This document shows, one piece after another, positions 1-64,000 of a stretch of 64,000 bases of DNA (position 1 is its first letter; every line of letters begins with the position of its first letter). The translations under genes were made by a program, and so were the position numbers. The notes under the pieces are model-generated. The model was not told the DNA's origin. It saw only the letters and a program-made list of their open reading frames with translations, and searched no databases. Source of the stretch: an uncultured Gammaproteobacteria bacterium (GTDB lineage: Bacteria; Patescibacteriota; Microgenomatia; 2-02-FULL-39-11); the NCBI GenBank assembly GCA_964544585.1, contig CAZJBV010000002.1, forward strand, positions 67,468-131,467, in the 5' to 3' direction.

Positions 1-1
1 A

Positions 2-628
2 GCTCAAAGGTCCAAAAACACAATTTTAGTCTACAGCTCAACCGGCTCAGTTTATGGAGAGCCTCAATACCAACCACAAGACGAAAATCATCCACAAGAG
101 CCGGTTTCACCTTATGGGATCACAAAACTTGCCGCCGAAAAAATGGTCCTCTTGTGGCACAAAATATACAAAGTAAAATCAGTTGCGCTCCGCTATTACA
201 ATGTCTACGGACCACGTCAAAATTACGGTCCCACTGGCGGCATAATCTCGATCTTTATAAGTCGGCTCTTGAAAGAATTACCTCCTGTAATCGAAGGAAC
301 GGGAAATCAAGCGAGGTGTTTTACGTTTATTACAGACGTAGTCCGCGCCAATATACTTGCAGCCGAAAAAAAAGACGCGCTTGGAAATGCTTTAAATATT
401 GGTACCACAGAAGTAACTACAATCAATAAACTTGCCTCTCTAATACTAAAATTTTTTCATAAAAACATAAAACCGGTCTATGCTAAAAAAAGATTGGGAG
501 ACATCGATGAATTCAGACCTTCGCTTAGGAAAGCCCAAAAAATATTAGGCTACAAACCACAAGTCAAACTTAAAGACGGATTAAAACAAACAATTCAGTG
601 GATCACAAAAAATGAGAATGCCAAATAA
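2..628 (+). CDS. NAD-dependent epimerase/dehydratase (extended SDR, UDP-sugar 4-epimerase-like); C-terminal part only, the 5' end lies outside the window
   Basis: The frame is open from position 2. The translation contains the YxxxK active-site region 'PYGITKLAAEK' and an extended-SDR C-terminal domain. Confidence 0.8.
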   Translation, partial: AQRSKNTILVYSSTGSVYGEPQYQPQDENHPQEPVSPYGITKLAAEKMVLLWHKIYKVKSVALRYYNVYGPRQNYGPTGGIISIFISRLLKELPPVIEGTGNQARCFTFITDVVRANILAAEKKDALGNALNIGTTEVTTINKLASLILKFFHKNIKPVYAKKRLGDIDEFRPSLRKAQKILGYKPQVKLKDGLKQTIQWITKNENAK

Positions 629-1325
629 AAATAAATTATCAATAGTTATCCCTGTCCATAATGAAGAAAAAATTCTTAAAAAAAGTTTGTCTTATCTTAT
701 CAGCAATCTAAAAAAAATAAATCTTTCATATGAACTTATCATCGTCGAAAATGGAAGTACAGACAAATCAAAAGAAATAATCAACGGATTTGCTAAAAAA
801 AATAAAAACATCCGCTATATCTCTTTATCATTCCCAAGTTACGGAAACGCAATTCTCCTCGGATATAAATTGGCCAATAATGAAATTGTCTGCAATTTTT
901 CTGTAGACTGGATAGATATCGAATTCTTAAAAAAAGCCTTGAAGTTAATACCAAAGTTTGATTTAGTCGTTGCCACCAAAAATGCATTTCAAAGCCAGGA
1001 TAAGCGTCCATCAATAAGACATATAGGAGGAAAAATTTATCACATAATGGTCCGCCTACTTTTCGGATTACCCATTTCCGATACTCACGGTATCAAAGTA
1101 TTCAAAAGATTAAAAATTCTTCCCATCGTCAAAATTTGCGGAAACGAAAGCGAGACTTTTGATACAGAATTAGTAGTTAGAGTATACAAAAATGGTTTGG
1201 CTATTACCGAGGTGCCGGTATTAATAAGAGAAATGCGTCCAACAAGGGTCAAAGTACTTTCTCGGGGAATCAAAGGATTTCTTCAGCTTATAAACCTTAA
1301 ATTTAAAATCAGCGCTTTGCTGTAA
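612..1325 (+). CDS. GT2 glycosyltransferase, polyprenyl-phosphate sugar synthase-like (DPM1/GtrB-like)
   Basis: N-terminal 'LSIVIPVHNEE' and 'ELIIVENGSTDKS' are typical of the GT-A fold GT2 family. Confidence 0.8.
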   Translation: MRMPNKNKLSIVIPVHNEEKILKKSLSYLISNLKKINLSYELIIVENGSTDKSKEIINGFAKKNKNIRYISLSFPSYGNAILLGYKLANNEIVCNFSVDWIDIEFLKKALKLIPKFDLVVATKNAFQSQDKRPSIRHIGGKIYHIMVRLLFGLPISDTHGIKVFKRLKILPIVKICGNESETFDTELVVRVYKNGLAITEVPVLIREMRPTRVKVLSRGIKGFLQLINLKFKISALL

Positions 1326-1367
1326 CTAAAGTATTGCCTTATAATGTCTCCTAAAAGGGAATAAAAA

Positions 1368-2357
1368 ATGAAAAAAGCGCACCTAGCAGTAATCGGTGTC
1401 GGAACTATGGGAATAAACCATGTCAGAATCCTGTCCCAGTCCGATCGTTGTGAATTGGTTTGCGTTGCTGACGTATCGAATGATCTCTTAAAAAAGGTAT
1501 CAGCTCAGTATAAAGTAAAAGGATATTCCGATTATCTCCAAATGGTCGACGATGAAAAACTGGACGCGGTCATAGTAGCCGTTCCCACAAAACTCCATTT
1601 TCAGGTAGGAAGTGACATTATAAACAAAAAAATTTCTCTTCTCATCGAAAAACCTCTAGCCGCAACCGTCTCCGAATGTAAAAAACTCATTTCCATGGCT
1701 AAAGAGAAAAATGTTCTCCTCGGAGTGGGCCACGTAGAGAGATTTAACCCCGTCATCAAGGAAGTTAAAAAGCGCATGGCTGAAAATATTTTAGGAAAAA
1801 TATTTCAGATTGCCATAAGAAGAATTGGTCCATTTCCCCAAAGAGTAACTGATGTTGGCGTAGTTTTAGACTTAGCCACACACGACATTGATATCATGAT
1901 ATATCTGATAGGTGACAAAATAATTCGTGCCTATTCAGAATCAAATAGACTCATTCATTCAAAACATGAAGATTTATCTGCTAGCCTTTTTCGCTTTAAT
2001 AATGGAATTATCGGCGTCTTGGTTGAGAACTGGCTAAGCCCAACCAAAATAAGAGATTTATCTCTAAGCGGCGAAAAGGGGATGCTCATAGCAGATTTTA
2101 TTACCCAGGATTTATTTTTTTACGAAAACAACTACACCCCAAGTACATGGGGAAGCCTAGAAGTTTTTCGTGGCATGGCCGAAGGAAATATGACTCGCTT
2201 TTATATAAAAAAGGAAGAACCATTGAAAGTGGAACTTAATGCATTTCTAGACGCCGTTCTCTTAAATAAAAAGTTCATGGTCACAGACGAAGAAGGTCTT
2301 GAAGTTGTCCGGATATCAGAACACTTAATCCGCAAATCCAAAAGAGACCGACTATAA
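1368..2357 (+). CDS. Gfo/Idh/MocA family sugar oxidoreductase
   Basis: N-terminal Rossmann motif 'LAVIGVGTMGINHV' and Gfo/Idh/MocA-like architecture, comparable to UDP-sugar 3-dehydrogenases. Confidence 0.8.
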   Translation: MKKAHLAVIGVGTMGINHVRILSQSDRCELVCVADVSNDLLKKVSAQYKVKGYSDYLQMVDDEKLDAVIVAVPTKLHFQVGSDIINKKISLLIEKPLAATVSECKKLISMAKEKNVLLGVGHVERFNPVIKEVKKRMAENILGKIFQIAIRRIGPFPQRVTDVGVVLDLATHDIDIMIYLIGDKIIRAYSESNRLIHSKHEDLSASLFRFNNGIIGVLVENWLSPTKIRDLSLSGEKGMLIADFITQDLFFYENNYTPSTWGSLEVFRGMAEGNMTRFYIKKEEPLKVELNAFLDAVLLNKKFMVTDEEGLEVVRISEHLIRKSKRDRL

Positions 2358-4018
2358 TGCAGACGAAGATTCGTAATCCACTTATTGCCACAGCAATTAT
2401 TATATTCATCCTCTTTGGAATTTCATTTATATCAGTGAAAAGTTACTACACCCAAGGTTTACCATATTATGATTCGATCGGCGCATATTGGAACATGTTT
2501 TCAATTATGAACATTACTAGATCCCAGGGATTTATAGCAGGTATAAATCAAGCCACTTTATATCCTCTCTCTTGGTTACAGTCCTTTTTTGCTGTTTTAG
2601 CAGCATTCTTTTTAGAAAAAAATCCACAACAATTAATAATTCTCAATTTTATCTGTCTTTTTATCCTCATTTTTTCATTACATAAAGTAACAAAAAGCCT
2701 TCAATTATCCAATTTTCAATCTTACCTAATTTTCCTCATCCCTCTTATACCAGCATCACTCTTCTGGTGGAAGGGGGGTTATATTGATTTAAGAAGAGAT
2801 GCGAGCTTTGTTACCCTTTTAGCTGCATCATATTTCTTTTTATCCTCATTTCTCTTCAAGCCAAAAGTATCGTCTGGATTAATCTGTGGGATTGTCTTAG
2901 GTCTAACGCAATGGTCACGGGGAAATGCTTTACCTCAAATTATTTTAACAGCGCTTACCGTTTATGGTACGTATTTTACTGATAAAAATATAAGAGCAAA
3001 TTGGCGCGATGTAGTTTCTAAAAGTTCTTTTATTATATTTTCATTCGCTACCCTTGCCATTCCCTTTTATTTATATAATATAGAAATTATTATCCTTCAG
3101 TATAGTAATAATTGGGCGATAAACGGAGATAGAATACGCTCTTTTATTGATTTTCTACCTGCCGGATTAGTATTTATGCTAGGGTATACCTCAAAGGAAA
3201 TTATAATAAGTTTTCTATTTTTCAGCTTAATACTATTCATATTTTTCTATCTTTTTTATAAAAAGAAAGTCACTTTCAATAATAATATTTTTAAACAAAA
3301 ATATTCATTCTATTTTAAATCGGGAGTTCTCTTATATTTATTGATATTTTTCTTTAATGTATTTGTTGTGGGTATTATGAAAAATCTTGGAGACCATCAG
3401 GCATATTTACCATTTTTTCCCTTAATTATAGGCTTATATTCTATATTAGTTTTCCTTGTCGCTAGCATGAAGTTTAAAAAAGCTCAGGAATCACATATTT
3501 TTAAAGTACTACTTATTCTTTCAATGATATTTATAGTAGCAACTACAATTCGCATAAAAGCAAATAAACCTCCCACTGATAAACAGCTTCACGATCAAGC
3601 AAAGCAAATAGTGAGAGATATAGGTAAAGATCTAGGCGGTAGGACGGTCGCCTACCTTTGGCTCGAAGATATAAATGTCCATACCCTAAATTTTTATTTA
3701 ACCCAAAGAGGATTTGAACCTATAAGGACATCATCAAGAATAAGCAAGAATGTAGATATCGAAAATCCCCCCGTCTCTTACATATCAATTGCCGACCAAC
3801 AAAAAGAATTTGCCGAAGGGTTACGCACCAAAGATTTTATAGTCTTTGCCCAAAATACATCTTTATACGAAAATAAAAACGCCTTTTTCTCCATGTTCGT
3901 CTTCGGAAAACCCGTCTTAGATGAGTTGCTGGTTGATGATAATTTTGCCAAATATCATACTTTCACTATTCGAGATACTCCCTTCATAGTTCTGAAAAAT
4001 CAAATAGAAAGAAAATAA
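2357..4018 (+). CDS. polytopic membrane protein of unknown function
   Basis: 553-aa ORF with many hydrophobic segments and a soluble C-terminal region. No motif recognised. Confidence 0.55.
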   Translation: MQTKIRNPLIATAIIIFILFGISFISVKSYYTQGLPYYDSIGAYWNMFSIMNITRSQGFIAGINQATLYPLSWLQSFFAVLAAFFLEKNPQQLIILNFICLFILIFSLHKVTKSLQLSNFQSYLIFLIPLIPASLFWWKGGYIDLRRDASFVTLLAASYFFLSSFLFKPKVSSGLICGIVLGLTQWSRGNALPQIILTALTVYGTYFTDKNIRANWRDVVSKSSFIIFSFATLAIPFYLYNIEIIILQYSNNWAINGDRIRSFIDFLPAGLVFMLGYTSKEIIISFLFFSLILFIFFYLFYKKKVTFNNNIFKQKYSFYFKSGVLLYLLIFFFNVFVVGIMKNLGDHQAYLPFFPLIIGLYSILVFLVASMKFKKAQESHIFKVLLILSMIFIVATTIRIKANKPPTDKQLHDQAKQIVRDIGKDLGGRTVAYLWLEDINVHTLNFYLTQRGFEPIRTSSRISKNVDIENPPVSYISIADQQKEFAEGLRTKDFIVFAQNTSLYENKNAFFSMFVFGKPVLDELLVDDNFAKYHTFTIRDTPFIVLKNQIERK

Positions 4019-5986
4019 TTACAATACTTTTTTTAAATACAAAGATGGATAGTAATACTCTGTGGTTTTCGGTGACCAAAATTTTTTATATAAGATGCCT
4101 TTATATTTGATTTCATCATCTTTAGTTCTCGATGAAACTATAATACAAGGATCAAAATCTTTATAAGAGTCTTTACTCGAAAATATTGAAGAGACGTTTT
4201 GAACTAATATATGTTCTATTCTATAGTTTTGCTTTTTGTGATTCAGTAAAAGCCAATAAAGATATTCAGGATCATCGCCCCAGACAAATAGACCAATATG
4301 TTTACACCGAGTTAAAGAGATTTCCTTTACCGTATCATTATAAATTTGTTTTAGATTTCTCATTTGGTTAAAGTATTGATCTGAACGATCAAATTTAGAA
4401 AATCCAAAATAGAGAAGAGATCGATCTTGATTATTGATTATATAAGGAAGAGAAGTAATCATGAGTATCGAAAGCAGAACTAAATATATTTTTTTTGGCA
4501 TCAAATAAAGAGTTATACCAATTGGGACTGATGACATTATAAAAAAGGGAAGGTGAAGGCGACTATGCCAGGGTTGCCACTTAAGATAAAAAGAAAAAAG
4601 AAGAAAACCTGTGGCTGTAGCAAAAATATATCCAAAAAATAAGAACCGCCTAGTCCTTTTAATATGCTTCACTGTTGGCAAAATCAAAATAATACTTATA
4701 ACAAAAAGAAATATATGTATAAAATTCCCTGCAGTTCCATCAGATGCCCCTATGGAAGATACAATATTTTGATATCCGAAAGTAGTATTACTCCAAGTAA
4801 TTCGCTTATCATTGGTATTTATTCCCATGAAACGATGTGTCTCAAGTACTGAGTGGTAAAAGAAGTCGTTTAGAAAATTACTCTGTGTTCCTAAATGAAG
4901 GCTAGTATTACGAAGTAGATTAGATATAAGAAATCTTATATCATGAGTTTCATTCGTATAACGAAGATTATCGTTTGAAAACTCTCTATTCGGTCCAAAA
5001 GGATTTGAAAAGGTTTTGAAATTACGTATATAAAAAAAAGAATTTATACAAATTACAACGATAATTAAAAAAATAACGAACAAGAATGCCTTAAATTTAA
5101 TTTTTTTGAATGAGCAAATACCAAATAAAACAATATAAGGAGTCAAAAAAAGATAGGCAGTCGGTTTCGTCAAAATAGCTAATCCGAGACTACATCCAGC
5201 CAACAATAGATAAAAAAAACTATAGTCACGTAATGATTGCCAAGAAAAGAACAAAGAACAGACAAGCCAGGCTGATAATATATAGTCATTATTTGTTCCA
5301 GTTGATTGAAGAATACCCATTGGAAGCGTAATAAGAATAAAGCCTGATATCAACTGGGCATTTCTGTCAGAAATAAAAAATTTAGTAATAAGTGAAATGC
5401 CGATGAGAGAAATAACCATGCCAAGCCATTGAGGAAGATTAAAAAATCTATCAGATGCAGATAAGATATAAAAATGAAGTAATAAGTATTCTGACCATGG
5501 ACTAGTATATAATTGACGCAAAATATGAGTGGGATAAAATTCAACAGTATGATTTTGAATCCAGTGCGTAATTTTCGGTAAATGATAAGAAATGACGTCT
5601 CCCGTATTCGGAGGATAACTGAGGGCGAGAAAAAGAGTAACTAATAAAACAAATAGTATAAAAGCAAAAATGATGATTTCAAATGGTGATTTAATGACTG
5701 AAAAATATAGAGATTTGATTTTATTGAAAAGAATCACTCTCAAAAATTTAATACGTGAGTGTTGTCGATTAGAAATGTAAATTAGGATTAAAATAACCGA
5801 TAACCAAAACAAGAGTATACTTTTAAATTCTAACAAACGAATCAAACTGAGAAGTTCTGTAATTATTGTTAAAATTATTCCGAAGAAAACTACAGATATA
5901 AGAACAGACTGTCGAATACCAAATTTCGCTTGATAGATGATTCGAAAGAGTAAAACAAATATAATTAACAAAAGTAAAAGTGCCAT
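4019..5986 (-). CDS. GT-C fold-like integral membrane glycosyltransferase
   Basis: 655-aa ORF with more than 10 predicted TM helices. Architecture and the 'LTKPTA' region are typical of polyprenyl-P-sugar dependent GT-C enzymes. Confidence 0.55.
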   Translation of the reverse strand: MALLLLLIIFVLLFRIIYQAKFGIRQSVLISVVFFGIILTIITELLSLIRLLEFKSILLFWLSVILILIYISNRQHSRIKFLRVILFNKIKSLYFSVIKSPFEIIIFAFILFVLLVTLFLALSYPPNTGDVISYHLPKITHWIQNHTVEFYPTHILRQLYTSPWSEYLLLHFYILSASDRFFNLPQWLGMVISLIGISLITKFFISDRNAQLISGFILITLPMGILQSTGTNNDYILSAWLVCSLFFSWQSLRDYSFFYLLLAGCSLGLAILTKPTAYLFLTPYIVLFGICSFKKIKFKAFLFVIFLIIVVICINSFFYIRNFKTFSNPFGPNREFSNDNLRYTNETHDIRFLISNLLRNTSLHLGTQSNFLNDFFYHSVLETHRFMGINTNDKRITWSNTTFGYQNIVSSIGASDGTAGNFIHIFLFVISIILILPTVKHIKRTRRFLFFGYIFATATGFLLFSFYLKWQPWHSRLHLPFFIMSSVPIGITLYLMPKKIYLVLLSILMITSLPYIINNQDRSLLYFGFSKFDRSDQYFNQMRNLKQIYNDTVKEISLTRCKHIGLFVWGDDPEYLYWLLLNHKKQNYRIEHILVQNVSSIFSSKDSYKDFDPCIIVSSRTKDDEIKYKGILYKKFWSPKTTEYYYPSLYLKKVL

Positions 5987-6019
5987 AAAATATATGCTAT
6001 CTAATATTAAGAAAATTAA

Positions 6020-8566
6020 TTGAAGTATAAAATAATGCAGAGAATTTTAATAGCAACATCTACAGGAGGACATAAAGTAGTAATCGAACTGGAAAGATTA
6101 CTTGCTGTTGCCCTAAAAGAACGTAAGGCAGACGTGCATTTGCTTTTATGTGATAAATTCTTGCCTGCATGTCTTATGGCAGCGGCTCAAGATTTCAAAG
6201 ATCAAAAAGAATATGCAGACTATGGTCCCAGAAAATCATTGTGCGATAGCTGCTACAAATATGGTCTTAGTAAATATGAAAATCTTGGATTGCCCATACA
6301 TCGTTATAGTGAGTTAACCACAGAGAGCGAAAATCAGCAATCGTATAAATTAGCATCCTCCTTACCTGTAGACAAAATCACCAATTTTATGAAAAATGAA
6401 GTAAAAATAGGAGAACACACTACAGCAGGAACTCTAAGATATTTTGCCAAAGGAGACTTAGCAGGCGAAGAATACGGAGAAAAGATTCTTCGGCGATATT
6501 TTCATGCGGGACTTCTTACATATTATGCCATTGAACGTCTAATAAAGATGGTTGATTTTGACGTCACTGTTTTCCATCATGGAATATATATTCCACAGGG
6601 TATTATTGGAGAAGTCTTAAGAAAGAATAAAATAAGAGTCGTAAATTGGAATCCGGCATACAGAAAACGTTGCTTCATATTTAGCCATAACGATACATAC
6701 CACCATACACTTTTAAGTGAACCTACAAATAAATGGGAAAGTATGCGCTGGACTAGAAAAATGGATTCACAGCTAACGGATTACCTCAAAAGTAGACTTG
6801 TAGGAACCAAAGACTGGATTTGGTTTCATGAAAACCCACTTTTTGAAGTCAATGTAATTGAGAAAGAATTAGGTATAGATTTCAAAAAACCCACAATCGG
6901 ACTTCTAACCAACGTCATGTGGGATGCCCAGTTGCACTATAAGTCCAATGCGTTTAAAAACATGATGGAGTGGTTAGTAGCAACAATCAAATATTTTAAA
7001 GAGAGGAAAGACCTCCAACTCGTTATAAGAGTACATCCAGCGGAAGTCAGAGGTACATTACCTTCCCGACAGAAAGTTGGAGACGAATTAAACAGACACT
7101 TTCCCAAACTTCCTCCTAATATTTTTATTATTCCCCCAGAGAGTAATATCAGTACCTATCCTGTAATTTACAACTGCAATGCAGTTTTGATTTATGGGAC
7201 AAAAACAGGTGTTGAATTGACAAGTATGGGAATACCAGTCATCGTCGCCGGAGAAGCATGGATTAGAAATAAAGGCATTACCTACGATGCAAAGAGCCCT
7301 AAAGACTATATAAAAATATTGGCCAAACTACCGTATAAAGCAAAAATGTCAAAGAGTAAAATTTTGAGAGCCAAAAAATATGCTTACCATTTTTTCTTTA
7401 GACGGATGATTCCTTTGACATCAATCGAGGAGAAAGTTGAATGGCCCCATTTTTTAGCTAATATAAGCACGAAGAAGAATTTGCTATACGGCAAAGACAA
7501 GGGCTTAGACACCATCTGTAATGGCATATTGAAAGGAACCGATTTTATATATAAAGCAGAGGAAGAAAAAGATTCTATTTATAAGTCAGGACTACCTAAG
7601 TTAAAAGCTTTTGCGCTTTCTTATCATTTAGATAAAAGTAAATCACACGAGGTGTTAGTGAAAGAACCTTTATCTAAGTATTGCCAGATTTTATTTGAAT
7701 CATCTGATGACCGAAATACTAAACCAAAGTATATAAACAAATCTTTTCTTTCCAGACCGATCATTTTTCACCAAAGGCCACCCCCTTCTGAATTTTTAGA
7801 GCAGGAAAACCTTAAACTTGTATGGATCCCCATGTGGGACCATATTAAAGATTACCCTAATTCTTGGTGGAATAGTTTGCCGAAAAATCTAAGAATAATA
7901 GCTTTCTCAGAAAAAGTATACGAGAAGGCAACCAAGTTTAATATACCATCGCTGCGTGTAAAGTATTATTTAAACCCTCATATAACCCAAAAAGCTTCAT
8001 GGGATCAAGGAAGAATACTTTTCTATTGGAATAGAGTTGGCCTCTTTAATAAAGCGTTTCTGGAAAGATTGTGCCGGGAAATTGCTATCACAAAACTTAT
8101 TTTTCAAAAGGAGATAGATCCTGGAATAAATAGTTATGCATATTTTAATTTGCCATCTAAATTTGGAAAGACTAAAGTAGAAATAATCTCCCGGCATTTA
8201 CCGAAGGAAAAGTATCACCAAAAACTCGAGGAAGCAAATATCTATCTTGCCCCAAGACCGATAGAAGGAGTAGGATTAACTTATCTTGAGGCTCTAGCAC
8301 GTGGGGCAGCAGTCTTAAGCATTGATGCCCCTAGCATGAATGAATATATCACCCATAAAAAAAATGGCTATTTTTTTAAAATAAAACAAAAAAGATGGTG
8401 GAATACTAGAAAAGCTACAGAAATAAATACGAATCAAAATTGGGCAGAATTAAGAAACTTAGATTATGAATCGCTGGGTTTGAACGGACTACATGAACAT
8501 GAAATTGGATTTGAGAGTTGGGTCAAAGATATTCCGAAATATTATAAATTCATTACAGACTGGTAA
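6020..8566 (+). CDS. two-domain glycosyltransferase: N-terminal GT-B domain with HP motif (sialyltransferase/KpsC-like) plus C-terminal GT4-like domain
   Basis: 848 aa. 'LVIRVHPAEV' is an HP motif; the C-terminal 'GVGLTYLEALARGAAVLS' resembles the GT4 donor-binding motif. The ORF begins at TTG 6020; the first ATG is at 6035. Confidence 0.6.
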   Translation: MKYKIMQRILIATSTGGHKVVIELERLLAVALKERKADVHLLLCDKFLPACLMAAAQDFKDQKEYADYGPRKSLCDSCYKYGLSKYENLGLPIHRYSELTTESENQQSYKLASSLPVDKITNFMKNEVKIGEHTTAGTLRYFAKGDLAGEEYGEKILRRYFHAGLLTYYAIERLIKMVDFDVTVFHHGIYIPQGIIGEVLRKNKIRVVNWNPAYRKRCFIFSHNDTYHHTLLSEPTNKWESMRWTRKMDSQLTDYLKSRLVGTKDWIWFHENPLFEVNVIEKELGIDFKKPTIGLLTNVMWDAQLHYKSNAFKNMMEWLVATIKYFKERKDLQLVIRVHPAEVRGTLPSRQKVGDELNRHFPKLPPNIFIIPPESNISTYPVIYNCNAVLIYGTKTGVELTSMGIPVIVAGEAWIRNKGITYDAKSPKDYIKILAKLPYKAKMSKSKILRAKKYAYHFFFRRMIPLTSIEEKVEWPHFLANISTKKNLLYGKDKGLDTICNGILKGTDFIYKAEEEKDSIYKSGLPKLKAFALSYHLDKSKSHEVLVKEPLSKYCQILFESSDDRNTKPKYINKSFLSRPIIFHQRPPPSEFLEQENLKLVWIPMWDHIKDYPNSWWNSLPKNLRIIAFSEKVYEKATKFNIPSLRVKYYLNPHITQKASWDQGRILFYWNRVGLFNKAFLERLCREIAITKLIFQKEIDPGINSYAYFNLPSKFGKTKVEIISRHLPKEKYHQKLEEANIYLAPRPIEGVGLTYLEALARGAAVLSIDAPSMNEYITHKKNGYFFKIKQKRWWNTRKATEINTNQNWAELRNLDYESLGLNGLHEHEIGFESWVKDIPKYYKFITDW

Positions 8567-9535
8567 ATGATAATTCAAAATCCAAATTTAAGTATCATTG
8601 TTACATCCAGAAATGATAATCACGATAATACGCTTCTCAAAAGAATGAGAATTTTTTATACAAATTTACTCTATCAACTGGAAAAATATAAGCTTCCGGG
8701 AGAATTAATTATTGTGGAATGGAATCCTCCACGAAACAAACCCCCGCTTGCTATGGTTTTACCAAAGATAGAGAAAAATCCATATGCAAAAGTAAAAATA
8801 ATTACAGTACCTAACTCCATCCATAAACGATTTCCGAATTCTAAAGTACTTGGACTTTATCAATTTATTGCTAAAAATGTTGGAATCAGAAGAGCAAAGG
8901 GCAAATTTATTCTGGTAACCAACATAGATATATTATTTTCAAGTAAAGTCATAGAATATCTAAACAAAAAAAAGCTAGATAGAGGTATTTTATTGCGATC
9001 AATCAGATTTGATATTCCGGCAAATATCAATGAAAAATGGCCAGTTTCTCAAAGGCTACAATTTTGTGAAAAAAATGCATTCAATGCATATCGGCCAAAT
9101 AATGACTCATCCATAATTAATTTTATTAGAAGGACTATTAATAATAGAGTATCGGAAGGAATATTCACGAATGCATGCGGTGATTTTACATTACTTTCGA
9201 AGGAAGCTTGGTTCTCACTTCGGGGTTATCCGGAATTTCCTTTGCACGGCGTAAAAATTGATGGATTATTGGTATATCAAGCATTCTTTGCTGGTAGCAA
9301 TCAGTTTATACTTCCAGAAAACGCATGTATCTACCACATAGAGCACGAAAATAGCTGGTCAAGTGACAAAAGTATAACTTTACAAGATAAACTGAGAAAA
9401 AAAGATATTCCTTTTCTGACATCAGAGAAATACAGAAATTACATCGAAAAAATGAGAAGAGGGAAGGGGAAATTTCTTTTTAATGATAATACTTGGGGGT
9501 TGAAGGATGAAAATTTAGTAGAATTAATACTCTAA
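8567..9535 (+). CDS. GT-A fold glycosyltransferase-like protein
   Basis: 'LSIIVTSRNDNHDN' and 'KFILVTNIDILF' resemble GT2 N-terminal and DxD regions. Confidence 0.5.
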   Translation: MIIQNPNLSIIVTSRNDNHDNTLLKRMRIFYTNLLYQLEKYKLPGELIIVEWNPPRNKPPLAMVLPKIEKNPYAKVKIITVPNSIHKRFPNSKVLGLYQFIAKNVGIRRAKGKFILVTNIDILFSSKVIEYLNKKKLDRGILLRSIRFDIPANINEKWPVSQRLQFCEKNAFNAYRPNNDSSIINFIRRTINNRVSEGIFTNACGDFTLLSKEAWFSLRGYPEFPLHGVKIDGLLVYQAFFAGSNQFILPENACIYHIEHENSWSSDKSITLQDKLRKKDIPFLTSEKYRNYIEKMRRGKGKFLFNDNTWGLKDENLVELIL

Positions 9536-9543
9536 TTATTCCA

Positions 9544-10242
9544 ATGATAAATATTAAAAATTTCTTGCCTTTAAGTAAAAATAAAATACCCACGTTAGAT
9601 CAAGAATTATGGCTAAAACAACAGGAAATTAAAACTTTTATCGATATAGGGGCGTATGTAGGAGAATACGTTGATTATGCCTACAGATTATATCCGAAAG
9701 CAAATATTTATGCTTTTGAACCTCTCCTTGATAGTTACAATTTATTAGTCAAGAAGAAAAATTACATAAAAAATCTTTATACATATAATATAGCTCTGGG
9801 AAATAAGAAATATAAAAGCACATTTTATCGAAGTTCATATGCCCCTTCCTCCTCAATCTTACAAATGGGCATATCTCATAAGAAAAACTTTCCCCATACT
9901 GCAAACCTAAAAAAAGAATACGTAAAAGTAGACACGTTAGATAATGTATTCAGGAAGGAAGAACTAAAGACAAAAATTTTTGTTAAGATTGATACGCAAG
10001 GTTATGAAGATAGGGTAATAAAAGGAGGGGAAAAAACATTAAAAAGAACTGCAATCATCCAAACGGAAGTAAGCTTCGTCCTTCTGTATAAAGGACAAAA
10101 ATTGTTTGGTGATATTTATAATTTACTTGCAAATTTAGGCTTTATTTTCTGTGGTTATCGCAATCAAATTTTATCTCCCAAGAATGGGAAACCTCTCCAG
10201 GCCCATGTTTATTTTATAAATCCTTTAAGACTAAAATTATGA
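9544..10242 (+). CDS. FkbM family methyltransferase
   Basis: 'FIDIGAYVGEY...AFEP' and 'KIDTQGYEDRVIKG' match the Methyltransf_21/FkbM pattern. Confidence 0.8.
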   Translation: MINIKNFLPLSKNKIPTLDQELWLKQQEIKTFIDIGAYVGEYVDYAYRLYPKANIYAFEPLLDSYNLLVKKKNYIKNLYTYNIALGNKKYKSTFYRSSYAPSSSILQMGISHKKNFPHTANLKKEYVKVDTLDNVFRKEELKTKIFVKIDTQGYEDRVIKGGEKTLKRTAIIQTEVSFVLLYKGQKLFGDIYNLLANLGFIFCGYRNQILSPKNGKPLQAHVYFINPLRLKL

Positions 10243-11204
10243 AAGATTTCACTATAGCGTTATGCACCTGCAACCGCTTATCGCTTCTAAAAAAATGTTT
10301 AAAAAGCATTATGGCAGATATTTCTCTCGAACAAATTGTAGTTTTGGATGCTGGCTCTATAGACGGTTCAGTTGAATTTCTAAGACGTCATCATAAAAAG
10401 GTCAAACTGGTACAATATCCGAAAATTGGACAAGCAAAAAGCCTCAATCGATTCTTCAAAACAGTTAGATCCAAATATGCTTGCTGGGTTAGTGATGATA
10501 ATATTATCAAAAAAGGAATGCTCAAAAAGGCAGAGAGAATCCTAGATGAAAATCCCCATATAGGTATGGTCGGATTGAAAGTCAAAGACGTCACTGGACC
10601 ATATAGAGACGAAGAATATATCGGAGGCATTTCCCAGGCTGGTATATTAAATGTAAATCAAGGTATGTTTCGCATGAACATTGCCCGAAAAGTGGGTTTT
10701 TTTGATGAAAAATTTCCAGATTATGGAATGGATGTAGATTTAACCACAAAAATTTTATTGGCTGGTCACAAAGTAGTCTATACAAAAAATATCGCCATAT
10801 TGCATTACCGCGATTACCATCAATATCCAGGGGCATTTGAGTTGGAAGATAGAAAAAAAAGATCCTTATTATCACACAAAATTTATGCTCGGAAATATCC
10901 AGTATTATGCAGAAAATATCGGCAAACAACTCTACTATATTACAGAACATATCTATTATTGCGATCGATAATCGTCATTCCGTTGCAATTAATCTATTCT
11001 TTTATATCCATCCCTTTGAGTAAAACAAGATTTATTTTTCTTCTTATCAATGCAAGGAGAAGGATAATCGATTTGAAAAATAGATATTTTGGTACAAAAC
11101 GAGATTGGAACAATATACTCCGCGGAAGATTTATCTCATACCTAGATCTCTGGTATAATCGGAACCGCGACTTTTACTTGGTTCAAAAAATAAAAAATCA
11201 TTGA
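10239..11204 (+). CDS. GT2 glycosyltransferase
   Basis: 'FTIALCTCNR' and 'VVLDAGSIDGS' are GT2 motifs; the C-terminal region has a TM segment. Confidence 0.75.
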   Translation: MKDFTIALCTCNRLSLLKKCLKSIMADISLEQIVVLDAGSIDGSVEFLRRHHKKVKLVQYPKIGQAKSLNRFFKTVRSKYACWVSDDNIIKKGMLKKAERILDENPHIGMVGLKVKDVTGPYRDEEYIGGISQAGILNVNQGMFRMNIARKVGFFDEKFPDYGMDVDLTTKILLAGHKVVYTKNIAILHYRDYHQYPGAFELEDRKKRSLLSHKIYARKYPVLCRKYRQTTLLYYRTYLLLRSIIVIPLQLIYSFISIPLSKTRFIFLLINARRRIIDLKNRYFGTKRDWNNILRGRFISYLDLWYNRNRDFYLVQKIKNH

Positions 11205-12262
11205 TAAAACACAAACCTAAACTAATCATCAAAAATAAAACTATTTCCCTTGAAAGCGATTGCTTTGTCGTGGCAGAAATAGGCCATAACCATCAGGGCA
11301 GTATCGAAATAGCCAAACAACTCTTTAAAGCAGCCAAAGAGTGTGGTGTCGATGCAGTCAAGTTACAAAAACGAAATAATAAAAAACTCTATACCCAGGA
11401 ATTTTATAATACTCCTTACAACAGCGAAAACGCATACGGACCAACATACGGCCGACACAGAGAAGCTCTCGAGTTTGGTGAAGGCCAGTTCAAGGAATTG
11501 AAAAAATATGCCGAGCATTTAGGATTAATCTTTTTTGCCACCCCATTTGATTTTGATAGCGTTGATTTTCTTGAGTCTATAGATACTCCCCTTTATAAAG
11601 TCGCATCAGGAGATTTGAGAAATATACCTCTTTTAGAATATATTGCCCGAAGGCAAAAGCCAATGCTTATTTCCACAGGCGGCGCGACCCTAGATGATGT
11701 CAAAAGAGCGTATAAGGTAGTAAGAGCCATCAATCCAAATTTTGCCATTCTACAATGCACCGCGTCATACCCGGCCGAGTTTTCAGAGCTAAATCTTCAT
11801 GTCATAAGTGAATATCAACGTCTCTTTCCTGACAACATCATTGGTTTTTCCGCTCATGACAACGGAATTGCCATGTCTGTAGCAGCCTATGTCCTAGGCG
11901 CAAGAGTTATCGAAAAACATTTTACCCTCAATAGAATCATGAAAGGTACAGATCACATATTTTCACTTGAGCCGGTTGGCATGAAGAAATTGGTCAGAGA
12001 TTTAAGAAGAGTCAAGGTGGGACTTGGAGATGGAGTTAAAAAAACGTATGAATCAGAAAAAGATCCAATACGCAAGATGAGTAAAACAATCGTCGCCGCA
12101 AAAGATATTCGTAAAGGACATGTTTTGACAAGTAAAGATTTAGCATTTAAATCACCAGGCGGTGGATTGCATCCCTATCAAATTGAAAAACTAATTGGAA
12201 AAAAAGTCAAAATACCTCTCAAAGAGGACGAGACAATAGCATTCGAACATCTTTATAAATGA
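11201..12262 (+). CDS. neuB: N-acetylneuraminate / nonulosonic acid synthase (NeuB family) with C-terminal SAF domain
   Basis: 'VVAEIGHNHQGS', 'FATPFD', 'YKVASGD', 'LISTGGATLDDV' and 'LQCTASYPAEF' align closely with the NeuB/PseI/LegI family. Confidence 0.85.
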   Translation: MIKHKPKLIIKNKTISLESDCFVVAEIGHNHQGSIEIAKQLFKAAKECGVDAVKLQKRNNKKLYTQEFYNTPYNSENAYGPTYGRHREALEFGEGQFKELKKYAEHLGLIFFATPFDFDSVDFLESIDTPLYKVASGDLRNIPLLEYIARRQKPMLISTGGATLDDVKRAYKVVRAINPNFAILQCTASYPAEFSELNLHVISEYQRLFPDNIIGFSAHDNGIAMSVAAYVLGARVIEKHFTLNRIMKGTDHIFSLEPVGMKKLVRDLRRVKVGLGDGVKKTYESEKDPIRKMSKTIVAAKDIRKGHVLTSKDLAFKSPGGGLHPYQIEKLIGKKVKIPLKEDETIAFEHLYK

Positions 12263-13083
12263 AAAAACCACTTGAATTATTTAAACTCGATGGCAATATA
12301 GCACTGGTTACTGGAGGCCTAGGAAATCTAGGGCCTTATTGGATAAAAGCGTTAAAAGGGGGTGGAGCAAAAGTAGTTTCGATTGATCTGCCGAACATAA
12401 AATCCTCTGACTATTACTTTTCCGTCGATATCACCGATATAAATCGTCTTCATAAATTACATACACAGATATCAAAAGATTTGGGAAGCGTTACAATACT
12501 TGTAAACAATGCCGGCATTGACGCACCACCCTCAAAGCACCTCGAAGGTGGCCGGCTTGCCCTGAGCGCAGTCGAAGGGGACTCCTTCGAGGTGAAGGAA
12601 ACAGGCTATGACTCCCCCGAGGTGAACAGGCTATATAAAAATATGTGGGATGTAAATGTCCAAGGTCTGGTAAATTGCATAGAAGTTTTTTCACCAGATA
12701 TGAAAAAGCAGAAGAAAGGAAGCATTATAAATATTGGCTCTCTCTATGGAGAAAAGTCACCAGACGAAAGATTATATAGCCATCTCGGTTTTGACAAGCC
12801 CTGGGCCTATGGAGCCACAAAAGCAGCGGTCCTTCAAGTTACTCGTCACTACTCCACCCGCCTTGCCAAATATAATATCAGAGTAAATACCTTATCACCG
12901 GGAGGAGTATTTAATAATCAAGATAAAGAATTTGTAAAAAAATATTCACAACACGTTCCCTTAGGCCGAATGGCAGAAAAAGTTACCGACCTTGCCGGCC
13001 CGCTTCTCTTTCTTGCCTCCGATGCATCAATCTATGTTACAGGCATAAATCTTCAAGTTAATGGCGGCTATACAGCTTGGTAA
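12259..13083 (+). CDS. SDR family oxidoreductase carrying an in-frame GC-rich palindromic element insertion
   Basis: 'ALVTGGLGNLG', 'NNAGI' and 'YGATKAAV' are SDR motifs. About 20 extra residues ('PPSKHLEGGRLALSAVEGDSFEV...') between NNAG and the catalytic region are encoded by the GC-rich repeat. Confidence 0.8.
   Translation: MKKPLELFKLDGNIALVTGGLGNLGPYWIKALKGGGAKVVSIDLPNIKSSDYYFSVDITDINRLHKLHTQISKDLGSVTILVNNAGIDAPPSKHLEGGRLALSAVEGDSFEVKETGYDSPEVNRLYKNMWDVNVQGLVNCIEVFSPDMKKQKKGSIINIGSLYGEKSPDERLYSHLGFDKPWAYGATKAAVLQVTRHYSTRLAKYNIRVNTLSPGGVFNNQDKEFVKKYSQHVPLGRMAEKVTDLAGPLLFLASDASIYVTGINLQVNGGYTAW
12538..12624. repeat. GC-rich nested palindromic element C1: arms CACCTCGAAGG/CCTTCGAGGTG plus an extra partial arm, in-frame inside the SDR gene
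   Basis: cacctcgaaggtggccgg...gggactccttcgaggtg at 12538-12594 and actcccccgaggtg at 12611-12624. A local GC spike in an AT-rich gene. Confidence 0.8.
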
Positions 13084-13087
13084 AAAT

Positions 13088-14518
13088 ATGAAATATCCCA
13101 CAAATATTTATCACTGGATTGGCAACAGAGAAACTGGAAATAAAGATACTAAATTAATTGCAAAAATAAATCCAAGAAACGGGCAAAAAATAGCCAAAAT
13201 AATTCAAGGAACCAATCAAGAGGTAAAATATGCAATTACCAAATCTTTAAATGCTTTTTCATCTTGGAGTCAAACTTCAATAATATCTCGTGCCAACATT
13301 CTCCGCGAGACCGCCATTTTGGTGCAAAAAAGAAAGGATGAAATAGCCCAAATAGTTCATCTGGAAACGGGAAAATCTTTAAAAGATGCAACAAACGAAG
13401 TAGAAGGAGCAATAGAATTAGGCTTTTTTATGGCAGGGGAGGGGAGAAGATATTATGGGAAAACAACCACATCGGCACAAGAAAATAGGTGGGCATACAC
13501 CATAAGACAACCAGTTGGAGTTTGCGCTTTAATAGTTCCTTTTAATACTCCTATTGCCAATGTAACCTGGAAAGCATTTCCAGCCCTTCTTTGCGGAAAT
13601 ACGTGTGTGGCAAAAGCTGCCTCAGATACGCCTTACACTCCCATTTGGTTTGGGAAAATTCTAAAAGAGGCAGGACTGCCTGACGGAATCTACAACGTCA
13701 TCCAAGGAAGCGGAGAGGAAATAGGAGGTGCTCTGCTTGATGACAGAAGAATAAATCTTATTAGCTTCACCGGATCGGTCGAAACCGGAAAATATATTCA
13801 AAAAAAGGTTGCAAATCGTTTGGTCAAAGTAAGTCTTGAATTGGGAGGAAAAAATCCTCTTATTGTCTGCGACGACGCCAATCTAGAAGAAGCTGCCAAC
13901 CAGGCAATACTTTCAGCATTTTCCAATGCCGGACAGCGCTGTTCTTCCGGAAGTAGAATTATAGTTTTCGAAAAAATATACGAACAATTCAAAAAGCTTT
14001 TTATAGAAAAAACAAAAACTTACAAAGTAGGACCAGTGATAAATGAAAAGCAATTAAACAAAATGATTTCAATCATGGACAGAGTTGTTAAGTCTGGAAA
14101 AGTTAAATTAATTTTAGGAGGAAATAGAAAAGTCGATAGACCAGGTTACTTTCTTGCTCCTACTATTCTCGAATCAAAACAAAAAAGCGAGTATGATGAC
14201 GAAGAATTATTTGGCCCAATCACTTCTCTCTATAAAGTAAAAAATTTAGATCAAGCTTTAGAATTAACAAACAACTCTCCCTATGGTTTAACCGCAGCAA
14301 TTCATACCGCAAGTATTCATAAAGAAGAGTATTTTATAAATCACGCCAGAGTAGGAGTAGTATCAGTAAACGGCCCGACCTATGGCAGCGAACCCCATTT
14401 GCCTTTCGGAGGCTTGAGAAATTCGGGTAATGGTCATCGAGAACCAGGCACAGAAGCCCTAGACTTCTATTCTGAATGGAAAACCGTTTATATAAAGCAC
14501 AGCCCCGAGAATATTTAG
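13088..14518 (+). CDS. aldehyde dehydrogenase family protein
   Basis: 'ELGGKNP' and 'GQRCSSGSR' are ALDH catalytic motifs. The alternative start at 13061 overlaps the upstream gene. Confidence 0.85.
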   Translation: MKYPTNIYHWIGNRETGNKDTKLIAKINPRNGQKIAKIIQGTNQEVKYAITKSLNAFSSWSQTSIISRANILRETAILVQKRKDEIAQIVHLETGKSLKDATNEVEGAIELGFFMAGEGRRYYGKTTTSAQENRWAYTIRQPVGVCALIVPFNTPIANVTWKAFPALLCGNTCVAKAASDTPYTPIWFGKILKEAGLPDGIYNVIQGSGEEIGGALLDDRRINLISFTGSVETGKYIQKKVANRLVKVSLELGGKNPLIVCDDANLEEAANQAILSAFSNAGQRCSSGSRIIVFEKIYEQFKKLFIEKTKTYKVGPVINEKQLNKMISIMDRVVKSGKVKLILGGNRKVDRPGYFLAPTILESKQKSEYDDEELFGPITSLYKVKNLDQALELTNNSPYGLTAAIHTASIHKEEYFINHARVGVVSVNGPTYGSEPHLPFGGLRNSGNGHREPGTEALDFYSEWKTVYIKHSPENI

Positions 14519-15295
14519 ATGATGAAAATTCCATCAATTATTGCTCTGATACCCGCACGCTCCGGATCTAAAAGAATTAAAGATAAAAATATAAATGAAC
14601 TTGCTGGCCATCCACTAATCGCCTACACCATAGCGGGAGCGTTAGAATCAGGAATATTTAAAAAAATAATAGTCTCAACCGATAGCCCACAATACGCCAA
14701 AATTGCAGAATATTATGGCGCAGAAGTTCCCTTTTTGCGTCCTTCCGAGTTTGCCAAGTCGACTTCACCTGACATCGAATGGCTCCATTACACTCTGAAA
14801 AAACTCCGGAATGATGAAAATGGCACAATTGAAGACTGTTTTGCCATTTTAAGACCCACAAGTCCGGGAAGGTTATCCGAAACCATAAAACGGGCTTGGA
14901 AGCTATTTCTCGATGATGGCAATGCAGATAGTCTTCGCGCAGTTGAAATTTGCTCTCAACATCCGGCTAAAATGTGGATTGTTGATAAAAAGATTAATCG
15001 CATCCATCCCGTAATGGTCAATCCTGACAAAAAAGATATACCATGGCACAGCCAGCAATTTCCCTCCCTTCCCAAAGTCTATGCTCAAAATGCCAGTCTG
15101 GAAATTGCCTGGACTCGCCTTCCTCTTGAAAAATATTCTCTATCAGGAGATAAAATCATGCCCTTCTTTACTAATGAATCAGAAGGATTTGATCTAAATT
15201 CTGAATGGGACTGGATAATTGCTGAAAATATGCTAAAGAGAGGCAGATTGATTCTGCCAAAAGTAAAGAAACCTCCGTATGAAAAATATTCTTAA
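14519..15295 (+). CDS. neuA: acylneuraminate (nonulosonate) cytidylyltransferase, CMP-sugar synthetase
   Basis: N-terminal 'IIALIPARSGSKRIKDKN' is the CTP_transf_3 signature. Confidence 0.8.
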   Translation: MMKIPSIIALIPARSGSKRIKDKNINELAGHPLIAYTIAGALESGIFKKIIVSTDSPQYAKIAEYYGAEVPFLRPSEFAKSTSPDIEWLHYTLKKLRNDENGTIEDCFAILRPTSPGRLSETIKRAWKLFLDDGNADSLRAVEICSQHPAKMWIVDKKINRIHPVMVNPDKKDIPWHSQQFPSLPKVYAQNASLEIAWTRLPLEKYSLSGDKIMPFFTNESEGFDLNSEWDWIIAENMLKRGRLILPKVKKPPYEKYS

Positions 15296-17195
15296 TCAAA
15301 CAGGGTATATAGGAGCTAATACATTCCAGCTACTTGAAAAAAAGAAGTATCTTGACACAATTGCCGATTGTATACGCTACAATACGCTTTTATCTGTAGC
15401 TCGCGCCGGCACAGGACACTTGGGAGCTTCTCTTTCAATAATAGAAACGCTAACTGAAATTTATTTTCGTTCTTTTAACTTTGATCTACAAAATTTAAAT
15501 AATCCCCACCGCGACATCTTTATCCTCTCCAAAGGTCATGCAGCTCCATCTCTCTATACAACTTTAGCCGCCAAAGGCTATTTTCCCATAGAATCGCTTG
15601 ACTCTCTTCGAAGACTCAATGGTCTTCAAGGTCATTGCGATATTGTAACGTTGGGTATTGAAGCAAATACCGGCTCTCTGGCCATGGGTCTATCCAAAGC
15701 AGTAGGCTACTCAATCTTAAAAAAAAGAATGGGATTAAAAGGTAATGTCCTGTGTTTAGTCGGAGATGGAGAATTACAAGAAGGCCAATGCTGGGAAGCC
15801 TTTCTTTCGGCAATAAGTTTCTCTTGTGACAATTTATTCGTTGTCATAGACGATAACCAAGTCCAGACAGATCAATACACCAATAATATTGTTAAGTACA
15901 ATGACATAATAAGTACGCTTTCCTCAATAGGTTTTGCAGTAGTTGAAAAAAACGGTCGGAAAAGCGATGAAATCTACAAAGGTTTTAACTCATTAAAAAA
16001 AGCCAAAATACCAAAACTCCTCTATCTTCATACAGTCAAAGGCCAGGGGGTTTCATATATGGAACACACGAATATATTGAATAAAAAAAATGCTAAATAT
16101 ATCTGGCACAACAAACCACCAACAAAAGAATTATTAAGAATTGCTCTCGAAGAAATTTTAAAAAGGATTAAAAATATTCTTAAATCAGAAAATCTTTCAT
16201 TCAATATAAACCCATCTCTACAGTCTATACCGAGGGAACCGGGAGAAACAGGTATCGAAGGAAAAAACATCATTGCTGGTTTTGCAGAAGGACTAAAAGA
16301 AATAGCCTCAAAAAATAAAAGAATCGTCGTCCTCGACGGAGATCTGGAAGAAGATTGTGGTTTCATCCCATTCCATAAATCATACCCCAAACGATTTTTT
16401 GAAATGGGGATTATGGAACAACACATTGTTTCAGCAGCATCAGCCTTTTCTCGACTTGGGTATATTCCTGTAATCTCCACATATGCCGCATTTCTCACCG
16501 CCAGAGCCAACGAGCAAATCTATAATTTAGTAACAGAAAGTGGAAAAGCCTTAATAGTCGGTAATATGGCAGGTATACTTCCGGCCACTCCAGGAAAGTC
16601 TCATCAAGCATTTCGGGATATTGCCTGCATGAAAAATATACCCGGAATTACCATGTACCAGCCAGTCTCGGCTCAAGATGTAAAAAACATCCTCAATAGA
16701 TATTTCCAAGGTTTATTAGGCAAAATTGTCTATATTCGTTTATCAATGGCCGCATCCCGCATTGAGTTGGCAACGTCACCCATTTCTTTAAAAAAAGGAG
16801 TTTCACATATACTCAAAAAAGGCAAAGATGCTCTCGCGATCGGGATAGGGCCTGTAGTTTTGGGAGAATGTCTAAAGTCAGCCGAAAATTTAAAAGAAAA
16901 TGGCATAAATGTCGAAATCTGGAATCATCCCTGGCTTATTGATTTTGACAAAAACCAATTGCGTCAAGCTTCAAAAAGGAAAATTCCTTTAATTATCATC
17001 GAAGATCACTATATAAAAGGAGGATTTGGTGAAAGCCTTTTGTCATTTTTAAGATTAAATAATATTTCCTTTAACAAAATAAAGCATATTGGGATAAAGA
17101 ATATTCCTCAGACAGGCTTTAGACAGGAGGCGCTCGAAACACAAGGGTTAGATAGCAACTCATTAATCTCCGGTATAAAAAGCTTGCTTCAATGA
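15279..17195 (+). CDS. transketolase (fused N-terminal TPP-binding and C-terminal pyrimidine-binding domains)
   Basis: 'GHLGASLS', 'SKGHAAPSLY' and 'GDGELQEGQCWEA' in the N-terminal half, plus a transketolase C-terminal half. Confidence 0.8.
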   Translation: MKNILNQTGYIGANTFQLLEKKKYLDTIADCIRYNTLLSVARAGTGHLGASLSIIETLTEIYFRSFNFDLQNLNNPHRDIFILSKGHAAPSLYTTLAAKGYFPIESLDSLRRLNGLQGHCDIVTLGIEANTGSLAMGLSKAVGYSILKKRMGLKGNVLCLVGDGELQEGQCWEAFLSAISFSCDNLFVVIDDNQVQTDQYTNNIVKYNDIISTLSSIGFAVVEKNGRKSDEIYKGFNSLKKAKIPKLLYLHTVKGQGVSYMEHTNILNKKNAKYIWHNKPPTKELLRIALEEILKRIKNILKSENLSFNINPSLQSIPREPGETGIEGKNIIAGFAEGLKEIASKNKRIVVLDGDLEEDCGFIPFHKSYPKRFFEMGIMEQHIVSAASAFSRLGYIPVISTYAAFLTARANEQIYNLVTESGKALIVGNMAGILPATPGKSHQAFRDIACMKNIPGITMYQPVSAQDVKNILNRYFQGLLGKIVYIRLSMAASRIELATSPISLKKGVSHILKKGKDALAIGIGPVVLGECLKSAENLKENGINVEIWNHPWLIDFDKNQLRQASKRKIPLIIIEDHYIKGGFGESLLSFLRLNNISFNKIKHIGIKNIPQTGFRQEALETQGLDSNSLISGIKSLLQ

Positions 17196-18088
17196 CTAAA
17201 AGTTTCGAGCTCTTAAGATTACTTCTGATCGGAATGAGCCTTAAACTCTATGCCGGCCTCAAATCCATTCCAGCAAATAATATTGATACATTTACTCGTA
17301 TATCAGCACTTCGGTCCTATAAAAATTTAGGTATTCAGCGAACTTTTGAATTGTTCATTCACCCGATTTCAACCATCAGGTATTTCGAATTTGACTTTGT
17401 CCAAAAAAATATAGAATTATCAAAGGTTCATAATATTTTGGATATATCGTCTCCTAGAATGTTTGGCCTTTATGTAGCCAAAAAAAATCCAAATATTAAA
17501 TATTTAATGATAAATCCTGATAAACATGATTTAACTGAAACTAATCAATTTAAAAATTCATTAAATCTGCATAATTTAACTCTTGATAGTTTAGATGCCC
17601 TAAAGCTTCCTTTTAAAAGTAATTCATTTGATATAGTTTTAAGCATCAGTGTCATCGAACACATTGCAGGAGTCGGTGACATGAAAGTAATAAAACAAAT
17701 ATGGCGGGTATTAAAGCCTGGCGGAAAATTAATAATTACTACTCATGTGGCAAAAAAAGAAAGATTGGAATACAGGGATTCAGACACCTATAATTTACAG
17801 GGAAAGAAAAAGAAATATTTTTTTCAAAGAATTTATAGTGGTGATTCATTAAAAAAGAGAATAATCAACGCAATTGGAATTAAGCCTAAATTAATCGAAA
17901 TCATTGGAGAAACTAAAAAGGGTTGGTTCGATTCATATATAACACGCTGGATTGAATACGATATAAAAGAAACAATTTTCGACCCATGGTACATGCTCAC
18001 CAAATTCAGAAAATATAATTCTATAGAGGAGTTACCTGGAATAGGTATAATCGCCGTAGTTTTTATTAAACCCCATCAACATTTATGA
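17192..18088 (+). CDS. class I SAM-dependent methyltransferase
   Basis: 'ILDISSP' followed by 'FDIVLSISVIEHI' and 'LKPGGKLII' is the Methyltransf_11 pattern. Confidence 0.75.
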   Translation: MTKSFELLRLLLIGMSLKLYAGLKSIPANNIDTFTRISALRSYKNLGIQRTFELFIHPISTIRYFEFDFVQKNIELSKVHNILDISSPRMFGLYVAKKNPNIKYLMINPDKHDLTETNQFKNSLNLHNLTLDSLDALKLPFKSNSFDIVLSISVIEHIAGVGDMKVIKQIWRVLKPGGKLIITTHVAKKERLEYRDSDTYNLQGKKKKYFFQRIYSGDSLKKRIINAIGIKPKLIEIIGETKKGWFDSYITRWIEYDIKETIFDPWYMLTKFRKYNSIEELPGIGIIAVVFIKPHQHL

Positions 18089-18921
18089 TATTTTCCAGAA
18101 AAATCGTTAACTCTATCAATACTTATCTCAAAAGACCAATCATCTATAAATTATTTCAGATGCAAAATGAATGGTTCAGAAAGCCTCCCTATGTATATTC
18201 TTATTATGGTTATAAAGTATATTATCCTCCACGAGACGACCTCATATACCTTTTGGCAACGGATGGCTCATACGAGCAAGGACTTTTAAACGCTTGTCAA
18301 AAACTTTTAAAAGACGATGCAGTTATTCTTGATGTAGGTGCCCATTTAGGTCTTATTACACTGGCATTATCAAGAATTCTGCCAAAAGCCCATTTCCACT
18401 GTTTCGAGCCTTCTCCACAAACCTTTAGATTACTCAAAACGACAGTCCGCAAAAATATTCTTTCAAAAAGAATATTTCTCAACAATATCGCCATCTTCAA
18501 ATCAAAAGATACTTCTACTTTCTTCGTTCATCGGGCAAAAGAGGCTTCAATAGATAGTATCAATATCCAAACAGGTCTTAAAATGATAAAAAAAATAAAA
18601 GTAAAAACCACAACTATAGACAGCTATGTTAAATCTTTAAATTTGCAAAAGGTAGATGCCATAAAAATCGATGCTGAAGGAGCTGAACTAGACATTCTCA
18701 AATCATCACTGATTACATTAAAAAAGTTTAAACCTGCCATTTTTTTCGAGACATGGCCGGAGGCGGCTGGCCTTTTTGGAATAAGTATGAAAGATATATA
18801 CAATTTTTTTTCTGGCAATGGTTATGCAGTATTTACCCAAAAAATAAAGCGCTTAAATCTGGATAATTTTTTAGACGCCACAAGAAGCGAAAGTAATTTC
18901 ATCTCTCTACCAAAATCATAA
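18085..18921 (+). CDS. FkbM family methyltransferase (tandem paralog 1)
   Basis: 'ILDVGAHLGLITL...HCFEPSP' and 'IKIDAEGAELDIL'. Confidence 0.8.
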   Translation: MIFSRKIVNSINTYLKRPIIYKLFQMQNEWFRKPPYVYSYYGYKVYYPPRDDLIYLLATDGSYEQGLLNACQKLLKDDAVILDVGAHLGLITLALSRILPKAHFHCFEPSPQTFRLLKTTVRKNILSKRIFLNNIAIFKSKDTSTFFVHRAKEASIDSINIQTGLKMIKKIKVKTTTIDSYVKSLNLQKVDAIKIDAEGAELDILKSSLITLKKFKPAIFFETWPEAAGLFGISMKDIYNFFSGNGYAVFTQKIKRLNLDNFLDATRSESNFISLPKS

Positions 18922-19769
18922 TGCCCAAATATTATTCCGACCTTTTTATAAAATCAGGCAAATTTATTTCCGGGAAAATAAAAGCCCCATTTTCGCTTTT
19001 GTTTCATCGCTTCAGAAATGAAATATTCAGAAAATCTCCCTACCATATGAAATATTTTGGTTTCAACTTGTATTATAAAAAGGGTGACGGAGGAATAAAT
19101 CATCTCGCCCGCGGATACTCATACGAACCAGACGTCATAGAGGCAATTATAAAAAATATACGCCCAAACTCTACCATAATCGATGTAGGAAGTAATATCG
19201 GCTTAATTACTCTTTCCGTGTTGCATTATTATCCCACCGCACACTTTCATTGTTTCGAACCATCTGGGTACTCTAATCAAATCTTTCAACAAACAATCTT
19301 GAAAAATAATTTAAACTCTAATATAAGATTGATAAAAAAAGGCCTCTACCACAAATCGGGAATCATTCCATTCTATACACACGGTATTCCTAACGCCCTA
19401 GGCGATGGTATTAAAGATACTAAAAGGGCTGGAATTTCAAAAAAGGCTCCAATCGAAGTAACTACTCTCGATAATTATGTTAAAAAATCTAAAATCCAAA
19501 AGATAGATCTCATCAAAATTGACGTCGAGGGTGCCGAGTTATTTGTCCTAAAAGGAGGAAGAAAATCAATTTTAAAATATCGTCCTCTTATCCTTTTTGA
19601 GGCAAACCCAGTAAACCTTCAAGCATATAATCTGATCCCGGGTGACATCTATCACTTCTTTTCAAAAATTGACTATAAAATCATTAGCCTTTCCGGAGAA
19701 ATATTAGATTTAGAAAAATTTGTAACTATGACCCAAAAAGTGGATAATTACTTGGCTTCTCCCATATGA
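18921..19769 (+). CDS. FkbM family methyltransferase (tandem paralog 2)
   Basis: 'IIDVGSNIGLITL...HCFEPSG' and 'IKIDVEGAELFVL'; paralogous to 18085..18921. Confidence 0.8.
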   Translation: MPKYYSDLFIKSGKFISGKIKAPFSLLFHRFRNEIFRKSPYHMKYFGFNLYYKKGDGGINHLARGYSYEPDVIEAIIKNIRPNSTIIDVGSNIGLITLSVLHYYPTAHFHCFEPSGYSNQIFQQTILKNNLNSNIRLIKKGLYHKSGIIPFYTHGIPNALGDGIKDTKRAGISKKAPIEVTTLDNYVKKSKIQKIDLIKIDVEGAELFVLKGGRKSILKYRPLILFEANPVNLQAYNLIPGDIYHFFSKIDYKIISLSGEILDLEKFVTMTQKVDNYLASPI

Positions 19770-21073
19770 AGGATATAGATATTCTTTGGTTCATCGAACA
19801 TATTGCCCGTGAGTTGGATGTAGCAGTCTTAGCAAGCTTAATTATCAACAAAAAATACGGCCTGACAGTAAAAATAGAACAGATATCAAATCTTAAGAAA
19901 ATAGAAAAGCTTTACAATCCCAAAATTATTCTCCTTCCTTATTGTTATGTTGCCACCGATGGTTATATAGAAAGAATAATTTCGATATGGCCAAAGAGTG
20001 TCTTTATCAATCTTGCTTGGGAGCAAATTTTTTATAATGCCAACAAAATATATAAATTGCCCCGCGACTATTTTGCTCGAAATTGCGTTTATCACCATGC
20101 CTGGAGCAAAACCAGAAAAAAAATACTTAAAAAGCTCGATATTCCAGACAAAAATATTTTTCTAAATGGCCAACCCGCCTATAAATTATATGATGAGCCA
20201 TACAAAAAACTTTTTATCAGTCGTAAAAATCTGGCAGAAAGATATCAATTAGATACTAACAAAACATGGATTTTCTTTCCCGAAAACTACAGTTGGTATT
20301 TCTATTCAAAAGAAACAATCCAAAAGATCATCCAGGATGGTCAAGGAGTAAAAACCATCAGCACTCTAAAAAATTATTGCAAAGACAGCTTTACAATTGC
20401 ACTTGAATGGTTAAACCAGATCGCAAAAAGATATGAAGATACTGTTGAAATCATCCTTCGTCCGCGTCCCTCATTTAGCCAAGAATATTTTTTATGGCAA
20501 GTACAGAAATTAAAACCGTCTCTATCCAAAAATATAAGAGTTATAAAAGATTTTTCCATCAGAGAATGGATTTTAGCAAGCGATATCGTAATTTCATCAT
20601 TTTCAACTTCACTTATCGAAGCCGCCATAGCTAAAAAAACTCTTTATATACTTGAACCTAATCCCATGCCAAATGAATTAATTGCAGAGTGGTATAAATA
20701 TGTCGAGAAAATAAAAAGTCTGAATGGATTATTCTCTATCCTGCCGGCCAGCCTGCCGGTAGGCATGGCAGGCAGGAATAATTACTTAAAGCTTCGTACC
20801 TGGGCACGGTCTAATTTTTATGTAAAAGATGATCCCATCCAAGGACTTGCGGATATTCTTGCAAAAATACCAGAAAAACAACTTCCAGAATTAAAAAATA
20901 CAAAAAGTCTATTCCGTCAAGCACAGAAAAAGGCATTCTCAATATTAAGTAAATTAAAAAAAGCAACAACAACCACGGATGCATATTTTAAATTAGATGA
21001 TGATAAAATCTTTGAGTCAGAATTAAAAGATAAAATGATTCGTTATAAAAACTTTATTGATAAATATCTATGA
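19766..21073 (+). CDS. hypothetical surface-carbohydrate biosynthesis protein (GT-B-like; candidate nonulosonate/ulosonate transferase)
   Basis: 435 aa. The 'IVISSFSTSLIEAAIAKK' region resembles the C-terminal domain of TagF/KpsC-type GT-B transferases. Carries an in-frame GC-rich palindrome at 20741-20776. Confidence 0.5.
   Translation: MKDIDILWFIEHIARELDVAVLASLIINKKYGLTVKIEQISNLKKIEKLYNPKIILLPYCYVATDGYIERIISIWPKSVFINLAWEQIFYNANKIYKLPRDYFARNCVYHHAWSKTRKKILKKLDIPDKNIFLNGQPAYKLYDEPYKKLFISRKNLAERYQLDTNKTWIFFPENYSWYFYSKETIQKIIQDGQGVKTISTLKNYCKDSFTIALEWLNQIAKRYEDTVEIILRPRPSFSQEYFLWQVQKLKPSLSKNIRVIKDFSIREWILASDIVISSFSTSLIEAAIAKKTLYILEPNPMPNELIAEWYKYVEKIKSLNGLFSILPASLPVGMAGRNNYLKLRTWARSNFYVKDDPIQGLADILAKIPEKQLPELKNTKSLFRQAQKKAFSILSKLKKATTTTDAYFKLDDDKIFESELKDKMIRYKNFIDKYL
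20741..20776. repeat. GC-rich palindromic element A1 (core CCTGCCGG..CAGGCAGG), in-frame in hypothetical CDS
   Basis: ctgccggccagcctgccggtaggcatggcaggcagg; encodes 'PASLPVGMAGRN'. Confidence 0.75.
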
Positions 21074-21915
21074 TTATAATGCGCATAACAGGAGGATTAG
21101 GCAATCAACTTTTTCAGTATGCCACAGGAAGGACCCTTTCGGAAAAGTTTAATACTACCTTAAAGCTTGATATCACTGAAGTATTGACCAAAAAATATCG
21201 AAAATTCTTATTAGATCGCTTTCGCATAAAAGCTCAAACCGCTTCTCCAGAAGTAGTAAAAAAATTCTGGAGATTCTCAGTTCACAATCTTTTCCGATCT
21301 CCCGAATATAAAGTATTCAAAGAAAAACACTTTCATTACGACCACGAATTTGAAAAAATAAAAGACAATACTTACATCGTAGGTTTTTTTCAGAGCGATA
21401 AATACTTCAACAATATCAAGCAGTTAATTAAAAGAGAATTCTCTCTCAAAAATGGGTTATCGACAGAAAGCAAAAAAATTGCTGCAAAAATAAAGTCAGT
21501 AAATGCCGTCTCTATAAATGTTAGAAGAGGAGATTATGTCAGTGATCCTATTATTCATAAGCGCCACGGATTTATAGGAGTAGACTATTTTTTGAAAGCC
21601 ATTAACTATATTAAAAAAAATACTTCCAATCCTCACTTTTTTTTATTTTCAGATGACATACAGTGGGTAAAAGAAAATCTTCATATCCCGCATCAATCGA
21701 CATACGTCGACCTAAACTTCCCAGATCATGTCGAAGAAAATCTTATTCTCGGTAGCCTTTGTAATCATAATATCATTACCAACAGCACCTTTAGTTGGTG
21801 GGTGGGCTGGTTAAATGCAAATAAAAAAAAGATCGTCGTCGCCCCTAAAAAATGGTTCAAAGATTTGGATGTTTCGACAAAAGATTTATTTCCAAAATCT
21901 TGGATTCTTCTTTAA
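21070..21915 (+). CDS. alpha-1,2-fucosyltransferase (GT11)
   Basis: 'ITGGLGNQLFQYA', 'NVRRGDY' and 'ITNSTFSWW' are the three GT11 signatures (FutC-like). Confidence 0.85.
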   Translation: MIIMRITGGLGNQLFQYATGRTLSEKFNTTLKLDITEVLTKKYRKFLLDRFRIKAQTASPEVVKKFWRFSVHNLFRSPEYKVFKEKHFHYDHEFEKIKDNTYIVGFFQSDKYFNNIKQLIKREFSLKNGLSTESKKIAAKIKSVNAVSINVRRGDYVSDPIIHKRHGFIGVDYFLKAINYIKKNTSNPHFFLFSDDIQWVKENLHIPHQSTYVDLNFPDHVEENLILGSLCNHNIITNSTFSWWVGWLNANKKKIVVAPKKWFKDLDVSTKDLFPKSWILL

Positions 21916-21917
21916 AA

Positions 21918-22943
21918 ATGGAAAATAATATTTTAGTCCGCATCATTAAAAATTATGACTGGCCAAATATCTTCCGTCAAACTCCCAAAGGTAAAGGGGT
22001 ATGGAGCGGAATAAAATTTACCGAAGATGAAATTTCGGATCCCGATTTTATTGTTGTCCTCAACTGGTCCTCCCAAAAAATATCCACCACAATTAACAAA
22101 AATAATGTCTGGCTTATTCTCCAGGAACCGCCTAACGAATTTTTTAAAATGATGCACAAAGGAAATAATGTATATTCACGAATATTTACCCAAGATATAA
22201 CATTAACAGGAAAAAGATTTGTTCATAGTCAGCCGGCAATTCCCTGGTTTATAAATATGACTTATGATGAGTTGAAAAAATGCAAAATTCCCAAGAAAAA
22301 TAAAACTGTTTCCCTTATTACCAGTCTTAAAAGTAATTTTTTAGGACACAAAAAAAGACTTGTATTTGCCCGGATGTTAAAAAGACAACTCGACGTCGAT
22401 ATTATCGCAACGAGTGATTACTACATCCGCCAAAATCCCCAAATTACACACAAAGAAATAGAAGCAAAATTATTAAATAAAGAATACACCAAAGTACTCA
22501 AGGATAAGTGGGATGCACTCGCTTCCTATAAATATAGTATCGTCATCGAAAATTATAAGGGTCCTCATTATTTCAGCGAAAAGCTAATTGATTGCTTTTT
22601 GACCTGGACTTTCCCCATCTACTTCGGCTGTATCAATTTAGGTCAGTATTTTCCCAAAGAGTCATTCATATCAATAGATATAGATAAACCAGATTCAATA
22701 AATAAAATAAAAGAAGTTTTAGGAAAAGACATCTGGAGTAGAAAGCTGAGAGCGTTAAACAAAGCCCGAACCCTTGTTTTAGAAAAATATCAATTTTTTC
22801 CTTATATGGCAAAATATGTAAAAGAGTGGCAAAAAATGGCAAAAACAAGAAAAAAAGAAAATATAATTATTCCTAAACAGGACTCTCTACTCTCCCAAGC
22901 TAAGATGAGTCTATTTTCTAAATTGAGAACGATAATAAAATGA
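21918..22943 (+). CDS. alpha-1,3/4-fucosyltransferase (GT10)
   Basis: 'YKYSIVIENYKGPHYFSEKLIDCFLTWTFPIYFG' matches the GT10 C-terminal motif. The ATG at 21918 avoids overlap with the upstream gene. Confidence 0.8.
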   Translation: MENNILVRIIKNYDWPNIFRQTPKGKGVWSGIKFTEDEISDPDFIVVLNWSSQKISTTINKNNVWLILQEPPNEFFKMMHKGNNVYSRIFTQDITLTGKRFVHSQPAIPWFINMTYDELKKCKIPKKNKTVSLITSLKSNFLGHKKRLVFARMLKRQLDVDIIATSDYYIRQNPQITHKEIEAKLLNKEYTKVLKDKWDALASYKYSIVIENYKGPHYFSEKLIDCFLTWTFPIYFGCINLGQYFPKESFISIDIDKPDSINKIKEVLGKDIWSRKLRALNKARTLVLEKYQFFPYMAKYVKEWQKMAKTRKKENIIIPKQDSLLSQAKMSLFSKLRTIIK

Positions 22944-23896
22944 CTAACCCCATCTTCTCCGTAGTTGTTTGCACTCTTAATCGAAAAGAGGCACTTGAAA
23001 AAAACATCGAAAGTCTATTAGACCAAACATTTGATTATCAAAAGTTTGAAATAATAGTTGTCGATGATGGATCTAACGATGGTACAGCCAATTATCTCAA
23101 AACCAAAGCACGAAAGACAAAAGAACCAAAAATAAGAGTCATAATGCATAAAAACAAAGGATTAGCTCATTCACGAAATATTGCCGTCAAAAAAGCTAGA
23201 GGGGAATTCATGGCTTTCATCGACGATGATGCCGTAGCCAGTAGAAACTGGCTCAAAAATGCCTACGGATGTATTAGTTCCGTAAATCCTAAACCTCAAG
23301 GAGTAACAGGTCCAGTAAAGTCCTATTATAAAGTTAAAAAACCTATCTGGTTTAAAGATGAATATGTCGATGACATTAAAGGAATAAAGGAGAGGTTCCT
23401 TAAAACTGGCGAAGCTTTTTCTGGACCAAATATGATCCTAAATAAAGAGATAATAAAAAAATACGGCGGCTTTGATGAATTAGTTGATATGAAAGGAGCC
23501 TTGTTAATGCTAGGCGAGGAGACAAAACTTTTTGAACGTATCTGGAAAAATAATATCGACAAAAAAATACTCTATTACTCTCCCCAAATTATTGTCAATC
23601 ACTTAATTCATCCCTTCAAGCTAACAATTTCATATACTCTAAAACGATGGTTTGCCACAGGTCAATCATATTACTTAAGACATAAAAGAAGCGGACTTCT
23701 AGAAAAAACGGGCATGACTTTTAGAATAGTTGGTTTTACAATTATATCGACGCTGCTGGCTGTTATACTCATTCCTTTTTATAGAAGATATCAAAATTGG
23801 CTGATAGAACGAATCGGACCAATTCTTTTCTGCCTAGGCTTCATCACTTCACTTGCACGCATTTCCTATAACATGAAACAATATAATCGGATATGA
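22940..23896 (+). CDS. GT2 glycosyltransferase with C-terminal TM anchor
   Basis: 'FSVVVCTLNR' and 'IIVVDDGSNDGT' are GT2 motifs. Confidence 0.8.
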   Translation: MTNPIFSVVVCTLNRKEALEKNIESLLDQTFDYQKFEIIVVDDGSNDGTANYLKTKARKTKEPKIRVIMHKNKGLAHSRNIAVKKARGEFMAFIDDDAVASRNWLKNAYGCISSVNPKPQGVTGPVKSYYKVKKPIWFKDEYVDDIKGIKERFLKTGEAFSGPNMILNKEIIKKYGGFDELVDMKGALLMLGEETKLFERIWKNNIDKKILYYSPQIIVNHLIHPFKLTISYTLKRWFATGQSYYLRHKRSGLLEKTGMTFRIVGFTIISTLLAVILIPFYRRYQNWLIERIGPILFCLGFITSLARISYNMKQYNRI

Positions 23897-25440
23897 AAAA
23901 ACTAGTTTTTCTACTGCTCTTTATTACATTTTTAAAAGAAATTGTTTGGATAGCGTTCGTACCTCTCTGGCATTTTCCCGACGAGCAGTCTCACTTTGGA
24001 CAAATTGCTTTCTTGGCCGAAAAAGGAAGAATGCCTTATGATGAAGAGCTAAGTCTCACTGAAGAAATAAGAAAATCAGAAGAATTATTGAGTACAGAAA
24101 GAGATGAATTAGGTATTAATAAATTTACTTATCATCATGAATACAGAATCGAGTACACCCAAAAACTGACAGGAAAATATGAATCTCAAATTAATAACCT
24201 GAAAAATAATCAAAAAGCTCGAAAAATGGTAAAAATAGAAGCTAGTCGATATCATCCTTTTTATTATGCAGTTTTGGGGAGTATCTATAGATTATTTTAT
24301 TACAATACTCTTATTAATAGAGTATTTATCAGTCGGATTTTCCAATCCCTCCTTTCGGTTTTGGTTGTTTTAATAGCTTTTAATGTAGGCAAATATATAT
24401 TCAGAAACCAATTACAATCTCTAACTCTCGCCATTCTTGTTTCCTTTCACCCTATGTTTTCTTTTGTCTCTGCCGGAGTCAACAGTGACAATTTAGGCAC
24501 ATTATTATTTAGCGCCTTCATTCTAATTACTCTTATCATTTTGCATAAAAAGATTAATTTCAAAAATATTTTTATTCTCGGCACAATATCATTATTAACA
24601 TTTATCATCAAACCCCAATATTTCATCGTTTTTCCCTTATCTGTCATGCTTTTTGTTTTCAAAATTTTAATAAGTCTGGAAAATATTCAAATAAAAATTA
24701 TAAAATCAGTTAGTCTAATTGCTCTTTCCTTTATCCTCTTATCCTTTATCCTGCGATTAGGTTTAGGTTCAGGAGTTCTAGTATCAAAATTTATTACTAA
24801 TTTTTCTCCTATTGAACTTACAGCTTATTTTCGCTCGTATGTCATACCCCATCTATATAGAGAAGTATTACCCTGGTATTGGGGAATATACAATTGGCTG
24901 GGTGTGACATACCCCAGAATCGTCCATCGGACTGTAAATTGGATCGGTTTAATTTCGATGGTCGGCCTTGGTCTCATCTTTATAAAAAATAAATTCCGAT
25001 TGACACAGTTTCCCTTAAAAGAAATTGTCTGGCTGATTATCATTAATATCTTTTTTGTCACCGGAATATATTCATATGACTTTCTTGAATGGAGTCAGAA
25101 AAATATTCATCTCGGAGTCCAAGGTAGATATTTTTTTCCAGCCATAATCACCCAAATGAGTCTCATCCTTACCGGATTATTGATACTTATTCCCAAGACA
25201 TGGATTAAATTTAAAAATTATTTCACACATGGAATCGGAATTTTGATGATCGTTTTCAATTTTTATGCTCTATATATTGTGGCGGAGGCTTATTATGATC
25301 TTTCATCATTTGACAGATTTATCATCCAGGCAAGCCAGTATAAACCATGGTTTTTTAAAAGCTGGTATCTACTAAGTATATTTGGAATATACACTTCAAG
25401 CCTTGGAATTTTTCTCTTCAAATATTTGAAGAATAAATGA
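23893..25440 (+). CDS. GT-C fold-like membrane protein (ArnT/PMT-like first-loop DE motif)
   Basis: Multi-TM ORF with 'PDEQSHFGQIAFL' after TM1. Confidence 0.55.
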   Translation: MKKLVFLLLFITFLKEIVWIAFVPLWHFPDEQSHFGQIAFLAEKGRMPYDEELSLTEEIRKSEELLSTERDELGINKFTYHHEYRIEYTQKLTGKYESQINNLKNNQKARKMVKIEASRYHPFYYAVLGSIYRLFYYNTLINRVFISRIFQSLLSVLVVLIAFNVGKYIFRNQLQSLTLAILVSFHPMFSFVSAGVNSDNLGTLLFSAFILITLIILHKKINFKNIFILGTISLLTFIIKPQYFIVFPLSVMLFVFKILISLENIQIKIIKSVSLIALSFILLSFILRLGLGSGVLVSKFITNFSPIELTAYFRSYVIPHLYREVLPWYWGIYNWLGVTYPRIVHRTVNWIGLISMVGLGLIFIKNKFRLTQFPLKEIVWLIIINIFFVTGIYSYDFLEWSQKNIHLGVQGRYFFPAIITQMSLILTGLLILIPKTWIKFKNYFTHGIGILMIVFNFYALYIVAEAYYDLSSFDRFIIQASQYKPWFFKSWYLLSIFGIYTSSLGIFLFKYLKNK

Positions 25441-26894
25441 TACTTTTTTTTATACTCGCCATCGCCTTTATTTTCCGCTTTTATAATGTCCAGGATTGGC
25501 TCTTTTTTGGCATGGACCAGGAGTATGAAGCATTTCTGGTAAAAAACATTCTTTCTGGTATTCACTTTCCCGCAATCGGCGTCAATGCCGGCGATACCGG
25601 ACTTTATCTCGGTCCACTCTTCATCTATTTTGCCGTGATCCCCTACGCCCTTTTTCAAGGCAGTCCCGTTGGAGGAGCCGTAGTCGCCTCCACTCTTGGA
25701 ATTCTAACTACATATTTCATTTATCTTCTCGGTAAACTCTGGTGGGATAAAAGTATAGGATTCATAGCTTCATTTTTATACGCGTCCTCATTTTTGGCAA
25801 CATTATACGACCGACAGTTTTGGAATCCCACTCCTATTCCTCTTGCAACAGTCATTCTTCTCTATTCTCTGACAAAGGTACTGAAGGATCAGCCAAAATA
25901 TTTGATCCTAAGTTCCGTCATTCTTGGCTTTGCCCTCCAAAGTCATTTACAGGCAGTCATCCTCTTAATAATCGCCATAGGTTTCATCGTCTATTTTCAT
26001 AAAAATATAAAAAAATCATTAATTCTTATTTTTTTTATCATTCTCATACTCTTTCAAGCGCCTTTGATCTTTTTCGATCTTCGCCACGAATTTACCAACA
26101 CCAAAGCTTTGGCAAAACTTATCATTCCATCGGAAAGAAAACAAAAGATAATCACCACAAATATTGGAGAAAGATTTAGGCTTTTTTTTAATTCACTGGG
26201 AAGATCTATTTATGTAAAAGGGCCTATCGATTTATATCTCGAAAATGGTCAGTGCGAAGAACTCATTCCCGAAAGAGGTAAAACCAATATCATCGCCATT
26301 GCCATAAGTGTAGCGATGATCTTAATATTTATTTACCGAACCCGTGCAAATCTACTGATCACATATATTTTAATAGCAACCTTCATAGGTCTTTTTATAT
26401 ACAATCACAGAATTTATGAATATTATTTTCTTTATCTATTGCCTCCATTATATTTAATCTATGCCTTTGTCCTCGTTAGTTTATTCAAAAAGAAAAAAAT
26501 TGTCTTTCTTTTTCTACTGTCTCTTTTCTTTTTATTAAACGCCAATGTATTTTTCACCGCCGGGAAAACATATTCTTTTCAAAATAAACTTCAAGCCATA
26601 AAATTTGCTTCCATTTATATAGAAGATGAAAACTACAATCTAAAAGCTTTTGGTGAATGTGGAAAGTACCAAGGATACAGATATCTTTTCGAGTATTTCG
26701 GGAAAATTCCCAACGCATCATATATGGATCCATATTTTTCATGGATTTACGGAGAGCCAAAAAAGAATAAAGTTGCCAAAGAGGTGATAGTAGCTTTAGA
26801 TGGGCGCGATTATCGCCCTTTTAAAGAAAAGGTGATCGCTGAGTCTCAATTTGGTAAGATACTAATATACATTACGAACAATGAAGAGAATTAA
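25437..26894 (+). CDS. GT-C glycosyltransferase (ArnT/PMT-like)
   Basis: Multi-TM ORF. 'DQEYEAFLVKNIL' is a first-loop acidic motif. Paralogous to 36581..38143(-). Confidence 0.65.
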   Translation: MILFFILAIAFIFRFYNVQDWLFFGMDQEYEAFLVKNILSGIHFPAIGVNAGDTGLYLGPLFIYFAVIPYALFQGSPVGGAVVASTLGILTTYFIYLLGKLWWDKSIGFIASFLYASSFLATLYDRQFWNPTPIPLATVILLYSLTKVLKDQPKYLILSSVILGFALQSHLQAVILLIIAIGFIVYFHKNIKKSLILIFFIILILFQAPLIFFDLRHEFTNTKALAKLIIPSERKQKIITTNIGERFRLFFNSLGRSIYVKGPIDLYLENGQCEELIPERGKTNIIAIAISVAMILIFIYRTRANLLITYILIATFIGLFIYNHRIYEYYFLYLLPPLYLIYAFVLVSLFKKKKIVFLFLLSLFFLLNANVFFTAGKTYSFQNKLQAIKFASIYIEDENYNLKAFGECGKYQGYRYLFEYFGKIPNASYMDPYFSWIYGEPKKNKVAKEVIVALDGRDYRPFKEKVIAESQFGKILIYITNNEEN

Positions 26895-28146
26895 GATACT
26901 TATTTTTTCCCCTACAGCCCTTTCTACTTACTATGTTTTTTCCGGAAACATCATCTCTGCCATATTGGCATTTCTATATACTGTCCTCCTTGTTCGCAAC
27001 CTCTCCCTCGCAGACATTGGCTATTTTTCTGCCCTCTGGTCATTTTTGCTTCTTATTGCCGATGTAGCCGAACTTGGCATTGGCACCTCTCTTTCAGCCT
27101 TCGTCCCCATAGCCAAAAGTATAAATGATAGGTTCAATGTAATTAAAACAGCCATGATAATCCAATTTGTTGTAGCTCTATTATTTTCGCTGCCAATATT
27201 TATATTTTCGGATATCATTGCTTCCTTTCTCTTTCATTCGGAGAATTTAAACATACTGGTAAAAGTTACCAGCGTAGGCATTTTTATAGCCGTCATTAAT
27301 TACTTTTATCAATTGGCACTTACATCAGAGGAACGCTTTCTCAAAGTCGCTCTTTTTTCTATTTCCGGAAGCCTGTTTCGCTTAGGGTCTGGTCTAATAC
27401 TCGTCCTGATTTCTCTATTTACTTTAAAAAATGCAGTCATGACACAAGTATTCTCATTAGGCTTATTATTTCTATTAGGAATATTATTGCACCGAAATTC
27501 CATTCTAAAGGGGAAACTTTTACCACTATTTATTAAGAATTTTCTTGCATTTTCTTCATTCCTGGGGATCGCCCGGGGAATGACAGCTTTAGCGTCCCGA
27601 CTTGATGTTCTCATGATTGTGGCAATACGTGGCCCGACAGAAGCAGGCATCTACGCCATTGCCGCAAGAGTAATCTCTCTCTATCCGCTTCTTTCCGGTA
27701 GTTTCAGCTCGGTTCTCGCCCCCAAAATAGCAGCGTTTCGAGAAAAACAGGAGCTCATCAAATTTACTAAAAAAGTTATCCTGGCAACTTTGGGAATAAT
27801 TTTTACCATCATAATTCTCATAATAATAGCCAATCCATTTATGACATTACTCTTTCAGGAAAAGGGAACACAAGCATCTGGCATCTTCCAAGTACTGCTT
27901 ATAAGCATGGTATTCTTTGTCTCCTCAATTCCACCCGTCACATTAGCAGTTTACAGTCTCAAAAAGCCTCATATTTTGACCATCAATAGTTTAATCCAGG
28001 TGACCATAGTATTTTTAGGAAATCTATTCCTCATTCCTCATTTTGGCTATTTTGGCGCCGCCTACTCACTCATCGCGGCTTATGCCATTTCATTAGTTTT
28101 AACCACAGTCTTAACTATTTATTATTTAAATAAAAGATATGGCTAA
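26881..28146 (+). CDS. wzx: oligosaccharide flippase (Wzx, MOP superfamily)
   Basis: 421 aa with about 12 TM segments and Wzx-like topology. Confidence 0.75.
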   Translation: MKRIKILIFSPTALSTYYVFSGNIISAILAFLYTVLLVRNLSLADIGYFSALWSFLLLIADVAELGIGTSLSAFVPIAKSINDRFNVIKTAMIIQFVVALLFSLPIFIFSDIIASFLFHSENLNILVKVTSVGIFIAVINYFYQLALTSEERFLKVALFSISGSLFRLGSGLILVLISLFTLKNAVMTQVFSLGLLFLLGILLHRNSILKGKLLPLFIKNFLAFSSFLGIARGMTALASRLDVLMIVAIRGPTEAGIYAIAARVISLYPLLSGSFSSVLAPKIAAFREKQELIKFTKKVILATLGIIFTIIILIIIANPFMTLLFQEKGTQASGIFQVLLISMVFFVSSIPPVTLAVYSLKKPHILTINSLIQVTIVFLGNLFLIPHFGYFGAAYSLIAAYAISLVLTTVLTIYYLNKRYG

Positions 28147-29026
28147 TCTAAAAATAACAGTTCATATGATAGTCAAAAATGAAGATAGATTCATTTGGTA
28201 TGCGATTAAGTCAGTCTTAGATTATATTGATAAATTATTGATATTTGATACAGGAAGTAAAGATAATACAGTTGAAATAATAAAAAATATAAATTCCCCC
28301 AAAATAGATTTCGAACAAAAAGGCAATGTAAATTCAAAAAAATTAGTAGAATTACGCCAAGAGCAGATAGAAAAGACTAAAACAGACTGGATTTGGATAG
28401 TCGATGGAGATGAAATCTATCCAGATGTAACCATAAAAGAGATATTAAAATATATAAACCAAAATCGCCATATAGGCGGAATCGTCAGGCGCTTCGATCT
28501 ACTCGGGGATATTTATCATTATCAGGATGAAAGCGTAGGTAGTTACCATCTTTTAGGCATGACAGGACATCTCGTACTTCGATGTCTAAACATTAAAAAA
28601 ATTGACGGCCTTCATCTCAAAGGTCTTTACCCAAACGAAGGCTATTATGACAGAAATGACCAAGTACTCATTGATTACCCCCGCAAAGATTTCTTTTTTA
28701 CCAGAAATAGATTATTTCATGCCATGTATTTAGAGAGATCAAGTCTAGGTAGAAATTTATTACAGACGTTACACAGAAGAAAATATAAAATAGAGGAAGG
28801 CAATTATTTTTCCGCAACCGAGGAATTCCCCAATATTTTTTTCCAAAAACATCCCCAACTTGTTTCAGATGTGACGGCAACCCGTGATGTCCGCTACGAT
28901 ATTGCCGCAAAACTAATTACTCCGATAAAAAAACTAAAACGAAATATCTTTAATACACCTGGAAGGTGGCCGGATGCCTGCCTGCCGGCAAGGCAGGGAC
29001 TCCTTCCAGGTGGAAAAAATAAATGA
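28139..29026 (+). CDS. GT2-like glycosyltransferase whose C-terminal tail is encoded by a GC-rich palindromic element
   Basis: 'VHMIVKNEDRFI' and 'DTGSKDNT' in the N-terminal part. The last ~20 codons ('GRWPDACLPARQGLLPGGKNK') are encoded by repeat 28956-29013. Confidence 0.6.
   Translation: MANLKITVHMIVKNEDRFIWYAIKSVLDYIDKLLIFDTGSKDNTVEIIKNINSPKIDFEQKGNVNSKKLVELRQEQIEKTKTDWIWIVDGDEIYPDVTIKEILKYINQNRHIGGIVRRFDLLGDIYHYQDESVGSYHLLGMTGHLVLRCLNIKKIDGLHLKGLYPNEGYYDRNDQVLIDYPRKDFFFTRNRLFHAMYLERSSLGRNLLQTLHRRKYKIEEGNYFSATEEFPNIFFQKHPQLVSDVTATRDVRYDIAAKLITPIKKLKRNIFNTPGRWPDACLPARQGLLPGGKNK
28956..29013. repeat. GC-rich nested palindromic element A2 (outer arms CACCTGGAAGG/CCTTCCAGGTG, inner core CCTGCCTGCCGGCAAGGCAGG), forming the 3' end of a GT2 gene
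   Basis: cacctggaaggtggccggatgcctgcctgccggcaaggcagggactccttccaggtgg. It shares 'gaaggtggccgg' and 'gggactccttc.aggtg' with C1. Confidence 0.85.
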
Positions 29027-30018
29027 AAATAGCCTTTTTAAATATCTACCACGGAATTGTCGAAAGGGGTTCCGAAGTATTTGTTGAAAATTTATCCCAA
29101 AAATTAGCCCAAAATCATACCGTCAGAGTTTTTCATCAAGATATAAATACTCCTATTCGTAAAAGCCAAGATTTTTTATATGATCTTTCAGTATTTTTGT
29201 TCACCCTTAGCTCTCTGCCTCAACTATGGAAAGAAAAATTCGACTGGATCATCCCCATAAACGGACGCCTGCAAGTATTACTCGTAAGAATACTGCGATT
29301 TTTTCGCGGAGGAAAAATTCTTATTTCTGGCCACGCAGGAGTAGGAGCAGAGGATAAATGGAATATTCTAATTGGAAAACCGGATATCTTTGTTGCTCTA
29401 AGCCCGACCGCATCTGCCTGGGCAAAAAAAATAAACTCCCGCACAAAATACATCCCAAACGGCGTAGATATTGAAAATTTCTCGCCAAATGGAAGAAAAG
29501 CAACAATTCCCTTAAAAAAGCCAATAGTTTTAGTTACGAGCGCACTTCTTCCCTATAAAAGAGTCGAATTGACAATTGAAGCCGTTTCCGAGCTTAAAAA
29601 CACTAGCCTTCTGGTAATAGGCGACGGTCCTTTAAAAAATAAAATAGAAAATTTAGGAAACAATAAATTACAAAATCGATTTCTTCTTATCCCTAAAGTT
29701 TCCTACCGAGAAATCCCTTCTTACTATCGATCAGTAGACGTCTTTACTCTTCCAAGTCGCGAGTCCGAAGCCTTTGGTATTGTCTATCTCGAGGCACTGG
29801 CAACAAATATCCCTGTTGTTGCACCAGATGATGAAAATAGAATCAAAATTATAGGAAATGCCGGCATCTTTTGTAATATCGAAAATACAAAGGAGTATAG
29901 TAAAGCTATTGAAAAAGCACTCAATACGAACTGGGCAAATATTCCACGCAGGGAAGCAGAAAAATTTTCCTGGGAAAAAATAGCCAAGAAGTATGAAGAA
30001 ATATTTCTCTCTTATTAA
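29023..30018 (+). CDS. GT4 glycosyltransferase
   Basis: 'ESEAFGIVYLEALATNIPVV' is the GT4 motif. Confidence 0.8.
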   Translation: MKIAFLNIYHGIVERGSEVFVENLSQKLAQNHTVRVFHQDINTPIRKSQDFLYDLSVFLFTLSSLPQLWKEKFDWIIPINGRLQVLLVRILRFFRGGKILISGHAGVGAEDKWNILIGKPDIFVALSPTASAWAKKINSRTKYIPNGVDIENFSPNGRKATIPLKKPIVLVTSALLPYKRVELTIEAVSELKNTSLLVIGDGPLKNKIENLGNNKLQNRFLLIPKVSYREIPSYYRSVDVFTLPSRESEAFGIVYLEALATNIPVVAPDDENRIKIIGNAGIFCNIENTKEYSKAIEKALNTNWANIPRREAEKFSWEKIAKKYEEIFLSY

Positions 30019-31432
30019 TATTATTCCACTTCTAGTAATTCTTTATGCCTTTATCATCTTTCTTCCCGGCTTTTCTCTGTTTTTTCATCAGGATGATTTT
30101 ATACATCTAGCAGTGAGCCAGCACCTCTCTCAAATAATAAACGCCTTTAATTTATTTTCCCAAGGCGAATTTGCCTTTTATCGCCCGCTCCCCACCCAAG
30201 TCTATTACTATTTAGGAAAATTAGTCTTTGGCCTTAATCCTTTCGGCTACCATAGCATCAATTTTCTTATCTTTTCCGCAAACATAATTTTAGTTTTTAT
30301 CCTAGGAATTCAACTTATAGGAAAAAAAATAATAGGCGCCCTCGCCTCAGTTTTCTATGGTATTAATAGCACTCACGTTGCTCCTCTATTTGCCGCGGCC
30401 TATGTTCATGAACTACTTTATACTTTTTTTGGTTTAGTTTGCATTTTAGCTTATATTAAAAAACGATATCTTTTATCCCTCATCGTTTTTATCCTTGCCC
30501 TCATGACAAAAGAAAATGCCCTCGCTCTTCCTGGTATCTTGGCTCTTTATGAAATAATTTTTAAAAAAAATTCAATTCCCAAAACAATAAGAATCATCAT
30601 TCCTTATGCTCTAATCCTTAGTATTTATCTTTTTGGTCATTTCTTCTTCTATGGAATTGCCCAAAGTTCTTCTTATCAAGTGATTATAGGTAAACCGACC
30701 CTCAACATTTTAATTTGGTATTTCCTCTGGGCGCTCTCGACCCCGAATATTTTAATTGATTTTCTGGGGTCAAAATTCGTTTTAAATCCAGTTTTTTTTG
30801 CCGTTTCCGGCTTCCATGGTTATACATATCTTATTTCCTTTTCTCTTTTTTTACTCTTCCTTTTAGTCTTTAGTTTTATATTTTTCAAAACAGATAATCT
30901 TTTGAAAAGATACATACTTTTTGCCTCCCTTTGGTTTATAGTTGGACTTATTCCACTTCTTCCATTTCCCCTTCATAAACTTGGTACCGAGCAAGCATTT
31001 TCTCTAGTCGGATTGTCATTGGGTCTAGCCACAATTTTATCTTTTATATGGCAAAAAAAGTGGGGCAGACCTTTTGTCGGTCTATCTCTCTTTTTCTTTT
31101 TACTAATTTCTACAAATTCAATTATTCTCGCAAGAAAAACTCATTGGATCGTCAAAAGCAGCAGGGAGGGAGAGAAAGTAATTAATTATTTCCGGCAAAG
31201 GTATAACCAAATACCAAAAGATTCTATTATATATTTTGAAAACGGTGAAATTGTTATCCCCGAATATGGTTCTTCAAAACAATTATATTATTCTTTGGGT
31301 GGGGGAGAAGCATTGCGAATTTTCTTAGAAAAGCCAGAACTACAAATCTATTTTGAGGATATAAACCCTCCCCCCAAAAATACTGACCCAAATAAAATTA
31401 TTCCCATAGATTCTTCCCAATTTATAAATTAA
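29993..31432 (+). CDS. GT-C-like membrane protein, paralog family with the 'F(H/Q)QDDF ... YRP' first-loop motif
   Basis: Multi-TM ORF with 'FFHQDDF' and 'FYRPLP'. Paralogous to 31437..32789 and 42978..44282. Confidence 0.55.
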   Translation: MKKYFSLINIIPLLVILYAFIIFLPGFSLFFHQDDFIHLAVSQHLSQIINAFNLFSQGEFAFYRPLPTQVYYYLGKLVFGLNPFGYHSINFLIFSANIILVFILGIQLIGKKIIGALASVFYGINSTHVAPLFAAAYVHELLYTFFGLVCILAYIKKRYLLSLIVFILALMTKENALALPGILALYEIIFKKNSIPKTIRIIIPYALILSIYLFGHFFFYGIAQSSSYQVIIGKPTLNILIWYFLWALSTPNILIDFLGSKFVLNPVFFAVSGFHGYTYLISFSLFLLFLLVFSFIFFKTDNLLKRYILFASLWFIVGLIPLLPFPLHKLGTEQAFSLVGLSLGLATILSFIWQKKWGRPFVGLSLFFFLLISTNSIILARKTHWIVKSSREGEKVINYFRQRYNQIPKDSIIYFENGEIVIPEYGSSKQLYYSLGGGEALRIFLEKPELQIYFEDINPPPKNTDPNKIIPIDSSQFIN

Positions 31433-31436
31433 GTCA

Positions 31437-32789
31437 ATGAAAAGATTATTATTATTACTCATCTTAATATTAAATTTTTTTCTTTTTCGCAATTCCTTTC
31501 AGACTTACTTCTTCCAAGATGATTTTTTTATGTTGTCAGAAACAAATACAAATAATCTTCAGGATGTCATTTCTTTTTTTGTCCCACGGTCAGATGTCCA
31601 ATTTTATCGACCACTTTCACACGAACTCTTTTATTTTTCAGCAAGATTCCTCTTCGGTTGGAATCCAATACTTTTTCATTTAGCTATTTACACGGTCTTT
31701 ATAGGAGTAATCTTTCTATTCTATAAATTAAGCAGATACTTCCTCACTGCTGAGTCAATCAGGCTCTTTGCCACTTTTCTTTTTGCTACTTCGGCCATCC
31801 ATTACAATAGTCTCAACTGGGTTGTAAATTTCTCCTATATCCTCGTTGCCTTTTTCTATTTTCTGGGATTTTTATTGTTTCTTAAAAAAGCGCCAGCTTT
31901 TCAAGTAGTTCTAATTTATATAGCCGGTCTACTTTCAAATGAGTTTATGATCACATTTCCAGTTGTCTTGGCAATATATACTCTTCTATTTAAACCGAAA
32001 ATTAAACAAACAAAATCACTTTTTATAACCCTTGTAATTATAACGGCTCTATATTTATTTTTTCGCTTTTTCCTCTTTTCTCCACAAATAGGCAGTTACA
32101 AATATTCTTTCGGAAAAGAAATCCTCTCATCTTATCGGTTCTTTTTCCTCTTCTTTCTTAATTTCCCCGAAACCATCAAAGACCAAATGCTCTCATTAGT
32201 CAAAATCAAGAATGAATTTATTCAATCTTTTAAATGGGAAATAATTATATTTTTTACCAATGCTATAGTAATTATTTTTCTTTTCATTATTTCTATAATT
32301 AAAGCCCAAAGAAAATTGATAAAGACACATCTTTTTCTGTTTTCCTGGTTTATCTTTACACTTCTACCTATCGTCGGTATACCGCATCATACTTCCCCAC
32401 ACCAAGGGACTATCGCTTTTGCCGGTTTTCTCATTTTTATCTTATTACCTCTTGATTCAATTTGGCCTAAATATTATAAAATTGGCGCCATAACTATATT
32501 TATATCTGGAATAATATGGGTCTATTCTTCCTTTTTAAATATTGATCTCAATGATCGAATCCACTGGATAAAAAGAAGAAGCGATATCGTCAAAGACTGG
32601 ATTTCCAAGATAGACAAAGAAAGAAATGCCATAACTGACAATTCAATTTTGATAATAGGCGACTACGACAAAGAAACTAAAGTAGCCTTAAAAAATGGGG
32701 AAGGTATAAGAGAGTATGTTCAATTACCTAATATTAAGGTAGAATTTTCTTCTAACCCTGTATATAAAGGAAAATTAATTGTAAAATGA
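31437..32789 (+). CDS. GT-C-like membrane protein (paralog of 29993..31432)
   Basis: 'YFFQDDFF' and 'FYRPLSHE'; multi-TM. Confidence 0.55.
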   Translation: MKRLLLLLILILNFFLFRNSFQTYFFQDDFFMLSETNTNNLQDVISFFVPRSDVQFYRPLSHELFYFSARFLFGWNPILFHLAIYTVFIGVIFLFYKLSRYFLTAESIRLFATFLFATSAIHYNSLNWVVNFSYILVAFFYFLGFLLFLKKAPAFQVVLIYIAGLLSNEFMITFPVVLAIYTLLFKPKIKQTKSLFITLVIITALYLFFRFFLFSPQIGSYKYSFGKEILSSYRFFFLFFLNFPETIKDQMLSLVKIKNEFIQSFKWEIIIFFTNAIVIIFLFIISIIKAQRKLIKTHLFLFSWFIFTLLPIVGIPHHTSPHQGTIAFAGFLIFILLPLDSIWPKYYKIGAITIFISGIIWVYSSFLNIDLNDRIHWIKRRSDIVKDWISKIDKERNAITDNSILIIGDYDKETKVALKNGEGIREYVQLPNIKVEFSSNPVYKGKLIVK

Positions 32790-33508
32790 AGATTTCAATC
32801 ATCATTCCCGTTTATAATGAAGTAAAGACAATTATCCCAGTCTTAAAAAAAGTTATTGATGTTAGCCTTCCTTATTCTACCAAGAAGGAAATTATCATAG
32901 TCGATGATGGATCAACAGACGGTACCGCAGAAAAAATAAGAAATTACGGACAAAAAAATGCTTCCCTAAAAATCATTTTCCATAATAAAAATTTGGGAAA
33001 AGGAAGAGCAATAAAGACTGGCTTAAACAAAAGTACCGGTGACTATATTCTGATTCAAGATGCAGATTTAGAATATAATCCTGAGGAAATACCTCTTCTC
33101 ATCGAAACACTAATTAGGACGAAAAAAAAGAAAAACTATAATATAGCAGTATACGGATCTCGATTTATAAACAAGAACTTTCACATACCTTTTATTTACT
33201 TCTGGGGAAATAAATTCTTAACAATATTGATAAATTTACTCTACGGCGTAAATCTCACAGATATGGAAACTGGATATAAGTTGTTACCACTTCCTATTTT
33301 GAAAAATACGAATATTTCTTCTGCGCACTTCGATTTCGAACCAGAAGTAACCGCCAAATTAGTAAAAAGCAGAGTAAAAATTATCGAAGTACCAATTTCT
33401 TATAAAGGGCGATCACATTTTGCCGGAAAGAAGTTAACTCCCGCTGATGCATTCGAGGCAATCAAAGCTATTATTCGCTACCGTTTTTTTGACCATTCAT
33501 ATAAGTAA
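32786..33508 (+). CDS. GT2 polyprenyl-phosphate glycosyltransferase (DPM1/GtrB-like)
   Basis: 'ISIIIPVYNE', 'IIIVDDGSTDGT' and 'ILIQDADLEY'. Confidence 0.85.
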   Translation: MKISIIIPVYNEVKTIIPVLKKVIDVSLPYSTKKEIIIVDDGSTDGTAEKIRNYGQKNASLKIIFHNKNLGKGRAIKTGLNKSTGDYILIQDADLEYNPEEIPLLIETLIRTKKKKNYNIAVYGSRFINKNFHIPFIYFWGNKFLTILINLLYGVNLTDMETGYKLLPLPILKNTNISSAHFDFEPEVTAKLVKSRVKIIEVPISYKGRSHFAGKKLTPADAFEAIKAIIRYRFFDHSYK

Positions 33509-34994
33509 ACCAGTATGGTTTGCCTTTATTTGAATAATAACTTATGTCAGATAAAAGCGGGAAAGACTGGTTGAAATATTCATTCAGGACAATTCGAAAA
33601 GTGTTGACTGGACTAACAGTCTGGTACAATAAATCCTCTTCTATCCCGGGTAAATAATAAGCATTTAAAATTTGCATCTTCTCCAATCTTTCTTTGTCTG
33701 TTGCCGTAGACCAATCGAACTTTTGTGTACTCTTTTCATACCGTATTGGATACGGACCTTCATCTGCTTGAATGATAATAATTGGCTGGTACCCCGATGT
33801 TTCCGCAAGAATAACATCAATAATTTTTAATATTTGATCATTTGTATACTTTAATTGATTTATATAATTAATCTTTTCATTCCTGAATTCTATCTCCTTT
33901 TCTGGCAAATAATTTCCATCCGCATCAAACACATATGGCGGATGGGGAAGAAGAAAATGCCCAAATACAAAGTTCGGATTAGCATCTTCCGGAATTAATC
34001 TCAATTCATTAAACTGATATACGATCCGCTTCCAATTATTAAATCTATTATTAAAAATGGGTATTTCCAGCCGACTTGCAATTGGAAAAAGAATTGATCG
34101 ATTAAATATTGATTCAGAAAACTCAGACAGAGAAAGTATATTGATATTCCGATCAGCATAGCGATTGAGAGACGTCGGAGCCCACCACGATCCAAGATGG
34201 ATATATGAATAACCTTGAGTCTTTAAAAACCTCACCACAGAATTATTTTCCATATATTCATGTAATGGTTGGAGAGATCCGGACTCGCTGCCTATTTTTT
34301 GAATTAAGTCATCAAGATATACAAGGTTTAACGACGAAGAAAGTGACAGTTCGGTAGATATATAATTGGCTCGGCTTTGATTTGCTACATAAAAACCCCT
34401 TTTCTTAAGCTCATCCAAAAATGGAAAATTGTCATAATTATAAACTTCTTCCAGAGTATCTACCCCAGCATACCGATCAAAAATAAGATAATATATATCT
34501 GGTTTGGAAGATTTAACCACATCTTTAAAATCATGTGTTACCCTATAATCAATACCTGTTTGGCTTAAATAAGATATCTGAAATTTGACAATATCTGTTA
34601 TTGGAAAAATTATAAGAGCAATGGCTATTACATTTACAATAGGCACTATATTCACCAAATTGTTCTTGCTTTTTTTAAGTACATAACCCAAAATTATGCC
34701 AATAAAAATAAAAATAAACAAAAAAAAGTCATTAGTTTCCAAAAAATCAATTATATTCTTATAACTCAGTCCAAAATAAATTATATAAGAAGTAAGAAAT
34801 GAGGCCTTAATCAAATTCTTAAACAATCTATTTAAAAGAAAAAATGTTAAGCCACAAATTAACAAAATCACTAGAATCGGGACGAGAAGCACTGTATATT
34901 GTAACGCCTTTATGTTTCCGGAAAATGTATAAAGTACCGGATAAATACTAAAAATAAACGGATGAATTAGAGGAGAATAAAAAATCTGCTTCAT
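33471..34994 (-). CDS. membrane-anchored sulfatase/alkaline-phosphatase superfamily transferase (LTA synthase / phosphoglycerol-transferase-like)
   Basis: N-terminal TM helices plus a soluble domain with 'YYLIFDRYAG' and 'GHFLLPHPPY', typical of the LtaS/MdoB/EptA family. Confidence 0.65.
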   Translation of the reverse strand: MKQIFYSPLIHPFIFSIYPVLYTFSGNIKALQYTVLLVPILVILLICGLTFFLLNRLFKNLIKASFLTSYIIYFGLSYKNIIDFLETNDFFLFIFIFIGIILGYVLKKSKNNLVNIVPIVNVIAIALIIFPITDIVKFQISYLSQTGIDYRVTHDFKDVVKSSKPDIYYLIFDRYAGVDTLEEVYNYDNFPFLDELKKRGFYVANQSRANYISTELSLSSSLNLVYLDDLIQKIGSESGSLQPLHEYMENNSVVRFLKTQGYSYIHLGSWWAPTSLNRYADRNINILSLSEFSESIFNRSILFPIASRLEIPIFNNRFNNWKRIVYQFNELRLIPEDANPNFVFGHFLLPHPPYVFDADGNYLPEKEIEFRNEKINYINQLKYTNDQILKIIDVILAETSGYQPIIIIQADEGPYPIRYEKSTQKFDWSTATDKERLEKMQILNAYYLPGIEEDLLYQTVSPVNTFRIVLNEYFNQSFPLLSDISYYSNKGKPYWFTYMNGQKNGSE

Positions 34995-36394
34995 TTTCTC
35001 TGCATAAGATAAAGAGTACGTTTACTGTCTGGAATAAATTCTTTGTTAAGTATTTTGAAATTCTTTTCAAATTCATTTTCGAAAAATTCTTCACTATACT
35101 TGGTAAAAATGTCTTCTCGACTAGATAAGATTCTCTGAGTTTGAGAGTCTGATTTAGGTACAAACTCAATAATTAAATAATTTGCAATTGACTGAAAATA
35201 AGAGGCAATTAGATCAAAAGGAATATTATGTCCTATCGCTAAATGATGTATCAAAGCCAAGGCCATAATGCAGTCCACCGGCCCTCTCTCAAACAAACTT
35301 TCTCTTTCCTCACTAGCCCATCCAATTCCCGGCGATGGATTGGTAAAATCAACTCTTAAAGGAAGGATATTTTCTAAATTTTGATCTCTTACTTTCCTGT
35401 ATAATCTTTCCACTGCTCCATAATCAAAATCCATCGCCACTGTGTCTATACCATTTTTGGCGCTTATATTACTAAATTCACCCGTATTCGCTCCCAGATC
35501 CCATACAGATTTTGCCCCCGTTTTCCCTAAAAAGGAAGCTACAATTTTTCGCTTTCCCTCCATAGCCGTCGGAGTATAATTTGTTTCCTGATAATAATTA
35601 CTCCAGACTGTCTTTTTTTCCGGCAGTCGAAGATTTCTTATTGCCGACTCCAGACTATCTATAATCCCCAAAAGCCCATGTTTAGAAAGCTTGGCCGATT
35701 TTTCTTCTATGTATTTTCTGGGTGAAATTTTTTGTGACCGCGCATGAAAATAAATATGCAAAAGAAGCGGCATCGACAGCCTTGCTTTCAGAGGTAAAAG
35801 TTTAACTGCCAAGTCGAGTGGTATTCCCTCCAAAAAGACCCGGAGGTAAGACAGCAATCTATCATCTAAATAAGCTGCCAGGCAAAGGGGAGCCAGAAAC
35901 ATTTCACAAAATTGTCTATAGGCAATCCAAGGTTTACCTTCTTCATATTTTTCAAATGATAAAGTATCAATCAGTATTGGATCACCTTTATAAAACTGGA
36001 TGTTATAAGGCGTCGCATCCTTTAAGATCATATCGTGAATCAAGGCTTTTTTTTGGATAGATAGAGTCAATATAGCCGCATCTTTTAACTGTGAGAAACA
36101 CCACTCATATGGATACGAAACAAAAGACAGCTGCACTGGTTCAATCACTTTGTATATTTCAAAGCTGAATTTTTCCTTAAAAATGGGAGTCACGTCGCGA
36201 TGAGAAATTAACATCCCATTTTTTGTTAAATCATCATATAAACCAGAAGAAAATACTGTATCAAAATGATGCTTATAGATTGGAGAAATAGTCCTATATA
36301 TCTTCCCATTATCGCGAAAAAGAAATCCGCTTGGATCTCTAAAAGACGAGGAAATAGGGGAAAGCTTATTTCCTAAAGATTTTCCTAATCGCAT
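34991..36394 (-). CDS. SAM-dependent methyltransferase (two-domain)
   Basis: C-terminal 'VWDLGANTGEFS', 'DFDYGAVE' and 'VDCIMALALIHHL' form a class I MTase fold. The start is set at M20 (36394); the ORF extends to 36451. Confidence 0.65.
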   Translation of the reverse strand: MRLGKSLGNKLSPISSSFRDPSGFLFRDNGKIYRTISPIYKHHFDTVFSSGLYDDLTKNGMLISHRDVTPIFKEKFSFEIYKVIEPVQLSFVSYPYEWCFSQLKDAAILTLSIQKKALIHDMILKDATPYNIQFYKGDPILIDTLSFEKYEEGKPWIAYRQFCEMFLAPLCLAAYLDDRLLSYLRVFLEGIPLDLAVKLLPLKARLSMPLLLHIYFHARSQKISPRKYIEEKSAKLSKHGLLGIIDSLESAIRNLRLPEKKTVWSNYYQETNYTPTAMEGKRKIVASFLGKTGAKSVWDLGANTGEFSNISAKNGIDTVAMDFDYGAVERLYRKVRDQNLENILPLRVDFTNPSPGIGWASEERESLFERGPVDCIMALALIHHLAIGHNIPFDLIASYFQSIANYLIIEFVPKSDSQTQRILSSREDIFTKYSEEFFENEFEKNFKILNKEFIPDSKRTLYLMQRK

Positions 36395-36554
36395 TTGAAA
36401 TTTGTTTCCAAAACATTTTAACTCCGACACTAATTCCCAAAAAACCAGCAATCAAAATCTGGAAAATATAACTACCACTCCCCGGATCTATATAAGCATG
36501 AGATGGAGTCGGAAACAGGAGCGCCACTATAATCAAAATAAAAGCAAGCCTCAT
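36366..36554 (-). CDS. possible small membrane protein (62 aa)
   Basis: ORF lying in the gap between two minus-strand genes, with a hydrophobic N-terminus and a second TM segment. Overlaps the N-terminal extension of the methyltransferase ORF. Confidence 0.25.
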   Translation of the reverse strand: MRLAFILIIVALLFPTPSHAYIDPGSGSYIFQILIAGFLGISVGVKMFWKQISNAIRKIFRK

Positions 36555-36580
36555 ACAAAATAAAAGACCACTTTATAATA

Positions 36581-38143
36581 TCATGGGAAAATATAAACTT
36601 CAATTGCGCCAAAAGTCTTTTTCTGCTGTTTTTTAAGCGTGTTTCTGAATTCTTCATATCTCCTTGGTTGAATACCTACGATTTCCGGTGTAAGAATAGT
36701 AATTGTTTTAACTTGTTTCTCCCTTGAGTTAACATTGTAGTACTCTAAAAGATACTGGTCCATATAGCTTTTAACTGGCTCTTTCCCAAAATAAGTAAAA
36801 AGATAGCGATATCCTCCCGAATACCAGCATGTTTGAAATGAGGCAAGATCAAAATTTTCTTTTCCGACAGTCTTTAGAGCATATTTTACGGCTTCTTCTT
36901 TATAAGAAAGACCATAGGAATTAACTGTCCCCAAAAGTTCGCTCGTATTTAAATATGAAAAAAGTATTAATAGGAAAACAATCCCGTATCGAAAAAGTGG
37001 TTTCTTTAAAGTCGAAATAATTGTTGCCAATACAATAAAAAAATAAGCAAACAAAAATAAATAATAATACTCAGCCATTTCACCTTGTAATACATATGTG
37101 TAGATAACGGACCCGACAGTTACAATTACAAAGAAAATAAAAATAGTTTTTTGTATGAAAAGAGAATTTGAATTATCAGGCCATTTTCTCAAAACTTTAT
37201 ACCCAAAAAATATTAGACTCATAACGACAAAAATACTCAAAATAAACGGAACTCTTTCCTGTTTAAATTTCAAATATTGTGGGCAATTAGCATATTCTAT
37301 AGCCACATTTTTTGATCGGCTCGGTAAAAGTGTTCGGGCTAGGGTACTCGATAGCAGATTATGTGTTAAATAAACTTCCCGTATCCCCGTAAGTGGAACA
37401 TTTTCTTTTATTCTTTCTGGCCCAGAAGAGATAAAATAATTTACTAGATATTTTGAATTAATAAAATTATGTCTCAAATCAAAAATTAAAAGGCTGGACT
37501 GACTTACTAAAAAAATCAAAACGCCTATCACGATATATTTTTTTGGGATAGTTACTTTAAAGAGTAGAATTACTAAAATTGAAAAGGGAATAAAAAGTAT
37601 AATAGCCACCTCAAATTGAGAACAGGCAATAAGAGTCGCTACCAAAACCCAAAAGTATTTTTTTCGCCCTTCTTTAAGTTTGAGAAGACTGTAAAGGACA
37701 AGTAGTGCCAGAAAAGAATGAAAACTTACCTGCCAACCGCGTCTGTCATAAAGAATTGTCAAATACGAAAATACATATAAAAATAGAGCAACAAATCCTG
37801 CTTTTTTTGAAATATATGAACCGATCTTAAATATTAAAATCATCGACGCCACACTTGTCACCACACTCACATACCCCCAAACGACAGGATGAGGACCAAA
37901 TAAAAAATAAAAAGGAGCAATCAAATAATAGAGAAGTGGTCCCAGCCGAAAACCTATTGAAGAGGGATGTCCGACGGTTGGAAAATGTGCAGCATCTGCG
38001 ATACCCTTTATAATATATGCTGCCTTTTCTTCATCAATTGCAAAGTAGAAGAGGTTATGGTAATTCCATAATCGAAGGAAGAGTCCAATGAATATAAGAA
38101 GAATCACTAACCAAAAACTTCGTCTACTGAACAATCTTTTCAT
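36581..38143 (-). CDS. GT-C glycosyltransferase (ArnT/PMT-like)
   Basis: 'DEEKAAYIIKGI' first-loop motif; paralogous to 25437..26894. Confidence 0.65.
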   Translation of the reverse strand: MKRLFSRRSFWLVILLIFIGLFLRLWNYHNLFYFAIDEEKAAYIIKGIADAAHFPTVGHPSSIGFRLGPLLYYLIAPFYFLFGPHPVVWGYVSVVTSVASMILIFKIGSYISKKAGFVALFLYVFSYLTILYDRRGWQVSFHSFLALLVLYSLLKLKEGRKKYFWVLVATLIACSQFEVAIILFIPFSILVILLFKVTIPKKYIVIGVLIFLVSQSSLLIFDLRHNFINSKYLVNYFISSGPERIKENVPLTGIREVYLTHNLLSSTLARTLLPSRSKNVAIEYANCPQYLKFKQERVPFILSIFVVMSLIFFGYKVLRKWPDNSNSLFIQKTIFIFFVIVTVGSVIYTYVLQGEMAEYYYLFLFAYFFIVLATIISTLKKPLFRYGIVFLLILFSYLNTSELLGTVNSYGLSYKEEAVKYALKTVGKENFDLASFQTCWYSGGYRYLFTYFGKEPVKSYMDQYLLEYYNVNSREKQVKTITILTPEIVGIQPRRYEEFRNTLKKQQKKTFGAIEVYIFP

Positions 38144-39605
38144 AAAAGATATCCCAATTATACTTCTTTTTCTGACAATTGTTGCCTCTCTTTACGCCTT
38201 CATGTCAGTCCATATCCACAACAAATTCATGACCTTTGCTCTGGATCTGGGGACATTTGACGAGTCAATTTGGAAAATAAGCGCCTTTCGTTTTCCTTAT
38301 AGCAGTTCTGGTTGTAACTGGCTGATTGAGGATCATTTCCAACTCATCTTTTATCTTCTTGCCCCTCTTTTCTGGATCTGGGACAATGTCAGAATTCTTC
38401 TTATAGCTCAGAGCTTTGCCATGGTCGCGGCCAGCTTTCCCCTTTATATACTCTCTAAAAAAATTACTGGCAATAAAATTTTTTCTTTTGGGATAGTCTT
38501 TTCCTATCTTTTTTTTATCGGCACCCAGTTTGCCATCCTCAACGAATTTCACCAGATAACTTTTGCTCCCGTATTTATTGCTACGCTCTTTTTAGCTCTC
38601 GAAAACAAAAACTGGAAATGGTATCTCTATTCACTATTCTTTCTTTTTATTATCAAAGAGGATGTCTCTTTACTCATTGGCGGCATCGGGCTCGGACTGC
38701 TATTTCGTAAGGGATATAGAAAACTTGGCCTAGCAACCGCAATTATCGGTATCAGTTTTTTCTTCTTTCTTGTTTATATCTTTATGCCTTTTATAGCAAT
38801 AAAAGGAGTCTATGGGCATTTTCATTTTGGTGCTGCAGGAAAAAATCCCGAAGAAGTTATCAAAAATATTATCATCAGGCCTGATTTCTTTTTAAAATCA
38901 ATGATTTATCCCGACGCAAAAATAAGGACTTGGTTTATCTCCTTTTTTACATACGGATTTCAGCCAATATTTGCACCGGTTTTCATACTAATTCCTCTCC
39001 TTGAGGATTTCGCAACTCGATTTATATATGCAGGTCCCCAATATACAAAATGGGGACTAGTCAACCATCACGCCGCAACATCCGCCATTTTGCTTGCCAT
39101 AACTTCAATCTATGCAGTAAAAAAAATAACCACCAGATTTAGTCTCATTGGAGTAATTCTTATTACCACAACTATAGTCTCAGACATTGTTTTTCACGGA
39201 CCAATCAACTCACTATTAAAAACTCAATTTTATCAAAAAGAGCAATGGATGTTGGATAACGAGGAAGTTTTAAAAAGAATACCAAAAGATCCAAATATAT
39301 CTGTTACTGCTCAAAACAATCTTGTTCCTCATATTACTCACAGAGAAAGTGCATATAGAATTCCCTATGGATTGAATAGTCAATATATGTTTTTCGATCT
39401 TCACGATGGCCCGAATAAATATTCTCCTTTAAATCACAAACAAACGACTGAATTCGTAGATGAACTCCTAAAAACTAAGCGCTATTGGCTCGTCTACCAA
39501 AAAGGCAAAGCCATGCTTCTAAAGAGAAACTACAAAACAGACATCACCAAAAGCCCATACTACAACGACACTCGCTATTGCTATTATTCGTACGAAGAAA
39601 GATGA
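38088..39605 (+). CDS. DUF2079-like polytopic membrane protein
   Basis: A TM helix followed by 'FALDLGTFDESIW', as in the DUF2079 family. Its 5' end overlaps the divergent gene 36581..38143 by 56 bp. Confidence 0.5.
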   Translation: MNIRRITNQKLRLLNNLFIKDIPIILLFLTIVASLYAFMSVHIHNKFMTFALDLGTFDESIWKISAFRFPYSSSGCNWLIEDHFQLIFYLLAPLFWIWDNVRILLIAQSFAMVAASFPLYILSKKITGNKIFSFGIVFSYLFFIGTQFAILNEFHQITFAPVFIATLFLALENKNWKWYLYSLFFLFIIKEDVSLLIGGIGLGLLFRKGYRKLGLATAIIGISFFFFLVYIFMPFIAIKGVYGHFHFGAAGKNPEEVIKNIIIRPDFFLKSMIYPDAKIRTWFISFFTYGFQPIFAPVFILIPLLEDFATRFIYAGPQYTKWGLVNHHAATSAILLAITSIYAVKKITTRFSLIGVILITTTIVSDIVFHGPINSLLKTQFYQKEQWMLDNEEVLKRIPKDPNISVTAQNNLVPHITHRESAYRIPYGLNSQYMFFDLHDGPNKYSPLNHKQTTEFVDELLKTKRYWLVYQKGKAMLLKRNYKTDITKSPYYNDTRYCYYSYEER

Positions 39606-40469
39606 ATGTATAGTACAATGGCTTCAATGATCTCTATTATTATTCCTGTCTATAATGAAGAAAAAAACATCATAGACTGCCTCAATTCTCTGTCTAGACA
39701 GTCATATCAAGATTTTGAAATAATCGTCGTTGACGACGGTTCATCCGATAAAACACAGGAAGTGTTATCAAACTACAAACTACCAACTACCAACTATCAA
39801 CTACTCAAACAGCCCCATCTCGGTCCAGGCAAAGCGCGCAATCTTGGTGTTTCGAAGGCAAAAGGCGATATTTTAGTCTTTGTCGATGCTGATATGACCT
39901 TCGACAAGGATTTTATCAAAAACTTGATTGCACCAATTGAAAAGGGGCAAACAAAAGGTACATTTACCCGCCTTGAATATGTTTCAAATTGGGCCAATCC
40001 CGTGGCTCGAGCATGGAATTATAATCAAGGGAGAAGTGACCGGCAAAGAGTAGCCTTAAATGATCCATTCGAGGGTTCAGTATTTAGAGCCATTCTCAAA
40101 AGTGAGTTTGATAGTGTGGGCGGCTTCGAACAAAAAATAGGCTACACCGACGACTGGTCTCTTTCCCGAAAATTACGGTATAGAGCTACATCTGCCCCAA
40201 ACGCAATTTGTTATCATAAAAACCCCGAAACGCTTAAAGAAGTATTTCTCCAAGCAAGATGGATAGGAAAAAATGAGTTTATCACCGGTTCTTTTCTAAG
40301 AAAACTGTTCAACCTATTTCGTTATAATCCCATAATCCAAATTCCCAGAAGCATTCTCTATACTCTCAAATATAAGGAATTATCAATCATACCAGTCTAT
40401 TGGGTTTATTCTCTAGCCATACAAACTAGCATATTGGGATCCTTTGTAAGGGAAAACAAATATAAATGA
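39606..40469 (+). CDS. GT2 glycosyltransferase
   Basis: 'ISIIIPVYNEE', 'IIVVDDGSSDKT' and 'VFVDADM'. Confidence 0.8.
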   Translation: MYSTMASMISIIIPVYNEEKNIIDCLNSLSRQSYQDFEIIVVDDGSSDKTQEVLSNYKLPTTNYQLLKQPHLGPGKARNLGVSKAKGDILVFVDADMTFDKDFIKNLIAPIEKGQTKGTFTRLEYVSNWANPVARAWNYNQGRSDRQRVALNDPFEGSVFRAILKSEFDSVGGFEQKIGYTDDWSLSRKLRYRATSAPNAICYHKNPETLKEVFLQARWIGKNEFITGSFLRKLFNLFRYNPIIQIPRSILYTLKYKELSIIPVYWVYSLAIQTSILGSFVRENKYK

Positions 40470-41854
40470 AGAAATATTATCTAAGTCTTATTCTTCTAAT
40501 CGCTCTTATATTGCGTCTTATAAATCTCAACCAATCTCTCTGGCTTGATGAAGCTGCCCAAGCCCTCGAGTCCGCCCGCCCTCTTTCCCAACAGCTCAAT
40601 ATCGTTGCCGATTTTCATCCGCCGCTCTATCATATTTTTCTTCATTTTTGGATGCTGGGAGGCAAAAGTGAAATTTGGTTGCGCACCCCCTCAGTTTTAT
40701 TCGGAATAGGCGCTATCTTTCTCTTAATCAAAATAGGTAGATTACTCGGGCATGAAAAAGCATCACTATTGGGAGGACTTTTTTTTGCCATATCGCCATT
40801 TGCCATTTGGTACTCACAAGAAATCCGCCCCTATATATTTTTTACTTTCTTTTCTCTCCTATCAACATATTTTCTCTTAAAAAAGAACTGGTCATGGTAT
40901 ACCGCGACTTCAGTTTTAACAATATATTCCAATTACTTCGCCCCCTTTTTATTCCTTTCACAAATACTGTATGTCTTATTTTTCGACAAAAAAAATATAA
41001 AGATTCTTTTGGCTTTACTCATCATTATTGGTTTGGCCTTTTTACCATGGTTTCCCTTTTTTCTCGATCAACTTAAAGTTGGAACGGCAGGAGTATTCCG
41101 CGGCTGGAGCCAAATTGTTTCTGTTGAGGCAATAAAAGTTATTCCTCTCACACTGGCCAAATTCATCTTTGGCAGAGGAACAATTGACAATCAGCTATTA
41201 TACGCCCTCATTCTCTCCCCAATCCTAATAATATTTTTATATTCAGTCATTATCCTTGGAAAGGAAAAAAGTAATTGGAAACTCTTTTTTTTCTTTTTTA
41301 TTCCTCTCTTATCTGTCACTTTCATAACAGCAATCATACCCATTGCCGCCCCCCAGCGTCTCCTCTTTATCTCACCTTATTTTCTCCTTATTATTGCCGC
41401 ATCGATCGAGAAATTACCACCAAAAGAAAAATATTTTTGTATTTTATTAGTAGTTGCAGTTTCCCTTGCTGGATTGTGGCAGTATTATACCGATGAAAAA
41501 GTCCAAAGAGAAAAATGGAGAGAGGCAGTTCTCTATATTGAAAAATCGACGCCAAAAGACAGCGTAGCTCTATTTATTTTTCCCACACCATTTGCCCCAT
41601 GGCAGTGGTACAACCGGAATATCATTACAGGAAAAGGAATAGCACCTGCTTTTATAGTCAGGGACGAAGATCTTATAAATCTGGAAAAGGAAATATTTGA
41701 TAAAAAAGGAATTTTCCTTTTCCAATACTTAAGCGGACTGACCGATCCTGAAGGCAAAACCCTGGCCAAATTAAACGATTTAGGATATAAACAATCTGAT
41801 ATTAAAAACTTTGCCGGAGTAGGGTTTATATACGTTTTGGAAAAGCCTTTATGA
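40466..41854 (+). CDS. GT39/GT83-like GT-C glycosyltransferase (ArnT/PMT family)
   Basis: 'LWLDEAAQALESA' first-loop DE motif; multi-TM with a C-terminal soluble domain. Confidence 0.75.
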   Translation: MKKYYLSLILLIALILRLINLNQSLWLDEAAQALESARPLSQQLNIVADFHPPLYHIFLHFWMLGGKSEIWLRTPSVLFGIGAIFLLIKIGRLLGHEKASLLGGLFFAISPFAIWYSQEIRPYIFFTFFSLLSTYFLLKKNWSWYTATSVLTIYSNYFAPFLFLSQILYVLFFDKKNIKILLALLIIIGLAFLPWFPFFLDQLKVGTAGVFRGWSQIVSVEAIKVIPLTLAKFIFGRGTIDNQLLYALILSPILIIFLYSVIILGKEKSNWKLFFFFFIPLLSVTFITAIIPIAAPQRLLFISPYFLLIIAASIEKLPPKEKYFCILLVVAVSLAGLWQYYTDEKVQREKWREAVLYIEKSTPKDSVALFIFPTPFAPWQWYNRNIITGKGIAPAFIVRDEDLINLEKEIFDKKGIFLFQYLSGLTDPEGKTLAKLNDLGYKQSDIKNFAGVGFIYVLEKPL

Positions 41855-42981
41855 TTAAAGTCGCCATAGACATAACACAAATAATTCACAAAGGTACAGG
41901 TGTGGCAAACTATGTCAGAAACCTATGCATCCACCTAGCCAAAAATAGAGACATATCTCTCGTACTCTTTGGTTATTCTTACTCAAAATTTAACGAGCTT
42001 CTAAATTTTACAAACGATATAAAAAGAATAAACCAAACTGTTGAAGTAAAACTATTTAAAATTCCAGAAAGATTTTTCAATATTTTATGGAATACACTAC
42101 ACATTATCGCGGTCGAAAGATTGATAGGTCCAGTGGATATCATCCATACCTCAGACTGGATAGAACCTCCCTCCCATGCTCCCAAAGTTACTACAATTCA
42201 TGATCTCATCATATACAAATATTCAGATACATCCCATCCATATATCATCAAAACACAATCCAAAAAGCTGGCATGGGTAAAAAAAGAGACAGAAACGATC
42301 TTTGCTGACTCAGAAACAACGAAAAAGGACATAGTTGATCTTTTAAAAATATCTTCAGAGAAAATAAAAGTAGTCTATCCTGGTCTTGATAAAGATATTT
42401 ATCCTCGTGGAAACCATATTATAGTCGGAGTCGAAAAAAGATATAAAATAAGAGGAGATTATATTCTCTCTGTAGGTACTCAGGAACCACGCAAAAACTT
42501 AAAAGCCGCCATCGATGCTTTTACTTTATATCAACAGCATCCTCTTGTCCAAATAAAAAAACCCCCAGTCGAGCTCATTATTATCGGCAAGTATGGCTGG
42601 GGAGAAGGAGCATACGTTCCGCCCGGAGTCAGAAATATTGGTTTTATAGAAACCAGAGAATTATCAGCGCTCTATAGCGGATCTTTAATGCTGGTTTACA
42701 CCTCTCTTTATGAAGGATTCGGATTTCCCGCTCTTGAAGCAATGAAATGTGGCTGTCCGGTAATTTTATCAGATAGGGGGAGTCTAGCCGAAATAGGAAA
42801 AAATGCGGCAATATTGGTCAACCCCCACGACGTCCGTGAAATAGCAAGACAGATGGTCACGCTGACAGTCAATAAAAAACAGAGAGATCAATGGAGGGAA
42901 AAGGGATTAAAAAATGCCGAAAAATACAAATGGGAAAGCGCGATTGATAAAATAATCTCTCACTATAAGAAAATTGCATGA
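41851..42981 (+). CDS. GT4 glycosyltransferase
   Basis: 'YEGFGFPALEAMKCGCPVILS'. Confidence 0.8.
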   Translation: MIKVAIDITQIIHKGTGVANYVRNLCIHLAKNRDISLVLFGYSYSKFNELLNFTNDIKRINQTVEVKLFKIPERFFNILWNTLHIIAVERLIGPVDIIHTSDWIEPPSHAPKVTTIHDLIIYKYSDTSHPYIIKTQSKKLAWVKKETETIFADSETTKKDIVDLLKISSEKIKVVYPGLDKDIYPRGNHIIVGVEKRYKIRGDYILSVGTQEPRKNLKAAIDAFTLYQQHPLVQIKKPPVELIIIGKYGWGEGAYVPPGVRNIGFIETRELSALYSGSLMLVYTSLYEGFGFPALEAMKCGCPVILSDRGSLAEIGKNAAILVNPHDVREIARQMVTLTVNKKQRDQWREKGLKNAEKYKWESAIDKIISHYKKIA

Positions 42982-44282
42982 ACAAAAAGGATACCCTTTT
43001 TTTAATCACCGCATGCCTTCTGACCTTAGTCATTTTCTTCAAAGCCCTTTCCAACTTTTTCTTCATGGACGATTTCGTCAATATGTATATCGGCTGGGTC
43101 CAAAATTGGGACGACCTCAGAACCATGCTCTTCTCATTTCAAACTTATCCTTACACCGCCTATCGTCCCATACCTTATTTTCTCTACGGATATATAATCA
43201 TCAATATTTTTCATCTCAATCCCATCATTACTCATCTTGCCATGTTTTCACTTCATATATTTAATGCCTATCTTGTCTATAAATTATCAAAATCTATTAT
43301 TACTGCACTCATTTACTCAACCGCGGCTATTCACTTCGGTTCTCTCTATTGGTGGAGCGGACATTATGTCACAGTAGGCACTACCTTTTTCCTCCTCTCA
43401 ATTCTTACTTATCCTAAATGGAAAACGTTACTACTATATGTCCCAATGCTTCTCTCAAATGAAAGTCTACTTTTGATACCAATTATTTATTTATTTATTT
43501 CTAAACTTCAAAAAAAGCACCCACCATACAAATTATTATCGTTAATGATTATAATGAGTCTTGCTTCGTTTATTTTTCGCCTTCGCATCAGTAAATTTGG
43601 CCAACTACCCGATTATGCCATTGGAAACATCACTCAAATAATTCAAACAATCCGTTGGTACTTTTTACGCTTGACTAACCTTCCAGAGGCAGTCCAAAGT
43701 ATGCCCACCGCCGAAAGAAATGTTTTATATACAATAGTCGCCATGTTCATTATCACTTTAGTTATCCTCGTCTTTAAATTCTGGAAAAAAATAATAAAAA
43801 ACTCTTCAATTCATCTCGGATCAATCATTTTTATTACTACCGCATCAGCCTTTTTCCTTCTTCCCAAACATCTTTCCAGTTATTATTTAAATACAGGTTT
43901 TGTCGGTGCTGGCCTAATTTTGGGGACAATCATTAGTTTCGGATTTTCCTCACAAAAATTTCAACTCAAAGCCATTTCCCTCATATCCATAATCACATTT
44001 CTCACCGGATCATTTATAAGCGTCCAATATATGAGTAAAACATCGCCTCTTGTCTGGCGCGGGGAAATTGCACGCAACTATATAGAAAAAGTAAGATCGG
44101 CCCATCCGGTTATTCTCAAAAATGCAACCATTATTTTTCAAAACACCAAAGTCCCTCTTGGAGAATTAAGTATTACCCTATACCATGATAAAGCACTCCG
44201 TTTATATTACAATGATAAGACAATAAAAGTATTGTATGGAAAGAAGTCCAAAGATAAAAATTTATTCGTTATTCAAGATTAA
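42978..44282 (+). CDS. GT-C-like membrane protein (third paralog of the FxxDDF/YRP family)
   Basis: 'FFFMDDFV' and 'AYRPIP'. Confidence 0.55.
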   Translation: MNKKDTLFLITACLLTLVIFFKALSNFFFMDDFVNMYIGWVQNWDDLRTMLFSFQTYPYTAYRPIPYFLYGYIIINIFHLNPIITHLAMFSLHIFNAYLVYKLSKSIITALIYSTAAIHFGSLYWWSGHYVTVGTTFFLLSILTYPKWKTLLLYVPMLLSNESLLLIPIIYLFISKLQKKHPPYKLLSLMIIMSLASFIFRLRISKFGQLPDYAIGNITQIIQTIRWYFLRLTNLPEAVQSMPTAERNVLYTIVAMFIITLVILVFKFWKKIIKNSSIHLGSIIFITTASAFFLLPKHLSSYYLNTGFVGAGLILGTIISFGFSSQKFQLKAISLISIITFLTGSFISVQYMSKTSPLVWRGEIARNYIEKVRSAHPVILKNATIIFQNTKVPLGELSITLYHDKALRLYYNDKTIKVLYGKKSKDKNLFVIQD

Positions 44283-44296
44283 ATTCATAATTCATA

Positions 44297-44317
44297 CCTG
44301 CCTGACCGGCAGGCAGG
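44297..44317. repeat. GC-rich palindromic element A3 (core only), intergenic, flanked by TTCATAATTCATA direct repeats; possible terminator hairpin
   Basis: cctgcctgaccggcaggcagg, lying between ...attcataattcata and cttcataattcataattc, 15 bp after the stop of the upstream CDS. Confidence 0.75.
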
Positions 44318-44341
44318 CTTCATAATTCATAATTCAATTTT

Positions 44342-45421
44342 ATGCACATAGGCATAGATGGCTACGAAATAAATGCCCACAAATTGGTGGGCGTTGGAGT
44401 CTGGGGGCTAGAAATAATAAAAAAACTATATTGGTTAGATGATCAAAACAGTTATATTATCTATCTGCCATCTTCTCCTCAAAATCTTCCCCCGGAAAGA
44501 ATAAATTGGAAATATCGAATTATTCCCTCTCTCGGATTCTGGACATTTACATCCTTACCATTTGGCATTTGGTCAGGCAAAAAACTTAACGTTTTTTTTA
44601 GCCCCACTCATTACATTCCCAGATTTGTAAATATTCCACGCGTCGTATCTATAATGGATCTGTCTTATCTACACTATCCAGAGATGTTTCTTCCCAAAGA
44701 TTTGTATCAGCTGAAAAACTGGACAGACTATTCAATCAAAAATTCTCAAAAGATAATTACCATTAGCCAGTTTACTAAATCTGAAATAGTAAAATACTAT
44801 AGCGTTTCCCCTGATAAAATTGTTGTTGTTTACCCAGGCTTAAATGAAATTTATCTGAAAAAAAATACCGAAAAACCAATTATTCCAGGCAATTATTTAC
44901 TCTTCATCGGCACCATCCAACCCAGAAAGAATATTGAAAGACTCATTGATGCATTTGCACAAGGCCCCGCCAGGCAGAATTCGAAATTGGTCATTGTAGG
45001 CAAAAAAGGCTGGCTTTATCAAAGCATCTTTGCCAAAGTAAAGAAACTCAATCTTGAAAACAAGGTCCAATTCTTAGACTATATCCCCGAGACTGACATG
45101 CCCAACATTTATCAAAATGCTAAAGCCTTTATCCTACAGAGCTTCTATGAGGGTTTTGGTATTCCTGTAGTTGAAGCTATGGCTTCTGGCATTCCCACAA
45201 TTATTTCAAATACTTCTAGTCTTCCCGAAGTCGGAGGCAAAGCAAGTATTTATGTGGATCCAGACAGTGTAGACTCAATAAAAAATGGTATTATTAAAGC
45301 TCTAACTTTAAAAGACTTCGAAAGAAAAAAACTTATTCAAGCTGGCTTTGCCCAAATCAAAAAATTCTCCTATCGCAAAAGCGCCGAAATTGTACTCAAA
45401 ACCCTAAAAGATATAAAATAA
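44342..45421 (+). CDS. GT4 glycosyltransferase
   Basis: 'FYEGFGIPVVEAMASGIPTI'. Confidence 0.85.
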   Translation: MHIGIDGYEINAHKLVGVGVWGLEIIKKLYWLDDQNSYIIYLPSSPQNLPPERINWKYRIIPSLGFWTFTSLPFGIWSGKKLNVFFSPTHYIPRFVNIPRVVSIMDLSYLHYPEMFLPKDLYQLKNWTDYSIKNSQKIITISQFTKSEIVKYYSVSPDKIVVVYPGLNEIYLKKNTEKPIIPGNYLLFIGTIQPRKNIERLIDAFAQGPARQNSKLVIVGKKGWLYQSIFAKVKKLNLENKVQFLDYIPETDMPNIYQNAKAFILQSFYEGFGIPVVEAMASGIPTIISNTSSLPEVGGKASIYVDPDSVDSIKNGIIKALTLKDFERKKLIQAGFAQIKKFSYRKSAEIVLKTLKDIK

Positions 45422-45440
45422 CAAAGGAGGGCGAATCCGA

Positions 45441-45477
45441 CACCTCCGAGGTGTGCGCATGCACTCCTCGGACGGTG
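45441..45477. repeat. GC-rich palindromic element B1 (CACCTCCGAGGTGTGCGCATGCACTCCTCGGACGGTG), intergenic/5' of the acetyltransferase
   Basis: Near-identical to B2 at 51244-51283, with about 33/37 positions matching. Confidence 0.85.
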
Positions 45478-45491
45478 TTGCATTAAGATCT

Positions 45492-46088
45492 ATGTTTAAA
45501 GACAAAGATGGTCGGAGTCTAAGCGTCCATGAGGCTAGCGTCAAGGGCGTAAATAGATTATTCAATATAATTCTCGATTTTGAACTCATGCTTCTTAGAT
45601 GGGTAGGGCATTTTCCCATCCATTTCATCCGCCGCTTTTTTTATCGACTCGCTGGTATAAAAATAGGCAACGGCTCCACTATCCACATGTGGGCAAACTT
45701 TTTCTATCCCCCAAACATCACAATTGGAGATGACACCACTATTGGTGACCACGCCTTTCTAGACGGGCGCGCCCCATTAACTATCGGCAATCACGTCGAT
45801 ATCGCCTCCCAAGTATTAATTTATAACTCTGAGCACGATATAAATGATCCTACATTCAAAGCTATAGTGCAAAATGTAGTCATAGAAGACTATGTATTTA
45901 TTGGTCCCCGCTCAATCATTCTTCCCGGTGTCACTATCGGCAAAGGTGCAATTATTGGCGCCGGAGCCGTAGTAACCGGTGACATTGACCCATTCACGGT
46001 AGTTGGTGGAGTTCCAGCAAAACCTATAACCAAACGCACTCTTCAAAACCCATCTTACCGCATTGGCCGCGCCCGACTCTTTCAATGA
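45492..46088 (+). CDS. left-handed beta-helix (hexapeptide repeat) sugar O-acetyltransferase (WcaF/WbbJ-like)
   Basis: Repeated 'IGD...IG' hexapeptide units ('ITIGDDTTIGDHAFLDG', 'VTIGKGAIIGAGAVVTG'). The ORF extends upstream to 45453 through GC-rich repeat B1, so the ATG at 45492 is the preferred start. Confidence 0.7.
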   Translation: MFKDKDGRSLSVHEASVKGVNRLFNIILDFELMLLRWVGHFPIHFIRRFFYRLAGIKIGNGSTIHMWANFFYPPNITIGDDTTIGDHAFLDGRAPLTIGNHVDIASQVLIYNSEHDINDPTFKAIVQNVVIEDYVFIGPRSIILPGVTIGKGAIIGAGAVVTGDIDPFTVVGGVPAKPITKRTLQNPSYRIGRARLFQ

Positions 46089-46987
46089 AACTCTCCATTA
46101 TTATTGTCAGTTTCAATACCAAAGATCTTTTAAAAGATTGCCTTAACTCAATTTCCCAAAAAACGTCAAAAGAATTTTTAAAAAAAATTGAGATAATGGT
46201 CGTAGACAACTCTTCCACCGATGGATCAGTCGAAATGCTAAAAAAAGAATATCCAACAGTATTAATCATCGAAAATAGAGAAAACCTGGGATTTTCTAAG
46301 GCAAATAATATTGCTATAAGAAAATCAAAAGGGGATTACATTCTCCTTCTTAATAGTGATACGCTTTGCAAAAAAAATACCCTGGAAAAAACTTTAAACT
46401 ATATTGAAACTCGTCCTGAAGTTGGCGTTCTCGGTTGTCGCCTCAAAAATAAAGATGGCTCCATTCAATATTCGGCAGGATATCTTCCAAATATTATCAA
46501 TCTATCTCTGTGGATGAAATTTATTGACGACGTTCCAGTTCTCAATAAATTTCTATTTCCCTACCACATAAATTTTCCAGATTTTTATAAAAAGTCTTCA
46601 GATGTAGGCTGGGTGAGCGGCGCATTTTTTTTAGTCAGGAAAAAATTATTTACAGTAGTAGGTTTATTTGACGAAAACCTTTTCATGTATGGTGAGGAAG
46701 TAGAGTATTGCCTACGCATAGCTAAAAGTGGTTGGAAAGCTAATTTTTTTAGTGAGACAGAAATAATACACCTCAAAGGACAGTCCGGAGAAGGGGAAAA
46801 AGCGGGATTATTAGAAGAATTCAAAGCTTTAAAATATATTTGGCATAAGCACTATCCCTCTTGGCAATTCCCACTTCTTATCCTAATTTTAAAATTCGGA
46901 GCTTTATTACGACTCGTTCTCTTTGGTATAATTTTAGGAGACTCCCATAAAAAGGAAATTTATGCGAAAGCTTTTAAGTTGGCTTGA
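46085..46987 (+). CDS. GT2 glycosyltransferase (rhamnosyltransferase/WbbL-like)
   Basis: 'LSIIIVSFNT', 'VVDNSSTDGS', 'ENLGFSKANN' and 'LLLNSDT'. Confidence 0.8.
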   Translation: MKLSIIIVSFNTKDLLKDCLNSISQKTSKEFLKKIEIMVVDNSSTDGSVEMLKKEYPTVLIIENRENLGFSKANNIAIRKSKGDYILLLNSDTLCKKNTLEKTLNYIETRPEVGVLGCRLKNKDGSIQYSAGYLPNIINLSLWMKFIDDVPVLNKFLFPYHINFPDFYKKSSDVGWVSGAFFLVRKKLFTVVGLFDENLFMYGEEVEYCLRIAKSGWKANFFSETEIIHLKGQSGEGEKAGLLEEFKALKYIWHKHYPSWQFPLLILILKFGALLRLVLFGIILGDSHKKEIYAKAFKLA

Positions 46988-49900
46988 CGACAATCTTATT
47001 TCGATACTAGCCGGATTCCTTCTTGTCTTTATTCCTCTATACCCTAAATTGCCTCTATTTGAGGCTCTTCCAGGTTATATAGTCCGAGTCAGACTCGAAG
47101 ACTTCTTTGTTTTTACAACCGCATTTTTATGGCTCATTTGGCTCATAAGAGGCAAAATAAGCCTCGACCAAAATCCGATAATTAAATGGATCGGCATCTA
47201 TCTCGCAATCGGGATTCTCTCGATGGTCTCGGCCATCTTCATCATCCAGACTGTTCCTTTCGAAGCCCTACATATAGGCAAAATGGTCCTCCATTTTCTT
47301 CGCCGCATTGAATATTTTTCCCTTTTTTTTATTTTTTATACCACCATTCGCTCAATGCGACAGGTTAAAATCTATCTTCTACTTCTTATTGCCGTAGTTG
47401 TAGCCGTGACTTTGTACGGTTATGGCCAGAAATACCTCTATTGGCCGGCGTTCTCTACCATGAATCGCGAGTTTTCCAAAGGCTGGGTTCTCTATCTTAC
47501 AGCCCACGCCCGAGTTTTATCTACTTTCGGCGGCCATTATGACTTGGCTGCATTTACCATGATGATATTGATTATTCTCTGGAGTCTATTTCTTGGTGTT
47601 AAAAATCTTCTCTACAAGGCATTAATTTTTCTTATTCTGTCAGGGGCCTTTTGGCTTCTTATACTGACTGCCTCAAGGACTTCATTTTTAGCTTATCTAG
47701 CCGGAATAACCATCATGTGCTTTCTTTGGGCATTTAGACAAGGTTTACGTTGGTCATTCCTTTCCTGGATTGCCATAACTTTCTTAAGTATTTTTATCAT
47801 GCTCTCATTTGGAGATCTTTCCGACCGCTTTATGAAACTTTTAAAACTCGATGAAAGACTGGGAGGTATAAGAACGCTAGTCCTCAACCCTTTCGGAAAA
47901 CCGCCCGATGACCTATCCGCCTTATTTTTGGAAAACAATCCGGCTACAATTGCTGACGTCACCTCCAAAACGGACCAACCACCTTCTCCCGTTAGACCTG
48001 TGGATGTCACAGAGGATATTCCCCTCAAAATCCCATCAGCAAGCGGAATAGTTACAGTTAAAAGGACTTATTCCCAAAATGCCATTATGTATGATCTCTC
48101 CACGGGTATCAGATTCGATGCCCTCTGGCCGCGGGCAATTGCCGGTTTTAAAAGAAATCCCATTTTAGGTAGCGGCTATTCCACCCTTACCAAAGTCCAG
48201 GTAGAGGAATTTACAGAAGCAGAATCTACAGACAATGATTTTCTCCGAAGCTTGGGTGAAACCGGTTTACTTGGCTTTATTGCTTTCTATGGCATACTTA
48301 TTTCCATGCTTGTTGCTATCTGGAAGACATTTACCAAAGTAAAAGATCCAGTTTTTTATAGCTTTATTGTAGGCTTTGCTGGACTCATTATTGGCCTTCT
48401 TGTAAACGCAGCCTATATTGACGTATTTGAAGCCTCAAAAGTGGCTTACGCCTTCTGGGCCCTGGCAGGCATAACTTTTGGCGGCCTCAAAGTTTTAAAA
48501 AAAGATATCCAGAATTCAAATCAAAAACCATACATTCCCGATATCCATCGATTCCAAGTTTCGGCAAAGATAAAAGTTTTAAACTTTATAAAAAGTGACG
48601 TCTTCCGACTCATCCTCCTACTTCTTCTTGCCTTTCTTTTACGCAATTACAAAATAAATATGCCACTTGCCGACTGGCACTCCTGGCGGCAGTCAGATAC
48701 ATCATCTGTCACCCGAGATTTTATTAAAAATGGCATCAATCTTCTTTATCCTACTTATCAAGATTTGTCAAATGTAGCATCAGGGAAAGACAATCTCAAG
48801 GGACTACGTATGGTAGAATTTCCCCTTTACAATGCTTATGCCACATTTATAGACAAAATATTTGTCGGTTGGAATATAGAGTTTTCTGGAAGATTAGCAT
48901 CAGTCTTTGCTTCTCTTTTATCACTTATCTTTTTATTCAAATTCGTCAGGCGCTATTTAGGCAGAACCGGTGCATTTTTTGCCGCCCTTTTCTTTGCCAT
49001 CATCCCTTATAATATTTATTTCTCGCGTGTTATACTTCCGGAACCATTTCTTGTTACCTTATCTCTTGGTTTTCTTTATTATCTTGATCGATTCTTATTC
49101 GATAACGTCAAAATCTTCAAGCGCTTTTTACTCTTGATAATTTCTTTAATATTTTTATCTCTAGCCCTTTTAGTCAAACCATTTGCTATCTTTATGTTTA
49201 TACCCGCAGTCTATCTTTGGTATAGAAAGTATGGTTTTTCAAAGAAATTTTTCCTCGGACTATTGGTTTATTGGCTTATTGCTTTATTGCCTTTATGGTG
49301 GTGGCGTCAATGGATAAGCAATTTTCCTGAAGGCGTCCCTGCCTATGAATGGCTTTTAAACGGCGACGGAATTAGATTTAAAGGAGCATTTTTTCAATGG
49401 CTCTTTGCCGAAAGAATCACCAAACTAATCTTGGGATATTGGGGAGTGTCATTCCTTCTTCTTGGAATCCTCGTTAAATTTCCTAAAGAAACAAACGTAT
49501 TTTACTTTTATCTTTTGGGAATGTTAACTTATATTTCTGTAGTAGCCACAGGCAACGTCCGTCATGATTATTATCAAACATTTATAGTTCCACTCCTTTG
49601 CATTTTTTTGGCAAAGGGAGTAATGTTTCTTCTTTCCCATACAGCCGAAATATTTTCCCAAACCCGCAATTTAATTACCATAATATTAGTTATTGCTTTC
49701 ATGGAAGCATTTGGTTGGTACCAAATCCGCGATTTTTACAATATCAATCATCCCGAAATAGTCGAGGCTGGTCGCACTCTTGATAGGCTTACCCCTCAAA
49801 AAGCTCTTGTCATTGCCCCATACGAAGGAGACACCGCCTTTCTTTATCAGACAGGCAGAAAAGGCTGGCCCATCGTCCAAGACCCAATCGATATCATGGT

Positions 49901-50069
49901 CAAAAAGGGAGCTGACTACTATGTCAGCACCAAATTTGATGACCAGACCCGCGAATTAATATTAGAAGCCCAGAAAAAAACTACCGATAAAAAGCCATAT
50001 AAAATAATTGAATTTACCGACAAATTTGTCATCATCCAGCTTGTTCCAGATAAAGACCTTCCTAAATGA
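46962..50069 (+). CDS. fusion membrane protein: N-terminal O-antigen ligase/polymerase-like (Wzy_C) domain plus C-terminal GT-C (ArnT-like) domain
   Basis: 1035 aa. The 'ASRTSFLAYLAG' region is typical of the Wzy_C/O-antigen ligase family. The C-terminal half has 'DWHSWRQSDTS' and a multi-TM ArnT-like arrangement. Confidence 0.6.
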   Translation: MRKLLSWLDDNLISILAGFLLVFIPLYPKLPLFEALPGYIVRVRLEDFFVFTTAFLWLIWLIRGKISLDQNPIIKWIGIYLAIGILSMVSAIFIIQTVPFEALHIGKMVLHFLRRIEYFSLFFIFYTTIRSMRQVKIYLLLLIAVVVAVTLYGYGQKYLYWPAFSTMNREFSKGWVLYLTAHARVLSTFGGHYDLAAFTMMILIILWSLFLGVKNLLYKALIFLILSGAFWLLILTASRTSFLAYLAGITIMCFLWAFRQGLRWSFLSWIAITFLSIFIMLSFGDLSDRFMKLLKLDERLGGIRTLVLNPFGKPPDDLSALFLENNPATIADVTSKTDQPPSPVRPVDVTEDIPLKIPSASGIVTVKRTYSQNAIMYDLSTGIRFDALWPRAIAGFKRNPILGSGYSTLTKVQVEEFTEAESTDNDFLRSLGETGLLGFIAFYGILISMLVAIWKTFTKVKDPVFYSFIVGFAGLIIGLLVNAAYIDVFEASKVAYAFWALAGITFGGLKVLKKDIQNSNQKPYIPDIHRFQVSAKIKVLNFIKSDVFRLILLLLLAFLLRNYKINMPLADWHSWRQSDTSSVTRDFIKNGINLLYPTYQDLSNVASGKDNLKGLRMVEFPLYNAYATFIDKIFVGWNIEFSGRLASVFASLLSLIFLFKFVRRYLGRTGAFFAALFFAIIPYNIYFSRVILPEPFLVTLSLGFLYYLDRFLFDNVKIFKRFLLLIISLIFLSLALLVKPFAIFMFIPAVYLWYRKYGFSKKFFLGLLVYWLIALLPLWWWRQWISNFPEGVPAYEWLLNGDGIRFKGAFFQWLFAERITKLILGYWGVSFLLLGILVKFPKETNVFYFYLLGMLTYISVVATGNVRHDYYQTFIVPLLCIFLAKGVMFLLSHTAEIFSQTRNLITIILVIAFMEAFGWYQIRDFYNINHPEIVEAGRTLDRLTPQKALVIAPYEGDTAFLYQTGRKGWPIVQDPIDIMVKKGADYYVSTKFDDQTRELILEAQKKTTDKKPYKIIEFTDKFVIIQLVPDKDLPK

Positions 50070-51301
50070 AAATTCTAATGCTCACTCCCTACCTTCCTTA
50101 CCCACTCCTCTCAGGTGGACAAATAAGAACATACAATCTTTTAAAAAATCTTGCCAAAAAGCACGACATCACCCTATTCTCATTTATAAGGCTTGAATCA
50201 GAAAAAAAATATATTCCTGAACTGCTAAAATTTTGCCAAAACGTTAGTACATTTAAACGACGTCCTGCATGGTCACATATAAACATCGCTTTATCTCTCC
50301 TCACCCCATTTCCTTTTTTGGTTTCCATTTATTATTCCCGCACACTACGCCGCGCTATTCAAAAGGAACTTCATAAAAACCATTATCATCTCATCCACTC
50401 CGAAACATTTTATGTCATGCCCAATATTCCTAAAACAACTGTTCCCATCCTTCTTGTGGAACAGACAATTGAATTTCTCGTCTACCAGCATTTCGTAGAA
50501 AATATTAAAATTCCTTTAAACCTCCTCTTATCCATCGACGTTGCCAAAATTCGCTTTTGGGAAAAATATTACTGGCGAAAAGCTGATAAAGTTGTGGCCA
50601 TGTCCAAAGCCGATGCCGACGTCATGGAAAAATTATCTCCTCACTTAGACGTCGATATCGTCCCCAATGGAGTCGACACCGATGAGTTTTTTAAAATCCA
50701 AAAGAAAAAAACGCGGGCTAAAACCATATTATTCGTCGGTAATTTTAAATGGCTACAAAATAAAGAAGCAGTGAAACTTTTAGTTGAAAAGATCTTTTCC
50801 CTGATTCATAAAAAACTACCAGAAGTCAAACTCTGGATAGTAGGCCGGTATCCTCCCTGGGAAATTAAAAAATATGAAAGCGGCAATATAAAAGTTTCAG
50901 ATAATATCGACGACATTAAAATAGCTTATGGTAACTCTGACGTACTTTTGGCCCCCATCTACGGACCGGGTGGCACCCGGTACAAAATTCTCGAGGCCAT
51001 GGCCGCGGGTCTTCCGGTAGTAACTACTACTCGTGGAATAGAAGGTCTCAACGCCAAAGACGGTACAGATGTCTTAGTCCGCGATTCAGTCGAAAGTCTA
51101 GCCAAGGCTACGATTGATGTCCTTATCAAAGAGAATCTTGCAAATAAATTGGCCACAAATGGTAAAAAGCTCATCGCCCAAAATTATGACTGGAAAGAAA
51201 TATCGCAAAAACTTGACAATCTCTACGAAGAAGTCGCCTCAAAACACCTCCGAGGTGTGCGCATGCACTCCTCGGAGGTGGAGGAATCTGGAAAAAGTTG
51301 A
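50066..51301 (+). CDS. GT4 glycosyltransferase with a repeat-encoded C-terminal extension
   Basis: 'GGTRYKILEAMAAGLPVV'. The last ~17 codons ('HLRGVRMHSSEVEESGKS') are encoded by GC-rich repeat B2. Confidence 0.8.
   Translation: MKILMLTPYLPYPLLSGGQIRTYNLLKNLAKKHDITLFSFIRLESEKKYIPELLKFCQNVSTFKRRPAWSHINIALSLLTPFPFLVSIYYSRTLRRAIQKELHKNHYHLIHSETFYVMPNIPKTTVPILLVEQTIEFLVYQHFVENIKIPLNLLLSIDVAKIRFWEKYYWRKADKVVAMSKADADVMEKLSPHLDVDIVPNGVDTDEFFKIQKKKTRAKTILFVGNFKWLQNKEAVKLLVEKIFSLIHKKLPEVKLWIVGRYPPWEIKKYESGNIKVSDNIDDIKIAYGNSDVLLAPIYGPGGTRYKILEAMAAGLPVVTTTRGIEGLNAKDGTDVLVRDSVESLAKATIDVLIKENLANKLATNGKKLIAQNYDWKEISQKLDNLYEEVASKHLRGVRMHSSEVEESGKS
51244..51283. repeat. GC-rich palindromic element B2 (CACCTCCGAGGTGTGCGCATGCACTCCTCGGAGGTGGAGG), forming the 3' end of a GT4 gene
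   Basis: Perfect arms cacctccgagg/cctcggaggtg around gtgtgcgcatgcact; encodes 'HLRGVRMHSSEVEE'. Confidence 0.85.
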
Positions 51302-51311
51302 TTAATTATAT

Positions 51312-52208
51312 ATGAAACTCTCAATCATCATCGTCAATTTTAATTCAGGAAAATATTTAAAAGAATGTTTGGAGTCCATTAAAAAATCTACTCTTTCACC
51401 AAATGACTATGAGGTAACAATCGTTGATAATGATTCGACAGATTCATCTTTAAAACAAGGCCTAAATGTCCAATTTTCATCTCTCCATCTTGTCAAAAAT
51501 GGCAAAAATGTCGGCTTCTCCAAGGCCAACAATCAAGGCATCAAAAAATCAGGTGGTGATTATATCCTCCTTTTAAATCCGGACACTTTACTTCAAAAAA
51601 ACACCTTAAAAATTATGATAGATTACATGGATAATAATCCAAACGTCGGAGTCTCCACTTGTAAATTACTTCTTCCAGATGGTTCATTAGATGACGCCTG
51701 TCACCGAGGTTTTCCTACTCCCTGGAATGCCTTCTGTCATTTTTCCGGAATCTCAAGTTTTTTTCCCAAAAGTAAATTCCTCAATGGTTATCATCTTGGC
51801 TACAGTAATTTAGATAAAATTCATGAAATAGACAGTTGTGTCGGTGCATTTATGCTCATCCGCAAAACAGTCGGTGAATCTCTCGGCTGGCTCGACGAAG
51901 ACTATTTTTGGTACGGAGAGGATATTGATTTTTGCTTTCGGGTAAAAGAAAAAGGCTCCACAGTAATGTTTGTTCCCACTACTTCAATCGTACACCACAA
52001 AGGCATCTCCAGTGGCATCAAAAATCACTCTAAAGATATTTCAACCGCAGACGAAACAACCCGCCTCCGCGCCTCCCACTCCCGCTTCGACGTCATGAGA
52101 ATTTTTTATAAAAAACACTATCAACACAGATACCCATTCTTATTGACAACTCTGGTTCTAAGCGGTATTAGATTAAAGCAACTTGCAAATAAATACGCAA
52201 ATCTATGA
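51312..52208 (+). CDS. GT2 glycosyltransferase (paralog of 46085..46987)
   Basis: 'LSIIIVNFNS', 'VDNDSTDSS', 'KNVGFSKANN' and 'LLLNPDT'. Confidence 0.8.
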   Translation: MKLSIIIVNFNSGKYLKECLESIKKSTLSPNDYEVTIVDNDSTDSSLKQGLNVQFSSLHLVKNGKNVGFSKANNQGIKKSGGDYILLLNPDTLLQKNTLKIMIDYMDNNPNVGVSTCKLLLPDGSLDDACHRGFPTPWNAFCHFSGISSFFPKSKFLNGYHLGYSNLDKIHEIDSCVGAFMLIRKTVGESLGWLDEDYFWYGEDIDFCFRVKEKGSTVMFVPTTSIVHHKGISSGIKNHSKDISTADETTRLRASHSRFDVMRIFYKKHYQHRYPFLLTTLVLSGIRLKQLANKYANL

Positions 52209-52915
52209 AATTTCTCATCTTTCAGCACGTCCATAACGAATCTCCCGGCTTTATAAGCGATTGGGCCAAAAAACGCAATATAAAACTCGATATCATTAAA
52301 GTCTGGAAACCTTACAAAGCGCCTCCAATTGGAAAACACGACGCTTTAATAGTCATGGGTGGGCCTATGGAAGTCTATCATGGTCCAGATAAGTATCCAT
52401 CAAAAGAGGATGAATTAAATTTTATAAAAAAGGCGATGGGGAAAATACCCATAATAGGATTTTGTCTGGGTTCTCAATTACTTGCTCATTCGCTCGGTGC
52501 AGACGTGCACAAAAATATTATTAATGGAAAATGGATCAAAGAAATAGGTTTCTACCACATAACTCTCACCAAAGAAGGACTAAAAAACCCCATTTTTAAA
52601 GGATTTCCCCCCAAAATAAAAGTACTCCAATGGCATGGGGGGGCGTTTGATCTACCTAAAAAATCTATTCTTCTGGCCACATCTCCCCTCTGCCAAAATC
52701 AGGTGTTTTCATACAAAAATGCATTTGGTTTTCTTTGTCACTTTGAATTTACTCCCCAAATGATCAAAACCCAAATAAAAAATGACCGAAAATGGATACA
52801 TGAAGAATTTGATATGGATGAGAAAAAATTACTCCGAGAGGCCGAAGAATACAAAATCCTCATGAAATCCCAATGCTTTCGATTTATGGATAGTTTTTTG
52901 GCAAACTTAAAATAA
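52205..52915 (+). CDS. class I glutamine amidotransferase-like protein
   Basis: 'ALIVMGGPM' and 'GFCLGSQLLA' (catalytic Cys in a GxCxG context). Confidence 0.7.
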   Translation: MKFLIFQHVHNESPGFISDWAKKRNIKLDIIKVWKPYKAPPIGKHDALIVMGGPMEVYHGPDKYPSKEDELNFIKKAMGKIPIIGFCLGSQLLAHSLGADVHKNIINGKWIKEIGFYHITLTKEGLKNPIFKGFPPKIKVLQWHGGAFDLPKKSILLATSPLCQNQVFSYKNAFGFLCHFEFTPQMIKTQIKNDRKWIHEEFDMDEKKLLREAEEYKILMKSQCFRFMDSFLANLK

Positions 52916-52932
52916 ATGTATAATATAGCTAT

Positions 52933-54048
52933 ATGCGTATTGGTATTGATGCTAGGCTCTGGAATGAGACTGGGGTAGGCAGGTATATTAGAAGTATATT
53001 TGAATATCTACCTCAAGTAGATGACAAAAATGAATATATTTGGTTTTTCCGTCAAAAAGAATTCAATGAAATAAAGTTTCCCCTTCCTCACTGGAAAAAA
53101 ACACTCGCCGATATCCGCTGGCATTCACTAAAAGAGCAGCTTTTACTCCCTAAAATATTCACAAAAGAGCAGCTTGATCTTCTTCACTTTCCTTACTTTT
53201 CCTTCCCCATTTTCTACAAAGGAAAGTTTGTTATTACTATCCACGATCTTATTTTTGACCACTACAAATCAGGTAGAGCCTCGACCCTTCCTTATCCCAT
53301 TTATCTCATAAAAAAAATCGGCTACCATTTCATCCTCCAAAAAGCCATAGATAAGGCCTCCAAAATAATCACCATTTCCGAAAATTCAAAGCACGAGATT
53401 ATTAATCATTATCATGCAGATCCCGGAAAAATCGTCGTCACCTACGAATCTGGATCTCTGGAAATTCCCGAAAATGCAACAAGCAATAATTCCAAAATCA
53501 AAAAACAAAAACCCTATATTCTTTACGTCGGCAATGCCCATCCCCACAAAAATGTCGAATCTCTTATTAATTCAATGTCGCTTATTCGTAAAAGACTTCC
53601 CAAACTAAAACTTATTATTATTGGTTCCGACAATTTCTTTTTCCCAAAATTAGCCAATTATATAAAAGTTCAAAAAATGCAAAATGCCGCTATATTAATC
53701 GGAGAAGTCCCAAATCAAAAATTGAGCCTTTGGTACCAAAACGCCGAATGCTTTGTTTCCGCCTCTTACATGGAAGGATTCGGCATTCCTATTCTTGAAT
53801 CCATGTCAGTCGGCTGTCCGACCGTTCTTTCTGATATCCCCATCTTTCACGAAATAGCTGGGCCTGCGGCAGCTTATTTTGATCCAGAGAGTCCCCAATC
53901 GATAGCAAATAAAATCGTCGAAGTGGTAAAAAACCTCAATACCCGAAAAAATCTACAGCAAAAAGGGTATGAAAGACTAAAACTTTTTTCTTGGAGAAAG
54001 ATGGTAGAAGAGACAGTATCAATCTACAAAGATGTGGGGAATAAATAA
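52933..54048 (+). CDS. GT4 glycosyltransferase
   Basis: 'YMEGFGIPILESMSVGCPTV'. Confidence 0.8.
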   Translation: MRIGIDARLWNETGVGRYIRSIFEYLPQVDDKNEYIWFFRQKEFNEIKFPLPHWKKTLADIRWHSLKEQLLLPKIFTKEQLDLLHFPYFSFPIFYKGKFVITIHDLIFDHYKSGRASTLPYPIYLIKKIGYHFILQKAIDKASKIITISENSKHEIINHYHADPGKIVVTYESGSLEIPENATSNNSKIKKQKPYILYVGNAHPHKNVESLINSMSLIRKRLPKLKLIIIGSDNFFFPKLANYIKVQKMQNAAILIGEVPNQKLSLWYQNAECFVSASYMEGFGIPILESMSVGCPTVLSDIPIFHEIAGPAAAYFDPESPQSIANKIVEVVKNLNTRKNLQQKGYERLKLFSWRKMVEETVSIYKDVGNK

Positions 54049-55148
54049 TGAAAGTTGTTCTTGTCTATGACAGGATAAATAAATTCGGCGGAGCCGAAAG
54101 AATTCTTCTTGCCCTTCACGAAATCTTTCCCTCGGCCCCCTTATATACGGCAGTATACGACGAAAAAAAAGCACCATGGGCCAAAATCTTCTCCCAAATT
54201 AATCCCTCTTTTTTACAAAAATTCCCACTCGCCAAATCCCACCATGAACTCTATCCCTATCTTATGCCTCTTGCCTTCGAAACATTTGACTTTGCCAATT
54301 TCGATATCGTAATTTCAGTTACCTCAGAGGCAGCCAAAGGAATAATTACCCGTCCACCTACGGTTCACATAAGCTACATACTTACCCCAACGCGCTATAT
54401 TTGGAGCGGGGAAAAGGACTATTTACAAAATCCAGGTTTTGGCCCAATCGATCCTTTATTGAAATTATTATTGCCAACACTTTTTGCCAAGTTAAGACCT
54501 ATCGACTACATTCTCGCACATCGTCCGGATAAACTTATAGCCATATCAAATAATGTAATGAATAGAATTAAAAAGTATTACCACCGCGATGCAGACGTCT
54601 TATATCCACCAATAGATACAGATTTCTTTCGTCCTAAACTCCGGAAAATTCGAACTAACTATTTCCTTCTTGTTTCTCGTCTGGTTCCTTATAAAAGGGT
54701 AGACGTTGCCATCCAAGCCTTCAATAGACTAAAATATAAGCTTGTAATCATCGGAACCGGATCCGAGAAGGATAGACTCAAAAAACTCGCCAATAAAAAT
54801 ATTCAATTCGTCGGCAGTTTGACAGACGAGAAGCTTCTAGGCTACTATCAAGATTGTATTGCTCTTATATTTACGTCAGATGAAGATTTAGGTTTGGTAC
54901 CAATCGAAGCCCAAAGTTGCGGCAAACCAGTGGTGGCCCTTAAAGGTGGGGGAGCTCTCGAGACTGTTATAGAAGGGAATACTGGCGAATTTTATGACAA
55001 GCAAGTTCCCGACAGCCTTACAAAAACCATAAATCGATTTTTAAAAAAATCATATTCGCCCGACGATTGTCGCAATAATGCTTTAAGATTTAATAAAGAG
55101 AGATTTAAAAAAGAATTTTCTATTATGATTAAAAAAATAAAAATATGA
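54048..55148 (+). CDS. GT4 glycosyltransferase
   Basis: 'EDLGLVPIEAQSCGKPVVAL'. Confidence 0.8.
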   Translation: MKVVLVYDRINKFGGAERILLALHEIFPSAPLYTAVYDEKKAPWAKIFSQINPSFLQKFPLAKSHHELYPYLMPLAFETFDFANFDIVISVTSEAAKGIITRPPTVHISYILTPTRYIWSGEKDYLQNPGFGPIDPLLKLLLPTLFAKLRPIDYILAHRPDKLIAISNNVMNRIKKYYHRDADVLYPPIDTDFFRPKLRKIRTNYFLLVSRLVPYKRVDVAIQAFNRLKYKLVIIGTGSEKDRLKKLANKNIQFVGSLTDEKLLGYYQDCIALIFTSDEDLGLVPIEAQSCGKPVVALKGGGALETVIEGNTGEFYDKQVPDSLTKTINRFLKKSYSPDDCRNNALRFNKERFKKEFSIMIKKIKI

Positions 55149-56227
55149 GATTTGTCATTTTTGCAGGAGGAGTTGGCACCAGACTTTGGCCCCTATCGCG
55201 TAAAAAATCTCCCAAACAGTTTGAAAAAGTATTAGGAGACAAATCTACTTTAGAGCTTACTGTAGAAAGAATTCTTCCTTTATCCTCGTGGGATGACATT
55301 TATCTCGCCACCGGTAGTCGTTACACCGAATTGGTTAAAAAAATTCTCCCTGGCCTTCTCCTAGAAAATATTATTGGAGAACCTGAGATGAGAGACGTCG
55401 GTCCGGCCGTGGGACTCATGGTGTCCATTTTAGCAAAAACTTCACCCCACGACCCAATTGCCATCATCTGGAGCGACCATATTATCAAAAATGAGAATAT
55501 TTTTCACAATTGTTTAAAAACGGCAGAAACATTGGTATCACAGAAAAAGGCAAATTTGGTCTTTATCACTCAAAAAGCCAGGTTCCCAAGCCAAAACCTA
55601 GGCTGGATAGAATATGGCCATAAGATTGCCAAAGTTTCGGATGTAGAAATTTATGAATTTAAAAGTTTAACATATAGACCCGATTTAGGTCTTGCCCAAA
55701 ATTTTTTTAGCAGCGGACATCACGCCTGGAATGTGGGTTATTTTGTCACTACCCCGGTATTTTTGTTGGAAAAATATCGTCAGTTTAATCCAGATCTTTA
55801 TAGTGGCCTGAAAAAAATCCAGGAATCGTTTGCGACCTCTTCTTTTACAAAAGTGCTGCGGCAAATCTATCCCAAACTCGAAAAGATTTCTTTTGACGAA
55901 GCTATTCTTTCAAAGTTGGCTCCAAAAGAGGCGCTTGTCTTGGCCGAAGAACTTGGCTGGAGCGACGTCGGCGCCTGGGAGGCTCTAAAAGAAGCGCTTC
56001 AAACTTCTCCAGATCAAAATGTCGTCCAAGGAAAAGTACTAGTTGAAGGAAGCAAAGACAGTCTAATTTATAATTACACCAATCAAATGATCGTATCCAT
56101 CGACCTAAATGGTCTTTTGGTCGTCAATACCAAAGACGTCCTTCTCATCTGCCATAAAAATTCCGTCCCCAAAATAAAAAAAGTTGTCGAAAGTTTACAA
56201 GGCAGTAAAAACGACCATCTGACATAA
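55145..56227 (+). CDS. sugar-phosphate nucleotidyltransferase (mannose-1-phosphate guanylyltransferase-like, no cupin domain)
   Basis: 'FVIFAGGVGTRLWPLSRKKSPKQF' is the ManC/CpsB N-terminal signature. Confidence 0.75.
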   Translation: MRFVIFAGGVGTRLWPLSRKKSPKQFEKVLGDKSTLELTVERILPLSSWDDIYLATGSRYTELVKKILPGLLLENIIGEPEMRDVGPAVGLMVSILAKTSPHDPIAIIWSDHIIKNENIFHNCLKTAETLVSQKKANLVFITQKARFPSQNLGWIEYGHKIAKVSDVEIYEFKSLTYRPDLGLAQNFFSSGHHAWNVGYFVTTPVFLLEKYRQFNPDLYSGLKKIQESFATSSFTKVLRQIYPKLEKISFDEAILSKLAPKEALVLAEELGWSDVGAWEALKEALQTSPDQNVVQGKVLVEGSKDSLIYNYTNQMIVSIDLNGLLVVNTKDVLLICHKNSVPKIKKVVESLQGSKNDHLT

Positions 56228-56233
56228 TACATA

Positions 56234-56890
56234 ATGTTTATTAAAGGTAAATTATACGATGCTACCCTAAAGCGTCTCGTCGACATTATCGGCGCATCTC
56301 TACTTCTTATTGTATTCTCGCCAGTATGCGCCATTATTGCCATCATGATAAAAATTGATTCCCATGGTCCAATTTTGGCCGATACTCCGCAAAGAGTAGG
56401 TAAGGGTGGCAAACTTTTTAAAATGTACAAATTCCGCTCCATGATCAATAAAGCCCACGATATTTTAAGAAAAGATCCAGATTATAAAAATCTCTACGAA
56501 CAGTACAAAAGAAATAGCTATAAGTTATTAAAAGATCCCCGCGTGACACTCATAGGACGATTTATTAGAAAGCATTCGCTGGATGAGATTCCCCAACTTA
56601 TAAATATTTTAAAGGGAGATATGAGCCTGGTAGGACCTCGGGCTTATTATCCCGACGAACTGCAAAATCAGCAAAAAAAATATCCCCATACTAGAGATAT
56701 GGTCAAGGAAGTGCTTTCCATAAAACCAGGCATTACCGGTTATTGGCAAGTATCTGGAAGAAGCGAAGTAAATTTCGATAAAAGAATTGCCATGGATAGA
56801 GATTACGTACAAAGGCGATCCCTTCTCTATGATTTAAAGATCCTCCTGAAGACTCCCTGGGCAATGATTTCTGGCAAAGGAGCAGTCTAA
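56234..56890 (+). CDS. initiating polyprenyl-phosphate sugar phosphotransferase (monotopic PglC/WbaP-C-terminal type)
   Basis: 'YKFRSM', 'DEIPQL' and 'MSLVGPR' are bacterial sugar-transferase motifs. Confidence 0.85.
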   Translation: MFIKGKLYDATLKRLVDIIGASLLLIVFSPVCAIIAIMIKIDSHGPILADTPQRVGKGGKLFKMYKFRSMINKAHDILRKDPDYKNLYEQYKRNSYKLLKDPRVTLIGRFIRKHSLDEIPQLINILKGDMSLVGPRAYYPDELQNQQKKYPHTRDMVKEVLSIKPGITGYWQVSGRSEVNFDKRIAMDRDYVQRRSLLYDLKILLKTPWAMISGKGAV

Positions 56891-56941
56891 ATTTGACTTT
56901 ATTTCCAACTATTAGCTAAAATATATTTTTATTCCCTACCC

Positions 56942-58939
56942 ATGCCCATTAATGACGGTTTCTCAAAAATAAATGTAGAAACTACTCCACCGGAGAACCA
57001 ACCCGCGGCAGAAATACAGGCAAATCAAAATAAAATTGAAAATCCTGTCAAAGAGTCAAAAATTGAAATGAAAAAGACACCCAGACTACCAATCCCCAAA
57101 AAATTTCTCCTTATTCCGGCAGCATTTATTCTTTTTATCATCTTTCTTATCGGAGTAACCATTATAATGGGTAGGGATTTTTACTATTCCGTAAAAAAAG
57201 TCCAAACAACAGGTAGAGAAGCCCTTGCCGCCGCTAAAACCCAAAATCTAGATGAAACCCAAAAAAAATTTAAACAGTTGGAACTAGAAATTGTCGATGC
57301 CCAAAACAATTACCAGAAGCTAGCTTTCTTAGGATATATTCCTCTTATCAACGCCTACTATAATGATGGTCGCCACGCTCTAAATGCCGGCCTAAACGGC
57401 GTCCAGGCAGGCATAATATCGGTTTCGGCCGTTACTCCCTATGCCGATCTTTTAGGCCTCAAAGGCAAATCTAAATTTGTCTCCGGCTCAGCAGATCAGC
57501 GCATTCAAACAGCGGTCAAAACCTTGGACAAAGTGACTCCACAGATTGGCAAAATATCAGAAAAAATTGCCGTTGTCAAAAATGAACTCGACGAAATAGA
57601 CCCCAATCGCTATCCGGAAAAAATCGGCAATACCAGTGTTAAACCACGTCTGATATCCTATCGCGAACTTTTTGATAATACCGCCAATTTATTTTTAAAC
57701 GCCACTCCACTTTTGGAAGAGTTGCCCAAACTTCTAGGAGAGCCAAAGCCAAAGCGATATCTAGTTCTTTTTCAAAACGATAAAGAACTTCGCCCCACAG
57801 GAGGCTTTATCACGGCCTATGCCGTATTCAAAGTCGAAGGTGGAAAACTCACCGTTGAAAAATCTGATGATATTTATAAACTCGACGAAATGAAACCAAA
57901 AAAATTCCCTGCTCCGCCCGAAATCCTTAAATACCATAAGGGAGTCTATTCTCTCGAACTTCGTGATAGCAACCTTTCCCCTGACTTTGATACCTCGATG
58001 AAAAAATTTGAAGAACTATTATCTTCAGTCGATGGATTTCCCGAATATGATGGAATCATCGCTCTCGATACTCATGTTTTAGTATCATCAGTGGAAATTT
58101 TAGGCGAATTTAATATTGCTGGAAGAAAATTCTCGGCAGAAATTGACGAACGCTGCGATTGTCCCAAAGTAGTTTATGAATTGGAAGACTATGCCACTCG
58201 TCCGGTTGCATATGTCAGGGCAGACCGAAAAGATATAATATCGACCCTCCTTTATGAAATTATGCAGAGAGCTCTTGGCGTTTCTCCTTCACAATATTGG
58301 GGCAGGCTTTTCCAGATGGGGCTAGAGGAAATGGAACAAAAACACATCCTTTTTGCCCTCAAAGATGCCAAAGCTCAAAAAGGTATCGAAAACCTCAATT
58401 TTGGCGGCCACATCAAGGCTTTTGACGGAAATTATCTGCACATCAACGACGCTAATATGGCGGGCGCCAAATCAAATCTTTTTGTCAAAGAATCCATAGA
58501 TTATGACTTGAACGTTGACGGAAATGGACAGGGGACTGTCACTCTTACCATAGATTATAAAAATCCCGCTCCTCCTTCAGACTGTAACCTAGAATCTGGC
58601 GGTCTTTGTCTCAATGGACTTCTTAGAAATTGGGTTCGCATTTATGTCCCCAAAGGCTCCCAGCTTATAGAATTTAAGGGATCAGAAGTGGATACTACAT
58701 CTTATACGGATCTTGGTCATACCGTCTTTGAAGGCTTCCTCACCGTCAAACCTCAAGGATCGGGAAAATTAACCGTCAAATATAAACTCCCAAGTAAAAT
58801 TGAAAGTGGCATAGACCTACCACTTCTAATTCAAAAACAGCCCGGAACCAATGGCAATAAGTACACTATCAAAGTCAATGGTCGTCAAATTGACAAATTT
58901 CCTCTCCTGACAGATAAAAAGATAATATACAAAATATAA
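56942..58939 (+). CDS. DUF4012 domain membrane-anchored protein
   Basis: N-terminal TM segment plus 'NDKELRPTGGFITAY', the conserved DUF4012 block. Confidence 0.7.
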   Translation: MPINDGFSKINVETTPPENQPAAEIQANQNKIENPVKESKIEMKKTPRLPIPKKFLLIPAAFILFIIFLIGVTIIMGRDFYYSVKKVQTTGREALAAAKTQNLDETQKKFKQLELEIVDAQNNYQKLAFLGYIPLINAYYNDGRHALNAGLNGVQAGIISVSAVTPYADLLGLKGKSKFVSGSADQRIQTAVKTLDKVTPQIGKISEKIAVVKNELDEIDPNRYPEKIGNTSVKPRLISYRELFDNTANLFLNATPLLEELPKLLGEPKPKRYLVLFQNDKELRPTGGFITAYAVFKVEGGKLTVEKSDDIYKLDEMKPKKFPAPPEILKYHKGVYSLELRDSNLSPDFDTSMKKFEELLSSVDGFPEYDGIIALDTHVLVSSVEILGEFNIAGRKFSAEIDERCDCPKVVYELEDYATRPVAYVRADRKDIISTLLYEIMQRALGVSPSQYWGRLFQMGLEEMEQKHILFALKDAKAQKGIENLNFGGHIKAFDGNYLHINDANMAGAKSNLFVKESIDYDLNVDGNGQGTVTLTIDYKNPAPPSDCNLESGGLCLNGLLRNWVRIYVPKGSQLIEFKGSEVDTTSYTDLGHTVFEGFLTVKPQGSGKLTVKYKLPSKIESGIDLPLLIQKQPGTNGNKYTIKVNGRQIDKFPLLTDKKIIYKI

Positions 58940-58942
58940 CCA

Positions 58943-59497
58943 ATGTCCCGTTACTCCTGCGAATGTATTATTCTCAAAAGACAAAATTTTGGTGAAGGCG
59001 ATAAAATAATCACAGTTTTTGCCAAGAAATTCGGCAAAATGAAAGTTTTGGCAAAAGGAATCCGTAAAATCTACAGTCGCCGTGCTCCTCACCTCGAACT
59101 TTTCAATCAAACCCGTTTACACCTTTATAAAGGCAAAAACTTTGATATCATCACCGAGGCAGAAAACGTCAGCGTCAACGAAAATCTAAAAAAGGATATT
59201 AATAAAATTGCCACGGCCTATTTTTTAGTCGAAATTGTTGACAGACTTTGTCCCGAGGGGGTTGTTCATGATGATATCTACGCCTCTCTTGTCAATGCAT
59301 TAACGCTATTAAATCATAATAGACCCGAAGACCAAAACCTCATCAAGGATGCTTTTGCCAATAATTTACTCCATTATTTGGGCTTTTTACCCTTCAGTCA
59401 AAACCTAAAAGGCACCACACTCGTAAATTATATAGAATCCATTTTGGAAGGTCGCCTCAAGACTCCCGGCATCTTGACAAAAGTTGCTCAAGATTAG
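58943..59497 (+). CDS. recO: DNA repair protein RecO (short form)
   Basis: RecO N-terminal OB-fold pattern 'CIILKRQNFGEGDKIITVFAKKFGKMKVLAKG'. Confidence 0.65.
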   Translation: MSRYSCECIILKRQNFGEGDKIITVFAKKFGKMKVLAKGIRKIYSRRAPHLELFNQTRLHLYKGKNFDIITEAENVSVNENLKKDINKIATAYFLVEIVDRLCPEGVVHDDIYASLVNALTLLNHNRPEDQNLIKDAFANNLLHYLGFLPFSQNLKGTTLVNYIESILEGRLKTPGILTKVAQD

Positions 59498-59533
59498 TAT
59501 AGTCGAATTTCAAATTTAGAGTATACTTAAATT

Positions 59534-60865
59534 ATGGATCTCATGGATAAAATAGTTTCACTTGCAAAGCGCCGGGGATTTATATATCCCGGATCAGAAA
59601 TCTATGGTGGATTATCCAATTCTTGGGATTACGGTCCCGTAGGTACCGAGCTCAAAAAAAATATCAAAGATCTCTGGTGGAAGACCTACGTTCACAGAAG
59701 AGATGACATTGTCGGCATTGATGCCGCCCTCATCATGAATCCCAAAGTCTGGGAAGCCTCGGGTCATATCGAGGGTTTTGTTGATCCGCTCAGAGAATGT
59801 AAAGTTTGCCACAAAAGATTTCGTGAAGATGCCTTTGACCCCGAAAATCCAGTTTTTATCTGTCTTGACGGAAAGCCCCACAAAAAAGAAAATTTGACAG
59901 AAACAAAGAATTTTAACCTTATGTTTAAAACTTTTGTCGGTCCAACAGAGGATTCGGAATCAAAAGCTTTTCTTCGTCCCGAGACAGCTCAGGCTATGTT
60001 TGTGGACTTTCAAAATGTATTGTCTACCCACCCCAAAAAACTTCCATTTGGTATCGCCCAAATAGGAAAAGCCTTCAGAAATGAAATAACCACCGGCCAT
60101 TTTCTTTTTAGACTTCGTGAGTTTGAACAAATGGAAATAGAATATTTCATCAGACCTCCGCAAAAAGAGGCCGAATGGCAAAATCATTTTGAAACTTGGC
60201 GAAAAGCAATGTGGGACTGGTTTACTCTCGTTGGAATTGATAAATCAAAAGTCAAAGAGCATGAAATTCCGGATGGTGAACGCGCCCATTACTCAAAAAG
60301 GACCATAGATTTTGAGTTTGAATACCCCTTTGGTTTGAAAGAACTTTACGGTCTAGCATACCGGACCGATTATGACCTCTCCCGCCACCAAAAATATTCA
60401 GGAAGAGATCTGACCTATACAGACCAGGAAACCGCAGAGAAATTTATTCCCCATGTCATCGAACCAACGTGGGGCGTAGACAGGACTATACTGGCAATAC
60501 TTCTATCTTCCTATTTCGAAGATGGAAAAAGGATTGTATTGAGGCTTCCTTCCCAAATTGCACCATATAAAGCTGCAATCTTTCCACTTGTTGCCAACAA
60601 GGAAGATCTAGTAGCTAAAGCTCGGTCCGTTTACGAGAAAATGAAAAAATCCTTGATGGTAGTTTGGGATGACCGGGGAAACATCGGCAAACGCTATTTT
60701 GCCCAGGATGAGATCGGTACCCCCTTCTGTTTGACTATTGACTATACGACATTGGATGATGATACAATAACAATACGTCATAGAGACACAACAAAGCAAG
60801 AAAGAATAAAAATTGATAAAGTAAAAGACTATATAGACAAAAACATCAATCTGTCCACCCCATGA
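59534..60865 (+). CDS. glyQS: glycine--tRNA ligase (dimeric class II type)
   Basis: 'RRGFIYPGSEIYGGL...DYGPVG' and full-length colinearity with Thermus/eukaryal-type GlyRS. Confidence 0.9.
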   Translation: MDLMDKIVSLAKRRGFIYPGSEIYGGLSNSWDYGPVGTELKKNIKDLWWKTYVHRRDDIVGIDAALIMNPKVWEASGHIEGFVDPLRECKVCHKRFREDAFDPENPVFICLDGKPHKKENLTETKNFNLMFKTFVGPTEDSESKAFLRPETAQAMFVDFQNVLSTHPKKLPFGIAQIGKAFRNEITTGHFLFRLREFEQMEIEYFIRPPQKEAEWQNHFETWRKAMWDWFTLVGIDKSKVKEHEIPDGERAHYSKRTIDFEFEYPFGLKELYGLAYRTDYDLSRHQKYSGRDLTYTDQETAEKFIPHVIEPTWGVDRTILAILLSSYFEDGKRIVLRLPSQIAPYKAAIFPLVANKEDLVAKARSVYEKMKKSLMVVWDDRGNIGKRYFAQDEIGTPFCLTIDYTTLDDDTITIRHRDTTKQERIKIDKVKDYIDKNINLSTP

Positions 60866-61347
60866 TCGTCAAACTCAAAAAATTTAATGTCGTCATCGTC
60901 ATTATTGTTCTCATTGTCTTAATTATTCTAGCACTCATTATAAAAACTATTACGACCCCTAGAAGCTCATCAGACGAAGATATCACTCCTACTCCAATAG
61001 AAGCCCTTCCCACTATAGATGAAAATTCTGTTGACGTTTCGCTAGATTTTGTCGACAACAATCGCGCCATGATCCTATCAATTAAAAACATTCCCGATGC
61101 TACAGAATCAATTGACTATGAAGTCTCATATACAACAGGAGAAGGGATTCCTAAAGGCAATATTGGTACCATTCGCCTCAAGGCATCCCAAAAAGAAGTT
61201 GAAAGAAGGGGTGAAGAATTGACTCTCGGCACCTGCTCCCGCGGCCGCTGTGTTTACTATCAGGGCGTCGATAATGTAAATTTAAGCCTCAAATTCAATT
61301 TTTCCAACGGCTCCTCCGCCATCTTCCAAAAAGAATATTCTCCCTAA
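60862..61347 (+). CDS. hypothetical membrane-anchored protein
   Basis: 161-aa ORF with an N-terminal TM anchor and a soluble domain of unknown function. Confidence 0.5.
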   Translation: MIVKLKKFNVVIVIIVLIVLIILALIIKTITTPRSSSDEDITPTPIEALPTIDENSVDVSLDFVDNNRAMILSIKNIPDATESIDYEVSYTTGEGIPKGNIGTIRLKASQKEVERRGEELTLGTCSRGRCVYYQGVDNVNLSLKFNFSNGSSAIFQKEYSP

Positions 61348-61413
61348 ATTCATAATTCATACTTTATAATTTTAAAGCCCTATCTGTAGTGCTCTAAAGC
61401 AAGCTTTAACCCC

Positions 61414-61442
61414 TTGACATCGGCCTAAAATTGGTTCATCAT
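61414..61442 (+). promoter_or_regulatory. candidate sigma70-type promoter for mraZ (TTGACA, 17-bp spacer, weak -10 CATCAT)
   Basis: TTGACA at 61414-61419 and CATCAT at 61437-61442. A TATAAT is also present at 61368-61373. Confidence 0.3.
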
Positions 61443-61466
61443 GGTGTAAGATGGTGAAAATTGGTT
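61431..61466 (+). promoter_or_regulatory. putative MraZ operator: four direct repeats (TTGGTT, ATGGTG, ATGGTG, TTGGTT) at exact 10-bp phasing
   Basis: Direct repeats at 61431, 61441, 61451 and 61461, 40-70 bp upstream of mraZ. MraZ proteins are known to bind phased short direct repeats upstream of their own gene. Confidence 0.6.
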
Positions 61467-61503
61467 AGAATAGTAGAATTTAAAGGCATTTTAATAGCGG
61501 GAT

Positions 61504-61899
61504 ATGTTTTTAGGTACATACGAGCACAATTTAATGGAGGAGGGGAGAATTGCCCTTCCTAAAAAATTAAGAAATGCACTAGGTGGACAAAGATTAATAG
61601 TCAGAATCGGTCTAGAACCATGTATCGTAGGGTTTAGAGAATCGGACTGGATAGAAAACACAAAAGGAGAGCTGGCAAGACCATTTTTTTCTGACAAAGA
61701 AGGGAGGGATATCAGAAGAAAAATATTCTCAGACGCCGAGTATGCAGAATTGGATAATCAAGGCAGGTTTGTCCTGCCGCGATCAATGATAAATCACGCC
61801 AGAATAAGAGATAAAGTTACGATAATTGGAGCCGGTGATCACTTTGAGATTTGGGAGACAAAAATTTGGCAAGCATATCAAAAGGGTTTGACCAATTAA
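61504..61899 (+). CDS. mraZ: transcriptional regulator MraZ
   Basis: 'MFLGTYEHNLMEEGRIALPKKLR' and a duplicated MraZ domain. Confidence 0.85.
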   Translation: MFLGTYEHNLMEEGRIALPKKLRNALGGQRLIVRIGLEPCIVGFRESDWIENTKGELARPFFSDKEGRDIRRKIFSDAEYAELDNQGRFVLPRSMINHARIRDKVTIIGAGDHFEIWETKIWQAYQKGLTN

Positions 61900-61917
61900 T
61901 TTCGGATTTCACTGCCT

Positions 61918-62829
61918 ATGATCCGAAATGAAAACGAATTTCATACTCCCGTCTTACTCTCACAGGTGATTGTCGGCCTCAATATAAAAAAAGGTGGCCT
62001 TTATATAGATGCCACAATCGGAGGGGGAGGTCACACAAGAGAAATATTGCAACTTGAAGGAAAAGTATTAGGCATTGATCAAGATCCAAACGCCGTTGAA
62101 TATGTAAAAGATCATATTCAAAATCCAAATCTCCTCCTCCAAGTGGGCAATTTTAGAGATATAAAAGAAATTGCCCAAAAATTTGGCTTTAATAAAGTAG
62201 ACGGAATTTTATTTGACCTTGGCATATCGAGCTATCAGTTAGACAAGGGTAGTAAGGGATTTTCCTTTCTCAAAGATGAACCGCTCGATATGCGGATGGA
62301 TAAAAGAAGTTGGCCCGTAACAGCTGAGAAAGTGGTAAATAAATATTCTGTGAGTGAGCTTTATGACATATTTACGTTATTTGCTGAGGAAATCGATTCT
62401 CGGGATGTTTCTAAAAATATTGTTCGCGCCCGTAAAATAAAGCCGATAAAAACCACGGCAGATTTAGTTTCGGCCGCAGGTCTGGATCTAGCTAAGATTG
62501 AAGATATCGGCAAAGCTGCGCGCATTTTTCAAGCAGTGAGAATCGAGGTGAACCAGGAGTTAGAAAATTTAAAAAGGGCTATCCCAGAGGCAACGGCTCT
62601 ATTAGTTAGGGGCGGAAGATTGTTATTTATCAGCTTTCATTCCCTGGAAGATAGAATCATCAAGTTACAAATGAGAAAGGCCATGCCTGCCGGCAGGCAG
62701 GGCCTGCCTGCCGGTAGGCAGGAAAAAATTCAGGAACTGACAAAAAAACCAATAGTTCCAGATGAAAAAGAACAAAGGATAAACCCGAGATCAAGATCGG
62801 CCAAATTAAGAATCTATGAGAAAATATAG
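61918..62829 (+). CDS. rsmH: 16S rRNA (cytosine1402-N4)-methyltransferase RsmH, with an in-frame GC-rich palindromic insertion near the C-terminus
   Basis: 'HTPVLL', 'YIDATIGGGGH', 'FDLGISSYQLD' and 'LDMRMD'. The extra 'AMPAGRQGLPAGRQ' is encoded by repeat 62685-62722. Confidence 0.9.
   Translation: MIRNENEFHTPVLLSQVIVGLNIKKGGLYIDATIGGGGHTREILQLEGKVLGIDQDPNAVEYVKDHIQNPNLLLQVGNFRDIKEIAQKFGFNKVDGILFDLGISSYQLDKGSKGFSFLKDEPLDMRMDKRSWPVTAEKVVNKYSVSELYDIFTLFAEEIDSRDVSKNIVRARKIKPIKTTADLVSAAGLDLAKIEDIGKAARIFQAVRIEVNQELENLKRAIPEATALLVRGGRLLFISFHSLEDRIIKLQMRKAMPAGRQGLPAGRQEKIQELTKKPIVPDEKEQRINPRSRSAKLRIYEKI
62685..62722. repeat. GC-rich palindromic element A4 (tandem double core), in-frame in rsmH
   Basis: gcctgccggcaggcagggcctgcctgccggtaggcagg. 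Confidence 0.8.
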
Positions 62830-63142
62830 CGACAAAGAAAAAGAAATAAAAAGAAGATCCCTATTACCTATAGTATTAATAATAATGGTAGTCGTTCTTG
62901 CCGTGGTACAGATGTTTATTCTCAATAGTCTTGCCACTAAAGGAGCAAAACTGACCAAAACAGAAAAAGAAGTAGAAAAGATTGCCAAAGAGAATGAACT
63001 ATTTCAGGCCAAAGTCGCTTCCTCATCATCAATGACTACAATTTTTGCCCGCGCCAAACTGCTTGGTCTTGTTAATTCTCCCGAAACCAGATCCCTGACA
63101 TCTCCTCTACCGGTAGCCCAAATTGATAAGGTCTTCAATTGA
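62816..63142 (+). CDS. ftsL: cell division protein FtsL-like (TM plus coiled coil)
   Basis: 108 aa with a single TM and a charged helical tail, placed between rsmH and ftsI. Confidence 0.55.
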   Translation: MRKYSDKEKEIKRRSLLPIVLIIMVVVLAVVQMFILNSLATKGAKLTKTEKEVEKIAKENELFQAKVASSSSMTTIFARAKLLGLVNSPETRSLTSPLPVAQIDKVFN

Positions 63143-64000
63143 TGATGGAGAGACGAATTCGTTTAATTTTTATCTTCTTTATTCTCATTTTTATATTCAT
63201 CCTTCTTAAACTTTTCTACTGGCAAATTTTTATGTCCGATGAATTCGGAGGAGAAGCGGTAAATCAAAGAACTCGTACATTAAAGATTCCAAGTCAAAGA
63301 GGGACAATCATGTCTTCCTTCGAAACTTCAATTATCTCAAATGAAAGGGCTTATCTTCTCTATGCCGAACCAAAAAAAGTAGATGACCCAATTTTATTGA
63401 GACAAAAGTTGGCCGAACTTCTCGAGGTTGATGAGGCCTCAATAAGTAGTAATCTGGGCGACAAGAAAAAAGCCTGGGTATCAGTATGGAGAAAAGTTCC
63501 CGAGGGAAAAAAGGATAAAATCGAAAGCCAAAATCTTCAGGGAGTAGGTTTTGAGGAAGAATCAATTAGATTCTATCCCGAATCTTCCATGGCAGCTCAC
63601 CTTATGGGTTTTGTCGGTCTTGATGCCAAAGGCGATGACAAAGGCTATTTTGGCCTCGAAGGCTATTACGATAGACAATTAAGAGGAAGAGATGGCATCT
63701 TAAAGCAGGAAACAGACGCTTTTGGCCTTCCTATCCTTATGGGACTGCAAAATCGCCTAGAACCAATAGACGGCCGCTCCCTAATTCTTCATTTGGATAA
63801 AAGCGTCCAGTTTATTATCGAGGAAAAGCTTAAAAAGGCGCTAGAAAAATACGAGGCTAAAGGAGGTTGGGTAATAGTCATGGACCCCAAAACAGGCGGC
63901 ATACTTGGCATGGCCTCCTATCCCAATTATGACCCGAAAAATTATACCAGTTTTGAAAGTTTTCTCTATAAAAATCCAGTGGTGGCAGAAACCTACGAAC
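63142..64000 (+). CDS. ftsI: peptidoglycan D,D-transpeptidase FtsI (PBP), N-terminal part; continues beyond the window
   Basis: Frame 1 is open from the ATG at 63142 to the window end. It has an N-terminal TM, 'RGTI', and a PBP dimerisation domain ('LHLDKSVQFIIEE', 'GGWVIVMDPKTGGILGMAS'). Not in the ORF track because there is no stop in the window. Confidence 0.8.
   Translation, partial: MMERRIRLIFIFFILIFIFILLKLFYWQIFMSDEFGGEAVNQRTRTLKIPSQRGTIMSSFETSIISNERAYLLYAEPKKVDDPILLRQKLAELLEVDEASISSNLGDKKKAWVSVWRKVPEGKKDKIESQNLQGVGFEEESIRFYPESSMAAHLMGFVGLDAKGDDKGYFGLEGYYDRQLRGRDGILKQETDAFGLPILMGLQNRLEPIDGRSLILHLDKSVQFIIEEKLKKALEKYEAKGGWVIVMDPKTGGILGMASYPNYDPKNYTSFESFLYKNPVVAETYE

Follow-up and report, generated by a model that had tools for sequence, protein, structure and literature searches.

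The rsmH locus

The window, by which we mean the whole 64-kb stretch of DNA analysed here, comes from a strain of Gottesmanbacteria (CPR) and contains a dcw-type segment in which mraZ, rsmH, an ORF of 108 aa and a penicillin-binding protein gene (PBP_dimer/Transpeptidase, FtsI-like) follow one another in that order (Table 1). The 108-aa ORF has no family match; the slot that it holds is usually occupied in dcw clusters by ftsL. The product of rsmH, the 16S rRNA m4C1402 methyltransferase, was identified through PF01795 on homologues of its ORF, through sequence matches to PDB entries 1wg8 (2e-61), 3tka and 1m6y, and through an AF2 model of high mean confidence (pLDDT 91.8) that Foldseek superposes on 1wg8 with a TM score of 0.92 and an rmsd of 2.2 Å. 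The protein combines membership of the PF01795 family with a class I SAM-methyltransferase fold bearing an inserted helical domain. An earlier note on this DNA had placed a palindromic element in a conserved gene of the dcw cluster, and both the PF01795 homologues and the gene order support that placement; its description of rsmH as essential was overstated, since E. coli survives the deletion of rsmH.

Table 1. Coordinates, in the window, of the rsmH locus and of the repeat copies.
Feature	Position	Strand	Remarks
mraZ	61504..61899	+	5' neighbour of rsmH; PF02381 in the equivalent genes of L001 and L002
rsmH	61918..62829	+	303 aa; frame open through the element
108-aa ORF	62816..63142	+	From the ORF list; overlaps the rsmH stop; hairpin ~95 nt upstream of its start
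Core copy 1	62685..62701		GCCTGCCGGCAGGCAGG; the 20-nt palindrome, shortened
Core copy 2	62702..62722		GCCTGCCTGCCGGTAGGCAGG; 20-nt palindrome with the common C-to-T change
Hairpin of both cores	62681..62722	+	17 continuous + 2 pairs; loop GGC (3 nt)
Gap relative to the empty allele	62678..62719	+	Alignment placement against conspecific L001; 42 nt = 14 codons
Diverged patch	62643..62736	+	94 nt; 19 substitutions plus the insert relative to L001
Degenerate, nested copy	20739..20776		In frame; host ORF (19766..21073) of 435 aa, surface-carbohydrate biosynthesis
Copy CCTGCCTGCCGGCAAGGCAGG	28977..28997		In the loop of a 57-nt outer palindrome (28956-29012)
Copy CCTGCCTGACCGGCAGGCAGG	44297..44317		Intergenic, within a TTCATAA heptamer array

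Within rsmH, two abutting GC-rich palindromic cores of 17 and 21 nt make up a 38-nt double core (62685-62722), with exactly the letters that had been given for it before. As had also been proposed, both cores lie in frame inside a single uninterrupted ORF, and RsmH reads through them as ...RKAMPAGRQGLPAGRQEKIQ... The core consensus is CCTGCCTGCCGGCAGGCAGG, the unit being a GC-rich palindrome of 20-21 nt composed of (CCTG)2CC followed by GG(CAGG)2. The G+C content of the double-core stretch reaches ~83%, against 36-40% in the window. Together the two cores form one long predicted hairpin, with a folding energy as RNA of -42.7 kcal/mol (z = -6.4) and one G-U pair; the corresponding DNA fold scores -23.2 (z -5.95). 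No Rfam family reached its gathering score in the window; hairpin models gave sub-threshold chance matches only. The insert-bearing rsmH recurs in four separate Logan assemblies (L002-L005) that are 99.97-100% identical to the window, and the insert is not an assembly artefact, because the filled allele was assembled independently in each of these four runs.

Insertion site and empty allele

We compared RsmH with 36 proteins, comprising a conspecific allele (P0001) and 35 other CPR orthologues. The earlier note had named ortholog alignment as the check on its reading, and an equivalent segment is found at the site neither in P0001 nor in any of the 35 orthologues. At the same position the Thermus and Thermotoga structures (1wg8, 1m6y) have a tight connection with no equivalent segment, and the E. 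coli and Firmicutes-type proteins carry inserts of their own that are unlike this one. Across bacteria the position varies in length and tolerates such change, and the segment is probably no native part of RsmH. The peptide encoded by the insert, MPAGRQGLPAGRQ, is a Pro/Ala/Gly/Arg/Gln loop. In the AF2 model, residues 256-270 form a coil between a helix (242-255) and a strand (271-273), and the pLDDT of this coil, taken per block of 10 residues, falls to 76 and 57, compared with 90-98 for nearly all other blocks. The insert falls in this predicted surface loop, which leads from the final helix of the fold to the C-terminal strand, in keeping with the surface loop, and with the location between methyltransferase body and C-terminal tail, that had been proposed for it. 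Elsewhere the protein fold is undisturbed.

The closest relative of this RsmH, P0001 from a conspecific Ca. Gottesmanbacteria genome (GCA_016186845.1), is 289 aa long, the shortfall being exactly 14 residues; beyond the gap the two proteins differ at five residues, all of them directly beside it. At the nucleotide level the borders of the gap are ambiguous, because both flanks differ between the filled and the empty allele. The rsmH polymorphism is a replaced patch, 94 nt in the window against 52 nt in the relative, and not a clean insertion: outside this patch, the window and the conspecific L001 show zero differences from ~54000 to 64000 (about 10 kb). The first seven substitutions of the patch all fall on third codon positions and are synonymous, which suggests that a diverged allele contributed a short tract by recombination. 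Mosaicism between the two genomes is also seen at 52750-54000. We infer that the rsmH copy moved between strains by way of a homologous-recombination tract of ~94 nt whose source was a diverged rsmH allele. Gain by the window strain and loss by its relative are about equally probable.

Searches for the donor of the patch covered proteins and metagenomes. Among 5.8 billion proteins there was no RsmH between 57% and 94% identity, and a metagenome scan for the core preceded by EDR[IV][IV]K returned GC-rich rsmH genes only, with no donor among them. These GC-rich genes were rejected as donors, their native CxCPRQAPxCxCG motif happening to use CCTGCC...GGCAGG-like DNA.

Copies elsewhere in the window and in other genomes

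The pattern CCTGCCN{0,10}GGCAGGCAGG has five matches (cores) at four loci of the window, compared with 0.00 in 100 shuffles, and a looser 17-mer gives 16 overlapping matches at four loci (0.08 expected). Coding sequence is overlapped at three of the four loci, the window being very densely coding (55 ORFs). The nested copy in the surface-carbohydrate ORF reads LPASLPVGMAGR and, placed in a variable loop, makes the protein 5 aa longer than its homologues. The outer palindrome that surrounds the copy at 28977-28997 lengthens the C-terminus of a glycosyltransferase ORF (28139..29026) by ~20 aa. In one Logan contig (L221) exactly the 21-nt core of this copy is absent and the sequence is otherwise 100% identical, an observation that rests on 15 nt at the contig end; the indel is precise and without duplication. 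In several runs, Logan contigs end inside the same copy. A look-alike in mraZ, GGCAGGtttgtCCTGCC (61762-61778), was rejected as a copy; it codes for the MraZ segment GRFVLP.

Another Gottesmanbacteria rsmH (L006) carries the same core at a different site, among AAGTTCA units and again as a 42-nt insert. More broadly, the exact or near-exact core was located in 120 or more genome stretches that span over 10 phyla, including cultured Bacteroidota such as Winogradskyella echinorum KCTC 22026 and Olivibacter oleidegradans CCM 7765; Flagellimonas yonaguniensis 334s03 is a further carrier in culture, and some copies lie inside megabase contigs of cultured isolates. No cyanobacterial record appears among the 80 matches listed. 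Among viruses, 88 stretches contain the core, the exact 20-mer being present in 35, and two control palindromes matched to it in composition (arm-swapped and T-to-A versions of the 20-mer) gave 0 and 0. The clusters of viral loci belong to one family of related GC-rich phages in which a coding copy is shared by descent. A BLAST search of a plasmid collection produced chance-like partial matches in GC-rich taxa only. The literature searched makes no mention of the 20-mer and gave no description of such a repeat in CPR or Bacteroidota. The view of the earlier note that the element is dispersed genome-wide is supported by the three further loci in the window and by the core in the L006 rsmH, and its scope was too narrow, given the presence of the core in many phyla and phages.

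About one copy in five (27 of ~125) lies within a long ORF, mostly in the LPAGRQ frame. A 'TA' variant, the equivalent of core copy 2, accounts for 44 of the 219 copies elsewhere, no other change exceeding 5, and tandem forms, further sequence variants and nested copies (L035, L046, L096) also occur. Eleven copies have a tRNA gene within 150 nt (~2 expected), and in one phage tRNA-Met the variable arm is formed by the core. Separately, tRNA fragments joined to the core at three loci (L082, L039, L200) are not called as tRNAs by ARAGORN, and we claim no functional tRNA there. Lag-7 periodicity characterizes 3.3% of copy flanks, against 0.1% of control windows.

Evidence for a driver gene or an insertion rule was sought in several ways. 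Pfam scans of ten of the 55 window ORFs revealed no transposase family, and no RAYT gene among them. All-versus-all comparison of the ORFs within 4 kb on either side of 120 bacterial copies gave no recurrent gene family beyond ABC ATPases and the like, and in the phage contig richest in copies (at least 7), which has genes for a terminase and an adaptor, there is no transposase. Direct repeats are enriched in the flanks of copies (14% versus 4.7%); a fixed-length target-site duplication was considered and rejected, as these repeats turned out to be tandem arrays of 7-8 nt. In the flanks, the only consensus is a scarcity of T at -1 and of A at +1. Selection at the RNA level was not apparent in the G-U-preserving variant, which has no sense-strand preference (17 versus 13).

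Origin of the insert

We consider it probable that the rsmH insert is a passenger copy, in the form of a tandem pair, of an ultra-short dispersed hairpin repeat similar to REP or SDR sequences, lodged in a permissive loop. Three properties would let it persist there: a length divisible by three, the absence of stop codons from the frame that is read, and a flexible loop peptide as its product. The family may spread, or may have spread, as a selfish hairpin with precise insertion and no target duplication, and its preferred targets might be single-stranded or hairpin-loop DNA, that is, the loops of palindromes, tRNA loops and heptamer arrays. In rsmH mRNA the hairpin would merely be unwound by ribosomes and have no role. 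Our best reading is that only copies at tolerated positions survive, including the fifth or so within long ORFs and the one that serves as a tRNA-Met variable arm. Mobility itself we deduce from the distribution of the copies and from two presence/absence polymorphisms, either of which may be a deletion.

A bolder version of this reading, which we put forward only tentatively, holds that CCTGCCTGCCGGCAGGCAGG is the mobile element itself and the smallest known, moved by universal or unrecognised machinery in CPR/Patescibacteria, Bacteroidota, other phyla and phages. In this version it would enter hairpin loops or single strands precisely and without target duplication, and its copies within loops of palindromes, tRNA D and variable loops, heptamer arrays and surface loops of proteins would be accounted for in this way. 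Its wide host range, equally tentative as part of that reading, would also take in Omnitrophota, Planctomycetota, Proteobacteria, Nitrospirota and Chloroflexota, and the rsmH copy would then represent, again with less than even probability, a single recent event still visible as a difference between strains.

The modelled hairpin precedes the next cluster ORF by ~95 nt and could act at the RNA level. The rsmH insert might be read as a co-opted RNA element that acts post-transcriptionally in the dcw operon as a barrier to 3'-5' exonucleases, an RNase III-type processing site or a translational pause before the overlapping 108-aa ORF. Its stem of 17 + 2 bp, its folding energy and z-score, its distance from the start of the 108-aa ORF and the known use of REPs as RNA-level control elements, also within genes (PMC3733652, PMC12306157), favour a role of this kind; we nevertheless judge it improbable, because the hairpin is absent from a strain identical over the surrounding 10 kb, has no counterpart at the site in any orthologue and recurs in unrelated settings (glycosyltransferase loops, a heptamer array, tRNAs, phages), to which the strand split of the G-U variant and the lack of an Rfam family may be added. 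A different alternative places the origin of the insert within rsmH, as a loop expanded by local slippage or duplication of CCTG/CAGG and resembling other loci by convergence. Tetranucleotide units are able to slip, arm duplications do exist among the nested copies, and RsmH is generally variable in length at this site. Yet the empty allele has no CCTG/CAGG seed there, four loci share the sequence in a single 64-kb window, phage contigs contain the 20-mer 35 times or more and either control palindrome 0 times, and a 20-mer of 80% G+C is not expected by chance in AT-rich genomes of many phyla; local expansion is already disfavoured, and we regard it as very unlikely.

We assign a similarly slim chance to a selected DNA signal comparable to HIP1 of cyanobacteria, recognised by a host methyltransferase or restriction system or by a nucleoid or recombination protein, with copies arising through biased repair. 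The strong over-representation of the sequence, the CCGG and GCCGGC sites at the centre of the palindrome and the excess of the 'TA' variant over all other changes would suit such a signal, but a unit of 20-21 nt is too long to originate by point changes, the cases in rsmH, L006 and L221 are differences in length, of 21-42 nt, and not substitutions, and no host factor would be common to CPR, Bacteroidota, Planctomycetota and phages. Palindromes do upset short-read assembly, as the Logan contigs that break in the 28977-28997 copy illustrate, and an assembly chimera or a palindromic adapter derived from the library could in principle mimic an insert; the identical filled rsmH in four independent Logan assemblies and in the NCBI contig, the preserved frame, the existence of variants and of tandem and nested forms, and the copies within megabase contigs of isolates make its probability negligible.

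Implications

CPR genomes are tiny and gene-dense and are usually described as repeat-poor. Here, a CPR lineage harbours a selfish-looking hairpin that is polymorphic between otherwise identical strains and stands in frame in conserved genes, rsmH among them twice, at two sites and in two lineages. Such repeats have practical consequences for sequence analysis: they break short-read assemblies, several runs having contigs that stop within a copy, they furnish protein families with spurious-looking segments of the LPAGRQ type, and they lengthen or truncate gene calls. One exact 20-mer is common to many phyla and to phages, from which controls of the same composition are absent, and to our knowledge no current REP or MITE model explains a cross-phylum distribution of this kind. 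If the element is mobile, its cultured Bacteroidota carriers would provide a tractable system for the movement of a 20-nt hairpin.

Comparison with known repeat systems

REPs act as RNA-level elements in enterobacterial operons. The repeat described here resembles REP/REPIN sequences in being a short (20-40 nt) GC-rich palindrome that is present in many copies, single or paired into a longer hairpin, and it is repeated likewise within the window, with five cores at four loci in 64 kb. In REPs one end of the stem-loop is marked by the tetranucleotide GTAG or CGTC, and a minority of REPs are contained wholly in ORFs, where they supply conserved proteins, then called REP-decorated, with extra residues (PMC3733652). 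The core described here, in contrast, has no terminal GTAG or CGTC, GTAG being found only internally in its T variant, and whereas REPs are mostly extragenic and located 3' of genes, coding sequence is overlapped at three of the four window loci and by about a fifth of the copies elsewhere. REP/REPIN systems depend on RAYT transposases (Y1 HUH type), whose genes usually have REPs on either side, and none was seen among the ten ORFs scanned in the 64 kb of the genome that is visible. REP families are also lineage-specific, whereas the 20-mer is identical across phyla and phages; identical 20-mers in different phyla are hard to explain by known REP-type systems because of that specificity. The features of MITEs, namely terminal inverted repeats shared with a parent IS, a fixed-length duplication and a size of ~50-500 bp, are not those of this 20-21-nt unit.

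Palindromes within genes have precedents in other settings. Rickettsia palindromic elements, best known from Rickettsia, measure ~100-150 bp. Like the rsmH insert, they occupy, in frame, surface-exposed, tolerated sites in conserved genes and vary between relatives; the present unit of 20-21 nt and insert of 42 nt fall outside their size range, and differ further in unrelated sequence and in occurrence across many phyla. Fungal mitochondria contain GC clusters, among them the GC clusters of yeast, the PstI palindromes of Neurospora and the double-hairpin elements of Allomyces, and we know of no cross-phylum spread of such palindromes. Coding palindromes have been reported from mitochondria of Nematomorpha (PMC6649704). 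These mitochondrial palindromes share with the present repeat the occurrence of GC-rich hairpins in AT-rich, gene-dense genomes, near tRNA genes and in coding regions, with polymorphism between strains, and they differ from it in their organellar setting and in their sequences.

The SDR sequences (small dispersed repeats) of Nostoc and relatives (Elhai et al. 2008), as far as they are described in PMC2884548, are hairpin units of 21-27 nt, proposed as the smallest mobile elements, that often lie in tandem heptamer arrays and are nested in themselves or in other small elements. Compared by description, the present repeat shares the short hairpin unit and the heptamer setting, with the 44297 copy in TTCATAA and the L006 copy in AAGTTCA units, and it shares the nesting, seen in L035, L046 and L096 and in the 28977-28997 copy, which sits in the loop of an outer palindrome for which a core-less allele exists. 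SDR sequences have been reported as restricted to a single subgroup of cyanobacteria, the heterocystous ones, whereas the hosts here are CPR, Bacteroidota, Omnitrophota, others and phages, and copies of the repeat stand in frame within genes.

Results

The double core and its host gene

The ORF that contains the tandem palindromic cores encodes RsmH. It matches Thermus thermophilus TT1512 (1wg8, E 2e-61), E. coli RsmH (3tka) and Thermotoga TM0872 (1m6y), thousands of its homologues carry PF01795, and the gene order is the usual one (mraZ, rsmH, a 108-aa ORF overlapping the rsmH stop and an FtsI-type PBP). Its nearest named relatives belong to Candidatus Gottesmanbacteria, in the CPR/Patescibacteria lineage. 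The earlier note had described an in-frame palindromic element in an essential gene; both cores read exactly as it gave them, and "essential" is too strong a term, given that E. coli rsmH mutants are viable.

Core copies, host gene and tRNA-linked loci. Positions refer to the window unless a genome or viral stretch (L number) is named.
Feature	Position	Description
Core copy 1	62685-62701	GCCTGCCGGCAGGCAGG; inside rsmH ORF
Core copy 2	62702-62722	GCCTGCCTGCCGGTAGGCAGG; inside rsmH ORF
rsmH ORF	61918..62829 (+)	303 aa, uninterrupted; reads ...SLEDRIIKLQMRKAMPAGRQGLPAGRQEKIQELTKKPI... across the double core
Core, degenerate nested	20739-20776	In-frame copy in a 435-aa protein of surface-carbohydrate biosynthesis, read as LPASLPVGMAGR; lengthens a variable loop by 5 aa
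Core, 21-mer	28977-28997	3' end of a family-2 glycosyltransferase; homologues ~20 aa shorter
Core, 21-mer	44297-44317	Intergenic, among TTCATAA heptamers
tRNA-linked locus	L131	
tRNA-linked locus	L200	
tRNA-linked locus	L082 2106-2150	
tRNA-linked locus	L039 4017-4065	
tRNA-linked locus	L066 3610-3690	

Both rsmH cores are variants of one perfect 20-nt palindrome, CCTGCCTGCC-GGCAGGCAGG. The double-core stretch has a G+C content of ~83%, versus about 30-40% for the window, and the generalised motif CCTGCCN{0,10}GGCAGGCAGG yields 5 matches in the window and 0 in 100 shuffles. Because each core is self-complementary, the pair folds into a single long hairpin (62681-62722; 17 + 2 pairs, GGC loop), with a free energy of -42.7 kcal/mol as RNA (z -6.4) and -23.2 as DNA (z -5.95). 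A look-alike in mraZ (61762-61778, GGCAGGtttgtCCTGCC) has its arms in the opposite order and codes for GRFVLP of MraZ; it was rejected as a copy.

The nearest protein, the 289-aa RsmH of a Ca. Gottesmanbacteria genome (GCA_016186845.1), is without 14 residues at the insert point and otherwise shows only five residue differences, which adjoin the gap. Alignment with RsmH orthologues (alignment A2), the check proposed by the earlier note, revealed no equivalent segment at the site in 35 other CPR RsmH proteins, and on these sequence comparisons the segment is an insertion relative to its relatives. The site is permissive for length change, since Thermus and Thermotoga RsmH have a direct connection there and the E. 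coli and Firmicutes-like proteins have longer, unrelated segments of their own. In an AlphaFold2 model built on alignment A2 (mean pLDDT 91.8), helix 242-255 and strand 271-273 are linked by a coil that the insert (~residues 256-269) forms; the 10-residue blocks at the insert have pLDDT values of 76 and 57, with nearly all others at 90-98, and the remainder of the model superposes on 1wg8 (TM 0.92, rmsd 2.2 Å). Within the limits of a model, this agrees with the surface loop that was predicted. At the same RsmH loop, metagenome rsmH genes from many GC-richer bacteria (L230, L236, L227, L228/L233/L234) encode a Cys-rich CxCPRQAPxCxCG; the underlying DNA, e.g. ACCTGCCCGAGGCAGGCG, resembles CCTGCC...GGCAGG, a likeness that is probably a coding coincidence.

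Polymorphism at the rsmH site

The insert is real and polymorphic. The filled allele occurs in four independent Logan assemblies, 99.97-100% identical to the window, and on a 197.7-kb NCBI contig; the empty allele is found in contig JACPKX010000011.1 of a conspecific genome (L001). Over the 11 kb they share, the window and L001 form a mosaic: ~119 differences are crowded into the glycosyltransferase region (52750-54000; L001 260-1400), and there are none between ~54000 and 64000 except in a patch at 62643-62736. The 8.6 kb following 52750-54000 are difference-free between these genomes, and the resulting sharp mosaic boundary appears to indicate frequent recombination in the population.

The patch spans 94 nt in the window and 52 nt in L001, with a 42-nt gap and 19 substitutions (12 left, 7 right). 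The first seven (62643, 646, 652, 655, 658, 661 and 664) are synonymous changes, each at the third position of its codon, which is the signature of homologous sequence diverged under purifying selection and not of error-prone repair at an insertion site. For this reason we read the polymorphism as a short tract of homologous recombination with a third, diverged rsmH allele, in which either the element reached the window strain together with its flanks or the relative imported the empty patch. Bacterial microdiversity is known to include short segments of high divergence set in identical backbones (PMC2884548). No donor of the patch was found in the metagenome scan, and no intermediate RsmH among 5.8 billion proteins.

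Further copies, outer palindromes and a second empty site

Dispersal of the element, as the earlier note proposed, is supported by three further loci in the window and by a core, CCTGCCTCGCCGGCAGGCAGG, at a different rsmH site in another Gottesmanbacteria MAG (L006). The latter lies in the N-terminal Rossmann part and is flanked by AAGTTCA heptamers, and the insert is again of 42 nt and 14 codons (...KFKVQSSLPRRQAGKFKV...); that one conserved gene was hit twice, independently, speaks for repeated insertion. Coding density in the window is very high, its 55 ORFs following directly on one another and often sharing bases, and since the four window loci already include one intergenic and one gene-end copy, many coding insertions may have been lost to selection.

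The glycosyltransferase core sits in the loop of a 57-nt outer palindrome (28956-29012). A Logan contig from SRR12113383 (L221) starts with GAAGGTGGCCGAATG joined directly to GACTCC, corresponding to this locus without the 21-nt core; its positions 1-40 differ from window 28961-29012 by one adjacent G-to-A at 28972, and it is 100% identical thereafter for 4 kb. The two forms differ by exactly one whole unit, an indel that leaves neither duplication nor footprint, with the caveat that the left flank is only 15 nt long, at the contig end.

The outer palindrome belongs to a second family, represented at 12538-12594 and 28956-29012 by copies of exactly 57 nt with an 11-bp outer stem (CACCTSGAAGG/CCTTCSAGGTG) in which one compensatory C:G to G:C change separates them. 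The copy at 28956-29012, whose interior holds the CCTGCC core, extends the glycosyltransferase C-terminus. The other lies in frame in a short-chain dehydrogenase ORF (12259..13083) with an unalignable stretch past the NNAG motif, where typical short-chain dehydrogenases are ~20 aa shorter, and its interior resembles a CCTGAGCG..CGAAGG motif found beside cores in other phyla (L067, L121). Right behind it (12581-12640) lies an imperfect tandem duplication, GACTCCTTCGAGGTGAAGGAAACAGGCTAT / GACTCCCCCGAGGTGAACAGGCTAT, which doubles DSFEVKETGY / DSPEVNRLY in the protein.

In three other runs, Logan contigs end at 28991 (L238-L240) or start at 28977 (L220, L222, L223), inside the palindrome, a break that the hairpin causes during assembly; in the other 57-nt palindrome, L216 has its start at 12559. 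As short-read contigs break in the palindromes, only the NCBI contig records the glycosyltransferase gene (28139..29026) in full. Repeats of this kind leave CPR assemblies and gene calls in pieces.

Distribution and anatomy of the core family

When one genome per GTDB species was scanned with the pattern CCTGCCN{2,3}CCGGCAGGCAGG, at least 120 stretches matched. Hosts among the matches listed include Patescibacteria (Parcu-, Wolfe-, Saccharibacteria, WWE3, Doudna-, Uhr-, Yanofsky- and Adlerbacteria), Bacteroidota (including the cultured Winogradskyella echinorum, Olivibacter oleidegradans and Flagellimonas yonaguniensis), Omnitrophota, Planctomycetota, Gamma- and Deltaproteobacteria, Nitrospirota, Chloroflexota, Ignavibacteria and Bdellovibrionales; many hosts have AT-rich genomes. 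No conserved sequence outside the core was found between the loci compared. IMG/VR viral contigs contributed 88 stretches, 35 with the exact 20-mer. Two control palindromes of equal composition and design, with arms swapped (GGCAGGCAGGCCTGCCTGCC) or T changed to A (CCAGCCAGCCGGCTGGCTGG), both gave 0 matches in IMG/VR, and the over-representation is therefore specific to the core sequence. One 29.5-kb phage contig (IMGVR_UViG_3300037242_000417; L175, L185, L189), encoding a terminase and an SU10-type adaptor, carries at least 7 copies, some at both ends of longer inverted repeats (e.g. 9001-9020/10422-10441, flanking 1.4 kb).

Family anatomy was based on 219 distinct sites from the genome and viral scans (L008-L215). 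The perfect 20-mer, with centre TG, accounts for about half of them (103/219), followed by centre TA (44) and by 21-mers in which a single base is added at the centre. The TA form is the single-base variant CCTGCCTACCGG (on the opposite strand CCGGTAGGCAGG), which creates an internal GTAG and makes up 20% of copies; it is far commoner than any other substitution the search pattern allowed, and may reflect a sub-family that propagates or a mutational hotspot. Of ~125 bacterial copies, 27 are located within long ORFs, most of them read as LPAGRQ. Flanking direct repeats of at least 7 nt occur at 14% of sites versus 4.7% of within-locus controls and proved on inspection to be tandem 7-8-nt arrays with the core set inside, lag-7 periodicity being present in 3.3% of flanks versus 0.1% of controls. 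Nested copies, with a core at the centre of a core (L035, L046, L096), and tandem pairs (L038, L142, L208) also occur.

A tRNA gene lies within 150 nt of 11 of ~220 copies, versus ~2 expected. In an IMG/VR phage tRNA-Met (L179 2239-2330), the exact 20-nt core forms the long variable arm, and ARAGORN still predicts a 92-nt tRNA. At several other loci, the 5' part of a tRNA (up to the D loop) runs straight into the core, and in some cases an intact tRNA of that kind follows shortly downstream. As for a candidate driver, the neighbourhoods of the copies examined share no recurrent gene family, and no Rfam family matches the core.

Discussion

The observation of the earlier note is confirmed, and its interpretation supported with corrections. 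In rsmH, the segment consists of two copies of a dispersed hairpin repeat; it is missing from a conspecific strain, occupies a tolerated loop and preserves the reading frame. We infer that the family is a present or past selfish hairpin that enters DNA precisely. Insertion would favour single-stranded sites or existing hairpin loops, and copies would last only where harmless: in protein loops with a stop-free frame and a length divisible by three, in tRNA loops, at gene ends and in spacers. An established copy could then spread between strains through homologous recombination of its flanks.

A REP/RAYT-type single-strand transposase is the obvious analogy for a mobilising enzyme, but the core lacks the GTAG or CGTC tag that defines REPs and no RAYT was seen, nor any transposase among the ten window ORFs scanned or on the many-copy phage contig. 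Nested forms do not discriminate, because symmetric arm duplication at a broken hairpin tip gives the same sequences as insertion. A possible RNA-level role of the hairpin in the dcw operon finds no support in conservation or in the strand test, the G-U variant showing no bias relative to transcription (17 vs 13).

The RPEs of Rickettsia are an established case of palindromic repeats that lie in frame in conserved genes, and the GC-rich palindromes of fungal mitochondria are linked with tRNA genes and coding regions, an association that the core has in common with them. In-frame repeats in conserved genes are likewise established for REPs, as "REP-decorated proteins" (PMC3733652). The closest match in size and habit, by their description in a citing paper (PMC2884548), are the small dispersed repeats of cyanobacteria, which are 21-27 nt long, sit in heptamer arrays, nest mutually and have been put forward as the smallest of all mobile elements. 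No paper containing the 20-mer was found. Relative to known repeats, the core differs in its host group (CPR), in its very short unit and chiefly in that one 20-mer is identical across many phyla and phages, a cross-phylum distribution that is its more surprising part.
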